DNA from: Dehalococcoidia bacterium
Lineage (GTDB): Bacteria; Chloroflexota; Dehalococcoidia; Lucifugimonadales; UBA2985
Length of the DNA: 64,000 nucleotides
Assembly: GCA_965263185.1 (NCBI GenBank)
Contig: OZ253588.1
Location: 311,611-375,610, forward strand
Reading direction: 5' to 3'
Shown here piece after piece: positions 1-64,000 of the stretch (position 1 is the first letter of the stretch; each line of letters starts with the position of its first letter). Below the pieces are notes generated by a model that was given only the letters and a program-made list of their open reading frames with translations, did no database searches and was not told the DNA's origin. The translations under genes were made by a program, and so were the position numbers.

Positions 1-25
1 AGAAGCTAAGGTTGTAGCTCAGAGG

Positions 26-703
26 ATGCCGGCCGTGCCATATGCGGTTAGACTCGCCAGAGAAGAAGACGTCCCTCAACTGGTGGATATAGAGAAGGAG
101 GCATTTCCAACCTCCTGGCCCGCTACGCCATTCAAACGCGAGCTATCCAACAGGTCAGCCAGCTTTCTGGCAGCCTACCGGCTATCCGAAGACGGCCAAC
201 CCTCCATTTCATCTCCCGGCAAGCCGCTCCATGAAGGCAGCGACGTTACATCGCGCGGGTTGGGTGGAGTCCTGAAGCGCCTGTTCCGAAGAGAGGCCCC
301 CTCGTCCTTCCTCACCCGCCCTTCGGACTACGTAGCAGGCTACGTTGCCACCTGGTATATGACGGACGAAGCGCACATAACCGGCATTGCCGTACGGGAG
401 TCGCTGCGAGGCAACGGGCTGGGGGAGTTGCTGCTCCTAACCTCAATCAAACTTGCAATGAAGCGGCAGTCCAGGGTGGTGACCCTGGAGGTGCGAGTCT
501 CCAACCAAGTCGCCCAGTCCCTGTACTCCAAATATGGCTTCATCCAGGTTGGGTTGCGCAAGGGGTACTATACCGACAACCGCGAGGACGCCTACATAAT
601 GACCACCGCGCCCATCTCCTCGCCTGCGTACAGCGAGCAGTTCCATACACTGGAGAAGAGCTACAGAGAGCGGCGCGGCAACATGGCTCTTGGCCTTGGT
701 TGA
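26..703 (+). CDS. rimI: ribosomal protein S18 alanine N-acetyltransferase
   Basis: GNAT motifs EAHITGIAV..RGNGLG, TLEVRVSN..AQSLY, RKGYYTDNREDAYIM. Confidence 0.9.
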   Translation: MPAVPYAVRLAREEDVPQLVDIEKEAFPTSWPATPFKRELSNRSASFLAAYRLSEDGQPSISSPGKPLHEGSDVTSRGLGGVLKRLFRREAPSSFLTRPSDYVAGYVATWYMTDEAHITGIAVRESLRGNGLGELLLLTSIKLAMKRQSRVVTLEVRVSNQVAQSLYSKYGFIQVGLRKGYYTDNREDAYIMTTAPISSPAYSEQFHTLEKSYRERRGNMALGLG

Positions 704-799
704 CCGGAGGGTCTCGCCACTCCGCGGCATACACTGGGATGCGACCCGGCCGCGCATGGGCGTCAGGTCGGTTGCATAGACGCCCGCAAGCCCCATCGC

Positions 800-1630
800 C
801 TAGAGGCCCACAATGAGCTGCCTGGCTCCCACAAAAATCATGGAGACTGCAAGCATAACCAGCACCACGCGGTGATTCACCCTGGAGCTCAGGTATAGGC
901 CAATCTGCGCGCCCGCCAACGCTCCCACGCCCAGAAGGGCGGCCGTGCGCCATCCCTCCTGGAACTGGCCAGTCGCAATTCGAGTGGCCAGGCTGGAGGA
1001 CGAGGTTACCACCAGCAGCAGCATTCCAGTGGGGGCCACCACCCTGGCCGGCATCCTGAGCAGGAACGTCATGGCCGGGACGTTGACCACCCCTCCTCCA
1101 ATGCCGAAGAAGCTGGAGATAAAGCCGGACACGGGGCTGATTCCGGCGGCCATCAGGGTGTTAACGTAGAAGCGATACGTCCCGCCTCTGCGCTCCTGGA
1201 TCTCCCTGTTGGGCGTGTGGTCCACCCTCCCCTGCAACTCCACCGCTTTGGAGCTGCGCCAAAGCACGTAGACCGCGCCCAGGATCAGCAGGACACCCAT
1301 ATAGACCTCAAAGTTGCTCCTGGTCACCTTGCTGGCCGCTATGGCCCCAACAACCGCGGCAGGGATGCCGCCCACTGCCAGCAGGGCTGCGGTCTTGAAG
1401 TCGATGCGCCGCGCCCTGTAGTTGCCCACCGTGGCAGAGACGGCGTTCAGGAAGACCACCGAGAGGGAGATGCTGGAGATGGTGGACGCCGACGCCTCCG
1501 GAAACATGAAAAGCAGGATGGGGAGCAGGATAAACCCGCCCCCAAGGCCCACCAGTGTTCCCAATGTGGCAACTACAAGTCCCAGGAGGGGCAGGAGGAC
1601 CACGTATAAGAGTGTCGGCTCAAATGACAT
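800..1630 (-). CDS. sulfite exporter TauE/SafE family membrane protein
   Basis: two GLGGG/GIGGG..P motifs, about 8 TM segments. Confidence 0.85.
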   Translation of the reverse strand: MSFEPTLLYVVLLPLLGLVVATLGTLVGLGGGFILLPILLFMFPEASASTISSISLSVVFLNAVSATVGNYRARRIDFKTAALLAVGGIPAAVVGAIAASKVTRSNFEVYMGVLLILGAVYVLWRSSKAVELQGRVDHTPNREIQERRGGTYRFYVNTLMAAGISPVSGFISSFFGIGGGVVNVPAMTFLLRMPARVVAPTGMLLLVVTSSSSLATRIATGQFQEGWRTAALLGVGALAGAQIGLYLSSRVNHRVVLVMLAVSMIFVGARQLIVGL

Positions 1631-1773
1631 GGCTCTCGCTTACGCCCTGGCATCCGCAGGCGGATAGTACGCGGCCTGTTCACGGGAGGCCTGAGATGAT
1701 CGCGGCGCCGTCTTGCCGCGGCCAGCCACCGAACCTCCCCGTCACCTCAAACCCGGCCACGAGAGCCGACCGC

Positions 1774-2298
1774 CTACGCCTCCTCCAAAATCTCGATACT
1801 CTCTATGGTCGGGGGGGTGACCGGGCTGGAACGCTCTCCTGAAGGCCCCTGCTTCACCGGAAGGTTAGCCAGGCTGTCCACCACGTCCATGCCCTGCGTC
1901 ACCTGTCCAAATATGGTGTAGTTCTTGGGCAGGTTGCCTTGCTGATGCATCACAAAGAACTGGCTGCCGTTGGTATTGGGGCCGGCGTTCGCCATGGCGA
2001 GCGTACCCGCCGCGTAGTCGCGTGTAACGCGCTCGTCCTCAAAGGTGTACCCGGGACCGCCCGTCCCCGTACCCGTGGGGTCACCGCCCTGGAGCATGAA
2101 ACCGGATATAATGCGGTGAAAGATGACCCCGTCGTAGAAGCCCTCCTTGGCCAGAAACACAAAGTTGTTCACGGTCTTTGGGGCCTCTGACGGGAGCAGG
2201 TCAATGACTATGTCCCCGCCGCTGGTGTGCATGGTCGCGGTGATCTTGCTGTCCGGGTCTATGGTCATCGGGGGTGGTGCGTCGTACTGTTTTGCCAC
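1774..2298 (-). CDS. cyclophilin-type peptidyl-prolyl cis-trans isomerase
   Basis: FHRIISGFMLQGGDPTGTGTGGPGY, LAMANAGPNTNGSQFF; GTG start at 2298 with AAGGAG SD. Confidence 0.93.
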   Translation of the reverse strand: MAKQYDAPPPMTIDPDSKITATMHTSGGDIVIDLLPSEAPKTVNNFVFLAKEGFYDGVIFHRIISGFMLQGGDPTGTGTGGPGYTFEDERVTRDYAAGTLAMANAGPNTNGSQFFVMHQQGNLPKNYTIFGQVTQGMDVVDSLANLPVKQGPSGERSSPVTPPTIESIEILEEA

Positions 2299-2511
2299 GC
2301 TTGCTCCTTCGGATGGTATATGTGTTTGCAAATCGCCGGGGATGATTCAGACGCAGCAAGTCTATCAGAATCAACCTCGTCATGCCAGCGATTATGAGAA
2401 GCGGGGCTGGTCTCGACAAATTGCGCCCGCCTATCCACTGGTAATCCGACCCCCGCCTATGGCATAATCTAGGGGTCTGCAAGCCCACTCCATTTGAAAG
2501 AAGGCAGGTGC

Positions 2512-5187
2512 ATGAGCGAACAAAACCTACAGCAAAGATCACGGTCCACACTGGCAACCTCCCGGGGAGAGATGACCTACTACAGATTGGGGCTGCTTGA
2601 GGAGGAAGGGTTGGTAAACCTCTCCGCCCTGCCATTCTCCATTCGCGTGCTGGTGGAGAACGCCCTGCGAAACCTGGACGGCTACCTGGTCACCGAAAAC
2701 GACGTGATGGCCGCTGCAAACTGGAGCCCCAACTCCCAATCGCCCAAGGAGTTCCCATTCATGCCGGCCAGGGTGCTAATGCAGGACTTCACGGGTGTGC
2801 CCGCGGTGGTGGACCTGGCGGCCATGCGGTCGGCTATGGCCCGCAACGGCGGCGATTACCGTAAGGTCAACCCCATTGTGCCCGTTGACCTGGTGATAGA
2901 CCACTCGGTGCAGGTGGACTACTACGGCACTCCCTCGGCGTTCCGGCTGAACGTGGAGAGGGAGTTCGAGCGTAACCAGGAGCGTTACACGTTCCTGCGC
3001 TGGGCGCAGAACGCCTTCGACAACTTCACGCTGGTGCCGCCCGGCACAGGCATCGTCCACCAAGTCAACCTGGAGTATCTGGCCTCTGTGGTCACCGCCG
3101 GCCAGTCCGAGGGCGGGCCGGTGGCATTCCCCGACACGGTGGTCGGCACAGACTCCCACACCACCATGATCAACGGACTGAGCGTGCTGGGCTGGGGAGT
3201 AGGCGGAATAGAGGCAGAGGCGGTGGTGCTGGGGCAGCCTTACTACATGCAGCTGCCGGAGGTCATAGGGTTCAACCTGACCGGCGCCCTCAGAGAGGGT
3301 GTTACTGCCACAGACCTAGTCCTCACCGTGGTCCAAATGCTGCGGCAGAGGGGCGTTGTGGAGAAGTTCGTGGAGTTCTACGGCTCCGGGCTGAGCAACC
3401 TGCCGCTGCCGGACAGGGCCACCATCGCAAACATGGCTCCGGAGTACGGCGCAACCTGCGGGTTCTTCCCCGTTGACGCCACCACCCTGGAGTACCTGCG
3501 AGGCACCGGTCGAGACCCCGCTCAGGTGGAGCTGGTTGAGCAGTACGCCAAGGCCCAGGGCCTGTTCCACACGGACGACACCCCGGACCCCGTGTACACG
3601 GACTCCCTTCACCTGGACATGAGCGAAGTTACCCCCAGTCTGGCCGGGCCACGTCGCCCGCACGACCGCGTGGTGCTCAGCAACGTGAGGGACGACTTCC
3701 ACGCCACCTTCGGGCCGCGGGGAGATGAGGCAGACCTTGAGATAGACGGCCAGAAGGCGTCCATAGGCAGTGGAGACGTGGTCATTGCGGCCATCACCAG
3801 CTGCACTAACACATCCAACCCCTCCGTCATGGTGGGCTCAGGACTGATAGCAAAGAAGGCCGTGGAGCTTGGACTGAACCGCAAGCCCTGGGTCAAGACC
3901 AGCCTGGCCCCTGGCTCACAGGTGGTTACGGACTACATGGACTCGGCGGGTCTGACGCCATACCTGGAGCAGTTGGGATTCCAAAATGTCGGCTACGGCT
4001 GCACAACGTGCATCGGGAACAGCGGCCCGCTTCCCGACCCCGTTTCCAAGGCCATCGGCGACAGCGACCTGGCGGTTGCCGCCGTGCTCAGCGGCAACCG
4101 CAACTTCGAGGGTCGCGTACACGCGGAGGTCAAGGCCAACTACCTGGCTTCGCCCATGCTGGTGGTGGCCTATGCCCTGGCGGGCACCGTGGACATAGAC
4201 CTCAACAACGACCCTCTGGGGCAGGATAGTCAGGGCAACCCCGTATACCTTCAGGACATATGGCCCTCTCAGCAGGAGATCCGCGAGACCATCGCCACCT
4301 CCCTCAACCCCGATATGTTCAGGGACCGCTACAGCAACGTCTCCACCGGGCCGGAGGAGTGGAGCACGCTGCCGGCGCCTGAGGGCGACCTGTACCAGTG
4401 GGACCCGGAGTCCACGTACATACAGGAGGTCCCCTTCTTCAGCAACATCGGCGACGACGTCCAGGAGACCACGGACATACTCGCAGCGCGCGTGCTGGTT
4501 ATGGTGGGCGACTCCATCACCACCGACCACATCTCGCCCGCGGGAGCAATACCACTGAGCAGACCCGCCGGGCAGTTCCTGGTCGACAAGGGCATACAGC
4601 AGAGGGACTTCAATACCTACGGCGCTCGTCGAGGCAACCATGAAGTGATGATGCGGGGCACCTTCGGAAACGTGCGCCTCAGGAACCAGCTGACGCCCGA
4701 CAAGGAGGGCGACTGGTCGGTCTACTTCCCGGAGGATGAGATGACCAGCATCTTTGAGGCCGGCGAGAAGTACCAGGCGAGCGGGATTCCCACCATCGTA
4801 ATCGCCGGCAAGGAGTACGGGGCGGGCAGCTCAAGGGACTGGGCGGCCAAGGGCCCCAACCTGCTGGGAGTGCGCGCCGCCCTGGCGGAGAGCTTCGAGC
4901 GTATCCATCGCAGCAACCTCATAGGCATGGGTTTGCTGCCGCTGCAATTCAAGCCGGGCGAAAACGCCGCAAGCCTGGGTCTGACGGGGCGCGAGACCTT
5001 CGACGTCACGGGCATAGCAGGCGGCATCACCCCAGGCCAGGACGTTCAGATACACGCAGTCGGTGATGACGGCTCCTCGGTGGACTTCGCAGTGACCTGC
5101 CGCATTGACACGCAGGTGGAGGTCGACTATCACCGCAACGGCGGCGTGCTTCACACGGTGCTGCGCCGCATGCTGCGAGAGGGCTAG
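2512..5187 (+). CDS. acnA: aconitate hydratase A
   Basis: [59 protein letters not shown]. Confidence 0.97.
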
Positions 5188-5218
5188 ACTCCGCCGGAGT
5201 AGACCTCAAACAAGATCA

Positions 5219-5256
5219 GCCCCTGACCCCGATGCGCTGTACCGGGGTCAAGGGGC
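5219..5256. terminator. GC-rich hairpin between convergent acnA and arsM
   Basis: gcccctgaccccg...cggggtcaaggggc inverted repeat; no U-tract. Confidence 0.45.
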
Positions 5257-5321
5257 CGGCTAAGCTACAAGAGAGACCACGGCATGAATCCCATGCCGCC
5301 GCTCGCTCTACCGCAGAAGAC

Positions 5322-6083
5322 TCAGACGGTCGGCTTCACAGCCCTGACGCGCACGCTTGCCAGGCTCGCCTTCCACTCCTCCCCCGCCGCGACGCTACGC
5401 CTGTAGGGCGACTGCTCAATCACGTCCACCTGCTCAAAGCCGGCCGTATCCATCCGGCCTAGGTAGACGGACTTCAGTTCCGCTCCGCCCACGCAGGACA
5501 CCCACATGTCAGGGTCCATCCGCACCGCCTCCGGCAACTCCTCCTCAAGCGCCATGTCGGACACGTAGAGCCGCCCGCCGGGCTTCAGGACGCGAAAGGC
5601 CTCCTGAAAGACCTTGTCCTTGTCCGGGGACAGGCAGATGACGCAGTTGGAGATGACCACGTCCAGGAGATCGTTCGCAAGGGGCAGCCGCTCTATCTCG
5701 CCCAGAAAGAACTCCACGTTGGAGACACCCACCTTAGCGGCGTTGCTCCGGGCAAGACTCACCATGTCCACGGTCATGTCCACGCCGTAAGCCCTGCCCT
5801 CCGGCCCCACCTTGTGGGCCGCCAGGAAGCAGTCGATGCCCCCGCCGCTTCCCAGGTCCAGGACGCGCTCCCCCGGCTGAAGCTCAGCCAGGGCAACCGG
5901 GTTGCCGCACCCGGCGGAGGCGGCGACGGCCTCCATCGGCACGGCCTTCAACTCGGAAGCTGAGTAGAGAACCGGCGGGATTATGATTTCTCCCGCGCTG
6001 CAACACGCAGAGGCGCTTTGGGCTTTGCCTCCGTAGCGCTCCTTCACCGCCTGCTTTATGCCATCCTCTTTCAATGTACTCAT
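5322..6083 (-). CDS. arsM: arsenite S-adenosylmethyltransferase
   Basis: N-terminal CC, GCGNP, VLDLGSGGGIDC, ISNCVI, W..CVGGA. Confidence 0.88.
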   Translation of the reverse strand: MSTLKEDGIKQAVKERYGGKAQSASACCSAGEIIIPPVLYSASELKAVPMEAVAASAGCGNPVALAELQPGERVLDLGSGGGIDCFLAAHKVGPEGRAYGVDMTVDMVSLARSNAAKVGVSNVEFFLGEIERLPLANDLLDVVISNCVICLSPDKDKVFQEAFRVLKPGGRLYVSDMALEEELPEAVRMDPDMWVSCVGGAELKSVYLGRMDTAGFEQVDVIEQSPYRRSVAAGEEWKASLASVRVRAVKPTV

Positions 6084-6248
6084 TGTATCCCTCCGAGCAG
6101 TATTATCGCGCAGCGCTCGCAGTCTGAGAAGAGCGTGGAGTGGACTCTCGCGTCCGCTAGAGTGACGGTGGCAGGATGGGGCGCCGTTTCCCGTCGGAAA
6201 TCCCCCCGATCCAATCCTGCGGCCTTCCTTTGCCTTCCCACAACCTGA

Positions 6249-6257
6249 TGGTATAAT
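6249..6257 (+). promoter_or_regulatory. extended -10 promoter for the TIGR00725-eno(-gap) genes
   Basis: TGGTATAAT about 20 bp upstream of the TTG start. Confidence 0.55.
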
Positions 6258-6277
6258 CCAGTGTAGCGGAGGAAGCC

Positions 6278-9128
<2,851 letters not shown>

Positions 9129-9150
9129 AAGCTGAGGCTAGGAATAAGCT

Positions 9151-9189
9151 AAGTCGGCGCCTGCTGTCCGGTAGGCGCCGACTTTTTTG
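9151..9189 (+). terminator. rho-independent terminator after gap
   Basis: aagtcggcgcctgc-tgtccg-gtaggcgccgactt stem followed by T-run. Confidence 0.85.
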
Positions 9190-9222
9190 TGTCAGCTAGG
9201 AGGCTCACGGAGCGGCCATTCA

Positions 9223-9256
9223 CGCTCGTGGTTAGCTTGTCGAACCATTTGAGCGG
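9223..9256 (+). repeat. single REP-like palindromic element (same family as 60376-60742)
   Basis: cgctcgtggttagcttgtcgaaccatttgagcgg, 31/34 identical to the unit core at 60378. Confidence 0.75.
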
Positions 9257-9296
9257 GAAGGACGGTCGGTTTAGCGTAAGCGGTCGCACTGCTGGT

Positions 9297-11636
9297 TCAC
9301 AAGGGGAACTCCATCAAAGATTTAGCAAACGGGATTGTAATGTTAAAAGTGTGCGGGTCTGAATCAGGAGCCAAAGCAACGATAATCATTCTCAAGGGAG
9401 CACGCGTCGCTCTCAATTCATCTCCCAGATCAGGCGGAACGGTGAAGGTAAATCGGAAACTTTCAGGAGCGTCAACCCATGAGTCCGCGAGAGTTGGGGC
9501 AGGGACGAGATTATAACGAGTTCTGATTTCATACACGTTGTCGTCAAACGACTCTGCGGTCTTCCAAACGGCAGTTAGCTTGAGCCCCGCAATGCTTACG
9601 CCTTCTTGAGGCTCTTCCCCGATGTACAGGACATCTTTAATGGAATAGCTGGGACCTAATTTCTCAAATCCAAAGCTGATCTTGTTATCGGCCCAAAGGA
9701 TTGGCGTTCCGGTTATGCGGAATTTCCCCGCTGAGATTCCTGAACCGGTCAAAGCATTGCCAAGCTCAGACACAGGCACATCAGAACCGAATATCTGTAT
9801 AGTTATTACTGGCGTTGGGCCGGGTGTCGGAGTGGACGTGGGCGTCGGGGTAGGTGTGGGTGCCAGCGTTGGGGGAGGAGTGGGTGTGGGGGTAGGGCTG
9901 GGTGTATATGTCGGTGTTGGAATGGGTGTGGGTATAGGAATAGGCGTTGGAGGAGGGGTAGGAGTATGAACGGGAATTGGAGGATGTGTTGGTATTAATA
10001 CAGGCACAGGAATGGGGTTGCTTGTTGCTGTTGGGGTTGGCAGAAGCGTTGGAACAGATGTAGGAATGGATGTTGGAGGGGTTAGAGCCTGCCCGGAACC
10101 GGGAGTAGGACTTGGAACAGGCTGAGAGCTTTGAGCAGGTCCATCTGAATTGGCGTATCCTAAGACTCCTATAACACCACCAACGCCAATAATAGATACA
10201 ATCAGTCCCACGATTGCCCATCTCAGCCCGCGGGCTTCAGTTTCAACTCTAGGCCCGTTGGCTTCAGTTTCAACTCTAGGCCCGTTGGCTTCAGTTTCAA
10301 CTCTAGGCCCATTGGCTTCAGTTTCAACTCTAGGCCCGTTGGCTTCAGTTTCAACTCTAGGCCCGTTGGCTTCAGTTTCAACTCTAGGCCCGTTGGCTTC
10401 AGTTTCAACTCTAGGCCCGTTGGCTTCAGCTTCAACTCTAGGCCCATTGGCTTCAGATTCAACTCTAGGCCGCACTAGAAATGTTACATACAGGTCGCCG
10501 GTTGAGCCTCCGTCAATTCCCGCATCGCCTGCTGCTGCAAGACGCATCGGAGTTCCGTCCTGTGTTCCAGGCGGAATCGTTATCTTCAACTTTCGATGCA
10601 GCCGCTCTCGACCTGAACTGTCACATTGAGGGCAGGAGCCTATCAGGAATTCTCCAACGCCGTTACACAGAGTACATCCCGCGCCGTTGCAATGGCTGCA
10701 CTTAACCGTGTGCCTCTTTGATCCACTGCATCTACTGCAAATCCCCAGCGGATATACGTCAACCTCCTTCTCTGCTCCAAACCTTGCTTCTTCAAAGGAC
10801 ACGCTAAGGGGGATCCGCAGGTCACCCCCGTTCTGAGGAGTCCTAATAGCGCCAGCGCCTCTGGAAGAGGCGTCGGCTGAGATCCTGGTATTTCCACCAG
10901 GAGGGTTACGGCGGTCGTACTGGGCGCGCTTCTGCGGGTCTTTGAGTGCGGCGTTTATCTCCAGAAGCTGCGCCGCACAGTCGCAAGCGGGGTCGCTGAG
11001 AATCGAGAGCTTGAGGATGAGGCGAGGCGGGGTTTCTTGAGATACCTTGTAGAACTCCCAGGTATCGCCGTTGGTCAGACAGGCGTACTCGGCGCTTTTC
11101 CTGCGGTTAGCGTACTTGAGCGCCTGGTCTCGGTGCTCGTCGTTCAGGTCCTGCCTCATACGCTTCGCCTCGATAAACGCGATGGGCTGCCCCCGCTGGC
11201 CCTGCGGGTGGAGGGCGTAGTCGACCCTTTGAGGTCTGTATCCGAACCCCAGGCTGTATTCCGTCGTGACGAGCTCTGGGTTGGCGGGATCCCAACCGAG
11301 GGCTTTGAGCAGTGGATCAATGAGCGCGTTGCGAGTGCGAGTCTCGTTCGCACTGATGGCGGCGCGGGCGCGCCCGATGTTCTCTTGAAGCTTTTTGATG
11401 ACGCTTACGAGATTGTCTACGTCAGAATTATCACACGTGGAGTGGGATTTCTCTTGCGCTTTCTTTTCACACTCCGAGCAGTGGGGGGCGCTTGCGGGCT
11501 TGTACACGACGTCGCATCCTCGGCACTTGTTAATACTACGTGTCCGCTGGGCCTCCCAGTGCAGACTACACAGATAGTGACCTCGCTGTATTTCCTTGGA
11601 GCAGGACTGTTCTCTGCAGGTGTTCGGTGTCGTCAT
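9297..11636 (-). CDS. chimeric membrane-anchored protein: Zn finger + HsdR-N-like PD-(D/E)xK nuclease + DnaJ Zn finger/CTD + tandem repeat + TM + Pro/Thr linker + C-terminal domain
   Basis: NE..TR..LIDPLL.ALGWD, RVDYAL, IEAK, QALKYA, LTNGDTW; LKDPQKRAQYDR; GDLRIPLSVSFEEA, four CxxC(xGxG) motifs, IPPG..DG...RL...GD....GDLYV; hydrophobic WAIVGLIVSIIGVGGVIGVLGY; (PT)n run. Confidence 0.85.
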   Translation of the reverse strand: MTTPNTCREQSCSKEIQRGHYLCSLHWEAQRTRSINKCRGCDVVYKPASAPHCSECEKKAQEKSHSTCDNSDVDNLVSVIKKLQENIGRARAAISANETRTRNALIDPLLKALGWDPANPELVTTEYSLGFGYRPQRVDYALHPQGQRGQPIAFIEAKRMRQDLNDEHRDQALKYANRRKSAEYACLTNGDTWEFYKVSQETPPRLILKLSILSDPACDCAAQLLEINAALKDPQKRAQYDRRNPPGGNTRISADASSRGAGAIRTPQNGGDLRIPLSVSFEEARFGAEKEVDVYPLGICSRCSGSKRHTVKCSHCNGAGCTLCNGVGEFLIGSCPQCDSSGRERLHRKLKITIPPGTQDGTPMRLAAAGDAGIDGGSTGDLYVTFLVRPRVESEANGPRVEAEANGPRVETEANGPRVETEANGPRVETEANGPRVETEANGPRVETEANGPRVETEANGPRVETEARGLRWAIVGLIVSIIGVGGVIGVLGYANSDGPAQSSQPVPSPTPGSGQALTPPTSIPTSVPTLLPTPTATSNPIPVPVLIPTHPPIPVHTPTPPPTPIPIPTPIPTPTYTPSPTPTPTPPPTLAPTPTPTPTSTPTPGPTPVITIQIFGSDVPVSELGNALTGSGISAGKFRITGTPILWADNKISFGFEKLGPSYSIKDVLYIGEEPQEGVSIAGLKLTAVWKTAESFDDNVYEIRTRYNLVPAPTLADSWVDAPESFRFTFTVPPDLGDELRATRAPLRMIIVALAPDSDPHTFNITIPFAKSLMEFPL
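10233..10471 (-). repeat. 27-bp coding tandem repeat, about 8.8 copies (RVETEANGP)
   Basis: unit ggcttcagtttcaactctaggcccgtt repeated almost perfectly. Confidence 0.95.
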
Positions 11637-11676
11637 AGCAGTCCGCGTTTGTAGTGAGAGTCAGGCATATGGGCGA

Positions 11677-11870
11677 GGTCTATCCCCGCGTGTGCGGGGG
11701 AACCTCGTAGACGTCGTCGCGGTAGCGGATTCTCATCGGTCTATCCCCGCGTGTGCAGGGGAACCCTTGGGCAGTAGCATAGCAGTCGAGATATCGGGAG
11801 TCTATCCCCGCGTGTGTGGGGGAACCCTCTTGCCGTTCTTTGTGGCTCTACCCTAATGGGTCTATCCCCG
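11677..11870 (-). CRISPR. orphan type I-E-like CRISPR mini-array: 3 full 28-bp repeats, 1 truncated repeat, 3 spacers (33, 33, 32 bp)
   Basis: repeats at 11677-11704, 11738-11765, 11799-11826 and partial 11859-11870; minus-strand consensus GGTTCCCCCGCACACGCGGGGATAGACC resembles the E. coli I-E repeat with a CCCCGC/GCGGGG stem; 60-61 bp period; spacers unique. Confidence 0.92.
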
Positions 11871-12090
11871 GGCTGGCCAGGGCCAGCGGCCTTACCCGCT
11901 ATCGGTGATGCTGCGGGTTCACATCGTCCAGGTATGCTACAATCTGAGCGACACTGGGATGGAAGACCTGTTGTATGAGGCGGAGTCGGTGCGGCGGTTC
12001 GTAGGGTTACGACTATCGGAGCCGATACCCGATGAGAGTACGATACTGCACTTCCGCCACCTGCTGGAAGAACATCAGCTGGGTCAGGTT
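11862..12090 (+). pseudogene. IS5-family transposase N-terminal fragment
   Basis: YPRAGQGQRPYPLSVMLRVHIVQVCYNLSD..MEDLLYE..SVRRFVGL...IPDESTILHFRHLLE; no DDE domain or inverted repeats left. Confidence 0.85.
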
Positions 12091-12148
12091 CACCCTCGAA
12101 GCTATGCCAGCCGCAATTATAGCACGGCGCGTACAAATCCAGGCCACT

Positions 12149-12177
12149 TTGCCCAGCCGTAGCTGCCTTGGTAGAAT
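12149..12177 (+). promoter_or_regulatory. sigma70-type promoter of the GT-C gene
   Basis: TTGCCC-N17-TAGAAT with extended TG; GTG start only 10 bp downstream (near leaderless). Confidence 0.5.
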
Positions 12178-12186
12178 AGCTTCATA

Positions 12187-15100
12187 GTGGAACATCCCAA
12201 CCCCAGCGATACCCCTACCCTCAACCCGCGCAAGTTGACCCTCGAGGCGCGCCGCCTGGCCGTTGTCTTCGCGCCCGCCCTCATCCTTGTTCTGGCCCTT
12301 GCCCTGCGGCTCTACGGCATAAATTGGGACCAAGGCGGCCTATTCCACCCCGACGAGCGGGCCATCCTGTTTCACGTCAACGACATGAGTTGGCCCCCAC
12401 TCTCCGACCTGGGCGTCCTCCTGGACGTGGACGAAAGCCCCCTCAACCCGCGTTGGTTCCCATACGGCAGCCTTCCCATGTACGCGGTGAAGGCCGCTCA
12501 GTCGCTTCTCTCCCCCATCGTCGACCTGGACTTTCACGGCCTGAGCTACCTGGGCAGGACACTCTCCGCCCTTGCCGACGTGGGCACAGTGCTGATGGTA
12601 TTCCTCCTTGCGTCCCGGCTCTACGGGCGCAGGGTGGGAATACTGGCCTCCCTGTTCGCCGCCATCGCGGTGATACACATTCAACTGAGCCACTTCTACA
12701 CCGTGGACACGTACCTGACATTCTTCATAGTCGCCTCCGTTTACTTCATGGTACGACTGATGCAAGACGGGCGGCCGAGGGACTCCGCCCTGGCCGGAGT
12801 CTTCATCGGGCTGGCGTTGGCCTCCAAGGTAAGCGTTGCGCCCCTGTTCCTGGCCTTCGTGCTGGCCCACGCCATCTACGCATTCTCAGGCCCCGGGGAG
12901 AGGCTCGCCCTGGCAAAGCCGTCCCGCCCCGCTCTCGCCAAGGTTGTCCGCAGCCTATTGCTGGGAGGCGCGGCCTGCCTGCTGGTCTTCTTCATCGCCA
13001 CGCCATACGCCTTCCTGGACTGGTCAAGGCCCACGCCCTGCGAGGTCCCCTACCCTTTCCTGGAGTTCCTCGACCGGAACTACTACGCCTGCGACCTGGG
13101 AGGCGAGTTCGCAATGGCGCGCGGCATATCGGGGCGACCGTACACCCAACAGTACATCGACACCGCGCCCTACTGGTACCACATCCGGCAGCTGGCCCTG
13201 TTCGGTCTGGGGCTTCCCCTAGGCATAGCCGCCTGGGCTTCCGTCCTGTTCACGGTCGCCCTGGCAGCAGCCCGCCGCCGCAAGGGCGACCTGCTGCTCC
13301 TGGCCTGGGTACTCCCCTACTTTCTGCTGACGGGCTACGTGGAGGTGAAGTTCCTGCGGTACATGCTGCCCCTGACCCCATTCCTGCTCATCATGGGGTC
13401 TCGTATGCTCCTCTGGGCGCACGACCGGGTATCGGAGCGGAGCATCCGGCATCTCCCACTGGCGCGTTGGGGCATTGGGTTCGTGATCGCAGCCACGGCG
13501 TTCTACAGCCTCGCCTTCGTCTCCATATACAGCCAGCCTCACACGGCGATGAGGGCGTCCGAGTGGATCAACGAGAACATCGCCAGAGGCTCCGTGATAC
13601 TCATGGAGCACTGGGAGGAGGGGCTGCCGAACACGCACAGCTACGTCAGAGGCTGCCGCGGCGTTCCGGACGACGCCAGGTCCTGCATGAAGATGTACGA
13701 CTCCGACAACGTGACGTACTACGGCGGCAAGGACAAGATGACGGTGGTGGCGGAGCAGCTTGCCGGGGCCGACTACCTGGTCTTCTTCAGCAACCGCCTC
13801 TACGGGAGCATCCCCCGGCTGCCGGAGAAGTACCCCCAGAGTGGCGAGTACTACCGCAGGCTCTTTGCCGGGGAGTTGGGGTACCGGCTGGAGCATTGGG
13901 AGACCGCCTACCCCCGGCTCATGGGAATCGCCTTCACGGACGATACCTTCACCCGTCCCGGCCTGCCGACGCTCGGAGAGCTGGGGCCGTTTCGACCGGC
14001 GCCCTTCACTGTAGACCTGGGCTACGCCGATGAGAGCTTCAGCGCCTACGACCACCCCAAGATCCTGATATTCAAGAACCTGGACCGCCTGAGCGCCTCT
14101 GAGATACTCCGGCTCCTCACGGAGGACCCACCGCAAGCGACCGAGGGCAAGAGCCTGCTGATGTCGGAGGCGACACTTACGGCCCAGCGCGAGGGCGGGA
14201 CCTGGAGCGCCATATTCGACCCCGGCAGCCTGGCCAACCGCTTCCCGGTAGTCGTGTGGCTCCTGTGGGCGCAGGCGCTTGCCCTGCTCGCCCTGCCGCT
14301 GAGCCTGGCTGTGTTCAAGGCCCTGCCGGACCGGGGCTACCTGCTGGCCAAGCCCCTTGGCATCCTTGCGACGGCCTACGTGGCCTGGCTCTTTGCAAGC
14401 CTGCACTGGATGCCATTCTCCAGAGGCTCAGTCCTTCTCGCGGCGCTGCTGCTCGCGTCGGTCTCCGCAATGGTCGTATACACGCGACGGGTGGACATAG
14501 TCGCCTTCTTCAGAGAGAACCTCCGCCTGGTGGCAGTGGGAGAGGCCGTCTTCATGGCCTCCTTTGCCGTATTCCTGCTGCTGAGAGCGGCCAACCCGGA
14601 CCTCTGGCACCCCTACACCGGCGGCGAAAAGCCAATGGAGATGGCCTACCTCAACGCCATAGTTCGCTCAACCTACATGCCCCCCTACGACCCCTGGTTT
14701 GCGGGAGGGTACATCAACTACTACTACTTTGGGCAGTTCATAGTCGCAAGCCTGGTCAAGGTATCCGGAATAACGACCGAGGTGGCATTCAACCTGGCCG
14801 TTCCCCTGTTCTTCGCCCTCACGACTTCGGCGGCCTTCTCCCTGGCGTACAACCTGTCGGAAGGCGCGCGGCGCGGCATGGGCATGGCCGGAGGCCGGAC
14901 GTGGGCCATAGTGGCCGGGCTTGCCGGCGCGTTCTTTGTCGCAGTCATGGGGAACCTGGACGGCGTAATCCAGCTTGGGCAGGGTCTCGCCAGGGCGATG
15001 CTTCAAGGGCAGCCCTTTGGCGAGTTCGATTTCTGGCGCAGCAGTCGGCTCATACCGCCCGGCGACCCGTCCGGGTACGAGATTACCGAGTTCCCCTTCT

Positions 15101-16737
15101 TCACCTTCCTGTTCGCAGACCTGCACGCCCACATGATGGCCATGCCGTTTGCCCTGCTATCGCTTGGGCTGGCCCTCAACCTGGGCCTTCGCATCAAAGA
15201 AGGAGTGGGCATAGCCTCCAGAGTGGGCTGCCTGCTGGCCCTAGCGCTGGCAGTGGGGTCGTTGAGGGCAATCAACACCTGGGACTTCCCAACCTACCTG
15301 GCCTTCGGGGCGCTGGCCGTGCTGATTGGCGAGTACGCCGGCAGCTCCCGCCGTATCTCCGTTGCAATGGCGGCGCGCGTCGTACTCCAGGCGGCCTTCC
15401 TGTACTGGGCTACTACACTGCTGTTTGCGCCCTTCATAGACAACTACCGCTCCTTTGCCGATGGCGTGTTCCTCAGCAAGTGGCAGACGCCCCTATACGC
15501 CTACCTGGGTATACACAGCGTCTTCATATTCCTGGCGATAAGCTTCCTGGCTTACGCCGGCCGCAGCCACCTCCGGTCACTATTCAGACGCGTCGCCGGC
15601 CTGGCCGCGAGCGACGGAGCCAACGGGTACGCTGATGGCCCGGCCGCAAAGCCCGGCAAAGCGTTGAGGCTTGCGCTCGCCGTCGGCCTGCCACTGGCAG
15701 CCGTCGTCGCGCTTGCGCTGATCGGATACGCCACCGTCGCCTTCCTGTTGCTGCTGCTGGCCCCGACGGTCGCGCTGGGCGGGAGGTGGGCCGCGTCCGG
15801 GAAGGACACCTTTGGCGTCTTTGCCCTGGCTATGCTGGCAACCGCCCTGTCCATTGGGATCATGGTTGAGGTGGTGACCATCAAGGGGGACATAGCCCGT
15901 ATGAACACGGTGTTCAAGTTCTACCTTCAGGCCTGGGTACTGATGGGCGTAGCCTCGGCTTACCTCCTCTGGCGCCTGGGGCCTGTCGCGCTCCGCGGCG
16001 AGCCGACGAATCCCGCCATTCCCGCGGAATCTGTCATCCACTCCCCCACTCACGGCGAGCCTGTCGAGCCACATGAACCTCGTCAGGGCCGCCGCATGGG
16101 ACTCGGAAGGGCGCGCGTCCTGCGATGGACGTGGGCGGCGCTGCTGGCCTTCCTGCTAATCGGAAGCTCCGTGTACACCGTGGCCGGGACCCAAGACCGG
16201 CTGAGGGAAAGGTTCCAGCCCCTGCCCCTTACCCTGAACGGAATGGCCTACATGGAGAACGCCCGGTACTCCTTTGACCGCGGCCGGGGCAGCGAGGAAC
16301 TCAAGGATGAGTACGACGCCATTCGATGGCTCCGTGGAGACGCCATACAGGGTTCCCCTGTGGTACTGGAGGGACAGGGAGAGCTTTACCGGAGCCTCCA
16401 CGGCCGGGTGTCCATCTACACCGGCCTTCCCACGGTCCTGGGCTGGGACAACCACCAGTCGCAGCAGCGTGGCTACGGGCCAGTGATAGGCGACCGCGTT
16501 AGAGACATCCGCCGCATATACTCCACCGAGAGGGTGGAGGAGGCCATGCGGTTGCTTGGCGAGTACCGCGTTGAGTACGTATACATAGGAGAAATCGAGC
16601 GCCACTACTACCCTGAGCGCGGGTTGGACAAGTTCTCCCGCATCCCGGGCGCAGAGCTGGCGTACTCCAACCCCACGGTGGAGATATACCGAGTCGCGTC
16701 GACTTCCATGCGTCTTGAGACTTCAGGTGGCCCATGA
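12187..16737 (+). CDS. tandem GT-C glycosyltransferase: PMT/GT39-like domain fused to DUF2298 (Chlor_Arch_YYY) domain
   Basis: FHPDER, FPYGSLP, HFYTVD; NPDLWHP..GGEKPME, PPYDPWFAGGYINYYYFGQ, ITEFPFFTFLFADLHAH, RMNTVFKFY, TGLPTVLGW; many TM helices. Confidence 0.85.
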   Translation: MEHPNPSDTPTLNPRKLTLEARRLAVVFAPALILVLALALRLYGINWDQGGLFHPDERAILFHVNDMSWPPLSDLGVLLDVDESPLNPRWFPYGSLPMYAVKAAQSLLSPIVDLDFHGLSYLGRTLSALADVGTVLMVFLLASRLYGRRVGILASLFAAIAVIHIQLSHFYTVDTYLTFFIVASVYFMVRLMQDGRPRDSALAGVFIGLALASKVSVAPLFLAFVLAHAIYAFSGPGERLALAKPSRPALAKVVRSLLLGGAACLLVFFIATPYAFLDWSRPTPCEVPYPFLEFLDRNYYACDLGGEFAMARGISGRPYTQQYIDTAPYWYHIRQLALFGLGLPLGIAAWASVLFTVALAAARRRKGDLLLLAWVLPYFLLTGYVEVKFLRYMLPLTPFLLIMGSRMLLWAHDRVSERSIRHLPLARWGIGFVIAATAFYSLAFVSIYSQPHTAMRASEWINENIARGSVILMEHWEEGLPNTHSYVRGCRGVPDDARSCMKMYDSDNVTYYGGKDKMTVVAEQLAGADYLVFFSNRLYGSIPRLPEKYPQSGEYYRRLFAGELGYRLEHWETAYPRLMGIAFTDDTFTRPGLPTLGELGPFRPAPFTVDLGYADESFSAYDHPKILIFKNLDRLSASEILRLLTEDPPQATEGKSLLMSEATLTAQREGGTWSAIFDPGSLANRFPVVVWLLWAQALALLALPLSLAVFKALPDRGYLLAKPLGILATAYVAWLFASLHWMPFSRGSVLLAALLLASVSAMVVYTRRVDIVAFFRENLRLVAVGEAVFMASFAVFLLLRAANPDLWHPYTGGEKPMEMAYLNAIVRSTYMPPYDPWFAGGYINYYYFGQFIVASLVKVSGITTEVAFNLAVPLFFALTTSAAFSLAYNLSEGARRGMGMAGGRTWAIVAGLAGAFFVAVMGNLDGVIQLGQGLARAMLQGQPFGEFDFWRSSRLIPPGDPSGYEITEFPFFTFLFADLHAHMMAMPFALLSLGLALNLGLRIKEGVGIASRVGCLLALALAVGSLRAINTWDFPTYLAFGALAVLIGEYAGSSRRISVAMAARVVLQAAFLYWATTLLFAPFIDNYRSFADGVFLSKWQTPLYAYLGIHSVFIFLAISFLAYAGRSHLRSLFRRVAGLAASDGANGYADGPAAKPGKALRLALAVGLPLAAVVALALIGYATVAFLLLLLAPTVALGGRWAASGKDTFGVFALAMLATALSIGIMVEVVTIKGDIARMNTVFKFYLQAWVLMGVASAYLLWRLGPVALRGEPTNPAIPAESVIHSPTHGEPVEPHEPRQGRRMGLGRARVLRWTWAALLAFLLIGSSVYTVAGTQDRLRERFQPLPLTLNGMAYMENARYSFDRGRGSEELKDEYDAIRWLRGDAIQGSPVVLEGQGELYRSLHGRVSIYTGLPTVLGWDNHQSQQRGYGPVIGDRVRDIRRIYSTERVEEAMRLLGEYRVEYVYIGEIERHYYPERGLDKFSRIPGAELAYSNPTVEIYRVASTSMRLETSGGP

Positions 16738-16779
16738 TATTATGATAGAGAGGAAAAGCAACGCGCAGGAAGTGAAGGA

Positions 16780-17082
16780 ATGGACATACAGGAGATAGTG
16801 GGGCTTGTCCGAGACTTGGCCATAATCCTGTTTGCCATGCTCGGTATGCTGGTGATGCTGACGGCCGCCATCGTGGGGCTGTTGCTGTACCGCAAAGTGG
16901 CCCCCACTCTGGATTCGGCAAAGGAGACTGCGAAGCGTACCCAAGAAGTGACCGCTCAGCTATCGGACAAGGTGATTAAGCCGATGCTGAGCGCCTCTAC
17001 CTCCGCGTACAGCGTGGGGCGAATCGTAGCTTTTATCATAGGTTTATCGCAAGGGAAAGGAGAAAGAAAAAATGGCAGGTGA
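16780..17082 (+). CDS. small membrane protein (DUF948-like, usual YtxH partner)
   Basis: N-terminal TM followed by helical region; AAGGA SD; overlaps the YtxH gene. Confidence 0.65.
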   Translation: MDIQEIVGLVRDLAIILFAMLGMLVMLTAAIVGLLLYRKVAPTLDSAKETAKRTQEVTAQLSDKVIKPMLSASTSAYSVGRIVAFIIGLSQGKGERKNGR

Positions 17083-17359
17083 AACAGGATTCGGCACAGG
17101 TCTGCTACTTGGAGGCGTGATAGGGGTGCTGGCGGGACTCCTTCTGGCTCCCAAGCCCGGAGAAGAAACGCGCGCGCAGGTAGTAGAGAAGACCGCGGGG
17201 CTGAGACAGAGGGCCGAGGAGGCTACGGCAGGGGCCAGGGAGCGCGTGCGGGAGGTCGTTGATGAGGGGAAGGTCGTGGTCGGCCGGATGATGCCAGGTC
17301 GAGAAGCTGCGGACGTGGAGGAGCCTTCCACCGATAACCGCGACTCTTCACCTGCATAG
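17072..17359 (+). CDS. YtxH domain protein
   Basis: GLLLGGVIGVLAGLLLAPKPGEETR. Confidence 0.88.
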   Translation: MAGETGFGTGLLLGGVIGVLAGLLLAPKPGEETRAQVVEKTAGLRQRAEEATAGARERVREVVDEGKVVVGRMMPGREAADVEEPSTDNRDSSPA

Positions 17360-17388
17360 CGGCCGTTTGAGCCAATACAGAAGCTTTA

Positions 17389-17428
17389 CAGGCCCCCCGA
17401 TCTTCCTGGGAAGGTCGTGGGGCCTGTT
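17389..17428. terminator. hairpin between convergent ytxH-like gene and pheA
   Basis: caggcccc..cgatcttcc/ggaaggtcg.ggggcctg stem followed by ttcttgtt. Confidence 0.55.
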
Positions 17429-17462
17429 CTTGTTCAAAGCGTAAGGGGCGCCGGCGCAATGC

Positions 17463-18293
17463 CTAAGAGTCCCTGTATCGGGGGTACGACCCAAAGACCT
17501 TCAGCATAGAGACTTCGGTTGCAATGATGCTGAGAGCTTCCTGCACGGCGGGGTCCTCTCGATGCCCGTTCAGATCTATCAGGAAGACGTAGCGCCCCAG
17601 ACTCTCCTTGTTCGGGCGGGACTCCACCTTGGCAAGGTTGATGTTTCTGCTAGCGAAATGCCCAAGCACAGCATAGAGTATCCCCGCGCGGTCTTCGCTG
17701 AAGGAGAAGCACAATGAAGTCTTGTCACTCCCGGTGGGGGGGTGGTCCCGGCGAGCCAGCGCCACAAATCTGGTGAAGTTGGCAGGGTTGTCCTGGATGC
17801 CCCGGAGCAGAACCTCCGCCCCATACACCTCGGCTGCCTTGCCTGGAGCGATGGCTGCCGCAGGCAAGCGGCTCCCAAGCATGTCCTCCACCGCGGCCGC
17901 GGTGCTCAGGGCAGCTACAGGCTGAGCCTTGGGATAGTGTCTCGACATGAAACGTCTGCACTGCCCCAGAGCCTGGGGGTGGGAGTATATGAACTCTATC
18001 TCCTGGTTTGAGGCTCCCGGCTTGACCAGCAGGCAATGTTCAATCGGCAGTACAACCTCATTCCGGATGGATAGATTGGAGTCGTGGATCAGCATATCCA
18101 GGGTATCGGTTACCGACCCCTCCAGGCTGTTCTCTATGGGGACAACACCCTCTTCCACCTCTTCCGCGTCCACCGCAGCGGCAACGGCGGCAACGGAGGA
18201 GACCGGTACAAGATGGGCCTCCGGGTCGTATCGCAGCGCCGCAGCCTCGGTAAAGGTGCCCGAGGGGCCCAGATAGGCTATCCGCTTCGCCAT
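17463..18293 (-). CDS. pheA: prephenate dehydratase
   Basis: YLGPSGTFTE, PIENSLEGSV, SHPQALGQC, NFTRF, ACT domain ESRP. Confidence 0.95.
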   Translation of the reverse strand: MAKRIAYLGPSGTFTEAAALRYDPEAHLVPVSSVAAVAAAVDAEEVEEGVVPIENSLEGSVTDTLDMLIHDSNLSIRNEVVLPIEHCLLVKPGASNQEIEFIYSHPQALGQCRRFMSRHYPKAQPVAALSTAAAVEDMLGSRLPAAAIAPGKAAEVYGAEVLLRGIQDNPANFTRFVALARRDHPPTGSDKTSLCFSFSEDRAGILYAVLGHFASRNINLAKVESRPNKESLGRYVFLIDLNGHREDPAVQEALSIIATEVSMLKVFGSYPRYRDS

Positions 18294-18296
18294 TTG

Positions 18297-18962
18297 CTAT
18301 GCCGTTCCGGTCAGGGCCTCTCGCAGGGCCTCTTCACCGTCGGAAGTGGTTACGGCCACCACCTCATCTCCGGAGCCAAGAACAGCCTCGCTATGGGGCG
18401 CTATAAGGGAGCCGTCCCTCTTGAGTATGAAGGAGATAAGGCTGTCGTCCGGTATGGGCATCTCCCTCAGGACATGGCCTACCACCGCCGCGTCCGGGGG
18501 AATGCGAATACCCACAACCTCCCGGTTGGAGCCTTTTATAGCTCTTAAGTGTACCAGCGAATGCGCCGGCAGCTCCTCTTCTATGTGAGATAGTACGATG
18601 TCCGTGCTGCTCACGCAGACATCCACTCCCAGAGCCGCGAACAGCTTTTCGTTATTGGGGTTGTTGATGAGGGAAATGGTCCTGGGCGCCTTAAACCTGT
18701 GCCTGGCGATTTGGCAAGCCACCAGGTTGTCCTGATCCGTTCCCGTAGCTGCAATGAACACGTCAGCCCTGGAAGCGCCCGCCTCTCTCAGCACGCCCTC
18801 CTCACAGCCGTTCCCCACGATGACTATGCTCCCAAGCTCCTCTCTGACGGCCTCGGATTTGCGAGAGGAGCGCTCGATCAGAAAGACCTCGTGCTCGCTC
18901 CTCAAGAGGGCTTTGGCGAGATGATAACCGACTTTGCCCGCGCCAACCACGATGATGTACAT
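18297..18962 (-). CDS. trkA: TrkA family K+ uptake regulatory subunit (RCK-N + RCK-C)
   Basis: IIVVGAGKVG Rossmann motif, D..NL, C-terminal RCK-C (GDEV). Confidence 0.88.
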   Translation of the reverse strand: MYIIVVGAGKVGYHLAKALLRSEHEVFLIERSSRKSEAVREELGSIVIVGNGCEEGVLREAGASRADVFIAATGTDQDNLVACQIARHRFKAPRTISLINNPNNEKLFAALGVDVCVSSTDIVLSHIEEELPAHSLVHLRAIKGSNREVVGIRIPPDAAVVGHVLREMPIPDDSLISFILKRDGSLIAPHSEAVLGSGDEVVAVTTSDGEEALREALTGTA

Positions 18963-18967
18963 GGGTT

Positions 18968-19366
18968 CTAGCTACGCACCGCCTGTAGAATCAGCCCGGA
19001 GGTCAGCCGGGTCGAACTCACCGCGTTCAAACCCAACTCCGTGTATATCTCATATCGCGCCGTATCGTCTATACGGCAGACCACCTTGCTTACCTGGAAT
19101 ATGTGCTGGGCCATCTGCGCAGCCAGGATGTTGTCTGTGTCCTCCGGTGAAACGGCCACAAAGACATCCCTGTTCTCAATGCCTCCTCTGATCAGGTCTT
19201 CCTCCAGGGTGCCGTCTCCCACTATGGCTTCTTGCTGAAGCTCCTCCGGCAGGAGGCGAAGGCTCTCCGGGTTAGCGTCCAGAACAACCACCTGATGGCC
19301 CTCCTCCCACAAAGCTGTGGCTATCATGGCTCCAACTCTGCCGCAGCCCATTACCAGGGCTTTCAT
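18968..19366 (-). CDS. short TrkA-N (RCK-N only) protein
   Basis: MKALVMGCGRVG, GDGT, D.DNIL. Confidence 0.85.
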   Translation of the reverse strand: MKALVMGCGRVGAMIATALWEEGHQVVVLDANPESLRLLPEELQQEAIVGDGTLEEDLIRGGIENRDVFVAVSPEDTDNILAAQMAQHIFQVSKVVCRIDDTARYEIYTELGLNAVSSTRLTSGLILQAVRS

Positions 19367-19410
19367 GTTGAGCGACCGGATGTGAGTTGGACTGTTGGCG
19401 CCATCGAAGG

Positions 19411-19827
19411 TCAAATTGCGTCCCTGCAAATGATTACCTGACACGGAGCGTTTTTCAGTATGTAAGGGATGGTATCTCCAAGGGTAAAGGCCCCAAACCG
19501 CTTCTTATAGGGCATCTGCATCACTATGAGCTCCGATCCGCCCTCCACCGCCTCCTGGACCACCGCCGGCCCCACATCTCTGGCCTGCAGGAGCGTGGCC
19601 TTTACGGAACACTTCAACTCCCTGCCCAACTGCTCCAGGCGACGGAGCGCCTTCTCCGCCTTGTCCGTTTCCTGCGATATCTCAGCGTCCAGAGGAAGGT
19701 CTCGTTTGACCTCAATTACGTAAAGCGCCTGCACGGTTGCCTTGCTTGCCTTGGCTATCTCACTTGCCAAGCGTAGCGCCTTATCGTCGTAGCCGTTGTC
19801 ATGCACCGGCACCAGGATCTTATCCAA
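19411..19827 (-). CDS. universal stress protein
   Basis: KILVPV, ELIVM, LGDTIPYILKNAPCQV. Confidence 0.85.
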   Translation of the reverse strand: MDKILVPVHDNGYDDKALRLASEIAKASKATVQALYVIEVKRDLPLDAEISQETDKAEKALRRLEQLGRELKCSVKATLLQARDVGPAVVQEAVEGGSELIVMQMPYKKRFGAFTLGDTIPYILKNAPCQVIICRDAI

Positions 19828-19975
19828 AGCCGTTGCACGACTTATTCAATGTGCTCATCAACGCCAAATTATACGGATCCGTCCCACTCTTATCAAGCAT
19901 TGCGGCCGCGTAATTCGGAGCAATTTGGGGCTTCGCCGGATTGCGCAAGCTGCGCCGGCTTCCGCCGGCAGGGCT

Positions 19976-20665
19976 TCAGGCAGACTCCGGGCCAAAACCG
20001 TTCTCCTGGGAATACAACCTCTCCAGCTGGCCGTCCCGGCAAGCCACCACTAGGATGTCCCCCCTGCGAAGCACGTCTTCCTCGTCCGGAGCCAGTGTCA
20101 CGTCTTTGCCTCGCTTTACGGCGATGACCGCCACACCGTACTTGTCCCTTGCGCCCCCACCCAGCCCGGCCGCCTTCAGGCTGTGGTCGGCCAGTGAGTC
20201 GGGGACCCTCACCTTGCTTATGCCAAACTCCGGCGTCAGGTCCATGTACTCAAGCACACCGGGATTGAACAGGCTGTGAGCCAGGAACTCTCCCATCTCC
20301 TGTTCAGGGTAGATTATCTTGTGAACCCCAATTCTCTGAAGGGTGTTGCCGTGGAGCTCATTCTCGGCTCTGGCTACGATGAGAGGGACGCCCAGTGTAG
20401 CCAGGAGAACGGAGGTCATCAAGCTGGCCCGCGTGTCCGACCCCACAGCCACTATGGCTGCGTCGAAGTTGGTTACGCCAAGCTCCCTCAGGATCGTCTC
20501 GTTGGTGGCGTCTCCTTGAACGCTGAACGTCACCTGTCCCAGGTTGTCCTGTACCGCCTTCTCATCCGTATCGATGGCAAGCACGTCGTACCCCAGCTGG
20601 AAGAGCGTATGCGCAACGCTGGTCCCGAATCTGCCCAGACCTATTACCATTATTGACTTAGCCAT
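19976..20665 (-). CDS. ktrA: KtrA/TrkA K+ uptake NAD-binding subunit
   Basis: VIGLGRFG, GDAT, IIYPEQEMG, RCK-C domain. Confidence 0.88.
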   Translation of the reverse strand: MAKSIMVIGLGRFGTSVAHTLFQLGYDVLAIDTDEKAVQDNLGQVTFSVQGDATNETILRELGVTNFDAAIVAVGSDTRASLMTSVLLATLGVPLIVARAENELHGNTLQRIGVHKIIYPEQEMGEFLAHSLFNPGVLEYMDLTPEFGISKVRVPDSLADHSLKAAGLGGGARDKYGVAVIAVKRGKDVTLAPDEEDVLRRGDILVVACRDGQLERLYSQENGFGPESA

Positions 20666-20666
20666 T

Positions 20667-22094
20667 TCAACCTATTTTAACCCTTTCCTCAGCATATCGA
20701 TAGGGTGCAGTTTTCTCTCGCTGCGCAAGGACCAGCGCCAGTGTAAGCGGTCCTATTCGCCCAAGGTACATAGTGAGTATGATGATGAGCCGCCCCACCG
20801 GGGATAGCTCTTGTGTAATGCCGGTGGATAGCCCAACGGTGGCAAAGGCGGATACGGTCTCAAAGAGTATCTGTATGAGTGGCAGCCCCTCGGTGATGGT
20901 CAGGAAGAAGGACACCGCAAAGACCATCGCTAGACCCAGGACCAGCACCGTCAGGGCGCGATATATCTGCGGCTGAGCCACCTCCCTGCCAAAAGCTGTG
21001 GCATGGGTCTTTCCTGCAATGGAGGATAGCACCGCAGCCATCAATACCGCAATGGTGTTTACCTTGATGCCCCCCGCGGTTGAAGCAGAGGCCCCTCCTA
21101 TGAACATCAGACCTGTGATGAAGAAGTTGCTGTGCTGCTCCATGTCCCCAAAGTCCACTGTGGTGAACCCGGCGGTCCTTCCACTGGCTGAGTGGAAGAA
21201 TGCGGTGAGGACTTTATCCACAACGGGCATGGGCCCAAACGTGGCGGGGTTGGCATACTCGGCGGCAAAGATAACCACGCCGCCCAGCAGCAGCAACAGC
21301 GTTGTTACTACGACCACCATCTTTGTGTCCAGGGTATACCTGTTGAACCTGCGATAACCGAAAATGTCCAGCAGCACGCTAAAGCTCAGTGTCCCCAGGA
21401 TTATGAGAATGGTCATAGGGACCAGGAAGGTGTAATCCCTCCAAAAGGCGTCCAGGCTCTGAGAGTCCGGAAATATGACGAACCCCGCGTTGTTGAAGCC
21501 GGAGATGGCGTGGAAAGCCGACTGCCACAGGGCGGTGGTCAGTGGGTACTCGCCCATCAAACTTAGGAGTAGGATAAGAAAGCCTATCAACTGTATGGAC
21601 ACTACCACAAGCACGATCCTCAGGGTGAGCCGTATCAAGCCTCCCAACTGGTGGACGCCCAGGCTCTCCCTCATCAGCAGTCGGTTGGCCAGAGTGATAC
21701 GCTGGCCAATGATGATGAGGAACAAGGTGGCGCTGGTCATGATGCCAAGCCCACCGGCGAATATGAGAACCATGATGATGAGTTGACCGGAAAAGCTCCA
21801 GTACGTTGGCGTGTCCACCACCACCAGTCCGGTAACGGTAACGGCCGAGGTGGCGGTAAAGAGCGCATCCATGAATGGGGTCACTTCGCCGCTGGTATTG
21901 GCGAAGGGCAGGAGCAAAAGCAGGGTGCCAACGGCAATGAGGAAGGCGAAGCCACCCATGAGCATGTACGGGGAGCCAAAGTTCTTGGGAGGGACCCTGG
22001 GGCGAGCCGCCGCAATGTGCAGCGGTTTTATCTCCTCCTCGCGTGGGTGTCTTACCACCCTGTCGCCCGGCCTGGGCCGCCATGCACGTCGCAA
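20667..22094 (-). CDS. ktrB: KtrB/TrkH K+ uptake membrane subunit
   Basis: pore loops SAVTVTGL, FNNAGF, RTAGF, SAFATVGLS; GASASTAGGIK. Confidence 0.93.
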   Translation of the reverse strand: MRRAWRPRPGDRVVRHPREEEIKPLHIAAARPRVPPKNFGSPYMLMGGFAFLIAVGTLLLLLPFANTSGEVTPFMDALFTATSAVTVTGLVVVDTPTYWSFSGQLIIMVLIFAGGLGIMTSATLFLIIIGQRITLANRLLMRESLGVHQLGGLIRLTLRIVLVVVSIQLIGFLILLLSLMGEYPLTTALWQSAFHAISGFNNAGFVIFPDSQSLDAFWRDYTFLVPMTILIILGTLSFSVLLDIFGYRRFNRYTLDTKMVVVVTTLLLLLGGVVIFAAEYANPATFGPMPVVDKVLTAFFHSASGRTAGFTTVDFGDMEQHSNFFITGLMFIGGASASTAGGIKVNTIAVLMAAVLSSIAGKTHATAFGREVAQPQIYRALTVLVLGLAMVFAVSFFLTITEGLPLIQILFETVSAFATVGLSTGITQELSPVGRLIIILTMYLGRIGPLTLALVLAQREKTAPYRYAEERVKIG

Positions 22095-22535
22095 AGCTTT
22101 ACTTCCTGCTCGTCGTACCTGTGGAAAGTGGGCGCATCTGCACGGCCAAGCTACGCGGGCAGATGACGTCGGAGGGAATTCGGGAGAGCTTCCAATGGAG
22201 GCAGTTGCGCTTGAAGGAGCGTGGATAAGGCATGAGCGGAAGCGTTGACAAGAACCGCTCCATACGCATCATACCGGACGTGGCATGTACCATTGCACCC
22301 CATAGCTGATCTTGGAAGAAATTCTATTACCGGCGGCGTCCGCTGTCAATGAGTGGGAGCGCTGGATACTCTCTATACGAGTTGGCTATGGCGCGCGACA
22401 CCGCTCATATGGTCCGACAGGCTCACCACGAACTGACAAGGGAGCTTCCAATTTCGCCGCTCGTATCCCATTGTCGCTGACTGTCTACGCTTCGCCCACT
22501 GCGCAACCCAAAACCAAATTCGGGTAGGCTGGAGT

Positions 22536-23210
22536 TCATCTTCCAATCTGGAAGTCATCCAGGAGGCCATTACGGACCGCCCACACCACAAGCTCCTGCT
22601 TGGTAGCAACACCCAGCTTGTCCTGAATGCTGTATATCGCGTTTCTAATGGTCAACGGCTGGTTGTTCCTCGCCTCTGCTATCTCTGCGTAGGAGAGGCC
22701 CTGGGCGAAGAGCGTCAAGATCTCCCTGTCCCGTTGTGTTAGCGACTTGGGACCTTCGGTAGTCTTCCGTTCAGCCGTTCCCCGTATTCCCGCCAACACG
22801 CTTCGCAAGACGCTGCTCGGTATTCGATACTCGCCGTCAGCAACCTCCCGGACCGTATCGAGGAGCTTCTCCTTGCCGGAGTATTTCTGAAGGAAGCCGG
22901 TTGCCCCCGCGGCCACCGCCTCCATCACAGCATCCTCCTCCGCGGAGGCCGTCAGTATCAACACCTTGGTGTCCGGGAGCAACTCCGTTATCTCTCTACA
23001 CGCGTCGATACCATTCTTCAAGGGCATCATCACATCCATGACAATTACGTCCGGCTTTAACTTCAGAGCGATGTTGACGGCTGAAGCGCCATCACCGGCC
23101 TGGCCCACCACTTCGAAGTTGCCAGAGCGCTCGAGGACTTCTCGAAGTCCGTCCCGCATTATCTCATGATCGTCTACGAGCATTACCCTGGATTGTTTGG
23201 ATGGTGTCAA
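22536..23210 (-). CDS. NarL/LuxR family DNA-binding response regulator
   Basis: LVDDH, PDVIVMDVMMP, C-terminal LT.R..EIL...AQGLS..EIA HTH. Confidence 0.9.
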   Translation of the reverse strand: MTPSKQSRVMLVDDHEIMRDGLREVLERSGNFEVVGQAGDGASAVNIALKLKPDVIVMDVMMPLKNGIDACREITELLPDTKVLILTASAEEDAVMEAVAAGATGFLQKYSGKEKLLDTVREVADGEYRIPSSVLRSVLAGIRGTAERKTTEGPKSLTQRDREILTLFAQGLSYAEIAEARNNQPLTIRNAIYSIQDKLGVATKQELVVWAVRNGLLDDFQIGR

Positions 23211-23211
23211 G

Positions 23212-24525
23212 TTATCGGCCTCCTTCAGGCGCTCTATATGGAATAGTGCAGGTTACGGCTGTGCCAAGACTGGCTTCTCCGGGAGTCGCTTCAAGCGCTC
23301 CGCCCATTCGCTCCACGTCGACTCTCGTGTTCCTGAATCCGTGACCGCGGTCTTCGTAATCATCCGGGAGACCTATTCCGTCGTCGGCTATCGTCATTCG
23401 GAGTTTCTCGCCGCCGAAGCGCAGCGCCATAGTTACCTTGGAAGCATTCGAATGCCGGAACGCATTGGTCATGGCATTGTGCGCCACGGAAAAGAGCAGC
23501 CTCCGTGTGACCATGGAGAGCTGCGGCTCCTCCCCCGTCTGGACAACCTCTGTGGGAATCGATGTGATGGTGGTGAATGTGGATGCATGTGATCTAAGTA
23601 CGCGGCCAAGCTCCCTGCCTTCGAATATCGGACCGGCGTCGATGGGATGCCGCAGTTCCCACATGGTCGATTTCGACAAGGAGTGTGGTGCCTTGAGCTT
23701 GGCGACCAGTTCCCGGTTCGAATCGTCAGCAAGTTCCACGGCAGTCTCGATTCCCAGACCGATTAAGTAAGCGGATTGGGCAATAGTGTCGTGGATTGTC
23801 TGTGAGAGCTCAATTCGTTCCCGTTGGAGCTCCCTCTCCCGCTCCACGGCCTCTCTCCTCCTAGTGCGTTCCAGTCTGGAGATGAGGTTGACCACGGCGA
23901 CAACCGCGAACATGGTCACGATCCTCGAGAACAAGACCTTCTCCTCTTTGGCCTCAAAGTCGAGTCCCGAGTACAGAGCCAGGCTAAGCGACGTGTATAC
24001 AATGGCGATCATCGTCGCCCAGGCAAAGCTGAGCCTGAACGATGCGAACACCACGGCAAAATTTGCCAGCGCCGGGTAGTACAGGACATGCAAGGCGTTC
24101 TGAAAGCCACCTGATATTGCCAGGCCGGACGTGATTGTAATCGCGTCCATCGCGCTGGGCGCTGGCGCTCAGCGCCACGTCACTCTCAGGGCTGACCGGA
24201 TGCGGTAGTGAACATAGCCATTCAATACAAGCAAGGCGCCGGCCAGCAACGTGTTTGGGATGAAGCTTGGGTGGGTGAAGTCGCCTCGATAGTTGAATTG
24301 CACTAGCCATGCAATCACTACGAACCAGCGCACCCAGACCGATATCCGCAGGCTGTATCGCAGGTCATCCGGGTCAGCCGGACTCGATGTCCGACCGGAG
24401 TCCGCCGCTGTATCGACTGATGCGTTCGACAAATCAGGCCTCACGCTTGTACTGAGACTTGTTTCGAATTCTACATTGCTCCATAGTAGCGTCAAGGTAC
24501 ATTTGTACCCCGGTTTTGGGTACAC
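23212..24525 (-). pseudogene. membrane sensor histidine kinase (HisKA_3) interrupted by an in-frame TGA at 24169-24171; start uncertain (GTG 24444 plausible)
   Basis: ELSQTIHDTIAQ H-box, NAFRHS, DDGIG, GHGFRN; ORFs 24169..24525 and 23212..24150 share one frame. Confidence 0.78.
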
Positions 24526-24633
24526 GTATACCCATAGTATGAGGTATCAACAAACCTTTCTGCGATGCCAACCGGGTGGCATAGTGCTATCGGGGCTCCA
24601 GTACGGGGTTCTCAGACGAGGAGGATTCAGGCG

Positions 24634-27527
24634 ATGAGCGAAGTTAGCTGCCCCCGCTGCAACAGAGCAAACCCATCTAACCATTTCTTCTGCACAGAAT
24701 GCGGCGCCAACCTGCGGATAACTGACGTTGAGGGTAGAGAGAGGCAGTCCCTTGCGAGAGAGCTTGAGTCGGTGCGATGGCAGCTTAATGGAGCCTCCAG
24801 AGAACTTGACCGGCTTCAGGTCCGCATATCCCTGCTAGAGGGCGGCCCTGCTATCCCAAGCCAGCCCCAGCCGCCGGTTCAGGACGACCAAGCGCCGGCT
24901 CGGCCTCAACCTCCGGCTTCCCAACCGGAAGCTCAACCGGCAGACATCCCGCGGGACAGGTCGCCCGTTTCCGAAGGGCCGGCCTACCGGCTCCATGGGC
25001 TGCTGAGCCCGAGCTCAGCGTCCGTGACCAGGGCTGCGAACGCCGGAGAAGCGCTGGGCGGCCCGTCCTCCGGCGCCGCGGCTGGCGTGCCTAATTCCAC
25101 TGGGGGCATTAGCTTCGGGTCTTCCATTGACTGGGAGCACGTCCTGGGGAGGAACTGGTTCGCAATTATCGGTGCAGTATCCTTGGTGCTGGGCCTCGGA
25201 TTCTTCCTGAAGCTGTCGTTCGACAACAACTGGATTGGGGACACGGGCCGTATAGTCCTTGGCATCGCCGCGGGAATGGCATTGCTGGGCACGGGCGAAT
25301 ACGCTCAGCGACGCGTTCCTCTCTGGGCCCAGGCCGTAACGGCAGGCGGGGCCGCCATTCTCTATCTGTCCATATACTCTGCCTTTGCCCTGTATCAGCT
25401 TATCCGGCCCGATGTGGCGCTCTTGTTTCTCGCCGTAGTGGTAGGGCTGGCAGGACTACTAGCCATCCGCTACGATTCGATAGTCATCGGATTCCTGGGC
25501 ATCATCGGCGCGTTTATTGCCCCGGTCCTGCTTGGTCCGGAGCTCCTGGACATCCGGCTAGCTCTCCCGTACATCCTGATTGTAGACCTTGGAATTCTCT
25601 GGGTCGCAACCTTCAGGAACTGGCGCTGGTTCGTCCTGATGGGATGGATAGGCTCCTATGGCCTCTTTGCCGCCGCCTTGGATCAGTTTCCTGGCTACGA
25701 ACCGATCCTGATGCAGGCGGGTCTCACCGCAATGTTTCTAATCTTCGTCGGAGCAACCACGCTGTTCCACATTCTGTGGAGACGCGTCCCGGGGCCGCTT
25801 GACATGAGTATTGTGGCGATAAATGGTACCGCCTTCTTCGCCCTTACCGTTGCCATACTATGGGAGGACTACCAGGTTTGGTTCGGGTTGATTTCGCTGT
25901 CGCTGTCCCTGCTCTACGGGCTAATCGCCTATGCAGCCTTGAAGAGACCAGGCGCACCGACGGAGATAGCCATGATCGCCCTGCCAATGGCGCTTGTCTT
26001 CCTGACTGTCGCCGTACCGATGCAGCTCAGCGGCGTGTGGCTGACCACAGCCTGGGCGGCGCAGGGCGTAGCGCTGGTCTGGACTGGCTTCCTCCTCTAC
26101 AAGACGTCGATGCGGATATTCGGTCTTGGAGCCCTGGCGCTGGCAGCAGGGTACCTGCTGTTGTTCGGCGCCTCCGTCGATCTGAACAGTTTCGTGCCGG
26201 TCATGAACGAACGATTCCTCATATTTGTGGTTGTAATCATTGCGTTCTACGCCGCCGGATACCTGTTCTGGCGCAATCGCGACCTTGACGAGGAATGGGA
26301 GGAGTCCATGCCCCCGATACTGTTAACAGTTGCCAGCGGGCTGACTCTGGGGTTGCTCAGCATGGAAGCTGTGGACTACTTCAGTAGCCGCTACGATGGA
26401 TTCGTGGCCCAGCAGAGCGCAACTAACGGAACACTCCTTTCGCTCACCGCCATATGGTCGACCTACGCATTCTTGCTCATGGCCGTTGGGCTGAAGTGGC
26501 GCTTGCCTCTGGCGCGTTGGGGCGGCATAGGCCTGGCGGGAGCAGAATTCTGAAGCTCCTGGTATTCGACACGTTTGTAGTTCGCCTGGACCCCCTCACG
26601 TCTGTCTCTGTCCTCAACTCGCACTTCCTGACCTTTGTGATAGTGTTGGCGCCTATGGTAGCAATCTACTACTGGTCCCGCAGGGAAAGGGCGCTCTTAC
26701 CCGGACTGGAAATTACCGCCTTCCGGATACTGCTGATTGCCATCAATGTAGTCGCTCTTTGGGGGATGAGCCTCGAAGGGATACGCTATTTCGACAGAGC
26801 GCTTGTCCGGATTGCCGGCATGGCAGCAGACCAGAACGCCATCAACGGCACATTTCTCACTCTAACTGCTCTTTGGTCGATATACGCTTCAATCCTCCTG
26901 GCCGTCGGACTGAGGTGGCGCTTGCCCCTGGCGCGAATGGGCGGCATGGCGCTGATGGCAGCCGCGGCACTGAAGCTGCTGCTGGTCGACACGTTTGTAG
27001 TCAAACTGGCTCCCCTCACGTTCGTCCCTGTCCTCAACCCACACTTCCTGACCTTTGTGTTAGCGCTTGCATTGCTGATAGCCGTGGCCTACCTCTTCCG
27101 CAAGGAGAGAGCGGACTTGCCTGAGATCGAGGCTGAAGCCTTCCGGGCGCTACTGATTGCCATCAATGTAGTCGCCCTCTGGGGGATGAGCCAGGAAGTC
27201 ATCCATTACTTCGACAATCTGGAGATAACGTCTGGCATGGCCCAGGTCAGCGCGAAGCACCTCACGTTGACAGTGCTATGGGCAGTGTACGGCATTGCTG
27301 CTATTGGCGTGGGAATCGTTCGGCAGTCCAGCAGAATCAGGCTGGCAGGGATGGCTCTACTGGCGCTTCCTGTGATCAAGCTCTTTGGATTCGATGTTTT
27401 CCTGCTGGAGCAGGGATACTGGGTCGCCGCCTTTGTGACCCTTGGAGTTCTGCTTCTGGGCACAGGGCTGGCATACCAGCGCTACAGCCAGGCCCTGAGG
27501 GAGTTCCTCTTTCGTGAGAAGGAATAG
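24634..27527 (+). pseudogene. zinc-ribbon + DUF2339 multi-pass membrane protein, frameshifted near 26545
   Basis: CPRC..FCTECG ribbon; WEHVLGRNWFAIIG...GFFLK.SFDNNWIG; C-terminal T.LW..Y...KL..FD; frame switch at GCA G-A ATT CTG AAG. Confidence 0.8.
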
Positions 27528-27568
27528 AAGCGTGGGGCGATTCTCGCGCATTGTGGTCGCTGTATTAG

Positions 27569-29273
27569 CCCGAATCCACCGAAGGACACGGATGGGCGGC
27601 GTGAGGACCGGAGAAGGGGGATGAGAGAGCTACAGGGGAGATGGCCTGGGCTCGATTGGGGTAGATGGGAGGTCGGCGGAGGGACTTCAGTCACCGCACA
27701 GGCCCCCAATGGCCGTCTGCGGGAGCTGGGATGCGCGGGATGGCAAGAGAATAGGCAGCAGGGAACTCCCGCGGAGCTGGTTGGTGCGAGTTGGCGGGGA
27801 CGTTGGGTCAGTGGCGGAGGGCGCCGTCAGGCTGGGAGTGGAATGGCTCGCAGCCGGGCCAGGGCGCGACTGAACTGGGTATCCCAGGGCCAGCGCCGGG
27901 GAAGATGCAGGGTCAATCGGCGTGCCGAGCGAGTGAGCCGTCCGGCCAAGGCGAAGACCCGTCGTCTGAGGGTCTTGGTGGTCACGATCTGCTCACCCAG
28001 GCCGATGCGGGCTGTCCAGCGGGCCAGGTTGTGTGCCATCACCTGTACCGCCAGCCAGGCTCCGTTGGCGGCGAAGCGGCCGGACGGCATGTGGTTCAGT
28101 CCGACACCGTACTTGAGGTCGCGTATCGCATTCTCGATCTCGGCGTGACGGCGATGATCAGCCTCCAGTTCGAGCATCTCCCCATCGCGGTCGGTGATGA
28201 AGCCGTGATAGCTGTAGGTGGCGAAGAGGGCCAACTGGGAACCGGGCGTGGGTTTCACCCGCCGGACGATGAGCCGCACCGGCGCGGCGTCGGGCTCACT
28301 CTGGAAGGGGATATAGGTGGTCTCTGCCACATCGGCGGCGCCGTCCATCCAGTAGGGAATGGGAGTCCAGTCCTCTTCTGGTATGGCCTCGATGACATTG
28401 TGCAGGCTTTTGTGCTGGCGGATGGTGATGGAGAAGCGGACATCCATCTTGCGGCAGACGGATACCACGCTATGAGCGTAGAAGCCGCTGTCGGCCCGCA
28501 TCGTGAGTTGTCCCCTGGCCCCGGCGAAGCGCACCCGCCCCACCGTCTCACGCAGGAAGTGGGCGGCGCCGCGGGCGGTGTTGGCCCGGCCCTCGCGCAG
28601 CCGGGCCATCAGCACGTCTCCGGTTCCGGCGGCGACGGCCAGCAGCGGGTGATAGCCCCGCTGACCGGTGTAACCATGGTGGCGCGCCCCTTCCTTGGCC
28701 AGTCCATAGGTCTCGCAGATGGTGGAGTCCAGGTCGATGGTCAGGGGCCCGTCGCCGGGTCCGGCCCCGGCAGCCCAGGCCCGGGCCAGCAACTCCCGGC
28801 TAACCCGGTCCAGTTGGCGGACATGGCCCCACCTGAAGCTGCGCAGGAAGGCGCCCAGGGTGGAGGGAGCCTTAGCCGTGAAACCGAGAACGCGGGCGGT
28901 CCCGCCGGCGCGTAGCACATCGGCGTCGTCGATGCAGTCGCCACCGGCCAACGCGGAGGCCACCAGCGTCATCATCTTGTCACCGGTGTTGGCTCTGCCT
29001 TTTGCATGGCCCAGGTCCAGGTGCCGGTCAACCAGTTGGGGCAGGCCAAGGCGCAGGGCCAGGGTGGACGGAAGAATCAGCCCGGCATTGGCCACCAGGC
29101 GGTGATCATCGAAGGCGATGCGGATGCGGTCGGGTTGGTGGCGTGGTAGCATCTATTGGGTGCTCCTTTTCCGGGACTGGTTTGCTGTTACAAAACCATT
29201 ATCCCAGATTCAGAGGAGCACCCTTTGGCCACTTCAGGACGCTGACCCGACGCCCTCCTTCGGTGGATTCGGG
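27569..29273 (-). mobile_element. complete IS1380-family insertion sequence, 1705 bp
   Basis: perfect 18-bp terminal inverted repeats CCCGAATCCACCGAAGGA (27569-27586, 29256-29273); 5-bp target duplication ATTAG (27564-27568, 29274-29278). Confidence 0.93.
27827..29152 (-). CDS. IS1380-family DDE transposase
   Basis: IDLDST, GYHPL, LREGRANT, RADSGFY, HRRHAEIENAIRDLKYG, PSGRFAANGAW. Confidence 0.92.
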   Translation of the reverse strand: MLPRHQPDRIRIAFDDHRLVANAGLILPSTLALRLGLPQLVDRHLDLGHAKGRANTGDKMMTLVASALAGGDCIDDADVLRAGGTARVLGFTAKAPSTLGAFLRSFRWGHVRQLDRVSRELLARAWAAGAGPGDGPLTIDLDSTICETYGLAKEGARHHGYTGQRGYHPLLAVAAGTGDVLMARLREGRANTARGAAHFLRETVGRVRFAGARGQLTMRADSGFYAHSVVSVCRKMDVRFSITIRQHKSLHNVIEAIPEEDWTPIPYWMDGAADVAETTYIPFQSEPDAAPVRLIVRRVKPTPGSQLALFATYSYHGFITDRDGEMLELEADHRRHAEIENAIRDLKYGVGLNHMPSGRFAANGAWLAVQVMAHNLARWTARIGLGEQIVTTKTLRRRVFALAGRLTRSARRLTLHLPRRWPWDTQFSRALARLRAIPLPA

Positions 29274-29676
29274 ATTAGGCGGGACACTGATAGCGCTTCC
29301 CGCGCTGTCTGTCGCCGCCGAGCCGATAGCGCACGCGGGCGATCATGCCCTCGGCCCGGCCTTCGCGGCGACCATGCTGCCAACCGAACCCGCCGCCGAG
29401 CCAGTAACAAAACCGGAGCCATTCACGGAGCGTTACTCCTGGCTGCTTCCTGCAATAGTGGTACTTGCTACTGCGCTCATCGGAGCATTCATAGCGAGTA
29501 TTGTTCGCGAGATCCACAGGAGATTGCCTCCGCCCGACCCTCCAGATTAGCGCAGACCTCTTGAGCTCGCAGGACCAATTATCCCAACGCGCCCTACTTC
29601 AAAACCGCGCTCAGAATCTCTATATTCGATGACATTCGTTCGCACATGAGCATACTCTCCGTAGCTGGGGTCTAGC

Positions 29677-30051
29677 ATGAGCGCTCTGGAGGACGGAGTG
29701 AGTCAGAGCCGTGTAGTACCACCAGCGCGGCCGGACACCCGAATGCGGCGCAGGTCGGCAAAGTACTCCTCGACCGCCGTGGTCAGCTTTGCTGTGGTTG
29801 CAGACATAGCCATATTCTACGCCATAATCGAGCGTGACTGCATCCCCGTACAAGGCCCGTGTCACCCCGCTGGCATGGGACACGAAGACGATGAAAACGG
29901 ACAAGAAGGGCGCTACGATTGCAAACGCATCCCTTATTGGATAGACCGGCGGTTGACATGCTTCGCAAGACCTGAATATGATGCTAGCATCTCGTTTGGG
30001 TTGACCTTTGAGCCTGAACACTGCCAGTTTGGGAAATCCCGGATAAGGTAG
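29677..30051 (+). CDS. hypothetical protein (one hydrophobic segment, Cys-containing)
   Basis: 124-aa ORF filling an otherwise empty gap; no motif recognised. Confidence 0.3.
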   Translation: MSALEDGVSQSRVVPPARPDTRMRRRSAKYSSTAVVSFAVVADIAIFYAIIERDCIPVQGPCHPAGMGHEDDENGQEGRYDCKRIPYWIDRRLTCFARPEYDASISFGLTFEPEHCQFGKSRIR

Positions 30052-30090
30052 TCCCGCGCCTCCAGTGAGTCGACCGGGGGCCGAACAAAC

Positions 30091-32339
30091 GTGGAGATAC
30101 GCCACCTAGTGGATACCGTTGCCGCTCCGTTAGACATCCTGAAGTCGCGCTTTGGCTTTGACAGCTTCCGGGGTCTGCAGGAAGAGATCATCGCTAACGT
30201 GCTGGCCGGCCATGACAGCTTGGCGCTGATGCCCACGGGGGCGGGCAAGTCCCTCTGCTACCAGTTGCCTGCGCTGATATTCAAGGGGACCACCCTGGTG
30301 ATCTCCCCTTTGATCGCCCTCATGAAGGACCAGGTTGACGCCCTGAACGCCAACGGCATCCCTGCCCGGGCTATCAACAGCTCTCAACCGTCGTGGGAAA
30401 TCGAGCAGGCGCAGTCGGAGGCTCGCCAGGGACAGGTCAAGATGCTCTACGTAGCCCCGGAGCGGTTGGCCCTGCCCGGCTTCCGAAGCTTCCTCCATAG
30501 CCTGACCTGAGCCTCATCGCCATCGACGAGGCCCACTGCATCTCCGAGTGGGGCCACGAGTTTCGCCCCGACTACCGCAACCTGCTGCAGTTGCGACAGG
30601 AGTTCCCGGAAGTTCCCGTGATTGCCCTGACAGCAACTGCTACGGACCGGGTTCGAGAGGACATCATCAGCCAGCTTGGCCTGCATCGCGGCCAAGTCTT
30701 CCTCTCCAGCTTCGACCGTCCCAATCTCAGCTACTCCGTGCATCCCAAGTCCAATTCCCTGGCCTTGCTGATGTCCATGCTGCAAAAGCGCCGCGGACAG
30801 TCCGCCATAATCTACTGCTTCTCGCGTCGGGAGACTGAGGAGTTGGCCGACAGCCTGAACAAGCGCGGCTTCGAAGCGCTCCCCTACCACGCCGGACTTG
30901 ACGCCGAGACTCGCCGCAAGAACCAGGAGGACTTCGTACGGGACCGGGTCCCCATCATCGTGGCAACCATCGCCTTCGGCATGGGAATCGACAAGCCGGA
31001 CGTCCGCTTGGTAGTGCATAACAGCCTGCCCAGGTCCCTGGAAGGTTACTACCAGGAGACGGGCCGGGCAGGCCGGGATGGTCTGCCCAGCGAGTGCGTC
31101 CTCTTCTTCGCATACGGTGACAAGGCGCGGCAGGACTACTTTCTCAACCAGATTGAGAGCGCCGCCGAGCAACGCAACGCCCGCGAGAAACTAACTCAGA
31201 TGGTGGACTACGCCCAAACCCCCACCTGCCGGCGTCGCACCCTTCTGGAGTACTTCGGTGAGGAATGGACAGAAGAGAATTGCGGCGGTTGCGACGTATG
31301 CCTCCGCGAGGCGGATGACTTCGACGCCACCGAGGTCGCCTTGAAGATACTCTCAGCGGTAGTCCGCACCGGCGAGCGGTTCGGGGCGGTTCACGTGATC
31401 CAGGCACTCACCGGCAGCCGCGAGAAGCGCATCCTGGACCTTGGCCACGACCGTCTCAGCGTCTACGGCATAGTCAAAGACTTCCAGCGCTCCGAGCTGC
31501 GCGAAATCATCGGCCATCTCCGAGCGCGGGGCCTGCTGGCCCTCAACGAGGGTGAGTTTCCAACCTTGAAAGTCACCCCCAAGGGCCGAGAGTTCCTCCA
31601 GCATGGGGAGAAGCTGACCTTACCTCGACCGCAAACTCCCGAGGCGAGCGACGACCGCCGGCCCGGAAGTCGCCGCCCAAGTGGAGCGCCGGCGTTGGGA
31701 GAGTACGATGAGAAGCTGTTCGACGAGTTGCGCACGCTGCGCCGTCGTCTGGCCGATGCTCGCAACGTCCCGCCCTACGTAGTCTTCGGCGATGTGAGTC
31801 TGCGCCACATGGCCGCGGCAATCCCGCAGACCTTGGAGGAGTTCGGACGCATATCCGGCGTGGGTCAAGCTAAGTTGCAGCAGTACGGCGCTGAATTCCT
31901 GCAAGTCATCTGTGCCTACGCAGAGGCCAATGGCATCCCCGCAGTGACCTACGACTCACCAGTGGGCGAACGGCCTGCGCCGGACCCTCAAGAACGCGAT
32001 CGTGGTCATAGGCAGCGAGGACGGGGCGCCACCTTTGAGACTACCAGGAAACTCCTAGCCCAAGGGCTCACCGTCAGTCAAATTGCTGAGCAGCGGGGCC
32101 TCGCTGCCACCACAATCATCGGACACCTTGAGCGCATCAGCGACCAGGGCGAAATCCTCGACCTGACCCATCTCCTGCCCCCAAGCGAAAGGCTGGAGCA
32201 AATCGAGCTCGCCTTCCGCGCTTGCGGCAGCGCCCTATTGCGCCCCGCCTGGGAGTACCTTGGACCCGACTTCACCTACGACGAGCTGAGGCTGGCGCGG
32301 ATTCACCTGCGCCAGCAGGGGCGCCTGGAGGAGGAATGA
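30091..32339 (+). pseudogene. recQ: DNA helicase RecQ (helicase, RQC, HRDC, C-terminal HTH), frameshifted near 30505
   Basis: MPTGAGKSLCYQ, YVAPERL in one frame; IAIDEAHCISEWGHEFRP, ATIAFGMGIDK, YYQETGRAGRDG in the next; join needs one extra base (CTG [G]AC CTG). Confidence 0.9.
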
Positions 32340-32493
32340 TGTCTCGTGATGTCCGCGCACGCCTCAATGGGTGAGATGGGCCCGTTTCTTTGGACTGGAT
32401 CGATGCGGAACGAAGTGAGAGTCCCGCTGCTCCTACCAGTGATACCAAGACTGGCTGCTGTGGACACCTCTCTTAGTTGGACTCTCTCGCGGC

Positions 32494-32891
32494 TACCCAG
32501 AGGGGGAGATGGGACGGGGCTTCCCCCGCGTCCCAGGAATGGATTCCTGCTCAAAGGCAGGAATGACGGTGCAACCACGCCGTGCCCGCGCACGCGGGTA
32601 CCCAGAGGGGGGATATGGGGCGGGGCCTCTCCCGCGTCCCAGGGATGGATTCCTGCTCAAAGGCAGGAATGACGGTGGAACCACGCCGTGCCCGCGCACG
32701 CGGGTACCCAGAGGGGGGATATGGGGCCGGGCCTCTCCCGCGTCCCAGGGATGGATTCCTGCTCGGAGGCAGGATTGACGGTGGAACCACGTCGTGCCCG
32801 CGCACGCGGGTACCCAGAGGGGGGATATGGGGCGGGGCCTCTCCCGCGTCCCAGGGATGGATTCCTGCTCAAAGGCAGGAATGACGGTGGG
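32494..32891. repeat. 105-106-bp tandem palindromic repeat, about 3.7 copies
   Basis: TACCCAGAGGGG recurs at 32494, 32599, 32705, 32811; units carry attcctgc-tcaaag-gcaggaat and gtgcccgcg-ca-cgcgggtac hairpins. Confidence 0.92.
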
Positions 32892-32925
32892 AGGCTCCTA
32901 CCGCTCACGGCCCCTCTTCCGCTCG

Positions 32926-32977
32926 CCCCGCACCAAGTACGGGGCAGGCTTTGAGCTTGTCGAAGGGCGTGAGCGGG
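32926..32977 (-). repeat. REP-like element copy (family of 60376-60742)
   Basis: reverse complement cccgctcacgcccttcgacaagctcaaagcctgccccgtacttggtgcgggg matches the second half of the 119-bp unit. Confidence 0.75.
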
Positions 32978-33069
32978 AGGAGTGTGGCGCTCCAACCGAC
33001 GTTGGCATTGCCAACGTCTGTAGAGAACGCCGCTCCCTGTGGCCGCAACTGGCTCTCACCGGTGGAGCG

Positions 33070-33393
33070 CTACCGCATGGGAGAGTAGTCGGTGGGCCTC
33101 AGTATACGATTGGTTATTCTGGCGACCAGCGGCCCCTCTCGCTCCGTCTCGGCGAAGAGCTTCGCGCGCTCTTCATCCGCCCTGAAGGCGCTCCAGGCCC
33201 GCTCACGATGCGCCATATCGTCGAATGCAAGCATGTAAACGAGTGTGTTGCTGGTCCCCACATCCTCAGTCCAGAACCCCACGGTTTTAAGGCCGTGTTT
33301 CTCAAAGTACCCCATTGTGATGTTGGCAAATCTATGGTTCAGCACCTGTATCTTCCCAGGCATTGCCTCGTACGTCCGCATCTCGTAGATCAC
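33070..33393 (-). CDS. NIPSNAP family protein
   Basis: IYEMRTY...PGK, G...VGFW, R..AW.AF..D, L.PT.YSP. Confidence 0.9.
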   Translation of the reverse strand: MIYEMRTYEAMPGKIQVLNHRFANITMGYFEKHGLKTVGFWTEDVGTSNTLVYMLAFDDMAHRERAWSAFRADEERAKLFAETEREGPLVARITNRILRPTDYSPMR

Positions 33394-33471
33394 GTCAGCT
33401 CCTCTCTTGTCTTGTAGTAGATTCAGTCCAGGGCGCCCAACCCTCGTGGCGCCTGAGGCAGGGGCATCTCA

Positions 33472-34506
33472 TCACAGGAGCCTCCTCTGCTCTCTCAGGC
33501 CGAGCTTGGCCATAGCCGCCTCTCCTATCTTGCGTCCACCGGGTGTTCTGAGCACAAACCCGGTCTTCAACAGGAACGGCTCCACCACATCCACAAGGGT
33601 CTGCACCTCCTCGTTCACAGTGGCAGCCAGGGCGTCTATGCCAACCGGACCGCCGCGGTAGTTCTCTGCGATGGTGGTCAGATACAGCCTGTCGAGCCGG
33701 TCCAGCCCCAGTTCGTCCACGCCCTCTCTGGTCAAGGCGGTATCCGCCACCTCCCGGTTTATGAAACCCTGGCTCCTCACCTGGGCATAATCCCTCACCC
33801 GCCGCAGCAGTCGATTCGCCACCCTTGGCGTCCCCCTGGAACGGCTTGCGATCTCACTGGCGCCCTCCGGGTCTATGCTCACACCGAGGATTTCCGAAGA
33901 ACGCTTCACCACTTCGGTCAACTCCTCCGTCGAGTAGAAGTCCAGGTGGTAGACCATCCCGAAGCGGTCCCGAAGTGGTGGGGTGAGAAGTCCCGCCCTG
34001 GTAGTTGCTCCAATGAGGGTAAACCGCTTCAGCTGAAACGGAAGTGTCCTGGCATACGCTCCCTTTCCGGTAACAAAGTCCACCTGGAAGTCCTCCATAG
34101 CGGAGTAAAGGTACTCCTCCACCGTATGTGGCAGCCGGTGTATTTCGTCTATGAACAGGGCCTCCCCTTCGTTGAGGTTGGACAGGACACCCACAATATC
34201 CAGCGGCTTTTCCAGGGCCGGGCCGGAGGTGTGGACTATTTCGGCTCCCATCTCCCTGGCAATGATATGTGCCAGGGTGGTCTTCCCCAATCCGGGCGGC
34301 CCGTGAAACAGCACATGCTCCAAGGGCTCCCGTCGCTCTCTTGCGGCGGCTATGGCAATGCCGATGCTCTCCACCACCAGCGTCTGGCCCACGTACTCAG
34401 GGAGTGTGCGGGGACGCAGGTTCCATATCAGACCCTCTTCACGTCCCTGCTCCGCCTCTACCTGCGGTTCCGGGCCGTCTCCCTTTATGACGCGTTCTCT
34501 AGCCAT
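33472..34506 (-). CDS. ruvB: Holliday junction branch migration helicase RuvB
   Basis: GPPGLGKTTLA, FIDEIHRL, GATTRAG, RGTPRVANRLLRRVRD. Confidence 0.97.
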   Translation of the reverse strand: MARERVIKGDGPEPQVEAEQGREEGLIWNLRPRTLPEYVGQTLVVESIGIAIAAARERREPLEHVLFHGPPGLGKTTLAHIIAREMGAEIVHTSGPALEKPLDIVGVLSNLNEGEALFIDEIHRLPHTVEEYLYSAMEDFQVDFVTGKGAYARTLPFQLKRFTLIGATTRAGLLTPPLRDRFGMVYHLDFYSTEELTEVVKRSSEILGVSIDPEGASEIASRSRGTPRVANRLLRRVRDYAQVRSQGFINREVADTALTREGVDELGLDRLDRLYLTTIAENYRGGPVGIDALAATVNEEVQTLVDVVEPFLLKTGFVLRTPGGRKIGEAAMAKLGLREQRRLL

Positions 34507-35148
34507 CTATTCGCCCGACCCACGTTCCATCCTGAAGACCTCTCTCAGCAGCTCCTGGGGGTCCTTTGCATTGGATACAACCTTAGCCGCCTCCTCCACC
34601 TTCTGCCTGGCGTCCGCACGACGATGTCCCAGGTTCACCAGCACACTCACCACCTCTTCCTGAGCGTCCCCGCGCGCCGGAGCGGTGGGGACGGTGGCAT
34701 AGCCCTCGTCCCTGAGCAAGGCCCACTCAGCCACCTTGCCCCTCAGCGTGGCCACCATCTTGTCCGCAGTCCTCCGTCCTATTCCTGGCATCCTCACCAG
34801 CAGGGCGGTATCGCCATCCTCTATTGCTTTGGCGATGGTGGAAACGGAGAAAACCAGCGCACGCGCTGCGGTGCTGACCCCCACGTCCTCCACCTGAATG
34901 AGCTTCTCGAAGAAAGTGCGCTCGAACTCTTTCCGGAATCCCACCAGGACCGGCTTTGGCTGCCTCTCCGAGGCGTGGAAGTACACCTCCATCTCCACGT
35001 CATCGCCCTCGCTCTTTTCCTCTTCGTTCAGTGAGCGCATGACAAAGTAGGGCAGCAGAAGTTCATACCCAACGCCCCCGACGTCCAGGACAACGCGGGC
35101 CTCATCCTGGTACATACGCCGAATAGTGCCCTTGAGGTAGTTTATCAC
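34507..35148 (-). CDS. ruvA: Holliday junction branch migration protein RuvA
   Basis: MINYLKG, GGVGYE, HhH motifs (PGIGRRTA), between ruvC and ruvB. Confidence 0.92.
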   Translation of the reverse strand: MINYLKGTIRRMYQDEARVVLDVGGVGYELLLPYFVMRSLNEEEKSEGDDVEMEVYFHASERQPKPVLVGFRKEFERTFFEKLIQVEDVGVSTAARALVFSVSTIAKAIEDGDTALLVRMPGIGRRTADKMVATLRGKVAEWALLRDEGYATVPTAPARGDAQEEVVSVLVNLGHRRADARQKVEEAAKVVSNAKDPQELLREVFRMERGSGE

Positions 35149-35154
35149 TGCCTG

Positions 35155-35685
35155 TCACACCACCGCACGGGTCTTCAGGTTGCCCCGGACATTCGAGCCG
35201 AACGCGGACGCTCCGATCGTCTGCCAATGGCACAAAGCCAGAGCCAGGGCGTCTGCCACGTCGTTGGGCTCCGGGAGTCGCGGAAGGGAGAGCCGCGTCT
35301 GGACTGCCCTCTGGATCTGGGCCTTGCCGGCTCTACCGCTCCCCACCATGGAGTGCTTGACTTGGGTGGAAGCGTAGCTGAACAGGGGTGTGTCGCTCTG
35401 AGCCGCCACCAGGCAGGCCACGCCGCGAGCGTGACCCATGAGGACCGCCGTGCTGGGATGCGCATAGTGAGAGTAGACCTCTTCCAGGGCCATCGCGTCG
35501 GGAGGGTACTCGTCCACCACCTCGCGCAGGCCGTCGTAGAGGGTGGCCAATCTCTGCTCTATGGGCGTGGAGGAAGTCCCGCCCCGGATGACCCCCCCCT
35601 CCCTCAACCACACGTCACTTCCCAGGGCCTCTATCACCCCGTAACCCATTCGAAGAAGGCCGGGATCCACTCCAAGAAGGATCAT
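35155..35685 (-). CDS. ruvC: crossover junction endodeoxyribonuclease RuvC
   Basis: LGVDPG...GYG, ALEE, GHARGV, GSGRAGKAQI, DVADALALALCH. Confidence 0.94.
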   Translation of the reverse strand: MILLGVDPGLLRMGYGVIEALGSDVWLREGGVIRGGTSSTPIEQRLATLYDGLREVVDEYPPDAMALEEVYSHYAHPSTAVLMGHARGVACLVAAQSDTPLFSYASTQVKHSMVGSGRAGKAQIQRAVQTRLSLPRLPEPNDVADALALALCHWQTIGASAFGSNVRGNLKTRAVV

Positions 35686-35881
35686 CAACTCACCCCTTGC
35701 CGGCATCCTAATGACGCTCATTCTAGGGATCTTTCCCAGGGGGGTCAATGCACGGGGCGGAGCGGGTTAGCCGGAAAGCAGGCGCCCAGGCTTTCCGTTA
35801 TCCCAGGCTATGGCAGCCTCCCGAACCCGAGGCCAGTCCCTGCGCTCTCGATGTGTCAGGCGACGGGCCGCCCGGCCCCAT

Positions 35882-36739
35882 CTACGGCCTGACGGCGACT
35901 ATCTCCAGCCAGTTGCGCGTGATGAAGCTCACCTTCATCTCCTCGAACACCTGGGCCGCCCCCTTCTGAAGGGCCTCGCTGGCTTGCTGCAAGGGCACGC
36001 CCGGCATGACGCCGGTTATCCAGTCCTCGAACTGGCTTATGAGCACCCAACCCTCAAGGGGAACCTCGACGGTGTTGACGCGTTGCTCCTTGATCTCAAA
36101 GCCGCGCTCCTTGAGAAGCTGAGTGTACTGCTCCACGGTCAGATGCTGGCGGGCCTCCACCTTATTCGCCTTGACTGGCGACAGGCCGTACTCCGAGCGC
36201 AGAATACGCAGAGATCTGAACATCCACCGCCGATACCACTCCAAAGTCTCCGGGGGATGCCCACCCTCATAGAATGAGGTATTGAAGGCAAAGACCCCAC
36301 CGCTACGAAGTGTGGAGAAGACCTCGTCGGAAAGCCGGGACTTGTCGGGCACAAGGTGTATGGCATTGCAGAACACCACCGCGTCCACCCTCTCACGGAT
36401 TAGCTGCGATAGCTGCTCCGCCCGCCCCAGGACGAACTCCACCATAGCGTCCTTGGCGTTGCTCAGGTCTTCCTTTGCCTGCTTGAGCGCGAAGGTCGAG
36501 AGGTCTACGCCGATGACCAAGCTGTCCTTGGCTCCCTTCAGCTTCTGCAGAATGATCTTTGTCACGCCGCCGGTCCCACATGCCAGATCTACGACATGCT
36601 GGCCTGGGCGTACCTGGGAGAGCTCCACCAGGTCGGTGTTGATCTTCTGGTAGAATGGCGCGCTGGCAAAGGCGGCAAAGGAGAAGTCCTCACGCCCGCC
36701 CGCTTTGTCCTCGTTTTCTGACATGGTCGATTCCCCCAT
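35882..36739 (-). CDS. class I SAM-dependent methyltransferase
   Basis: VVDLACGTGG, GVDLS, GRAE motifs. Confidence 0.85.
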   Translation of the reverse strand: MGESTMSENEDKAGGREDFSFAAFASAPFYQKINTDLVELSQVRPGQHVVDLACGTGGVTKIILQKLKGAKDSLVIGVDLSTFALKQAKEDLSNAKDAMVEFVLGRAEQLSQLIRERVDAVVFCNAIHLVPDKSRLSDEVFSTLRSGGVFAFNTSFYEGGHPPETLEWYRRWMFRSLRILRSEYGLSPVKANKVEARQHLTVEQYTQLLKERGFEIKEQRVNTVEVPLEGWVLISQFEDWITGVMPGVPLQQASEALQKGAAQVFEEMKVSFITRNWLEIVAVRP

Positions 36740-36918
36740 CTTAATTATCTATTCGCCACATTAAGCCCCACTGATCTTCCCCCGCGCGGGGACACGCCAG
36801 CGGGCCTGGCCGCCAGCCCACCCCCATAATACTAGACGGGACGAGTCCAGGTCAACGCCATTGCAAAATTAGTCAAGCGCCATCCTGCCGCGCAAAGCGC
36901 ATAGAGCCTCCTCGGCCC

Positions 36919-37770
36919 TCATGGTATCCAGGCCAGAATGGCGCGTTGCTTTCCCGCCAGGTCATCGTGAAGGGTGAAGCTGGCATCCGGGACGATGGAG
37001 CGAGCCAGCGAACATACCGCCTCGCCCTGCCCGGGGAACAGCTCCATGATGAAGCACCCCGGCCTGCGAAGTTTCGACAGGGCCTGTGGCACAAGGGCCC
37101 GTATCACCTCAAGGCCGCCGTCGCCGCCATCCAGAGAGACCAGGGTCTCTGTCCGCACCTCCCTGGAGAGATATGGAAGCTCCGTCCTTGGAATGTACGG
37201 AGGGTTGCTGACGACGATATCCAGGTCGCCAGGCGCCGGCCCCATCAGGTTGCCATCCAGAATAGTTACCCTGTCCTCCACCATGTGGTCACGGCAGTTG
37301 AGCGCGGCCATGTCCAGCGACAGCGTGGATATGTCCGTGGCGTACACAACCGCCTGGGGCAAGTGCACTGCCAGCGCAACGGCTATGGCGCCGCTCCCGG
37401 TGCATACGTCAGCTATGCGAAGAGGTCTGTCGGCCGGAAAGGTCCCGGCAGCCTCCAGGGCCAGATCCACCAGCAACTCCGTCTCCGGGCGTGGAATGAA
37501 GACCCTTGAGCTCACCCTTATGTTGAGCCCATAGAACTCTTTGTATCCACCGATGTAGGGCCAGGGCTCGCCATTAAAGCGCCTGGCCAGGTCGCGGGCC
37601 AGCGCTTGCCGTTCTTCCTGGGTCACCACCCTGTCCGGAGAGGAGTAGAGTCCGGCCCTGTCCAGTCCCAGCGCCTTCATAAGGAACAGGTCGGCCTCCA
37701 GGGTAGCCTCCTCTATGCCATGTCCCGCCAGGGACCGGCGTGTCTCTTCAAGGAGCAGCGCCAGTGTCAA
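36919..37770 (-). CDS. prmC: release factor glutamine methyltransferase
   Basis: FIPRPETELLV, DVCTGSGAIA, SNPPY, LDGGDGGL; directly after prfA. Confidence 0.94.
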   Translation of the reverse strand: MTLALLLEETRRSLAGHGIEEATLEADLFLMKALGLDRAGLYSSPDRVVTQEERQALARDLARRFNGEPWPYIGGYKEFYGLNIRVSSRVFIPRPETELLVDLALEAAGTFPADRPLRIADVCTGSGAIAVALAVHLPQAVVYATDISTLSLDMAALNCRDHMVEDRVTILDGNLMGPAPGDLDIVVSNPPYIPRTELPYLSREVRTETLVSLDGGDGGLEVIRALVPQALSKLRRPGCFIMELFPGQGEAVCSLARSIVPDASFTLHDDLAGKQRAILAWIP

Positions 37771-37771
37771 A

Positions 37772-38836
37772 TTAAGCCTCCTGTAGCAGGCGGGCCTGCT
37801 CTTGAGCGGCCAGCTCATCTATGAACTCGTCCAGCCCGCCCAATAGAATCCGCTCCAGATTGTGACTGGTAACGCCTATCCTGTGATCCGTGACCCGGTT
37901 CTGTGGGAAGTTGTACGTGCGCACCTTCTCAGAGCGGTCTCCGGTCCCCACCTGGGAACGGCGCGATGCCGCCTGATCCTCCTGCTGCCTGCTGATCTCT
38001 CTGTCCAGCAGGCGGGCGCTCAGTACTCCCATAGCTCGCTGTTTGTTCTTGAGTTGAGACCGCTCGTCCTGGCATATAGCCACAATCCCGGTGGGGTTAT
38101 GGATTATGCGCACCGCCGTAGCCACCTTCTGCACGTTCTGTCCGCCATGCCCGCTTGCATGGAATATGTCGATGCGAAGGTCGTTGGGGTCTATGTCCAC
38201 CTCCACCTCCTCCGCCTTAGGCAGGACGGCCACCGTAGCTGCGGAGGTGTGGAGGCGGCCCTGCGTTTCGGTGGTGGGCACACGCTGCACCCGATGGCCG
38301 CCGCTCTCGTGTTTGAGACGGTTGAAGGCCCCCTTGCCATTGACCTCGAAAACCACCTCTTTGAACCCGCCAATGCCGGTTGGGTTGGAGTCGATGACAT
38401 CCACATTCCACCCCTTGACCTGGGCATACCGCGCGTACATGCGGTACAGGTCTCCCGCAAAGAGGGCTGCCTCCTCTCCCCCTGTGCCGGCCCTTATCTC
38501 GACTATCACATCCCGGTCGTCGTTGCGGTCCTTGGGCAGCAGCGACAGGCGCATCCGGTCCTCCAGGCGCTCCTTTTGCTCCCCCAGAGACCACAGCTCC
38601 TCCTGGGCCATCGCCCTGATGTCCTCCTCGCGGCTTTCGCTGAGGATGGCCCTGGTCTCCTCCATCTGCCGCGCAACCTGGGTGTGCTGATTGAAGAGAG
38701 CGACGATGTCCTCCAGGGTTGCGCGCTCCTTGGCCAACTCCTGGACCCGCTCATGGTCGGTCGCTATCTCCGGACGCGCCAACAGGTCTTCTATCTCGAC
38801 GAATCTCTCTTTAAGGGCTTGCAATCTATCCAGCAT
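37772..38836 (-). CDS. prfA: peptide chain release factor 1
   Basis: [21 protein letters not shown] (PxT), GGQ, RTYNFPQ. Confidence 0.96.
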
Positions 38837-39026
38837 GGCTACGTCTTTTATAAAGCTCCGGTAGGAGTGGCATATACCGGCTATTATGGAGCTTTTAGCG
38901 TTATCTTTCAACGCCTTTGGCCCGCTGACTCCCTCGCGCCGCCGTTGAACCCCCGGTGAGTGAGTGATACAATCCCTGAACGGGCTAGTGGCTCCGCCAC
39001 CAGCCCCTTTGGATATTGGAGTGAAC

Positions 39027-42000
39027 ATGGCGCTTTCAGAATTCTTCACGCTTCTCTCCCGGAGATCGAGTCACCGGGACCTCATTGAATTGCTGAAGCC
39101 GGGAGGAGCCGCCGGCCATGCCGTCATGCTTGACTCCGCCATCCCCTACTACGTAGCGGCGTTGCGAAGCCAGATGAACGCCCCAGTCCTGATGCTGACG
39201 CCACGGCCCGAAAGGGCGCGCCAGGTGTACGAAGACATCCTGGTATGGTGCGGAGAGGACGCGGATGTCTACAACCTCCCGGAAGGAGAAACGCTACCCT
39301 TCGAGCGGCTCATGGCCGACGATGCGACAACACAGGCGCGTATACAGGCGCTGTCGGCCCTGCTGGCCCCGGACGCCGAGAGCCGTCGAACTCCACCGAT
39401 AGTCGTTGCGTCCGTGGCGGCCATATCGCAAAAGACCCTTGCCAGGAGCGCCTTCCAGGACGCCTGCCACCATTTAGCCGTGGGCCAACGGGTTGACCTG
39501 GCGGACCTCATGGGCCGTTGGCAAAGGATGGGGTATCGCGTGGAGCAGACGGTGGATGCGCCGGGCGCTGTGAGCCGGCGCGGAGGCATCCTGGACATCT
39601 ACCCCCCCGTAGCGGAACTGCCCGCCCGCATTGAGCTGGTTGGAGACCTGGTGGAGAGCATCCGCCTCTTTGACCCCACCTCACAGCGCTCCGTGAAGCC
39701 GGTCGAAAGGGTATTCATCCTGCCGGCCCAGGAGGCGCTGCCCGCCCTTGCAAGCCAGGATGAGGCGCAGGAGCTATACAATCGCATAGACGCCTCCAAC
39801 TGCTCCCCTGCTACACAGGAGCGAATCAAGGAGGAGATGGCGCTGCTCCTGGAGGGCCATGCGCTGGAAGACCCAGGCCTCTACAGCGGGTTCTTCTGTC
39901 ATGGTCAGCCCCTGGACTTTCTTCCCCCGGACGGCCTTCTGGTTGTGGAGTGGCCGTGGGCAACGGGGAAAGAGGCGCTTGACGCGGAGGAGAGGGTCGG
40001 GGAGCTGAGGACGGCCAAGGAGCGTCGAGGCGACGTGCCACATGGCTTCCCATCGCTTCACGTCCCCTGGGATGAGGTCGATAAACGGCTGTCCTCGACG
40101 TCGAGACGGCTGGATATTTCCCACTGGACATCCAGCATCGATTACGACAATGGGCCGCCACCCGTTGAATTGGGGTTCCTCCCGTCCAAAAGCTACCGGG
40201 GGCGCCTGGATGACCTTGCCAAGGACATCGAAGGCTGGCAGAAGAATGGCGACCGCGTGGTGATGGTGTCGCACTACGCCGCCCGTCTGGTGGAGGTTAT
40301 GCAGGCGCAAGGGATCTCCGTGCAGGTGGACGGGAAGCTCACGAGAGGCTTGGACAGAGGCTCTGTCGGCATAATCCGCGGCTCTCTGGCCGAAGGGTGG
40401 AGCCTTCCATTGGAAGACTCTACCTTCCGTGTACTCACGGACGCGGAGATTATGGGACAGGCAAAGGAGCGTCCTGTGAGGCGGAGGACGCCCGTGCCGC
40501 GAGCAGCCTTCCTCTCCGGCCTGGAGCCTGGGAGCTACCTGGTCCACGTTGAGCACGGAATCGGACGGTTTGCCGGGACCAGCCACATTGGGGACGAAGA
40601 GCGTGAGAGGGAGTATCTGGTGCTGGAGTACGCCGAGGGCGACAAACTCTACGTGCCCACAGACCAGCTGGACAGGGTATCTCCATACGTGGCCCCGGGG
40701 GAACGTCTGCCCGCCCTTACGCGCCTTAGCACACAGGAGTGGAGCCGTTCTAAGGCGAGGGCAAAGGCGTCCACCAGGGAGCTGGCAGAGCAGCTCCTGG
40801 CCCTCTACGCTTCCAGAGAAGTTGCCCAGGGAATAGCCTTCTCCCCGGATACGCCCTGGCAGCGTGAGATGGAAGACTCCTTCCCCTACGAGGAAACCCT
40901 CGATCAGCTGCAGAGCATCCGTGACATCAAGTCGGATATGGAGGCCTCCAGACCCATGGACCGGCTGGTGTGCGGCGACGTGGGCTATGGCAAGACAGAG
41001 GTGGCCCTTAGGGCAGCATTCAAGGCTGTAATGAACGGCCTGCAGGTGGCCGTTCTGGCCCCTACCACCGTGCTGACCCAGCAGCACTATACCACCTTTA
41101 CCCAGCGGCTCGCCTCCTTCCCAGTGCGTATCGAGGCGCTGAGTCGTTTCCGCAGCCCGGAGGAGCAGCGACAGGTGACGGAGAGCCTGGCGGCCGGCCA
41201 GGTGGACATATGTATCGGCACCCACCGCCTGCTACAGAAGGATGTCTCCTTCAAGAACCTGGGGCTGGTGATAGTGGACGAAGAGCAGCACTTCGGCGTC
41301 GCCCACAAGGAACGCCTGAAGGGGCTGCGGAAGGATGCGGACATCCTCACCCTGAGCGCCACACCCATACCGCGGACATTGCACATGGCCCTGTCCGGAG
41401 TAAGGGACATGAGTACCATAGAGACGCCTCCTGAAGAGAGGCTATCCATCAAGACCTACGTGTCGGAGTACAGCGAGGATCTGGTGCGAGAAGCCATTCT
41501 GCGAGAGATGGACCGGGGCGGCCAGGTCTTCTTCCTTCACAACAGGGTACGCACAATCGCCGAAGCCGCCGAGAAGGTTAGAAGAATCGTCCCGGAGGCT
41601 ATTGTAACCGTCGGCCACGGCCAGATGCCGGAGGATGTCCTGGAGAAGGTCATGGCTAACTTCGCCCAGAACAAGAGCGACGTGCTTGTGTGCACCACCA
41701 TCATAGAGGCCGGACTGGACATGCCCAATGTCAACACCCTCATAATAGACAGGGCGGACATGCTGGGGTTGGCCCAGCTCTACCAGTTGAGGGGTCGGGT
41801 TGGAAGGAGCGCCAACAGGGCCTACGCCTACCTCATGGTCCCCCGACAGTACCGCATCACGGAGACCGCGGAGAAACGGCTTAAGACCATCCTTGCCGCC
41901 ACGGAGTTGGGATCGGGATTCCACATCGCCATGAGAGACCTGGAGATAAGGGGCGCGGGCAACATCCTTGGCGCCGAGCAGAGCGGACACATCCACGCCA

Positions 42001-42548
42001 TAGGCTATGACCTGTACTCACAGCTGCTGTCCCAGGCCGTAGAGGAGCTGAGGGGGCAACAGGACGGCTCCGTGGACGGCGTGGACGGCGCCCCTCAGCA
42101 CACCGATACGAAGGTGGACCTTCCCATATCGGCGTACATACCCCTCAGCTACATCCCTCATCTCACCACCCGCCTAGGCGTCTACCAACGCCTGGCCAGG
42201 CCGCTGCGCCGGGATGAGATAGAGCCGTTGAGCGAAGAGATCAGGGACAGATTCGGCCCACTGCCAAGACCGGTCAGGGACCTATTGTACGTGGTGGAGC
42301 TCAAGGCCATGGCGCGGGAGGTCGGCGCGGAATCCATATCCAGGGACGGCAAGGTGGCGGTGATACACCTCAGGGAACCAGTGGGAGGAGCGCGGGTGGC
42401 CTTGCAGAAATCTCTGGGTGCGACACCCAGAGTCGGCTACAGCCAGATACGCGTGCCCCTTCGCGATAGCTGGAAGCGGGACCTTGTTCAGACCCTGGAG
42501 GGTCTCGCCGCCTTCAGGGCCGGGGCGCTGGCCCTTTCAGGTGCATAG
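39027..42548 (+). CDS. mfd: transcription-repair coupling factor
   Basis: UvrB-like RGGILDI, Car[48 protein letters not shown]. Confidence 0.96.
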
Positions 42549-42556
42549 ACCGCCGG

Positions 42557-43282
42557 CTAGCTCTCAAGGTCGCCGGTATCCAGTCCTTGTACCAGGTCCA
42601 CCAACTCCGCAAGCCCCTCAATGCGGGGGTAGTCTCCGGGAGCTTTGCTCAGCCTGTCCCTGTCCAGGAGCACAGGGCGAATCCCAACCCCCAGGGCGCC
42701 CTTGACGTCGGTCTCGTACTGATCGCCGACATGGATGGCCTCCCGTGGCTCTGCACCGGCCCTTCGCAGCGCCTCCAGAAAGATGGGCGGATGTGGCTTG
42801 CCAGCGCCTGCGTCCCGCGAGGTAATCGCGAAGTCCAGGTAAGGAGAGAGCCCAAGGTCTTGGCACACCTTATTCATGTCACCCTCGTTGTTGGAGAGCA
42901 GCCCCAGGGCAAGCCCCCGCTTCTTGAGCGCGTCCAGGGTGGGAAGAGCGTCATCGAAAGTGGCATACCCGTATGAGAACTGCCTGAGCCGTGCGCTCAC
43001 CTCCAAGGCCAACTCCAGCGATACCTCCACCCCCGCCCCATGAAGGATGAGGCGCTGGTACTCCGCAAAGAAGTCCTTAACGCCCTGGCTGCTCCGGTTT
43101 CGGAGGGGCAGCTTTGCCACCTCCCTTGCCATGTAGTCGTCCGCGAGGGCGTAGCCTCGTGTGACTCCCTCTGGAGTGACCCGGATGCCAAACTCGCCGC
43201 ATGCCCTGGCCTGGATCTCCTCCCTGGGCGGATCGAACCTGGCCAGCGTATTGTAAAAGTCGAAGAAAACGGCCTTGATCAC
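42557..43282 (-). CDS. HAD-IA family hydrolase
   Basis: IKAVFFDFYNTL, LSN, KPHPPIF, HVGDQYETDV.GA. Confidence 0.9.
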   Translation of the reverse strand: MIKAVFFDFYNTLARFDPPREEIQARACGEFGIRVTPEGVTRGYALADDYMAREVAKLPLRNRSSQGVKDFFAEYQRLILHGAGVEVSLELALEVSARLRQFSYGYATFDDALPTLDALKKRGLALGLLSNNEGDMNKVCQDLGLSPYLDFAITSRDAGAGKPHPPIFLEALRRAGAEPREAIHVGDQYETDVKGALGVGIRPVLLDRDRLSKAPGDYPRIEGLAELVDLVQGLDTGDLES

Positions 43283-43369
43283 CTCACCGGCAACTCCTTG
43301 CGAGAACGTAGGCTGCAGGCTAATCGTAGCACACGCGGCAAATGTACATGGGAAAGCTTCACAAAGGCC

Positions 43370-43398
43370 TTGACGGGCAGGTTTAATGAATATACAAT
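43370..43398 (+). promoter_or_regulatory. sigma70-type promoter of brnTA
   Basis: TTGACG-N17-TACAAT. Confidence 0.6.
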
Positions 43399-43670
43399 AT
43401 GAAGCAGAGTATGAATGGGACGAAGCCAAACGAGAAGAAAACCTACGGAAGCATGGCGTAGACTTTGCAACCATGGAGCGCTTTGAGTGGGACACAGCAG
43501 TGGTTGAGCGGAGTGACAGGCATGGTGAAATACGGTTCACAGGCGTAGGCTACATGGGAGACCGCTTACATCAAGTCGTGTTCACAGAGCGTGGAGACAC
43601 CACGCGCATAATCAGCTTGCGCAGGGCCGGCGTAGAAGAGAGGAGAAGATATGCTCAAACTGACAATTGA
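43386..43670 (+). CDS. brnT: BrnT family toxin (DUF497)
   Basis: YEWDEAK...N.RKHGVDF, VVFTERG...RIISLRRA...ERR.Y. Confidence 0.9.
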   Translation: MNIQYEAEYEWDEAKREENLRKHGVDFATMERFEWDTAVVERSDRHGEIRFTGVGYMGDRLHQVVFTERGDTTRIISLRRAGVEERRRYAQTDN

Positions 43671-44037
43671 CGAGCTTGCTGCAAGCCAAACGACATTTGA
43701 AGATATTGAGGCGGAGTACGGGGAAGAAACGGCTATTAAAGTGGGCATAGCCAGGGATCCGGACGCTCCCGAACTGGACGATGACTGGTTCGCCCGAGCG
43801 CGTCCTGCCGCTGAGGTGGTACCGCGCGTTGTGGAGCGGTGGCGCAGGACGCGCGGCAAGCAGAAAACGCCAACCAAAAAGTCAATTTCCATTCGGCTGG
43901 ACACCGACGTACTTGCTTACTATCGCGCCACAGGGAGAGGGTGGCAGAGCCGCATAAATGAGGCGCTTCGCAGGTACACTGTGGAGCCGGAGCGGGCAAC
44001 GTCAGAACCGCCAGAAGAGGAGTCCGAGAAGGGTTGA
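43651..44037 (+). CDS. brnA: BrnA family antitoxin (DUF4415)
   Basis: DPDAPEL, RG.QK.P.K..ISIRLD.DVL..YRATG.GWQSRINEALR. Confidence 0.9.
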   Translation: MLKLTIDELAASQTTFEDIEAEYGEETAIKVGIARDPDAPELDDDWFARARPAAEVVPRVVERWRRTRGKQKTPTKKSISIRLDTDVLAYYRATGRGWQSRINEALRRYTVEPERATSEPPEEESEKG

Positions 44038-44268
44038 GACCCCGTATCGCGCAGTCAATGGGGGCAATTTCTATCACCCAGTAGAGGTGGCGCGGAGCCG
44101 TCAGCTTGAATACATTGGTTTATGCTGATAGCAAGCGGTGGTACTTACCCGACCAACGCGCTTCGAGGCAGTCCACGCGCAGGCGCTCCCGCGCCGCGCG
44201 GGAGCCGATGAGGTTCTGCTCCTCTTCCCAGGTCCTACAGCCAACTAGGCGCTACAGCTAGTTGCAAG

Positions 44269-45000
44269 ATGAGGGAGGCAAAGCAAGGTTTGAGTCTGCT
44301 CAAAGGCATCGCTAGGCTGGCGTCCGGGTCGCTGGATCTGCTGTATCCGCCCAGGTGCGTTGGCTGCAATAAAGAGGGGCAGTTCCTCTGCTCCATCTGC
44401 CTCCACGCCCTGCCGCGGCTCGTCGCCCCCTATTGTCGTATCTGCGCTGAGCCGGTTGTCCGCGGAGACCTGTGCCGGGGTTGCCGTGAATCTCCCCTGG
44501 CTATAGATGGCATCCGCTCCCCGTTCCTTATGGAAGGCGCCATCAGGGAGGCCGTGCACCGCCTCAAGTACAACAACCTCCGGGCCATAGCGCCACTTCT
44601 GGGAGGGCTCCTGGCGGACTTCCTGACTGCGCAGCAGGTGCGAGGGGACTGCCTGGTCCCAGTTCCGCTTCACAGTCGACGCGAGCGGCAGCGAGGCTAC
44701 AACCAGGCGTACCTGCTGGCAGGAGAAGCGGGGAAACGGCTGGACATCTCTGTCATACCCCAGGCCCTCTCGCGTCTGAGCAACGCGCCTCCACAGGCCA
44801 AGAGCCTTACGGCTCAGGAGAGAAGGGACAACGTCGTGGGCTCTTTCCACTGTCCTGCTCCCTCTCCGGTAGCGGGGTTGGAGGTACTGCTGGTAGACGA
44901 CGTTTGCACCACCGGCGCCACCCTGGAGGCATGCGCCCTTGCCCTCAAGGCATCGGGGGCCTCCTGCGTGTGGGGCGTAACCCTGGCTCGCGAGGCCTGA
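44269..45000 (+). CDS. comF: ComF family protein (double zinc ribbon + PRTase)
   Basis: LLYPPRCVGC, four CxxC, VPVPLH..R..QRGYNQA, LLVDDVCTTGATL. Confidence 0.9.
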   Translation: MREAKQGLSLLKGIARLASGSLDLLYPPRCVGCNKEGQFLCSICLHALPRLVAPYCRICAEPVVRGDLCRGCRESPLAIDGIRSPFLMEGAIREAVHRLKYNNLRAIAPLLGGLLADFLTAQQVRGDCLVPVPLHSRRERQRGYNQAYLLAGEAGKRLDISVIPQALSRLSNAPPQAKSLTAQERRDNVVGSFHCPAPSPVAGLEVLLVDDVCTTGATLEACALALKASGASCVWGVTLAREA

Positions 45001-45045
45001 GAAGGCCGGAGCAGGCGAGGAAGTATTGCCGCGGTGATCGCGGCG

Positions 45046-45074
45046 TTGACAGCCTGGACGCCATTCTCTAAACT
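45046..45074 (+). promoter_or_regulatory. sigma70-type promoter of glyA
   Basis: TTGACA-N17-TAAACT. Confidence 0.65.
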
Positions 45075-45209
45075 AGGCTATGATAAAGGCCCTCCCAATC
45101 CGTCCAACGCCCAGGGGCTTATACAGGACAGGCAGGCGAGAGCTATGGCCACAGGCGCCTAGCTCTCGCTGTATTTGAGGAATCTCGCGGACAGTCCCAG
45201 GAGGAGTTC

Positions 45210-46454
45210 ATGAGCGTTCTAGCATCGAGCGACCCGGACGTGGCCTCGGCCATCGAGAAAGAGGGCGAGAGGCAGCAGAGGAGTATCGTCCTGATCGCCT
45301 CGGAGAACTACGTGAGCCAGGCTGTGCTTGAGGCCCAGGGGTCTCACCTAACCAACAAGTACGCGGAAGGCTACCCAGGACGGCGCTACTACGGCGGCTG
45401 CGAATACGTGGACATCGTCGAGCAGCTGGCCATAGACAGGAGCAAGGCCCTGTTCGGGGCAGAGCACTCCAACGTACAACCTCACAGCGGCGCCCAGGCC
45501 AACATGGCTGCCTACTTCTCCCTCCTGGAACCCGGGGACGTGGTGCTGGGGATGCGCCTGGACCAAGGGGGCCACCTCACCCACGGCAGCCAGGTGAATT
45601 TCTCCGGCAAGCTGTACAACTTTGTGGCCTACGGGGTAGACCGAGAAACGGAGCATATAGACTACGACGAGGTGGAACGCCTGGCCCACGAACACAAGCC
45701 AAAGGTCATAGTAGCCGGATACACCGCTTATCCCAGGACCATCGACTTTCAGAGGTTCCGCCAGATAGCAGACGCCGTAGGCGCGATTCTGATGGTGGAC
45801 ATGGCCCACATCTCCGGCCTCATCGCAGCAGGAGAGCACCCCTCTCCCCTGCCCCACGCTCAGGTGGTCACCTCCACCACCCACAAGACTTTGCGCGGCC
45901 CTAGAGGAGCGTTTATACTCTCCACCGAGGAGTTGGGGCGGAGCATAGACCGAGCGGTATTTCCTCAGACTCAAGGCGGGCCTCTCATGCACATAATTGC
46001 GGCCAAAGCGGTGGCCTTTGGCGAGGCGGCTCAGCCGGAGTTCAGGGAGTACCAGCGCTCCATAGTAGAGAACGCACGCTCGCTGGCGCAGGGTCTCACG
46101 GAGGGCGGACTGAGAGTGGTATCTGGTGGAACGGACAATCACTTGGCGCTGGTGGACGTTACCCCCCTGGGAGTCACCGGCCAGCAGGCGGAAACGGCTC
46201 TGGGCAAGGTGAACATCACGGTGAACAAGAACGCCATACCCTTCGACTCCCGTCCGCCCAGAGTCACCAGCGGACTGCGTCTGGGCACGCCGTCAGTCTC
46301 CAGTCGCGGCTTTGGCCCCCGGGAGATGCAGGACATAGCAAGGCTCATCGTCAAGACCATTTCCAACATAGAGGACGGAGTGGTGGAGAAGGAGGTCAGG
46401 GAGGACGTGGAGGCAATGACCTCCAGGTTTCCAACGCCGGGCCTTCATGCCTAG
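45210..46454 (+). CDS. glyA: serine hydroxymethyltransferase
   Basis: [42 protein letters not shown]. Confidence 0.97.
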
Positions 46455-46560
46455 CAAGACATTCGTTGTAGCTTCACCACCGCAGTGGTATAATATCCCC
46501 GCTTTACATACCAGTTTCAAACGATAGGAGAGGCCTGTTGAACAAGCCAGGAGAATCACA

Positions 46561-47082
46561 GTGAGATACTATGAACTAATGATCGTAGTGTCGCCCCAGG
46601 TAGACGACGAAGGGCTATCCGCGACACTGGACAGGATGAACGGCTACGTCACCCAACGCGGCGGCAGCGTCGTCCGTCAGGAGCGGTGGGGCCAGTTGAG
46701 GAGACTAGCCTACCCCATCAGAAACTACAACGAAGGCAACTACGTGCTCACGCATCTTGAGATGGACCCTCAAGACACAAAGGCGCTGGAGGCCAGTCTA
46801 ATGCTCTCGGAGGATGTGCTGAGGCACCTCTTGGTCAAGATAGAGGCCATTCCACCCGCGAGAGCGGAGCAGGCGCCCAGGCCCCAAGCCGCCGAGGCCG
46901 TATCCACGGAAGGACTCACAGAGGTTGGCGAGGAGGTCTCCCAGGAGGCTCCCGTTGCCGTTGTGGAAGAGGAGCCTCAGGCCACAGCCGAAGCCCAGGC
47001 CGCCGTTGCGGAAGAGGAGCCTCAGCCCACAGCAGAAGCCCATGGGTCTCCGGAAGAAGAGACGGGAGAGGGCGCGCAGTGA
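46561..47082 (+). CDS. rpsF: 30S ribosomal protein S6 with acidic C-terminal tail
   Basis: RYYELM, WG..RRLAYPI, EDVLRHL; first gene of rpsF-ssb-rpsR. Confidence 0.93.
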   Translation: MRYYELMIVVSPQVDDEGLSATLDRMNGYVTQRGGSVVRQERWGQLRRLAYPIRNYNEGNYVLTHLEMDPQDTKALEASLMLSEDVLRHLLVKIEAIPPARAEQAPRPQAAEAVSTEGLTEVGEEVSQEAPVAVVEEEPQATAEAQAAVAEEEPQPTAEAHGSPEEETGEGAQ

Positions 47083-47120
47083 CCCCGTAGCGCAACGTGC
47101 GCTGGGAAAGGAGCAATGTC

Positions 47121-47519
47121 ATGGTGGGATTGAACAAAATGATGGTGATTGGCAATCTTGGGACTGACCCTGAGATGCGCTATACTCCCAGCGGCAATCC
47201 AGTGACATCCTTTCGCATTGCCACCACCAGGACGTACACCAGCGCCGACGGTGAAAGACAGCAGGACACGGAGTGGTTTACGGTAGTCGCATGGAACCAG
47301 CTTGCAGAGCTATGCAACCAATATCTGAGCAAGGGACGCCGCGCCTACGTAGACGGGAGGCTCCACACCAATTCCTGGGAGGGGCCGGACGGACAGACCC
47401 GCTTTCGCAACGAGATCATCGCAGACCGCGTTCTGTTCTTGGACCGTCAGCCTACCGGCCAGTCCGGCGCGGGCGATCAGGGCGCGCCTCCGATAGAAGC
47501 GGATGACCTACCCTTCTAA
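47121..47519 (+). CDS. ssb: single-stranded DNA-binding protein
   Basis: LNK...IGNLG.DPEMRYTPSG, TEWF.VV.W, C-terminal DDLPF. Confidence 0.96.
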   Translation: MVGLNKMMVIGNLGTDPEMRYTPSGNPVTSFRIATTRTYTSADGERQQDTEWFTVVAWNQLAELCNQYLSKGRRAYVDGRLHTNSWEGPDGQTRFRNEIIADRVLFLDRQPTGQSGAGDQGAPPIEADDLPF

Positions 47520-47579
47520 AGCTGAGAAGCGCATGACCACGATATCCTCAGTAAACCGGTGATAGGAGCAGAATAGTAC

Positions 47580-47867
47580 ATGGTTACAAGGTTCAGACCG
47601 GGAAACACCAGAAGGCGTGGAAGGCCCAGATTTTACACCAGGCGCAGAGTTTGCGCCTTCTGCGTGGAACACATATCGGAGATAGACTACAAAGACATAT
47701 CCAGAATGCGCCGCTACGTCTCAGAAAGGGCTCGCATAGAGCCCCGGCGCAAGACGGGCAACTGCGCCAGGCACCAGAGAGCGCTCACCCTTGCCATCAA
47801 GCGAGCAAGGCATCTGGCGCTGGTCCCATTCATTCAGGGCCACCCACGCATGGAAAGGGAGGCATAA
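47580..47867 (+). CDS. rpsR: 30S ribosomal protein S18 (Zn-binding C+ type)
   Basis: [25 protein letters not shown]. Confidence 0.96.
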
Positions 47868-47951
47868 GTTTAGCGCGAGCGCTCCACCCACTTCAGACAC
47901 GGCAGACGCGTGCATCCCGCCGGTGACGCCTTAGTAATTGCAAGCAAAGAC

Positions 47952-49028
47952 ATGGCAAGATCAAGAAGCCCCGTAATAATTCGTCCCAGCCAGAGACGGC
48001 AGAGGTCCAAGCTGCAGAGAGAGCAAGCCAAGCAGCGGGCTCTCATTGTGGCGGGCATCATTGCCGTCCTGTTCATCCTGGCTATACCGGCTTACGGCTA
48101 CTGGGCCAACTTCGTCGCCCCGCCAAGAAGCGTGGTGTTGCAGGTGGATGACACAAAATTTACCCTGGGGTTCATGTCCAGATACATGAGGGGGCTGCAA
48201 GCATTGGGCGGCCAGATCAACCTGAGCGTTGAGCCGTTCCGATTCCTGCAACAGCTGCAACAGGATGAGATAGCCAGAATCGGAGCAGCCAGACTGGGAA
48301 TCAGCGTGGACTCGTCTGAGATAGACCAGGAGGTGAGAGACAGGATCATAGGCAGGTCGCCGGAGTTGGCAGATGTTCCTCCGGACCAGTTGGACAGGGA
48401 GTTCAACGAAGCCTACAGGCAATACCTGGACACCTCCAACCTGGCAGAGGGTGAGAACCGCGACTTCGTGGAGGCCTCCCTTCTTCGAGACAGGCTCAGA
48501 GATTACCTTGGCGCAAACGTCCCGGACACCGCCAAGCAGGTCAACATGTCGTGGATAGTCATCTCCTCCAGGCAGTCGGAGGGAGATGACGCGGCCCTGG
48601 CTGCCCTGGAAACCGTCCAGGAGGTGACCCAGAGACTCGAACGGGGAGAGGACTTTGCCGCCCTTGCAGAGGCCTTCTCAGACGACCGCAACAGCGCGGT
48701 GAACGGCGGCGAATACGGATGGATCCCGGAAGGCACCCTTGGCATTCTGGATGAGACCATATTCTCCCTGGAACCCGGCCAGGTGAGCGATGCGGTGGGC
48801 ACCGGAGAATTCACCTATTTCTTCAAGGTCACAGAGGTGGAAGAGGCCAGGGTCGTGCAGCCCGACCAGATAGACCGCCTGCGTGAGACCAAGCTCCAGG
48901 AATGGCTTGTCGAAGAGCGCGGAAACCACCGCATAACCTCGTGCTTCGGCGGCGGGTCCGCCGGAGGCCCGTGCGATTGGCAGTACGACTGGCTGGTTAA
49001 GCAAATGAGCGAGGCGTCGCTTGAATAG
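47952..49028 (+). CDS. membrane-anchored parvulin-type peptidyl-prolyl isomerase (SurA/PrsA-like)
   Basis: N-terminal TM; GEDFAALA..FSDD..SA.NGGE.GW, FSL.PGQVS. Confidence 0.82.
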   Translation: MARSRSPVIIRPSQRRQRSKLQREQAKQRALIVAGIIAVLFILAIPAYGYWANFVAPPRSVVLQVDDTKFTLGFMSRYMRGLQALGGQINLSVEPFRFLQQLQQDEIARIGAARLGISVDSSEIDQEVRDRIIGRSPELADVPPDQLDREFNEAYRQYLDTSNLAEGENRDFVEASLLRDRLRDYLGANVPDTAKQVNMSWIVISSRQSEGDDAALAALETVQEVTQRLERGEDFAALAEAFSDDRNSAVNGGEYGWIPEGTLGILDETIFSLEPGQVSDAVGTGEFTYFFKVTEVEEARVVQPDQIDRLRETKLQEWLVEERGNHRITSCFGGGSAGGPCDWQYDWLVKQMSEASLE

Positions 49029-49036
49029 AGGGTAGT

Positions 49037-50341
49037 GTGCCATCCACTGACGGGTCCATAAACGTGGGCCTTCTGGGACTGGGCGTCGTGGGGGGCGGGG
49101 TGGTGAAAGCCCTGACGCAAAAGAGCGCCCTTATCACCCAAAAAATGGGGTGTTCTGTCCGTATTACCCGCATACTGGTCAAGGATCCTGACAAACCCAG
49201 GGAGACGGAAGCGCCCAAAGATATCATAACCACCGATCCGTCCCACATCCTGGAAGATGCCGGCATAGACCTGGTTGCAGAGGCAATGGGGGGCGAGAGG
49301 CCCGCCCTGGACTACCTGCTCAAAGCTCTACAAGCGGGCAAATCCGTGGTCACCGCCAACAAAGAGGTGATGGCCAAGCACGGCCCGGAGCTTCTTGAGC
49401 TGGCTAACAAGAAGGGAGTCCGGCTTCTCTTTGAGGCCAGCGTTGGAGGAGGCATTCCCATACTGGGGCCGCTGACCAGGGACCTGAGGGGCAACGAGAT
49501 AAAGGCCACTCGCGCCATAATCAACGGCACCACCAACTACGTGCTAACCAAGATGACACACGAGGGCATGGAGTTTGCGCAGGCGCTGAAGGAAGCCCAG
49601 GAGCTTGGGTACGCCGAGGCAGACCCCACCAACGACGTGGAGGGCATAGACGCCGGCTACAAGCTGGCAATTCTAGCCACCCTTGCCTTCCAGACCAGGG
49701 TGGCCGCCCAGGACATCTACCGAGAGGGCATCTCACGCCTGACGGCCAGGGACTTCCGCTACGCCCGCGAGCTGGGGTACATCATAAAGCTGATGGCCAT
49801 CGCCAGAAGAGACGGAGACCGACTGGAGGCTCGAGTGCACCCGGCGCTGATCCCCCAGGACGCGCCCCTGGCAAAAGTCGATGGCGTGCTGAACGCGGTG
49901 GAAGTGGAGGGAGACCTAGTGGACAAGGTGCTGTTCCACGGCCGCGGCGCCGGTTCCATGCCCACAGCCAGCGCCATGATAGGAGACATACTGGAGGCGG
50001 CATCGGACATAGCCAGAGGGACACCCGCCGCCAACAGATTCCCTCCACCGAACAGAGTGTTGACCCTCAGCCCCATTGCAGACCTGACAACGCGCTACTA
50101 CATCCGCGCAACCGTATTGGATAGCGCCGGAGTGCTGGCCCAGATGTCCTCCATTCTTGGCAACCTCCGGATAAGCATCGCCTCTGTAATTCAGAAGGAG
50201 GCCGACCCCAGGGAAGGGACGGCGGAACTGGTCATAACCACTCACCCATCGCTGGAGAGGGACGTCCAACAGGCGCTGCATGAGTTGGAGAAGCTAGAGG
50301 TGGTGAGGGAGATAGGCAACCTCCTGCGAATGGAGGAGTAA
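49037..50341 (+). CDS. hom: homoserine dehydrogenase with ACT domain
   Basis: GLGVVGGG, VVTANK, FEASVGGGIP, NGTTNY, GYAEADPT.DVEG.DA. Confidence 0.96.
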   Translation: MPSTDGSINVGLLGLGVVGGGVVKALTQKSALITQKMGCSVRITRILVKDPDKPRETEAPKDIITTDPSHILEDAGIDLVAEAMGGERPALDYLLKALQAGKSVVTANKEVMAKHGPELLELANKKGVRLLFEASVGGGIPILGPLTRDLRGNEIKATRAIINGTTNYVLTKMTHEGMEFAQALKEAQELGYAEADPTNDVEGIDAGYKLAILATLAFQTRVAAQDIYREGISRLTARDFRYARELGYIIKLMAIARRDGDRLEARVHPALIPQDAPLAKVDGVLNAVEVEGDLVDKVLFHGRGAGSMPTASAMIGDILEAASDIARGTPAANRFPPPNRVLTLSPIADLTTRYYIRATVLDSAGVLAQMSSILGNLRISIASVIQKEADPREGTAELVITTHPSLERDVQQALHELEKLEVVREIGNLLRMEE

Positions 50342-50366
50342 ACTCAACCCAAGGAAGCGTGGATAC

Positions 50367-51452
50367 ATGAGAGAAGGCGTCCTTGAGAGATACCGTGATT
50401 TCCTGGAGATCACTCCCAATACCCCAATGATATCTATGGGCGAAGGGAGCACGCCCCTGGTCAAGTCCCGTTTCATTGGCAGCCGGCTTGGATGCGACGA
50501 GCTTTACTTCAAACTTGAGGGGTGCAATCCGTCCGGGTCTTTCAAGGACCGCGGTATGGTGATGGCGGTTGCAAAAGCAATGGAGATGGGGAGCGCCGCC
50601 ATAATGTGCGCCTCTACAGGCAACACCAGCGCCTCCGCCGCGGCCTACGGCGCCTACTGCGGCCTTGCCACCATCGTCCTGGTTCCCGGAAGAGACGTGG
50701 CCTTTGGGAAGATGGCCCAGGCCATGGCCTTTGGCCCCAGGATACTGGTGATCAACGGCACCTTTGACCAGGCCCTTGAAATGGTGCGGGACTTCACCAG
50801 GCGGTACCCGGTTACCCTGGTCAACTCACTGAACCCTCACCGGCTGGAGGGACAGAAAACCGCGGCCTTCGAGATCGTAGACGACTTGGGAGACGCGCCG
50901 GACTATCTCTTCATACCGGTTGGAAACGCCGGAAATATAACCGCCTACTGGAGAGGGTTCTGCGAGTACAACAACATCGGCAGGGCAGCGCAGAGACCTC
51001 GCATGATGGGTTTCCAGGCAGAGGGGGCGGCCCCCATAGTGTTGGGAACGCCGATTGCAGAGCCCCGGACGGTGGCCTCTGCCATACAGATAGGCAACCC
51101 GGCCAGTTGGGCCGAAGCCCTGAAGGCTCGTGACGAGTCCAACGGCGCCATCGACTCCGTGTCGGACGATGAGATTCTCGCGGCATACAGGCTGCTCGCC
51201 GGCAAGGAGGGCATCTTTGGGGAGCCTGCCTCCGCAGCGTCCGTTGCGGGGCTGATAAAGCTGTCCGAAGCGGGAATGACCCTCCACAACAAACGGGTGG
51301 TATGCGTTATCACCGGCACAGGGTTGAAGGACCCGGACCTGGCGTCCCAGCAGGCCGATATGTCAGTTCAGGAGCTGCCCCTTGAGCTGGGAGCTATGGA
51401 GGAGGTCCTGGAAGAGGTGATACAGGGGACGCTGAGCTTGGGGCGAATGTGA
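50367..51452 (+). CDS. thrC: threonine synthase
   Basis: EG.NPSGSFKDRGM, CASTGNTSAS, PVGNAGN, EPASAAS, TG.GLKDP. Confidence 0.95.
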   Translation: MREGVLERYRDFLEITPNTPMISMGEGSTPLVKSRFIGSRLGCDELYFKLEGCNPSGSFKDRGMVMAVAKAMEMGSAAIMCASTGNTSASAAAYGAYCGLATIVLVPGRDVAFGKMAQAMAFGPRILVINGTFDQALEMVRDFTRRYPVTLVNSLNPHRLEGQKTAAFEIVDDLGDAPDYLFIPVGNAGNITAYWRGFCEYNNIGRAAQRPRMMGFQAEGAAPIVLGTPIAEPRTVASAIQIGNPASWAEALKARDESNGAIDSVSDDEILAAYRLLAGKEGIFGEPASAASVAGLIKLSEAGMTLHNKRVVCVITGTGLKDPDLASQQADMSVQELPLELGAMEEVLEEVIQGTLSLGRM

Positions 51453-51532
51453 CGCGGAAAGACCCGAAGGCGCGCCGGAGTATTCCGCAATCCGTCAAGT
51501 GTCATAGGAACACCCTTCAGATAGGAGTTTAA

Positions 51533-52513
51533 GTGGCTTATTCCTTTAGCCTAGAGAGCTTCCAGACCATAGAGGAGGAATGGGAGCGCCTTCTCCCAAA
51601 CAGCGTAGCCAACAACATCTTCCTGACCCCGTACTGGCAGAGAGCTTGGTGGGAGAGCATGAACGCCGCCGGGCAGGAGCTCAGAATCGTCAAGGTCGTG
51701 GAGGATGAAGCCACCATAGGCATAGCGCCCCTTGTGAAAAGCCACGGGCTGGTTACGTTCCTGGGCGGAACGGACCTGTGGGACATCCACGATTTCATTG
51801 TGACAAAGGGGAAGGAAGAGGCGTTCCTTCTGACCTTCATGGAATACCTGCAAGGCGAGGAGTGGTCAGAGGTGCGGCTGGAGTCCCTGGTCGAAGGGTC
51901 GCCAACCCTGAGATACCTGCCGGCTATGGCCCAGGACAGAGGCTACACGGTAGAGCAATCGGATGAGGATGTCCTCATGGGAGTCGCCCTCCCGGACACC
52001 TGGGAAGAGTATCTCACGGGGCTGAGGAAGAAGGACCGCCACGAGCTGCGTCGAAAGCTGCGCCGCCTCGAGGAGTCCGTGGATTTCCACGTACAGCAGT
52101 TGAGCAATACCCACGACGTGTCCGAAGCTATGGACGACTTTCTGCACCTCATGGGACAGAGCAGAGAGGAGAAGTCCCTGTTCCTGACGGATGAAAGGGA
52201 CGCCTTCTTCCGGGACATGTCCTCCAGGATGGCGCAACGAGGCCTCCTGCGTATCTTCTTCCTGGAGGTGGAGGGCGTCAGAACGGCCGCTACGGTGTGC
52301 TTCGACTACAACAACTCCCGGTCTCTGTACAACAGCGGCCACAACACCGATTACGCTGCCCTGGGGACAGGATTCCTCCTCAAGGCCCTGTGCCTCAAGG
52401 ATGCCATCGGCGAAGGAAAGGACTACTTCGACCTCCTCCGCGGCGCAGAGGCGTACAAGCAGCACCTGGGAGCCGGCGGTCGCGGGCTATACCGCCTCTC
52501 CATACTCCGCTAG
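51533..52513 (+). CDS. GNAT family protein (CelD/BcsL-like, Acetyltransf_6)
   Basis: LP.TWEEYL..L.KK.RHELRRKLRRL, LYNSG, FDLLRG.E.YK..LG. Confidence 0.83.
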   Translation: MAYSFSLESFQTIEEEWERLLPNSVANNIFLTPYWQRAWWESMNAAGQELRIVKVVEDEATIGIAPLVKSHGLVTFLGGTDLWDIHDFIVTKGKEEAFLLTFMEYLQGEEWSEVRLESLVEGSPTLRYLPAMAQDRGYTVEQSDEDVLMGVALPDTWEEYLTGLRKKDRHELRRKLRRLEESVDFHVQQLSNTHDVSEAMDDFLHLMGQSREEKSLFLTDERDAFFRDMSSRMAQRGLLRIFFLEVEGVRTAATVCFDYNNSRSLYNSGHNTDYAALGTGFLLKALCLKDAIGEGKDYFDLLRGAEAYKQHLGAGGRGLYRLSILR

Positions 52514-52623
52514 ACTCCACGCAGAGGACGCTCAATGCCCATTCCGCTAGCCTCCACAGCCCATGAGGACAACGACCGCCCTCATCGCCGGAAACCTCTA
52601 TCCCTCCAGGCCGGGACGGGGCG

Positions 52624-53892
52624 ATGACGCGAGAACCCGAAGACTGCGCCGCCACTCCGTCACAGGATGGTTTGATAGAGCGAATCGCCATAGTCAGCGT
52701 TCACGGGTGTCCAATGGCCCAGCTGGGCAGCAAGGACACGGGCGGAATGAACGTATACATCCGCCACGTTGCGCGGGAGCTGAGCGACAGAGGGATATAC
52801 GTTGACATCTTCAGCCGTTGCCACAACCCCAATGACCCCCAGATAGAGGACGTGGCAGACCGCGCCAGAGTCATTCACGTCAGCGCGGGCGACTTCTCCG
52901 ACGACAAGACCACCCTACCAAATCACCTGCCGGAGTTCGTATGTGGGCTCCTGGAGTATACCGGGCGGCACAGCCTCTCCTACGACATCATCCACTCACA
53001 CTACTGGCTGTCGGGGCGGGTTGGGGCCATCCTGTCCAGGCGCTGGAACGTTCCACACGTAGCCACCTTCCATACCCTGGCGGAGATCAAGAAGCGCGCT
53101 CGGGCGGGAGAAAGGGAGCCTGAGGAGCGGTCGGTGGGTGAAGCCAAGGTAATCCGGTCTGCGGACTCCATAGTCGCCTTCAGCCGGCACGAGAGGGACG
53201 CCATGATACGCTTCTACGGCGCATCGGGCAGCAAGATAGCGGTAATCCCGTGCGGCGTTGACGTAGACCTCTTCAGGCCGTTGGACAAGGAAATGTCCCG
53301 AAGAAGGCTCGGCCTTCAGGACGAAAGGGTAGTCCTGTACGTGGGCAGGCTGGAACCCCTCAAGGGTGTGGACATCCTTCTCAAGGCAGTGGCCCAGTTG
53401 GAGCGCGGAGAGTCCGTGAAGACCCTCATAGTGGGTGGAGACCTGGAGGAAGACCAAGAGATGACGCGCCTGAAATCCCTGAGTCACCAGCTGGGTATAT
53501 CCGACCGGGTCAGCTTCCTGGGCAGCCTGAAGCAGCAGGAGCTCCCCTTCTACTACAGCGCAGCCGATATCTGCGTGGTGCCCTCCTACTACGAGAGCTT
53601 TGGACTGGTAGCGCTGGAGTCCATGGCCTGCGGCACCCCCGTGATTGCCTCACGGGTCGGCGGGCTACCCACGATAGTAAAGGATGGACTCAACGGCTAC
53701 CTCATACCGTGGCGGCGCCCGGAGCCCTTTGCAGACGGGATGGACGTTCTATTCGACAACTCAACCATCAGGAATGCCATGAGTGAGGCATCTCTGAAAA
53801 CCGCCATGTCCATGCGCTGGCCTGCTGTAGTAGACAGCCTCGTTGACTCCTACCATGCCTTGCTTGCCCCATCCAAGGCCACGGACGGCTGA
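52624..53892 (+). CDS. GT4 glycosyltransferase, MshA-like
   Basis: SVHGCP..QLG.KDTGGMNVY, IHSHYWLSG, FHTL, GRLEPLKG, PSYYESFGLVALE. Confidence 0.85.
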   Translation: MTREPEDCAATPSQDGLIERIAIVSVHGCPMAQLGSKDTGGMNVYIRHVARELSDRGIYVDIFSRCHNPNDPQIEDVADRARVIHVSAGDFSDDKTTLPNHLPEFVCGLLEYTGRHSLSYDIIHSHYWLSGRVGAILSRRWNVPHVATFHTLAEIKKRARAGEREPEERSVGEAKVIRSADSIVAFSRHERDAMIRFYGASGSKIAVIPCGVDVDLFRPLDKEMSRRRLGLQDERVVLYVGRLEPLKGVDILLKAVAQLERGESVKTLIVGGDLEEDQEMTRLKSLSHQLGISDRVSFLGSLKQQELPFYYSAADICVVPSYYESFGLVALESMACGTPVIASRVGGLPTIVKDGLNGYLIPWRRPEPFADGMDVLFDNSTIRNAMSEASLKTAMSMRWPAVVDSLVDSYHALLAPSKATDG

Positions 53893-53905
53893 GAGATTGC
53901 GACTC

Positions 53906-54757
53906 ATGCTGCGCAGGGCCTGCTTACTCGAAATCGGCTATAAGCCGTCCGGACATGGCAACGCTCCGTCACGCCGCAGGAGCCCGTTAGCGCTGGACCT
54001 GCACACCCACATTCTTCCGGGCATAGACGACGGCCCGGCCACTCTGGAAGAGTCCATTGAGATGGCGCTCATAGCCTACGGCGACGGCACGCGTACGCTG
54101 GTGGCCTCCCCGCACAGCCGCGATGTCAACGAGAGGTCTTCAATAGCCGTCGCGAGATCCCTGGTGGAGCGGCTCAACCGGGAGCTTCTGGCCCGTTCCG
54201 TATCGCTGGAGGTCATCCTGGGGATGGAAAACCACTTGGCAATGGACACGCCGGACCAAGTGGACAATGGCACCGCCCTACCCATTCAGGGAACTCGATA
54301 CATTCTGGTGGAGCTGCCCTTTGAGTTCTACCCCTTCTATGCCGAAGATGCCCTGCTAAAGCTACGGCTCAGAGGCCTGCGGCCCATAGTAGTGCACCCT
54401 GAGAGAAACCTGGCCGTCCAGGATAACCCTCAACTCCTGGCTAACCTGGCGCGCAACGGAACCCTTTTCCAAATAACCGCGGGAAGCATATCCGGGCTTC
54501 TGGGGAGAGACCCCCAGAGGACTTCCAGGGAGCTCCTTCAACGGAACCTAGCCCACGTCATAGCGTCGGATGGCCATGCAGCGCGAGGCGCAAGGGCCCC
54601 CGTCCTCTCGCACGGAGTGGCGGCTGCGGCCGAGATAATCGGAGATGCAGCGGCTCGTAGAATGGTAGAGAGTGTCCCACAGGCCATCCTTCAAGACAGG
54701 GCGCCGGACTTGGGGCAACCGCCCGGAGACTCTACAAGCCGGGGTGGCGGCGCTTGA
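53906..54757 (+). CDS. CpsB/CapC-type PHP-family tyrosine-protein phosphatase (start uncertain)
   Basis: DLHTHILPGIDDG, SPH, GME, LVELP, HPERN, ASDGH. Confidence 0.88.
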   Translation: MLRRACLLEIGYKPSGHGNAPSRRRSPLALDLHTHILPGIDDGPATLEESIEMALIAYGDGTRTLVASPHSRDVNERSSIAVARSLVERLNRELLARSVSLEVILGMENHLAMDTPDQVDNGTALPIQGTRYILVELPFEFYPFYAEDALLKLRLRGLRPIVVHPERNLAVQDNPQLLANLARNGTLFQITAGSISGLLGRDPQRTSRELLQRNLAHVIASDGHAARGARAPVLSHGVAAAAEIIGDAAARRMVESVPQAILQDRAPDLGQPPGDSTSRGGGA

Positions 54758-54769
54758 TGCACCGGCCCG

Positions 54770-55360
54770 CTAGGCCAGGCAGAGGAATCGGGCCAGTCTT
54801 AGCGAGAGTGTGGGGAGCGGCTCTACACGCTTGAGTATCATGTACGACAGGCCCACCGATGCAACGCCAATGAGCGCTCCTCCCACCACGTCTAGGGGAT
54901 AGAATACCCCTGCATAGACCCGTGAGAAGCCATAAAGCAGGGCAACAACGTACATTGCAGAGCCTATTCTCCTGTTGATCATCCAGACCCCTGTCGCCAT
55001 TGCGACGGTAACCGCTACAGGATTGGCCGGGAACGAGGAGTCCGTAGGCGGGTAGAACAGCAACTCCACTTCAAGGGAGTCAAAGGGGCGGGTGCGAAAG
55101 TAGAACAGGTTGAAGATCTTGACAACCGCGCTGGCTACGCCAACGGACAGCCCTGCCAGCATTACTCCCCTCTGGTGCCGCTCTCGCATGGCCTGGTCGC
55201 CCCATGCAAACCAGATCCCCAGAAGCGCCAAAGAGAACACCACTGGAACCAGGTAGTCGCTCACCACCCACTGGACCACCCTGTCCCACGTGGACGAAGC
55301 GCCTACCCAGCCATTTATCCAGAGGAAAACTTCCGCGTCAACCTGTGATAGAGTTTCCAT
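54770..55360 (-). CDS. PAP2 family (undecaprenyl-diphosphate-type) phosphatase
   Basis: R.RPF, DSSFP, SRVYAGV.YP.DV..G; note catalytic His positions are substituted. Confidence 0.8.
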   Translation of the reverse strand: METLSQVDAEVFLWINGWVGASSTWDRVVQWVVSDYLVPVVFSLALLGIWFAWGDQAMRERHQRGVMLAGLSVGVASAVVKIFNLFYFRTRPFDSLEVELLFYPPTDSSFPANPVAVTVAMATGVWMINRRIGSAMYVVALLYGFSRVYAGVFYPLDVVGGALIGVASVGLSYMILKRVEPLPTLSLRLARFLCLA

Positions 55361-55752
55361 GCTATTGCCAGATTACGTGATAGAGCCTGAACAAAGGTGG
55401 TATCCCTGAGAGACGGCAATCCCTCGGTGGTATCCTCCGGCGCCTTCTCCTTGCTGAAGTTGATGAGGGACGTAACCAGAAACGTAACCAGCAAGGCCAG
55501 GAAGGCGCCCAGGCCGAAGAGGAAAAACTGGGACGCCCCGGCAATGCCTCCTCCCGTATCGGGTAGGTTTCTGCCTCCGTCCCAGAAGAACCACGTCAGG
55601 GAGACCAGTATAGTCCCCGCGCCTAAGAGGGCGGACAAGCCTCTGTTGCCGAAGATGAGCAGGCCCTTCAGCCCGCCATAAGCGGCTGCCATCTGCAACA
55701 CGCCGCAGCACCCTAGGAATACTAGAAGCAGGTATCCTTGCCCTAAGGTCAT
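55315..55752 (-). CDS. hypothetical membrane protein (3 TM)
   Basis: three hydrophobic segments, overlaps the PAP2 gene start. Confidence 0.6.
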   Translation of the reverse strand: MTLGQGYLLLVFLGCCGVLQMAAAYGGLKGLLIFGNRGLSALLGAGTILVSLTWFFWDGGRNLPDTGGGIAGASQFFLFGLGAFLALLVTFLVTSLINFSKEKAPEDTTEGLPSLRDTTFVQALSRNLAIAWKLYHRLTRKFSSG

Positions 55753-55842
55753 TCTTGAAGCCCCCGGCTCAGAGAGCGTATTACCGCCCAAGACAATAAA
55801 TTATCTATGCCATAAGGTCAACGAGCATCCTCGCTGCCGGCG

Positions 55843-56781
55843 CTAGCGCGATGTCCTTGCCGGAGCAGCCGATACCAGACTGCACCAGTGGAGATACCTG
55901 GGCATCCTGCCTCGAATGACGTCAAAGTAGAGGCTCTGAAGCTGCTGGGTGATGGGGCCAAGATTGCCATCGCCAACCGCTATGTTATCGATATACCCCA
56001 CGGGGGTGAGATGAGCGGCGGTGCCGGTCAGGAAGCATTCGTCGATGTTGTAGAGCTCGCTGCGTCTCATGCTTCTCTCCACCGTTTCCAGACCCAACTC
56101 GTTCCTGGCGATCTGCATCACCACGTCCCTGGTGATCCCGGACAGAATGTTGTCGGTGACGGAGGGCGTTACCAGCTTGCCGTTCACCACCGCAAACACG
56201 TTTGCCCCGCTGGCTTCCGAGACGTACCCGTCCTGGGTGAGGAGAATGGCCTCATCAAAGCCCGCAAGGGTGGCCTCTGTCTTGGCCAGAATGCTATTCA
56301 CGTACAGCCCGCTAATCTTGGAGCTTGGAGGTATCATCGTGTCCTCCATACGCCGCCAGGAGGAGGTGCAGCACCTGGCCGCCGACTCCAGGTCCATGTA
56401 GGCCGCAAGGGGCACAGGGAAGATAACCAGAGAGTCGCTCAGGTCCTGGAGCTTCAGGACAGCCACCCGCTCCTCGCCCTTGAAGGCCAGTGGGCGTACG
56501 TAGATGTCCTGCCGGTATCCACACCTTTCCACCAGGTCCATGGTAATGCTTGACAGCTCCTCTGCCGTGTATGGAAGGTGTATCCGCATTACCTTACAGC
56601 CCTGTAGAAGCCTCTCGTAATGCTCTTTGACGCGAAATACGTACATCTTCTCCTGTTCGGGGTTCCAATTCGCCCGGATTCCCTCGAAGACGGATGTCCC
56701 GTAGTGGAGCGCGTGGGTCATCACCCCTACCCTCGCCTCTTCCAGGGGCATGAATTCACCGTTCATAAAGGCATAGACCAT
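55843..56781 (-). CDS. ilvE: branched-chain amino acid aminotransferase
   Basis: HALHYGTSVFEGIR, Y.RP, K..G.Y.NS, GFDEA, E.SGAN.F, L.GITR, FLTGTAA. Confidence 0.95.
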   Translation of the reverse strand: MVYAFMNGEFMPLEEARVGVMTHALHYGTSVFEGIRANWNPEQEKMYVFRVKEHYERLLQGCKVMRIHLPYTAEELSSITMDLVERCGYRQDIYVRPLAFKGEERVAVLKLQDLSDSLVIFPVPLAAYMDLESAARCCTSSWRRMEDTMIPPSSKISGLYVNSILAKTEATLAGFDEAILLTQDGYVSEASGANVFAVVNGKLVTPSVTDNILSGITRDVVMQIARNELGLETVERSMRRSELYNIDECFLTGTAAHLTPVGYIDNIAVGDGNLGPITQQLQSLYFDVIRGRMPRYLHWCSLVSAAPARTSR

Positions 56782-56934
56782 TCCACCGACTCCTTTTCCC
56801 AGAAACTGGAGGCATTATATCACGCGTCCACCTCAAGACAATCCCCACAGGCAATATTGCGCGTGCAATCTGCGAAAGTTGACCCCCCCGGAGCCGCGCA
56901 ATAGGGAGGCTCCGCGCCACCGGAGCCATCGTCA

Positions 56935-58047
56935 CTAAGCCGAGAAGCGGGAGAGCCCGAATGGCAGGAGAGGCTTTGCCTCGCCCCTTACAATGTAGTC
57001 GGCAATGAGCTTTCCGGTGCCTGCGCTGAGGAGGATACCGGTCCTGTAGTGGCCCACCGCCATCAGGACCCCCTCCAACCCATCCACCGGGCCCAGTATG
57101 GGGGCTTCGTCCGGGGAATGGGGACGCAGACCGGCCCAGACCTGGCGCAGTTCGGCCCCAGCCACCGCGGGCACAAGGTCAATGGCGCCGGAGAGTATTC
57201 CGGCGATCCCCTGGATGGTGGCCCTATCGCTGAAGCCGACCCTCTCCCTGGTTGTCCCCATGACAATAGCGCCGTCGGCCTTGGGTACAAGGTAGTTTAT
57301 GCCGTGCCACACAATCGCTGAGATAGGGGTTGGCAGAATACGCGTCGACAGTATCTGCCCTCTCACCGGGTGGACGGGAATGTCCACGCCGAGCCAATCG
57401 CTGTATCGATTTGTCCAGGCACCGGAGGCTATTACTACCCAGTCCGCCTCCATGTCGCCGGAGGCCGCCCGCACGCCTGAAACGCGGCTCTGCTGGTACA
57501 GAAGGCCCTTGACCTCCGTGTCCTGAAGGATGGTGGCCCCTCTTCTGGCCGCGCCCTGAGCGAAGGCCCTGACCAGCCTTCGACTGTTCAGATGTCCCTC
57601 CAGTGGCGAGAACAGCGCGCCCCTGAGTCCCTCCCTCAATGCGGGCTCCATGCCGTACGCCTCCCGCGAGTCCAGCCACCTGACGCCCATGTTCAGCGGC
57701 TCCTGCCATTTCAGCCGAGCCTGAAGGGCCTCCTCGTCCTCCCCGGTCAACGCTAGGTGCAGGATACCCGGGCACAGGTACTCCACGTCTATACCCGACT
57801 CTTCCTGAAGCCGTGGCAGCATGTCCAGAAGCAGGGCGCGGCTCTCCATCCCCAGATTCAGGGGAGCGCCCTGCGCGAGATCCTCTGAGATGGACGCCAC
57901 CATGCCCGCAGCCACGCTGGAGGCCCCAGCCCCCGGCTTTCCTCGATCCACCAGCGTGACATCCACCCCTGCAACTGCTAGATGGTACGCGATGGAGCAG
58001 CCGATGACCCCACCCCCTATGATGACAACGCTATCGTCAGACGCCAC
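56935..58047 (-). CDS. thiO: glycine oxidase ThiO
   Basis: GGGVIG, AS..AAGM, PVRGQ, WAGLRP, GHYRTGILL; in thi operon. Confidence 0.92.
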   Translation of the reverse strand: MASDDSVVIIGGGVIGCSIAYHLAVAGVDVTLVDRGKPGAGASSVAAGMVASISEDLAQGAPLNLGMESRALLLDMLPRLQEESGIDVEYLCPGILHLALTGEDEEALQARLKWQEPLNMGVRWLDSREAYGMEPALREGLRGALFSPLEGHLNSRRLVRAFAQGAARRGATILQDTEVKGLLYQQSRVSGVRAASGDMEADWVVIASGAWTNRYSDWLGVDIPVHPVRGQILSTRILPTPISAIVWHGINYLVPKADGAIVMGTTRERVGFSDRATIQGIAGILSGAIDLVPAVAGAELRQVWAGLRPHSPDEAPILGPVDGLEGVLMAVGHYRTGILLSAGTGKLIADYIVRGEAKPLLPFGLSRFSA

Positions 58048-58065
58048 CTTGCTCCTTCACGGGAC

Positions 58066-58269
58066 TCACCCACCTCCCACGGGTCGCACCACCTCTACTT
58101 CGTCACCCTGGTCCAGGACAACCTGGGAAAACCGTTCCCTGTCCACCACGTCTCCGTTATGGGCTACGGCAACGAACCGAAGGTCTACCCCACTGCTCTG
58201 AAGGAAGTCCATGAGGAGGGTAGGCCCCTCCAGCTCCCGGCGGCGGCCGTTTATGGTCAGGGTAATCAT
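58066..58269 (-). CDS. thiS: sulfur carrier protein ThiS
   Basis: 67 aa, VAVAHNG.VV, GD.VEVV, C-terminal GG. Confidence 0.94.
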   Translation of the reverse strand: MITLTINGRRRELEGPTLLMDFLQSSGVDLRFVAVAHNGDVVDRERFSQVVLDQGDEVEVVRPVGGG

Positions 58270-58291
58270 GGGCCTGTCTACCTTATCCCTC

Positions 58292-58960
58292 TCATACGCG
58301 CGCTCCCACCTCTTCCCTACCCTTCCAGGCCGCCATCATGGACTGCCTCAGCACGCGGGCAGCCCTCTCCGGTTCCGGCGATGCCAGGATGGCGGAGATG
58401 ACGGCTATCCCCTGCGCCCCTGCCTCCATAACGGCCGCCGCATTTGATGAGTCGATGCCTCCTATGGCCAGCACAGGGACGCGGGTCGCGCTCGTCACGT
58501 CTCTCAGCAGATCAAGGCCGCCTGTCCTGCCCCCAGGCTTGGATTGGCTTGGGAATATTGTCCCAAGAACCAGGAAGTCGGCTCCGTCGTCCGTCGCCTG
58601 CGCAGCACCGGCGGAGTCATGTACGGCCTTGCTCACCAGCAGGCGCGGCGGGGCCACGTCCCTGGCGTCGCGGACGGCAATGGAGTCCTCGGGCAGATGA
58701 AGGCCGTCGGCTTCCATAGCCAGGGCCACGTCCAGCCTGTCGTTGATTACTAGCATGGCTCTGCCCCTGGTGATAGCGCGGAGCCGCCGAGCCAGCTTCA
58801 GGAGCTCACCTGCGGGCAGGTCCTTCTCCCGGACCTGTACCATGTCCACCCCACCCGATACCGCCGCTGCGACCCTCTCTTCCAGGGCGTCCGCGCCGCA
58901 GAGCTTCCTGTCCGTCACAAGGCAGAGGCAGGGGGCCGGCAATGCGTGTCTGGGTCTCAT
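58292..58960 (-). CDS. thiE: thiamine-phosphate synthase
   Basis: VQVREKD, INDRLDVA, DGLHL, SKPG, AIGGI, AVISAI. Confidence 0.9.
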   Translation of the reverse strand: MRPRHALPAPCLCLVTDRKLCGADALEERVAAAVSGGVDMVQVREKDLPAGELLKLARRLRAITRGRAMLVINDRLDVALAMEADGLHLPEDSIAVRDARDVAPPRLLVSKAVHDSAGAAQATDDGADFLVLGTIFPSQSKPGGRTGGLDLLRDVTSATRVPVLAIGGIDSSNAAAVMEAGAQGIAVISAILASPEPERAARVLRQSMMAAWKGREEVGARV

Positions 58961-58964
58961 CCTT

Positions 58965-59744
58965 CTAGCTCTGCCCTACCACGCCCTCCACGGGACTGCT
59001 GGCGGACGCGTACGCTCTCCTGGCAATCCGTCCCGCTTGATAGGCCTTGAAGCCCGCCTCCACTCCCTGGCGAAACGCCTCGGCCATAAGCGCTGGGTCG
59101 TCCGCCTGGGCGATGGCCGAGTTCACCAGGACGGCGTCGGCGCCCATCTCCATAGCCTGCGCGGCGTCCGAGGGGACGCCCAGGCCCGCATCGACTACCA
59201 CGGGAACGGAGGCTTGCTCAATGATTATCCGAATCTCCTCCGCAGTGTGGATGCCCTGCCCGGAGCCTATTGCCGACCCCAGAGGCATAAGCGTGGCGCA
59301 TCCCAGCTCCTCTAGCCGCCTGGCAAGCACGGGGTCGGCGTGGATGTACGGGAGCACGGTGAAGCCCTCTGCAATGAGCGCTCTTGCCGCCTCCAGGGTG
59401 CCGATAGGGTCCGGCAGCAGGTACTTGGGGTCCGGGATAACCTCCAGCTTTATCCAGTCGGACAGGCCCATGGCCCGGGCCAGCCGCGCGATGGTAAGGG
59501 CCTCTTCCGGGGTACTGCAACCCGCTGTGTTCGGAAGGATGTGGAACTTGCTCCAGTCCACGTAGTCCAATATGGTCTTCTTGTCCGGACTATCCAGGTC
59601 CAGCCTGCGTATTGCCACCGTTATCATCTCTGTGCCGGAAGCCTCAATAGCGCCCACCATTTCATCCATGGTTCGGTACTTGCCCGTGCCCAGGATCAAG
59701 CGGGACGTGAACTCTCTGCCTGCGATATTCAAGCTGGCTGACAT
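58965..59744 (-). CDS. thiG: thiazole synthase
   Basis: [42 protein letters not shown]. Confidence 0.96.
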
Positions 59745-59867
59745 TTAACCGGACCTCCTGGCCGCCGCGTGGCGTAATGATGTCGCAGCCGGGCTTGAGG
59801 TCGTGCCGGGTCTTTTGCGGACAGACCGATACCGCAGTCGGCGGTGGGAAGCAGTATAGACAAGTGC

Positions 59868-59972
59868 GCTCTCCCTTCGCTGGCATTATCCAGTTCAGGT
59901 TCCGACGGTCGCCCCTGTTCGCTGGGGCCTCTCAGCCTGACACTTACAAGCTCCCGCTGGACTCCCCATTAG
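59868..59972 (-). promoter_or_regulatory. TPP riboswitch
   Basis: minus strand GGGAG...GGCTGAGAG...CGACCG..GAACCTGAACTGGATAATGCCAGCGAAGGGAG upstream of thiG. Confidence 0.93.
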
Positions 59973-60116
59973 AGTAAGGTAATCCATAGCAAAAAGTCAA
60001 TTGCCGCCACCGTCGCCGCTGGGGGCGCCGCAGCAACGATAGAGCAATGCCGCGTTTGACCGGGCGCGGGTAGTGTGCTCTAATGGGCGCGAGTTCGAAT
60101 GGAGGGGGCAACGGCA

Positions 60117-60365
60117 ATGAACCCGATTGATCCCTATCAACATCAACGGACGGAATACTGGGCCGACAGGGCAATGGAGCAGTCCGGATACAGCGCCACA
60201 CACCTCAGGGCTGCCGACAAGTTGTGGAGCGTCGTGGAGACCACGGTTAAGGTTGTGACGTTCCCAATATGGTGGCCGATTTCCTGGTGGAACAAGCGCA
60301 AGAAGAGGAAGAACCGGCCGCAAGACCCCTTCACCACGGATATGAACCGTCCGCTTTATAAATAG
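60117..60365 (+). CDS. small hypothetical protein (82 aa, Trp-rich segment + basic tail)
   Basis: GGAGG SD, coding-like sequence. Confidence 0.55.
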   Translation: MNPIDPYQHQRTEYWADRAMEQSGYSATHLRAADKLWSVVETTVKVVTFPIWWPISWWNKRKKRKNRPQDPFTTDMNRPLYK

Positions 60366-60375
60366 GCCCAACCCG

Positions 60376-60742
60376 CCCGCTCGTGGTGAGCCTGTCGAAC
60401 CATATGAGCGGAAGCCCCCTCACCCGCTCACTCCCTTCGACAGGCTCAGAGCCCGCCCGTACTTGATACGGGGGCTAACGGAACCCAAACCGCCCCGCTC
60501 GTGGTGAGCCGAGTTCCCTTGCCCCGCTCGTGGTGAGCATGTCGAACCATATGAGCGGAGGCGCCCTTCCCCGCTCACACTCTTCCACAGGCTCAGAGCC
60601 TGCCCCGTACTTGATACGGGGGCTAACGGAACCCAAACCGCCCCGCTCGTGGTGAGCATGTCGAACCATATGAGCGGAAGCGCCCTTCCCCGCTCACACT
60701 CTTCCACAGGCTCAGAGCCTGCCCCGTACTTGATACGGGGGC
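60376..60742. repeat. REP/BIME-like tandem array, about 119-bp unit, 3 copies plus a short partial copy
   Basis: units start near 60376, 60522, 60641; inverted pair tgagcctgtcgaa/ttcgacaggctca and palindrome cccgtacttgatacggg. Confidence 0.92.
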
Positions 60743-60823
60743 GAGCCATATAACCAACACACGTTGGGAGTGCCGTACATTTGCTATAATTGATCATAGG
60801 GACGCCAATAGTCAGGAGAGGCC

Positions 60824-61747
60824 ATGCGCCAATCGGCTTTGCACACCGTGACCGGCGCCACCGGATACACCGGGCGATACATCACTGAACTGCTGCTCCA
60901 GCAGGGAAATCTTGTACAGTCTATCACCGGCCACCCAGACCGATACAATCCATTCGGAGACAGGGTAAAGACCCACCCATTCAACTTTGACCGACCCGAT
61001 CTGCTGGAACAGACGCTGGCCGGCACCGACACGTTGTTCAACACCTACTGGATCCGCTTCAACCTGGGAGACCGCACCTATGAGCGCTGCGTGGAAGAGA
61101 CGCGGACTCTGTTCAAAGCTGCCGAGGCCGCGGGAGTACGCCGTATCGTCCACATCAGCATAATCAATCCTGACTCGCAGTCGCCATTGCCGTACTTTCG
61201 TGGTAAAGGGCAAGTAGAAGATGCGCTGCGCGCGTCCGGCGTCTCCTACGCCATCCTGCGTCCCACCGTGCTGTACAGCACACAGGACATCCTGCTCAAC
61301 AACATCGCCTGGACCCTCCGTAAGTTCCCTGTGTTCCTGCTGCCAGGGACGGGACGCTACGGCATTCAGCCCGTGTTCGTGGAGGACCTGGCGGAACTTG
61401 CGGTAGCAGCCGCTCAGGAGGACCGAAACGCTGAGCTCGCCGTCGTCGGGCCAGAGGTCTTCACATACGCCGAGATGGTCAAGCTGATCAGGGACAAGGT
61501 GAAAGCCCGCTGCCTGGTGCTGCCGGCGCCCAAGCTGCTAACCTATGCGGCGGGACGGTTCCTCGGCATTTTCCTCAAGGACGTCATACTCACCAGGGAC
61601 GAGGTCGAAGGGCTTTCCGCAGGCTTGTTGGTATCGAAGTCGGACGCTCCACCTCCGGCCAGGACCAGACTCTCTGAGTGGCTGGACCGGAACGGGGCCG
61701 AGTTTGGGCAGCGCTACGCGTCGGAAGCCCAACGGCACTACCGGTAA
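60824..61747 (+). CDS. NAD(P)-binding SDR/epimerase (NDUFA9-like atypical SDR)
   Basis: VTGATGYTG, RIVHIS, YFRGK, AILRPT, QPVFVEDLA. Confidence 0.87.
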   Translation: MRQSALHTVTGATGYTGRYITELLLQQGNLVQSITGHPDRYNPFGDRVKTHPFNFDRPDLLEQTLAGTDTLFNTYWIRFNLGDRTYERCVEETRTLFKAAEAAGVRRIVHISIINPDSQSPLPYFRGKGQVEDALRASGVSYAILRPTVLYSTQDILLNNIAWTLRKFPVFLLPGTGRYGIQPVFVEDLAELAVAAAQEDRNAELAVVGPEVFTYAEMVKLIRDKVKARCLVLPAPKLLTYAAGRFLGIFLKDVILTRDEVEGLSAGLLVSKSDAPPPARTRLSEWLDRNGAEFGQRYASEAQRHYR

Positions 61748-61911
61748 TCCTCTGTCAAGTCGTTCGCCGTCGTCGTGGCGATAGCGCATAGCGGGACGCG
61801 GTTGCCGTGCAGGTAACGTCCTTGCGCCGGCGCATCTGCAACAATCTCCCCCTGCAACCTGTCAATCAGGCGGCGATTGTTCGTTTAATGTATTGTTTTT
61901 TTGATGGCCTG

Positions 61912-61940
61912 TTGACATAAATGCCCGCCTAGCCTACAGT
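61912..61940 (+). promoter_or_regulatory. sigma70-type promoter with AT-rich upstream tract
   Basis: TTGACA-N17-TACAGT preceded by a T-rich tract. Confidence 0.6.
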
Positions 61941-61963
61941 GTAGGCATAGAGGTTAGGTCATA

Positions 61964-62140
61964 ATGACAATTGAGCTACCCAGCAGCCCCAAAGACGATG
62001 ACGTAATTGTGAACTATTGTCCCGTCTGCGGCCTCACAGAGCGACGCCCGTTCAAGGAGGGTAAGCACTGGGAAACGCCCTTCCTCTACAGGGAGGCTTG
62101 GTGGGCCAGAGGGCCATGCCCTTCCTGCTCCCCAAAGTAA
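61964..62140 (+). CDS. 58-aa zinc-ribbon microprotein (absent from the ORF track)
   Basis: MTIELPSSPKDDDVIVNYCPVCGLTERRPFKEGKHWETPFLYREAWWARGPCPSCSPK; two CxxC; GAGGT SD and promoter upstream. Confidence 0.65.
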   Translation: MTIELPSSPKDDDVIVNYCPVCGLTERRPFKEGKHWETPFLYREAWWARGPCPSCSPK

Positions 62141-62210
62141 GACGCGCCTCAACGGCGGATACCGCCCATCCTCCACTCAAAGCTGTACGCCCTCCACCGT
62201 GGGGGGAACC

Positions 62211-63371
62211 TCACACTGGGCTGACCTCTCCCCTTTCCACCAGATAGCTGCCGGCATGGGCCAGGAACGACTTCTCTACGCGGTCCAGATCTGTGGTGGA
62301 AACGATGGCCTGCTGACTGCGTGAGACGCGTTCCAACAGGAGGCGTCGGCGAGACGGATCCAACTCGGAAAGAACGTCGTCCAGCAGCAGGACCGGCGAC
62401 TCTCCGCGCTCCCTCTCCAGTAACATACCCTCGGCCAGCTTCAGGGTGAGGGCCAGCGTCCTGGCCTGTCCCCTGGATGCATAGGCGGCCGCCTCCATTC
62501 CGTCCACGGTGAGGCGCAGGTCATCCCGGTGGGGCCCGCGTTGTGACGTTCCCATTGCCACTTCCCTTCCCCTACCCTCCTCTATGGCGCGCTGGAAGGC
62601 GCGTTTGACGTCCTCCTGCTCCGGACATTCCATCGGGACGCTGGGGGCATAGTCCATCGCCAACTCCTCCCGGCCCTCGGTCAGGTCACCGTGGAGCTCG
62701 CTAACCAGTTGGCGCAGGTCATGGACAACCTGGCGTCGTTTCAGGGATATGTAGACACCTTCCTGCACCAGGGCCTCGTCCCAGAAATCCAGCTCTTCCA
62801 CCCGGCTCCTGTGCTCCCTGACGTGGCGCAGAAGGTGGTTTCGCTGATACACCACCTTCTGGTACCTCTGAAGAGAGCGAAGATACACCCTGTCCATCTG
62901 GGATATGAGGATGTCCAGGTATCGGCGACGCGTGACCGGAGGCCCCGTGACCATCTGTATATCCTCGGCGTCGAAGAGGACGGCGTTGACGGCTCCAACC
63001 AGGTCCGAGGCCGGCACGCGTATGCCGTTGACCCTCATGTCTTTGCGAAGGTAAGGAGGCCGCTCCGCGTCTTCCTGGAAGCCCTCCGCGCGCATGTCCA
63101 CCATTATCCGCACCCTGTCCCGCTCCCTCTGGACGATGCCCACCACCTGCGCATGGCCGGGGTCTTCAGTCGCCGTCCTGCAGATGGCCTCTCTATCGCT
63201 GCTCGCCCGATACGCCTTGGCGATGGACAGCATGTACAGCGCTTCAAGCAGGTTGGATTTTCCCTGCGCGTTGCCCCCTGAGAAGACCAGGAGGCCTCCG
63301 GGGAGGTCCAACTCCAGATAGCGGTAGTTGCGGAAGTTGGTGAGGCTCAGATGGGAGACGTACACGGGCAA
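62211..63371 (-). CDS. recF: DNA replication/repair protein RecF
   Basis: NFRNY, G.NAQGKSNLLEA, RRRYLD, GPHRDDL, SRGQ, LLLDDVLSELD. Confidence 0.96.
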   Translation of the reverse strand: MPVYVSHLSLTNFRNYRYLELDLPGGLLVFSGGNAQGKSNLLEALYMLSIAKAYRASSDREAICRTATEDPGHAQVVGIVQRERDRVRIMVDMRAEGFQEDAERPPYLRKDMRVNGIRVPASDLVGAVNAVLFDAEDIQMVTGPPVTRRRYLDILISQMDRVYLRSLQRYQKVVYQRNHLLRHVREHRSRVEELDFWDEALVQEGVYISLKRRQVVHDLRQLVSELHGDLTEGREELAMDYAPSVPMECPEQEDVKRAFQRAIEEGRGREVAMGTSQRGPHRDDLRLTVDGMEAAAYASRGQARTLALTLKLAEGMLLERERGESPVLLLDDVLSELDPSRRRLLLERVSRSQQAIVSTTDLDRVEKSFLAHAGSYLVERGEVSPV

Positions 63372-63500
63372 TACCCTCTTGATGACTGCCGGGCCGCGAT
63401 ATTATACCGGATAGCCTCCGCTGCCCCGGTTTGCGCGTACCGGACAGGCAACCCGGAGAAGACCTCAACCCGGTGGAATGGCCTCATGCGGATGACGCCG

Positions 63501-63575
63501 TGGAGCCAGCGAGGGGATTCGAACCCTTGACCTGCGGTTTACGAAACCGCTGCTCTACCACTGAGCTACGCTGGC
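63501..63575 (-). tRNA. tRNA-Thr (anticodon CGT)
   Basis: GCCAGCGTAGCTCAGTGGTAGAGCAGCGGTTTCGTAAACCGCAGGTCAAGGGTTCGAATCCCCTCGCTGGCTCCA cloverleaf with encoded CCA. Confidence 0.96.
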
Positions 63576-63590
63576 CCGCATCCCATTATA

Positions 63591-64000
63591 TCACGCCTCG
63601 CGTTCGGTAGTCCCTTCCTGTGACGGCGCCGGCTCCCCCTGAGCGGCCCACCACTCCATGAGGCGGCCTGCGACGGTCTTCTCGTATCCCTGATCGCTGG
63701 GCTGATAGTAGCGACGGTCTCTCAGGGAGGCGGGCAAGTTCTCCATCGCCGCAAAGTGTCCGGGGTAGTCGTGGGCGTACTTGTAGCCATTGCCGTAGCC
63801 CTGCTCTCTCATCAGCGGCGTAACGGCGTTGCGCAGGTGCAGAGGGACTGGGTCATTTCGAGTTCGCCGCGCGTCTTCTCTGGCCAAGTTCAGGGCTGCG
63901 TATGCCGAGTTGCTCTTGGGAGCCGTGGCCAGGTAGACCGTTGCCTCCGCCAGTGGGATGGCCCCCTCAGGCATTCCAATGAAGTGGACGGCCTGCTGAG
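63591..64000 (-). CDS. rarA: replication-associated recombination protein A, C-terminal part (runs off the window)
   Basis: IGMPEG...LA.AT.YLATAPKSNS, VPLHLRNA.T.LM...GYG.GYKYAHD. Confidence 0.93.
   Translation of the reverse strand, partial: QQAVHFIGMPEGAIPLAEATVYLATAPKSNSAYAALNLAREDARRTRNDPVPLHLRNAVTPLMREQGYGNGYKYAHDYPGHFAAMENLPASLRDRRYYQPSDQGYEKTVAGRLMEWWAAQGEPAPSQEGTTEREA

Follow-up and report, generated by a model that had tools for sequence, protein, structure and literature searches.

The short CRISPR array that lies directly upstream of a chimeric nuclease-like gene in the window (the whole 64-kb stretch of Dehalococcoidia DNA analyzed here) is best explained as an ordinary relic: the eroded trailer end of a deleted type I-E locus, left in a rearrangement scar beside an unrelated gene. 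We give this reading a probability of roughly 0.8. The initial annotation had offered two explanations for the arrangement, either (a) an array and a nuclease gene forming one module controlled in trans, or (b) a deleted I-E locus of which the trailer end and an ancillary defense gene remain. The array, which spans 11676-11870 on the minus strand, comprises three full 29-nt repeats and a 13-nt stub of a fourth:

11676-11704, minus strand: repeat 1, the terminal (trailer-end) repeat, one substitution (C29T)
11705-11736, minus strand: spacer 1, the oldest, 32 nt
11737-11765, minus strand: repeat 2, two substitutions (C9T, giving a G.U pair, and C29G)
11766-11797, minus strand: spacer 2, 32 nt
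11798-11826, minus strand: repeat 3, two substitutions (G10A, breaking the stem, and C28T)
11827-11857, minus strand: spacer 3, 31 nt
11858-11870, minus strand: repeat 4 stub, the 3'-terminal 13 nt of 29 (CGGGGATAGACCC, minus strand), at the leader-proximal end of the remnant

On the plus strand, the repeat core GGTCTATCCCCGCGTGTGCGGGGGAACC occurs at 11677-11704 (no mismatches), 11738-11765 (one mismatch), and 11799-11826 (two mismatches), with start-to-start spacings of 61 and 61 nt, and the 12-nt core match of the stub, GGTCTATCCCCG, is found at 11859-11870. No further copy of the core was detected in the 64 kb at up to three mismatches, and three or more matches were obtained in none of 100 dinucleotide shuffles of the window (mean 0.00). 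A type I-E array is expected to combine 28-29 nt repeats of partial palindromic symmetry with unique spacers near 32 nt, in a 61-nt period. The array has this format, with 29-nt repeats, mutually unrelated spacers of 32, 32, and 31 nt, and stable hairpins in repeats 1 and 2. All three full repeats deviate from the consensus by one or two substitutions; the initial annotation had described these changes as independent, with two of them in the stem, and indeed C9T and G10A fall there. The hairpin of repeat 1 has a folding energy of -15.4 kcal/mol, C9T in repeat 2 keeps a G.U pair (-13.2 versus -15.4 kcal/mol), and G10A in repeat 3 disrupts the stem (-8.3 kcal/mol). With hairpins this stable in repeats 1 and 2, their recognition by Cas6e is conceivable.

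A plasmid search with the array returned 24 records with 61-nt periodic matches. In the two of these 24 records that were examined, the arrays lie beside annotated type I-E cas operons, and their repeats are identical to the window's consensus at 27 of 29 positions. When turned to the window's minus strand, the array of one locus (L041) follows immediately after I-E cas genes that end in cas1e-cas2e and shares their orientation, and at another (L040) a co-oriented array interrupts the I-E operon between cas6e and cas1e. The array is of type I-E by origin, and its sense strand is the minus strand because the plasmid arrays lie co-oriented beside annotated I-E cas operons; the initially proposed direction of transcription is thereby borne out. 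With this sense, the lost leader, cas operon, and more recent spacers stood on the right-hand side (higher coordinates), the side on which repeat 4 is cut. The two relatives, found on Azospirillum argentinense plasmid p5 (NZ_CP032326.1) and on a Pontibrevibacter nitratireducens plasmid (NZ_CP049816.1), share with the window the 29-nt repeat (27/29), the 61-nt period, the same hairpin, the same 3' end (...GGGGATAGACCC), and a degenerate repeat at the cas-distal end. Unlike the window's array, both adjoin cas3, cas7e, cas5e, cas6e, cas1e, and cas2e. In the window, cas genes and a leader are absent, the repeats number only 3.4, and the cas side holds an IS fragment. Rfam reported no CRISPR family in the array at gathering thresholds. 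Its CRISPR-DR28 family scored 16.2 bits in a permissive search, against a cut-off of 35, and this sub-threshold match was therefore not used for typing.

The leader side of the array is occupied by the following features:

11871-12090, plus strand: internal fragment of an IS5-family transposase, about 73 codons (DUF772, 1.1e-16)
12116-12124, minus strand: extended -10-like motif TGcTATAAT, found in a relaxed scan and absent under stricter criteria
12149-12177, plus strand: promoter-like TTGCCC-17-TAGAAT with TG, assigned to the divergent gene in the next line
12187-16737, divergent: DUF2298/PMT_2 membrane protein gene

The sequence of repeat 4 ends at 11870/11871, directly against the IS5-family fragment, which was absent from the initial annotation. 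The plus-strand frame from 11872 corresponds to the N-terminal domain of IS5-family transposases and is 62-64% identical to annotated members of this family. It covers about codons 50-118 of a 315-codon reference and has no start, DDE domain, or IS ends; in its roughly 220 nt, both ends of the transposase gene are missing. The cut in repeat 4, together with an IS piece that has lost both ends, thus points to at least two deletion junctions, one at 11870/11871 and one at about 12090. Upstream of the first remaining repeat, which is truncated against the transposase fragment, a leader with a promoter is absent. The TGcTATAAT motif (12124-12116) is a candidate read-through promoter into the IS fragment, the array stub, and the gene, and the promoter-like site at 12149-12177 marks the right-hand edge of the scar. 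GC content is 0.50-0.58 over 9200-11000, compared with 0.62-0.70 in the flanking genes. The segment from 9.2 to 12.2 kb is a lower-GC patch between housekeeping genes, a rearrangement scar; the GAPDH gene (8088-9128) lies to its left and the DUF2298 gene to its right.

The window holds no cas gene, as had been stated initially. A Pfam search of the 62 window ORFs returned no Cas family, tblastn of 15 type I-E Cas proteins against the six frames of the 64-kb window returned no match, and no cas operon (cas3, cse1, cse2, cas7e, cas5e, cas6e, cas1e, cas2e) lies next to the array within the 64 kb. The three spacers are intact and unique. This state of the spacers, together with the stable hairpin kept by two of the three repeats and a perfect extended -10 on the strand of the array, 250 nt before the stub, would suit an orphan array still working in trans: a complete I-E system with the same repeat elsewhere in the genome would provide the Cas6e that cuts the stub, the old spacers would immunize, and the neighboring gene would be irrelevant. 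Orphan arrays that use Cas proteins from elsewhere are documented (PMC8616872). We nevertheless regard such activity as unlikely here, with the leader gone and repeat 4 cut at a deletion junction, every repeat mutated, and no cas gene in 64 kb. The spacer searches also speak against it, as no protospacer was found in phages, and among plasmids no alignment was limited to a spacer, with only CRISPR arrays of 61-nt period being returned. Elsewhere in the window, the spacers had no match at up to eight substitutions; a single spacer 12-mer matched at 37605, where a rough estimate gives about 0.5 such matches by chance. We also tested the idea that the spacers target cas genes, and they matched none of 41 loci, including two I-E cas operons. 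The remnant, with three spacers, three mutated repeats, and no leader, is most likely inert as immunity.

On the other side of the array, the following features lead into the gene:

11784-11776, minus strand: weak promoter-like -10 (TG-n-TATGCT) in spacer 2, putatively paired with TAGACT at the end of repeat 3 (whole site 11776-11804), from a relaxed scan
11637-11675, minus strand: remnant of the gene's 5'UTR, homologous to the region upstream of the gene at L037, the closest homologue
9297-11636, minus strand: chimeric gene (P0001), 779 aa, ATG at 11636

A gap of 40 nt separates the last repeat from the ATG at 11636 on the same strand, confirming the initial description of I-E-like repeats close to the start of the nuclease gene. 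That description had also noted no clear promoter in the 40-bp gap, and by standard tool criteria no sigma-70-like site was called on the minus strand in either the gap or the array. Comparison with L037 gave 31 of 40 matching positions over 11637-11676, 23 of 60 in the next 60 nt (the array), and 56 of 77 in the first codons, so that the homology begins exactly at the boundary of the terminal repeat. The only promoter-like site of L037, TTGTCG-17-GATAAT with TG (0.2 expected), ends where the homology starts, and the position of its -10 is taken up in the window by repeat 1. We considered the 3' end of repeat 1 (GATAGACC) as a stand-in for the GATAAT of L037; the hexamer lacks the final T and no site was called. 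As the gene seems to have been left without a promoter of its own, the array and the gene may be co-transcribed.

These observations bear on explanation (a), according to which the array and the gene form a one-transcript unit, with Cas6e or Cascade supplied in trans controlling the HsdR-N-like protein, as in CreTA or regulatory mini-arrays. The two are co-oriented and closely spaced, and with the terminal repeat in the native promoter position, any expression must pass through the array. A Cas6e cut at the base of repeat 1 would leave an mRNA 5' end at most about 10 nt from the start site predicted for L037. In addition, the chimeric ORF is intact and present in a second sequence (P0021). The genomic context of the gene's homologues, which the initial annotation had proposed to check for neighboring arrays, argues in the other direction. 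Our locus search used a 10-sequence alignment (A2) of the N-terminal module and covered 39 loci with relatives at 33-65% identity, all in genomes other than the window's own. None of the 39 carried the window's repeat core, and none had a match to I-E Cas proteins within about 10 kb. A three-copy repeat detector that recovers the window's array flagged six of the 39 loci, all of them whole-unit tandem repeats, and a two-copy scan of the 1.5 kb upstream flagged two, both tandem or coding repeats. Among these 39 loci, the family is not CRISPR-linked. Its members, mostly from Dehalococcoidia MAGs, carry fused J domains, membrane helices, and P/T linkers. At L037, the closest homologue is a lone gene flanked by pheT and a catalase-peroxidase gene, and it has a promoter-like site of its own.

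A CreTA-like mechanism fared no better. According to the CreTA and crRNA-like mini-array reports (PMC8501985, PMC9458426, bioRxiv 10.1101/2024.10.29.618823), such mini-arrays lie within or beside cas operons and carry a single pseudo-spacer, the seed of which base-pairs, next to a PAM, with the promoter under control; CreTA controls a small toxic RNA, and the targets of other mini-arrays are cas genes or a toxic protein. As described there, they resemble the window in having few degenerate repeats outside a normal array and near a gene, and they differ from it in both the adjacent cas operon and the seed match to a promoter, neither of which the 64 kb provides. When the spacer seeds (nt 1-5 and 7-11) were compared with both strands of the 64 kb, each of the three matched only itself, leaving no CreA-type complementarity in the window. 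CreTA modules are placed inside or next to cas operons (PMC8501985), and the 64-kb window has none. Moreover, the leader side is a deletion scar, and the gene has no defense-family match beyond weak restriction-nuclease domains (best 25.5 bits). We thus consider a functional array-gene unit very unlikely; the gene is not a partner of the array. Of explanation (b), the deleted I-E locus stands, given the I-E repeats, the fourth repeat cut against IS5, and the missing cas genes and leader, and the "ancillary defense gene" lacks support, with 0 of 39 loci array-linked. A variant in which the stub was co-opted as a 5' leader, with a transcript that runs from TGcTATAAT through the IS fragment and the three repeats and is cut at repeat 1, about 10 nt or less from the ancestral start site, by Cas6e acting in trans, is similarly improbable; if true, it would make the expression of a membrane-anchored PD-(D/E)xK protein dependent on CRISPR processing.

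The gene itself has a composite history. Its ATG at 11636 is supported by two relatives that start at the same place (P0098 and P0022), and the database gene call (P0002) begins at V44 instead. From the N-terminus, residues 1-68 form a Cys-rich zinc-ribbon-like extension, residues ~69-225 an HsdR-N-like PD-(D/E)xK module (D139, E156, K158), residues 226-240 only the tail of a J domain, and residues 262-393 a DnaJ zinc finger and C-terminal domain. Residues ~391-468 hold about nine copies of a 9-aa repeat; beyond them come a single membrane helix, a linker rich in P and T, and finally a C-terminal domain (about 170 aa) without a family match. For this last domain, the ESM Atlas returned DUF4352 clusters with scores of 0.77-0.83, below the level that separates real from shuffled sequences, which we regard as a lead only.

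The HsdR-N-like assignment of the module is supported by PF04313 (41.9 bits, cut-off 25.1) and PF13588 (28.0 bits, cut-off 25), both above threshold. D139, E156, and K158, which from general knowledge of the fold we take to be the catalytic residues, are fully conserved among 10 sequences; in a set of 25, K158 is still invariant and the other two are conserved in at least 90%. The predicted structure has a mean pLDDT of 71.5 with a confident core at 70-247, and its best fold match is 3h1t, an HsdR fragment (E 7.1e-4, with a TM-score of only 0.32), followed by DrdV and BpuSI. A PDB sequence profile search with the 10-sequence alignment gave no match. PADLOC returned only weak matches to restriction-enzyme nuclease domains (the best at 25.5 bits), and we found no other defense-system family and no match to a toxin family of the kind expected under CreTA-like control, where the toxin (RNA or protein) makes the cell depend on Cascade. 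The D...E-x-K motif is common to this protein and the HsdR N-terminal (PF04313/PF13588) nuclease domains of type I and IIG restriction enzymes. Unlike those enzymes, it has no helicase, methylase, or specificity partner, and the module occurs, in this protein and among its relatives, joined to J domains, membrane helices, P/T linkers, and ankyrin or propeller domains. More broadly, we observed a large Dehalococcoidia family that combines the HsdR-N-like module with J domains, membrane helices, and extracytoplasmic domains, an observation separate from the CRISPR finding. The HsdR-N/J-domain family counts 4304 representatives at E ≤1e-3.

The J domain, which bears the HPD motif, is largely missing, and PF00226 was not detected at E ≤0.1. 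DnaJ_C scored 45.4 bits (cut-off 26.6; 1.2e-11) over profile positions 2-75 of 152, and the protein carries four CxxC-type zinc-finger motifs, two of them exactly CxxCxGxG. NCBIfam DnaJ models reached 1e-24 at scores far below their cut-offs and were set aside. The zinc-finger motifs and part of the C-terminal domain are thus shared with DnaJ/Hsp40 type I co-chaperones; unlike these, the protein keeps only the last J-domain helix and goes on to a membrane helix and an extracytoplasmic region. Over residues 5-224, it shares 64% identity with one paralogue (P0022), and residues 226-409 and 610-779 are 84% and 89% identical, respectively, to another (P0003), which carries a full J domain (PF00226) and whose alignment begins at the last J-domain helix. 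The gene is a recombinant between a zinc-ribbon and HsdR-N-like module gene and a DnaJ-like membrane protein gene, without the J domain, and both parental paralogue types are common in Dehalococcoidia MAGs. A second, diverged sequence (P0021, 85% identity) has the same domain junction, which in the window lies near 10960, and the ORF is intact over 779 codons. It follows that the gene has been retained, presumably with some source of expression.

Mis-assembly classically arises at CRISPR repeats, IS copies, and paralogous gene families. All three lie here within 3 kb, which raises the question of mis-joins in the repeat, in the IS fragment, or in the chimeric gene. However, the exact 736-aa protein is found on two contigs, the longest of 2.5 Mb, and P0021 carries its domain junction independently. 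The junctions lie inside the repeat and the IS rather than at full copies, a pattern that assemblers do not typically create, and the window contains no second copy of the repeat or the IS to recombine with. An assembly artefact is therefore extremely unlikely.

The relic reading suggests the following course of events, whose order we infer from one genome. A type I-E CRISPR-cas locus would once have stood here, with its leader and cas operon on the right. A deletion would have removed this right side, leaving repeat 4 cut after 13 nt against an internal piece of an IS5 transposase, and a second deletion junction, at about 12090, would mark the other end of that piece. Rearrangement would have placed the terminal repeat at the conserved 5'UTR of the gene, where the closest homologue has its promoter-like site. 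The gene, if expressed, would then be transcribed by read-through from upstream, and its co-transcription with the array would be an accident of the scar.

Such decay has precedents. According to Touchon and Rocha 2010 (PMC2886076), partial or total deletion erodes the CRISPR/cas loci of Escherichia and Salmonella, and the degraded loci likewise include short arrays without cas genes. The same study describes E. coli lineages without the genes of the second cas subtype that conserve short cas-less arrays whose spacers target those cas genes; the window's spacers, unlike these, match neither of the two I-E cas operons compared. The locus also carries a caution: where an array is truncated and the relatives of the gene are not array-linked, co-orientation and a short gap do not count as evidence for a module. 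This cas-less, leaderless stub beside an IS scar is one more case of CRISPR-cas decay.

Three repeat copies and a repeat stub make up the CRISPR array, as located by sequence reading and a repeat finder:

11677–11704, plus strand: repeat copy 1, 28-nt unit
11738–11765, plus strand: repeat copy 2, 28-nt unit
11799–11826, plus strand: repeat copy 3, 28-nt unit
11859–11870: 12-nt repeat stub

The starts of the three repeats are 61 and 61 nt apart, and the spacers measure 32, 32 and 31 nt. A pattern search allowing up to three mismatches found exactly three copies in the 64 kb, and at least three matches occurred in none of 100 shuffles. The array with a co-oriented downstream gene described in the initial annotation is real: a 40-nt gap separates the terminal, gene-side repeat (R1) from the ATG of the minus-strand ORF at 9297–11636.

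Rfam was of no help in typing the array. Searching a plasmid collection with blastn yielded periodic matches in 24 records, and we examined two of these, reading each in the direction of the window's minus strand. On plasmid p5 of Azospirillum argentinense, the array in question starts about 50 nt past cas2e, on the strand of an operon annotated in the order cas3, cse1, cas7e, cas5e, cas6e, cas1e, cas2e, then array. On a Pontibrevibacter plasmid, it lies between cas6e and cas1e/cas2e, co-oriented with them. Both plasmids' repeats match the window consensus, GGTTCCCCCGCACACGCGGGGATAGACCC, at 27 of 29 positions and have the 61-nt period in common with it. This identity and the cas-operon setting of the plasmid arrays show the window stub to be of type I-E origin, and the same arrays place its sense on the minus strand, with the leader and cas side at high coordinates. 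The minus-strand orientation, previously argued by analogy, was thus correct and is now based on arrays beside I-E cas genes.

The array is decayed. Counted against the 29-nt consensus, R1, adjoining the gene, has one substitution (position 29), R2 two (C9T and position 29) and R3 two (G10A and position 28); R4, on the leader side, retains just its final 13 nt. The substitutions noticed at the outset therefore amount to one or two per full repeat, with C9T and G10A affecting the hairpin. C9T preserves it through a G.U pair (−13.2 versus −15.4 kcal/mol), and G10A largely destroys it (−8.3 kcal/mol; 23 of 200 shuffles fold equally well). Directly past the R4 cut, the plus strand encodes the N-terminal domain of an IS5-family transposase (DUF772, 1.1e-16), 62–64% identical to annotated IS5 family transposases. 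This fragment covers only codons ~50–118 of a 315-codon reference and lacks a start, the catalytic domain and IS ends; the similarity stops at ~12090 and is followed by the promoter-like site of a divergent DUF2298/PMT_2 gene. Since the IS5 piece is incomplete at both ends, both its borders are deletion junctions, and the deletion at one of them took away the leader-proximal portion of the array. None of the 62 window ORFs matched a Cas family, nor did 15 I-E Cas proteins from the two plasmid operons give a tblastn match on the window, which upholds the earlier statement that the 64 kb holds no cas gene.

Gene, array stub and IS fragment (9200–12200) make up a compositionally distinct, lower-GC patch between housekeeping genes: GC is 0.50–0.58 over 9200–11000 and 0.56–0.61 up to 12200, against 0.62–0.70 in the flanking genes (enolase/GAPDH on the left, DUF2298 on the right). 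The longest enolase ORF (6418–8061, plus strand) carries ~125 extra N-terminal residues ahead of Enolase_N, and a more downstream start is probably the genuine one. Elsewhere in the window, recQ is seemingly split into 30091–30507 (DEAD domain) and 30591–32336 (Helicase_C, RQC, HRDC), downstream of an intact IS4-type DDE transposase gene (27830–29152, minus strand) and two ORFs without a family; this second IS-affected spot (27830–32336) may hold a frameshift or pseudogene. Five consecutive plus-strand ORFs past recQ (32346–35892; 108, 207, 84, 362 and 221 aa) have no Pfam family at E ≤1e-5. The window also holds a BrnA-family antitoxin gene (43651–44034, plus strand, 3.7e-26), a TPP riboswitch (60.4 bits) upstream of thiG/thiE (59854–59967, minus strand) and one tRNA gene (63504–63575, minus strand).

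The ORF next to the array, the longest on the minus strand, encodes a 779-aa protein with an ATG start (P0001). The database gene call begins at V44; the ATG at 11636 is supported by the relatives P0098 and P0022, which start at the equivalent place with the same motif, and by a TTG at the equivalent codon of the closest homologue locus (L037). Pfam assigns HSDR_N (1.3e-10) and HSDR_N_2 to residues 98–201 and DnaJ_C to residues 274–391, and detects no J domain. Residues 5–224 are 64% identical to P0022, in which a Cys-rich extension and HsdR-N-like module like those of P0001 precede membrane helices. Residues 226–409 and 610–779 are 84% and 89% identical to P0003, which has a full J domain and shares with P0001 the zinc finger, membrane helix, P/T linker and C-terminal domain; at the join in P0001, the last J-domain helix alone is retained. 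By these alignments, P0001 is a recombinant of paralogue types. Another relative, P0021 (85% identical, diverging mid-module), has the same join, so the chimera is not private to this assembly; P0021 itself has the look of a mosaic of two paralogues, suggesting that gene conversion is frequent. The stretch preceding the membrane helix is encoded by a tandem repeat of about ten 27-nt units (10221–10470), giving ETEANGPRV units; P0003 has only two 9-aa units versus about nine in P0001 (from ten 27-nt DNA units), so the expansion is recent. The C-terminal domain (~170 aa, residues 605–779, 9297–9830; 89% identical in P0003) has no Pfam family, and the ESM Atlas gives weak leads (0.77–0.83) to Chloroflexota clusters, some with DUF4352.

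D139, E156 and K158 of the N-terminal module are invariant in 10 relatives, and K158 in 25 sequences. A model of residues 1–260 (mean pLDDT 71.5, core 70–247 confident) has as top fold matches an HsdR fragment (3h1t, E 7.1e-4), DrdV and BpuSI, all at low TM-scores. Given the invariant residues and fold matches, predicting the module to be nuclease-like is reasonable. The family comprises 4304 representatives at E ≤1e-3 and 859 at ≤1e-10. The PD-(D/E)xK HsdR-N-like module forms the N-terminus of this large family (seen in P0001, P0004, P0005, P0011, P0015, P0022 and P0023), and in Dehalococcoidia MAGs it is found fused, in numerous arrangements, to J domains, P/T-rich linkers and multi-pass membrane regions as well as to ankyrin repeats, beta-propellers and CAP domains.

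One proposal for this arrangement was a module of array and nuclease on one transcript, with Cas6 or Cascade in trans controlling the effector. Array linkage of homologues bears on it directly. Scanning genome contigs with a 10-sequence module alignment gave 39 loci (33–65% identity to the query; source genome absent from the set), 34 of them titled Dehalococcoidia, Chloroflexi or Chloroflexota. The window repeat core occurred in none of the 39. A detector of at least three spaced copies, validated by its recovery of the window array, flagged six, all of them whole-unit tandem repeats (units of 53, 66, 59, 60/72 and 90 nt, and P/T-coding DNA), and a two-copy scan of the 1.5 kb upstream flagged two (a 62-nt tandem duplication and a 33-nt coding periodicity). 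I-E Cas tblastn matched no locus. Thus, among these distant relatives, with I-E Cas probes only and a detection limit of two mismatches in 22 nt, 0 of 39 loci had an array or I-E cas genes.

In the sequences searched, the spacers offered the proposal no regulatory target. They had no match in a phage collection; against plasmids, no alignment was confined to a spacer, the matches being CRISPR arrays of equal period. A single 12-mer match in the window equals the chance expectation by our own estimate. A passage of PMC8501985 places the CreA-type seed at nt 1–5 and 7–11; neither such seed matches, apart from self, nor matches with up to eight substitutions were found in the window, so the expected complementarity is missing there. 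For orphan arrays of E. coli, PMC8616872 describes the idea of anti-cas spacers, tested here by searching two I-E cas operons; the spacers matched nothing in these or the rest of the 41 loci.

The junction bears on shared transcription. The alignment with L037 (65% identity over residues 1–228) runs upstream from the coding start to the exact end of R1, with identity of 56/77 in the first codons and 31/40 in the gap versus 23/60 in the next 60 nt. At L037, the sole promoter-like site within 500 nt upstream is TTGTCG-17-GATAAT with TG (0.2 expected); its end falls on the exact base where the homology starts. R1 therefore sits at the native promoter position of the gene, and transcription of the gene, if expressed, must come from upstream. 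A strict minus-strand scan from the ATG to 12300 found no site, in line with the earlier reading of no clear promoter in the gap; a relaxed scan gave two candidate motifs only, TGcTATAAT (12124–12116) and, within the array, the weaker TAGACT-17-TATGCT. Six spurious promoter-like matches arise from the 27-nt units. That the stub was turned into a Cas6e-dependent 5' leader of the gene we consider highly improbable. The L037 gene neighbours are pheT, two ORFs without a family and a catalase-peroxidase gene. In this Dehalococcoidia MAG, the sequence preceding the homologue (L037 9600–9810) contains a GC-rich hairpin motif, CATTCCCGCG-n-AAGCGGGAATC, which recurs in a Poribacteria MAG as a 59-nt tandem triplet (L024 17383–17559); a GAATGGTCTGAA(C/T)AAG-like element is further present in L037 in inverted copies. 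The motif and the element resemble REP or MITE sequences common to different phyla.

The module proposal thus fails the tests of it that were run, on array linkage in the 39 loci and on complementarity in the window. The other early proposal, the trailer end of a deleted I-E locus with an ancillary defence gene left behind, holds for the relic and fails for the ancillary gene, given the 39 loci. The best explanation of the array is a remnant of a decayed I-E locus. The leader, newer spacers and cas genes would have been lost via deletions associated with an IS5 element, itself truncated in its turn, leaving the old trailer end free to mutate; the gene on the other side of the stub would have been made by paralogue recombination. 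That CRISPR/cas loci decay when parts or all of them are deleted is well documented (PMC2886076, PMC8616872), and the stub is an orphan, degenerate CRISPR remnant of a known kind.

Follow-up and report, generated by a model that had tools for sequence, protein, structure and literature searches.

The window, a 64,000-nucleotide stretch from a Dehalococcoidia bacterium (contig OZ253588.1, positions 311,611 to 375,610), contains a large open reading frame (ORF) that the earlier note had located correctly, leaving its strand unsaid (Table 1). The encoded protein begins with a Cys/His zinc finger and an HSDR_N nuclease domain, continues with J-domain helices III–IV and a DnaJ zinc finger with CTD-I, and ends in a membrane half made up of a 27-bp repeat, one TM helix, a Pro/Thr linker and a β-rich C-terminal domain. 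Pfam, NCBIfam and an alignment to the metagenomic protein P0003 all bear out this domain order, which had already been read from the translation. The choice of ATG as start is backed by the N-terminal zinc finger, which is kept in P0023 from residue 5 onward; the gene call in the database (P0002) instead uses the GTG of residue 43/44 and would cut the second zinc ribbon. The neighbors of the ORF encode GAPDH, enolase, a small-molecule-type methyltransferase and a DUF2298/PMT protein, and neither hsdM nor hsdS is found among them.

Table 1. Features of the ORF and of the insert that holds it (window positions; residues of the 779-residue protein)
Feature	Residues	Positions	Strand	Basis or detail
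Whole ORF	779 aa + stop codon	9297..11636	minus	ATG at 11636, without internal stop
N-terminal Cys/His zinc finger	7-56	11469..11618	minus	kept in P0023; AF2 pLDDT 52-66
HSDR_N-type PD-(D/E)xK nuclease module, leading helix included	70-225	10962..11429	minus	Pfam, AF2, Foldseek
J-domain remnant (end of helix III + helix IV)	226-242	10911..10961	minus	alignment to P0003; no HPD
Gly-rich linker	243-269	10830..10910	minus	
DnaJ zinc finger (4 x CxxC) inserted in CTD-I	270-391	10464..10829	minus	Pfam, NCBIfam
In-frame tandem repeat, 27-bp unit (9-aa, EANGPRVET-type)		10226..10471	minus	Tandem Repeats Finder: 9.1 copies, 96% matches
Single TM helix (predicted)	471-494	10155..10226	minus	Kyte-Doolittle window
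Pro/Thr-rich linker	495-609	9810..10154	minus	
C-terminal β-rich domain, presumably extracytoplasmic	610-779	9300..9809	minus	alignment A2: invariant GTPILW motif
3-kb insert holding gene, mini-array and IS5 fragment		9139..12148		blastn synteny; missing in closest congener G007
Orphan mini-CRISPR, three type I-E-like repeats		11678..11886	minus	repeats at 11678-11704, 11739-11765, 11800-11826
IS5-family transposase gene fragment, N-terminal DUF772 domain only		11881..12159	plus	PF05598, E 1.5e-19, residues 1-67

The insert site between the GAPDH and DUF2298 genes is variable. In the closest congener, G007, about 113 bp separate the counterparts of window positions 9138 and 12149; at the same site, G008 carries a different insert of about 5 kb, and other ORFs fill about 1.6 kb in G002 and G003. 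The two 2-kb bins over the gene have a GC content of 0.57–0.58, compared to 0.63–0.65 in the flanks. Upstream of the gene, the mini-CRISPR has a degenerate fourth copy (about 11860–11886), and 41 nt separate its last repeat from the ATG. Its repeats, for which 100 shuffles gave no chance match, are those of the main CRISPR array about 1 Mb away (135 forward matches, with a cas2-like ORF and a leader upstream); the repeats alone match, with no leader common to the two arrays. The mini-array region (11640–11900) had no match among 50,697 phage records, and Rfam yielded none over 9000–12300 at E ≤0.1. Two regions of high depth in all runs (9204–9307 and 11908–12115) were considered as additional flanking CRISPR repeats and are otherwise explained: we read them as a short, widespread repeat element past the stop codon and as the IS5 fragment, respectively. 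A joint 9249→11677 in X8 was set aside, as it had only 25 letters on one side.

In the N-terminal zinc finger, the ligands are C7, C12, H20, C23 and H26, followed by two CxxC pairs (38/41 and 53/56), and the catalytic set of the nuclease module, checked by script, comprises E98, D139, E156-A-K158 and Q171...Y175. Of the residues named in the earlier note, those of the zinc finger up to C41 as well as E98, T101, D139, E156, K158, Q171, Y175, T188 and G190 are in place, but the second zinc-ribbon pair is C53/C56 rather than 52/55. Pfam detects HSDR_N at residues 124–201 (41.9 bits, cut-off 25.1) and HSDR_N_2 at residues 98–201 (28.0 bits, cut-off 25). Across 101 aligned relatives, eight residues (E98, R102, D139, E156, A157, K158, Y175 and G190) are invariant and Q171 is conserved in at least 90%, indicating that the motif match is not due to chance. 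The AF2 model has block-mean pLDDT values of 92–98 over residues 71–240, and Foldseek returned a HsdR fragment as its top match for the module (3h1t, E 2.3e-5, prob 1.00), with DrdV and BpuSI next; as modeled, the module is a restriction-endonuclease-like α/β fold. The NCBIfam type I R models matched residues 58–201 only, far below their cut-off, and Pfam yielded no helicase or ResIII match in the ORF at E ≤1.

Compared to P0003, the J-domain is reduced to EINAA...QKRAQYDRR (helices III–IV), with an additional three-residue deletion, whereas the HPD motif and helices I–II are lost; the Pfam J-domain (PF00226) is not matched in the ORF even at E ≤1. AF2 places helices at residues 217–232 and 234–243 and the homology to P0004 ends at L225, so the terminal helix of the nuclease is predicted to run straight into the J-domain remnant. 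The four CxxC pairs of the DnaJ zinc finger are present at 300/303, 313/316, 321/324 and 335/338. Pfam DnaJ_C covers residues 274–391 (45.4 bits, cut-off 26.6), however only with profile positions 2–75 of 152, with the repeat and then the TM helix immediately behind it, and the NCBIfam DnaJ models align residues 262–390 only (profile positions 106–252); CTD-II and the dimerization region are thus missing. A normal DnaJ with HPD is retained elsewhere in the same genome and is 48% identical to the ORF product over residues 226–391. In the contacts between J-domains and Hsp70, HPD and helix II are both indispensable. As neither HPD nor helices I–II remain, the domain content indicates that the product is not a DnaK co-chaperone, in agreement with what had been proposed from the translation.

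The copy number of the repeat differs among relatives: P0003 has two units, and a contig from an RNA library is shorter by 189 nt, equal to seven units. For the TM helix, the predicted topology has the N-terminus inside, because R470 and R472 precede the helix and an aspartate follows it, and because zinc, nuclease and DnaJ domains are cytoplasmic in nature. The AF2 model of the C-terminal domain, built from an eight-row alignment, is all-β with a mean pLDDT of 53. A comparison with 48,161 chains by VIA-align gave best Z-scores of 6.5 (a dynactin chain) and 5.1 (a NEAT domain), which fall in the range regarded as common. As the domain had no usable match in the ESM Atlas and belongs to no known family, we claim no fold for it beyond its being β-rich.

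The alignments indicate that the gene is a real and recent chimera of two parents. From the J-domain remnant onward, it has the same chassis as P0003 (162/193 identities over residues 226–409 and 151/170 over residues 610–779, i.e. 84–89%), and this similarity ceases exactly at E226. P0003 has a complete J-domain with HPD (PF00226 at E 1e-25) in front of this chassis, which confirms that, as the earlier note had put it, a J-domain was replaced by a restriction-type nuclease. On the other side, residues 69–225 are 58% identical to P0004, the similarity ending exactly at L225, and the zinc finger and HSDR_N region is 64–65% identical to P0023. The outer domain and the DnaJ part also occur in P0021; in this protein, in P0003 and in five genomes of the genus g6, they always stand behind a J-domain. 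Between the ORF and P0003, the DnaJ part (residues 270–390) has seven differences, which suggests more conservation than a pure spacer would need, although a short divergence time is a counterpoint.

P0022, a second, mosaic allele and the only other one in the database, is joined at exactly the same point. Its identities to the ORF in three consecutive segments are 33/34, 40/66 and 103/107, and its middle segment is instead close to P0024 (63/69 identical). After about residue 259 it goes to the +1 frame, which could be a real frameshift, and thus decay, or a sequencing error. The junction is further spanned without any difference by two contigs, X5 record 9 (10400–11166) and X7 record 21 (10775–11166), which come from independent assemblies of runs belonging to two other studies and extend more than 180 nt to each side. 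Since P0022 shares the junction and contigs from two independent studies bridge it, it is no misassembly, and the refutation that the earlier note had envisaged, a lack of other fusions and of sequences across the joint, fails. A contig from an RNA library (X19, 10937–11106) was not counted as a bridge, as its overhang beyond the junction is 25 nt, less than the 31 nt required; stretches of the gene that X19 does not cover were given no weight as evidence.

The fusion is absent from the other eight genomes of the genus (nine searched, including that of the window), and in 301 genomes of the order the C-terminal domain occurs, outside genus g6, only in the window's own genome. We therefore consider the gene narrowly distributed and dispensable. 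In JGI metagenome contigs, a search for close relatives yielded five loci, all with ordinary DnaJ-like matches at 29–34% identity, and no fusion.

By its N-terminal module, the ORF belongs to a wider, apparently undescribed set of membrane-tethered nuclease-like proteins, which the earlier note had missed along with the mini-array, the IS5 fragment and the variability of the insertion site. In an alignment of 96 sequences (A1), the nuclease domain is followed by TM-like segments in 38, an HPD motif is present in 12, and 10 combine the two; the Pfam tally for the same sequences was DnaJ 12, ankyrin 14, CAP 4, PD40 2 and DnaJ_C 1, the last being the window's protein, with none in the 95 others. 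The J-domain is C-terminal to the nuclease in P0004, P0011 and P0015–19 and N-terminal in P0005 and P0007; because it sits on either side, the association of J-domain and nuclease appears to have arisen more than once. Most family members are found in Dehalococcoidia, and others in lineages with known sponge symbionts among their named records. Among the 53 ORFs flanking 13 membrane-type members, we found assorted metabolic families only and no shared partner gene, and we therefore regard the gene context as uninformative on function. The literature searched contained no nuclease coupled to Hsp70 recruitment, although the supplements of these papers, which lay outside its scope, might list such proteins.

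Diverged contigs, about 90–96% identical, occur in an RNA library, a type of library in which DNA may also be present. Over the last 70 codons, a diverged RNA-library variant differs by 11 synonymous and 12 non-synonymous codon changes, a count that covers the C-terminal domain only and comes from a partial list of differences of a variant whose N-terminus was not seen. The promoter scan detected no sigma-70-like promoter between the mini-array and the ATG, and the six "promoters" it reported inside the gene are the 27-bp repeat itself. Searches with PADLOC-DB 2.0 gave local matches to the nuclease domain (REase_I, E 6.4e-7; mad2, PDC-M54B and REase_MTase_IIG, about 4e-4) and a match of PD-T4-6 over the repeat and the Pro/Thr linker (E 0.0035). 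They yielded no full-length defense-system protein and no partner genes; of the neighbors, only a generic methyltransferase had any defense match, to mad2.

On balance, we think it somewhat probable that this recent chimera is a DnaK-independent, membrane-tethered nuclease with a borrowed anchor, residing at a variable chromosomal site. Its first parent would have been a single-pass membrane J-protein like P0003, with zinc ribbons, a J-domain, a Gly-rich linker, the DnaJ zinc finger and CTD-I, a TM helix, a Pro/Thr linker and an outside β-domain, and was itself probably assembled from a partial copy of the housekeeping dnaJ. The second would have been a P0023-like family member consisting of a zinc finger, an HSDR_N PD-(D/E)xK domain and a membrane anchor. 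An illegitimate join would then have fused J-domain helix III, from its middle onward, straight to the end of the final helix of HSDR_N, eliminating helices I–II and the HPD loop, so that the product would be unable to stimulate DnaK. From the family of the second parent, it would have kept a zinc finger and nuclease module held on the cytoplasmic side of the membrane; the expandable 9-residue repeat and the DnaJ zinc finger with CTD-I would now serve mainly as a spacer, and the TM helix and outer domain as the borrowed anchor. Its most likely role would be that of its N-terminal relatives, a solitary Mg-dependent restriction-type nuclease acting on membrane-adjacent DNA, the target presumably being incoming foreign DNA.

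This reading has to be weighed against several others. Metagenome-derived genomes with nearby repeats carry a general risk of misjoined genes and nothing else speaks for an assembly artefact, which the contigs of two other studies and the shared junction of P0022, from a further source, reduce to a negligible likelihood. A residual co-chaperone activity could be imagined from the retention of helix IV (QKRAQYDR) and of the zinc finger with CTD-I; with HPD and helix II missing and no J-domain match, it is very improbable. We are more concerned with the possibility that the gene is a neutral or decaying by-product, a recombination accident in mobile DNA whose frame is open by chance and which is of no use. 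Its confinement to a single narrow lineage, its location beside an orphan CRISPR remnant and an IS5 fragment in the same insert, the lower GC over the gene, the additional deletion in the J-domain remnant, the frame shift of P0022 and the lack of a promoter-like site upstream would all fit such an origin. Yet the 779-residue frame is unbroken, contigs of at least two additional studies carry it without change, and the fusion has persisted long enough for a second allele with the same junction to have recombined since. Further, the catalytic, zinc-binding and CxxC residues are all intact, the repeat changes in frame, variants occur in an RNA library (where DNA can be present) and the ratio of synonymous to non-synonymous changes suggests constraint, so that we regard a useless by-product as doubtful.

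A one-gene anti-phage sensor-effector, with infection or misfolded protein perceived by the outer domain or by the DnaJ client site and the nuclease at the membrane activated in response, was the function suggested in the earlier note. The intact catalytic set, invariant across the family, is compatible with it, and an outside domain connected through a TM helix to an inside enzyme is the form of a transmembrane signaling protein. Circumstantially, the gene adjoins CRISPR repeats, its nuclease segment is mosaic between alleles, as in genes under diversifying pressure, and in G008 the variable site is occupied by IS elements, a DNA methylase-HNH fusion and an ORF weakly resembling SLATT_1 (24.6 bits, under the 26.3 cut-off). 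PMC5649159 and PMC6971038 describe COG2810-type endonucleases (COG2810 being a "predicted type IV restriction endonuclease") as enriched in sponge symbionts, a candidate link to the ORF's domain. However, the PADLOC matches to the protein's enzyme part are to restriction-enzyme nuclease domains only, the flanks of the 13 family members have no defense-island content, the mini-array has no phage match and one allele is apparently frameshifted. Also, the outer domain and the DnaJ part were taken over together from proteins in which a J-domain is always present; the native job of this block would be tied to DnaK recruitment rather than to phage sensing. We consider the sensor-effector unlikely. 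More speculative still, and distinctly improbable, is a broader scheme in which the zinc-finger/HSDR_N module would define an undescribed class of membrane-anchored restriction-type nucleases wired to Hsp70 and to extracytoplasmic domains (TolB-like propellers, CAP, GTPILW). There, DnaK would gate or reset the nuclease by way of the J-domain, and events at the envelope, for instance phage adsorption or contact with a host, would be reported by the outer domain; the ORF would be a rewired, DnaK-uncoupled member, still attached to the DnaJ client-binding site and the outside sensor, and thus a constitutively armed single-polypeptide transmembrane immune nuclease.

Setting these alternatives beside the DnaK-independent nuclease with a borrowed anchor, we note that the chimera is a clean natural case of the birth of a multidomain gene, with a datable join made helix to helix within a J-domain, two identifiable parents, and in P0003 a close relative that retains its J-domain intact and can still be compared with it. 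Should the nuclease prove active, P0003 and the ORF together would offer a direct test of what the J-domain contributes to such proteins. The larger family appears to have repeatedly tethered its nuclease domain to the membrane and repeatedly joined it to J-domains (on either side), ankyrin repeats, CAP domains and propellers.

Among known systems, the ORF has the fold and the motifs E...D...ExK...QxxxY in common with the nuclease domains of HsdR (N-terminal; 3h1t) and of type IIG/IIL enzymes (DrdV, 7lvv/7lo5; BpuSI, 3s1s); in one table of PMC3424549, HSDR_N and HSDR_N_2 are grouped with COG4748, COG2810 and COG0610. Unlike type I, IIG and IIL enzymes, it has no SF2 translocase, methylase, specificity subunit or partner genes, and unlike in HsdR-type enzymes, its nuclease follows a zinc finger and is predicted to be tethered to the membrane. 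Its N-terminal relatives (P0023, P0024, P0027, P0004, P0011 and others) have the same zinc-finger/HSDR_N module at 51–65% identity, each followed by a membrane anchor; in contrast to the ORF, these membrane-tethered relatives are anchored either directly by two to four TM helices or by a J-domain and then TM helices, and lack DnaJ_C. With class A DnaJ the ORF shares the helix III–IV remnant, the Gly-rich stretch, the zinc finger of four CxxC pairs and CTD-I, whereas it lacks helices I–II, HPD, CTD-II and the dimerization region and adds the TM helix and outer domain. The membrane J-proteins of genus g6 share with it the TM helix, the Pro/Thr linker and the GTPILW outer domain; they and P0003-type proteins have zinc ribbons and a complete HPD J-domain where the ORF has its zinc finger and HSDR_N. 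E. coli DjlA is an inner-membrane J-protein with an N-terminal TM helix and a C-terminal J-domain, without nuclease, DnaJ zinc finger or outer domain; by description, it resembles the ORF in the idea of a membrane-anchored J-protein.

The gene encodes 779 residues in a single uninterrupted ORF, and the domain anatomy that the earlier note had read from the sequence alone proved correct in Pfam and NCBIfam searches, a scripted residue check, the tandem-repeat array and the TM-like segment (see table), so that its structural reading of the protein is supported. The script located C7, C12, H20, C23, H26, C38, C41, E98, D139, E156, K158, Q171 and Y175. NCBIfam DnaJ models align to aa 262-390 only, and Pfam gave no match to the J-domain (PF00226) anywhere in the protein, with E-values up to 1 allowed. 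The repeat is in frame and adjoins the membrane segment; short-read contigs break at it.

Coordinates of the gene, its encoded domains and its site (aa, protein residues; other positions, window unless a locus is named)
Feature	Position	Strand	Details
Gene (ORF)	9297-11636	minus	
HSDR_N	aa 124-201		Pfam, 41.9 bits (cut-off 25.1)
HSDR_N_2	aa 98-201		Pfam, 28.0 bits (cut-off 25)
DnaJ_C	aa 274-391		Pfam, 45.4 bits (cut-off 26.6); profile positions 2-75 of 152 only
DnaJ zinc finger, four CxxC pairs	aa 300/303, 313/316, 321/324, 335/338		
9-aa repeat (27-bp tandem array)	10226-10471		9.1 copies, 96% matches
TM-like segment	aa 471-494		single, after the repeat
Pro/Thr linker, then 170-aa C-terminal domain	C-terminal to the TM-like segment		
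Mini-CRISPR	11678-11886	minus (as the gene)	three type I-E-like repeats and a degenerate fourth copy; period 60-61 bp
IS5-family transposase fragment	11881-12159	plus	DUF772 domain only; between mini-array and DUF2298 gene
Insert at the GAPDH-DUF2298 site	9139-12148		
Same intergenic site, other loci	L029 3586-8817; L031 8552-10186		

A search with aa 1-400 against 5.8 billion proteins yielded 19 matches. The protein has two parents. P0003, a metagenomic membrane J-protein of 656 residues, matches it over aa 226-409 (162/193 identities) and aa 610-779 (151/170), the similarity starting exactly at E226. N-terminal to the matching part, P0003 carries zinc ribbons and an intact, HPD-containing J-domain (PF00226, E 1e-25); the chassis thus exists with its J-domain, at the place where the window protein has the nuclease module, which bears out the proposal that the one was replaced by the other. 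For the nuclease part, the membrane-tethered HSDR_N protein P0004 gives a match at 58% over aa 69-225, which stops precisely at L225. When aa 66-225 were used in an exhaustive HMMER search, 4603 relatives passed E<=0.001, of which 36 reached E<=1e-30. Another membrane-tethered relative, P0023 (403 aa), matches the protein at 64% in its N-terminal zinc finger as well as in its nuclease module, which are followed by four TM-like segments; since the zinc finger is common to both proteins, the ATG at 11636 is favoured as start over the GTG of the database gene call, P0002. By these match limits, the final HSDR_N helix is joined at its end to the mid-part of J helix III. AF2 predicts, with high confidence, helices at aa 217-232 and 234-243, by which the terminal helix of the nuclease module continues unbroken across the join. 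P0003-like and P0023-like genes are missing from the genome itself, where the only relatives of the two parts are a pair of soluble HSDR_N paralogues and an ordinary, HPD-containing DnaJ; the fusion therefore probably arose elsewhere, and the gene was taken up as a whole. One soluble HSDR_N protein, about 330 aa long (L002 964-1947, minus) and with a C-terminal domain without assignment, is present in this genome, has matches in 7/8 congeners searched and seems to be encoded by a conserved gene, not an accessory one.

The nuclease module is modelled by AF2 with block-mean pLDDT of 92-98 (aa 71-240), and the best structural matches of the model are an HsdR fragment (3h1t, E 2.3e-5), followed by the nuclease domains of DrdV and BpuSI. 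Across 101 aligned relatives, E98, R102, D139, E156, A157, K158, Y175 and G190 are invariant. The catalytic set had been described as apparently intact, and all six of its residues named above are indeed present, Q171 being the only one that varies in the relatives; this family-wide retention of the metal-binding set argues that the family probably consists of enzymes.

Among the 96 HSDR_N-module sequences of set A1, Pfam finds J-domains in 12, ankyrin repeats in 14, CAP domains in 4 and PD40 propellers in 2, with DnaJ_C confined to the window protein (1/96); the module is promiscuous. TM-like segments lie C-terminal to the nuclease domain in 38/96, and 10/96 have both TM segments and HPD. The J-domain follows the nuclease in P0004, P0011 and P0015-19 and precedes it in P0005 and P0007; occurring on either side, the association is recurrent and not one accident. 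Membrane-type architecture occurs in 14, and HPD in 7, of 80 species-representative loci; around 13 membrane-type loci, the 53 flanking ORFs include no common partner, DNA methylase or Hsp70. Loci with the module come mostly from Dehalococcoidia/Chloroflexota MAGs, and also from Candidatus Synechococcus spongiarum, Poribacteria, Bryobacterales and one Bacteroidota MAG. Named records of these last four groups include relatives at 45-53% identity, which suggests that the module has been exchanged among phyla sharing a habitat. The 14 ankyrin relatives carry long arrays (P0010, P0012, P0045, P0057; loci L048, L084, L102). Large single-pass proteins (P0005, P0007, L043; P0015-P0019, L099) combine J-domain, HSDR_N, TM segment and Pro/Thr linker with an outside TolB-like PD40 propeller or CAP domain; in P0015-P0019 the E98 equivalent is changed, and in P0017 also that of D139, so that some of these members may be inactive.

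The C-terminal, β-rich outer domain, with its invariant GTPILW motif, is found in 6/301 genomes of the order, namely the window's genome and 5/5 of one sister genus, and in none of five sampled congeners (0/5). In all five sister-genus genomes, and in P0003 and P0021, it is preceded by zinc ribbon(s), a J-domain with HPD, a linker, a TM helix and a Pro/Thr linker.

The protein shares a true HSDR_N domain with HsdR, yet with no translocase and no hsdM/hsdS neighbours it does not qualify as a type I R subunit; nor do its DnaJ parts make it a J-domain protein. PADLOC returned only local nuclease-domain matches and one linker match. In the main text of a PNAS 2023 survey of J-domain protein architectures, 'nuclease', 'restriction', 'HSDR' and 'transmembrane' occur nowhere. 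In its accessible parts, a 2012 PD-(D/E)xK survey (PMC3424549) groups HSDR_N/HSDR_N_2 with COG4748, COG2810 and COG0610 and leaves DnaJ unmentioned. COG2810 endonucleases, to which the module is tied only via this grouping, are described in portions of three papers as enriched in or specific to sponge symbionts (PMC5649159, PMC6971038, PMC4453008). In our literature searches, which covered the J-protein survey in its main text, no family combining nuclease, J-domain and membrane anchor was described, in agreement with the statement that the architecture was not known from described systems. The family is a worthwhile lead, with membrane-tethered HSDR_N modules repeatedly joined to J-domains and host-interaction-type domains.

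That the fusion is a misassembly is refuted by contigs of other runs, which bridge the junction (10961/10962) without differences: X5 record 9 (10400-11166) and X7 record 21 (10775-11166), in a comparison of four of 23 listed runs that left out the likely source sample. The 3.1-kb stretch is present in part in 20 sequencing-run rows from 9 studies. Homologues sharing the junction had been named as a further check, and P0022, a 265-aa protein on a 7.8-kb contig from a different source, has one identical to that of the window protein. Its consecutive segments show 33/34, 40/66 and 103/107 identities to the window protein, the middle one being 63/69 identical to the membrane-type family member P0024; given this mosaic, the fusion is old enough to have recombined with paralogues. 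From about aa 259 onwards, the sequence of P0022 corresponds to the window's +1 frame, through either a frameshift or an error. Contigs of a variant about 90-96% identical, in the RNA-library run X19, hint at expression, although RNA libraries can contain DNA. One of them lacks 189 nt, or seven repeat units; the window has about nine and P0003 two. In a partial list of differences from this variant, the last 70 codons include 11 synonymous and 12 non-synonymous changes, suggesting that the C-terminal domain may be under constraint.

The gene is a chimera of narrow distribution and recent origin, and its usefulness is uncertain. Somewhat better than evenly probable, in our judgement, is that it encodes a restriction-type nuclease that is tethered to the membrane by a borrowed anchor and is independent of DnaK. 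The layout of the N-terminal donors would be reproduced, with zinc finger and HSDR_N at the inner membrane face on another anchor, and the spacer would be formed by the DnaJ zinc finger/CTD-I together with the repeat of variable length. From this donor-like layout and the restriction ancestry of the domain, we infer that the substrate may be DNA entering at the membrane. A neutral, decaying chimera is rather unlikely; the narrow distribution speaks for it and the possible constraint on the C-terminal domain against it. The earlier sensor-effector model, in which an outside domain or the DnaJ client site would detect phage or misfolded protein, strikes us as about equally unlikely; the retained catalytic set speaks for it. 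A residual co-chaperone function, for which the DnaJ parts might speak, is barely conceivable and is excluded by the loss of HPD, as the earlier note had held.

Comparison with four congeners delimits the insert. Upstream lie aconitase, methyltransferase, enolase and GAPDH genes and downstream a DUF2298/PMT membrane protein; G007, with a 97% identical GAPDH, has only about 113 bp at the site, G008 another insert of about 5 kb (IS1595- and IS4-type transposases, a DNA methylase-HNH fusion and a weak SLATT_1-like ORF), and G002 and G003 about 1.6 kb with two unrelated ORFs. In G002 and G003 the site carries an ORF of 342 aa with a D...EAK-like motif and no Pfam match. The mini-CRISPR ends 41 nt upstream of the ATG, and 100 shuffles gave no chance match to its three repeats, of which the one closest to the gene is best preserved. 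The main array, about 1 Mb away, has 135 forward matches, with a cas2-like ORF and a leader upstream; the two match in their repeats alone and share no leader. X5 and X8 contigs link the 5' end of the gene with the last repeat, and the array with the IS5 fragment, without differences. GC is 0.57-0.58 over the gene (two 2-kb bins) versus 0.63-0.65 in the flanks. The varying inserts, CRISPR repeats, IS5 part and lower GC thus mark a flexible site with mobile-DNA debris, and the intergenic region is a variable hot spot in the genus. Depth over the IS5 fragment is very high in all four compared runs, as expected of a multi-copy element. A short sequence just past the stop codon (9223-9257), without a match in Rfam, has extreme depth in all runs, recurs in the G008 insert and looks like a widespread small repeat element.
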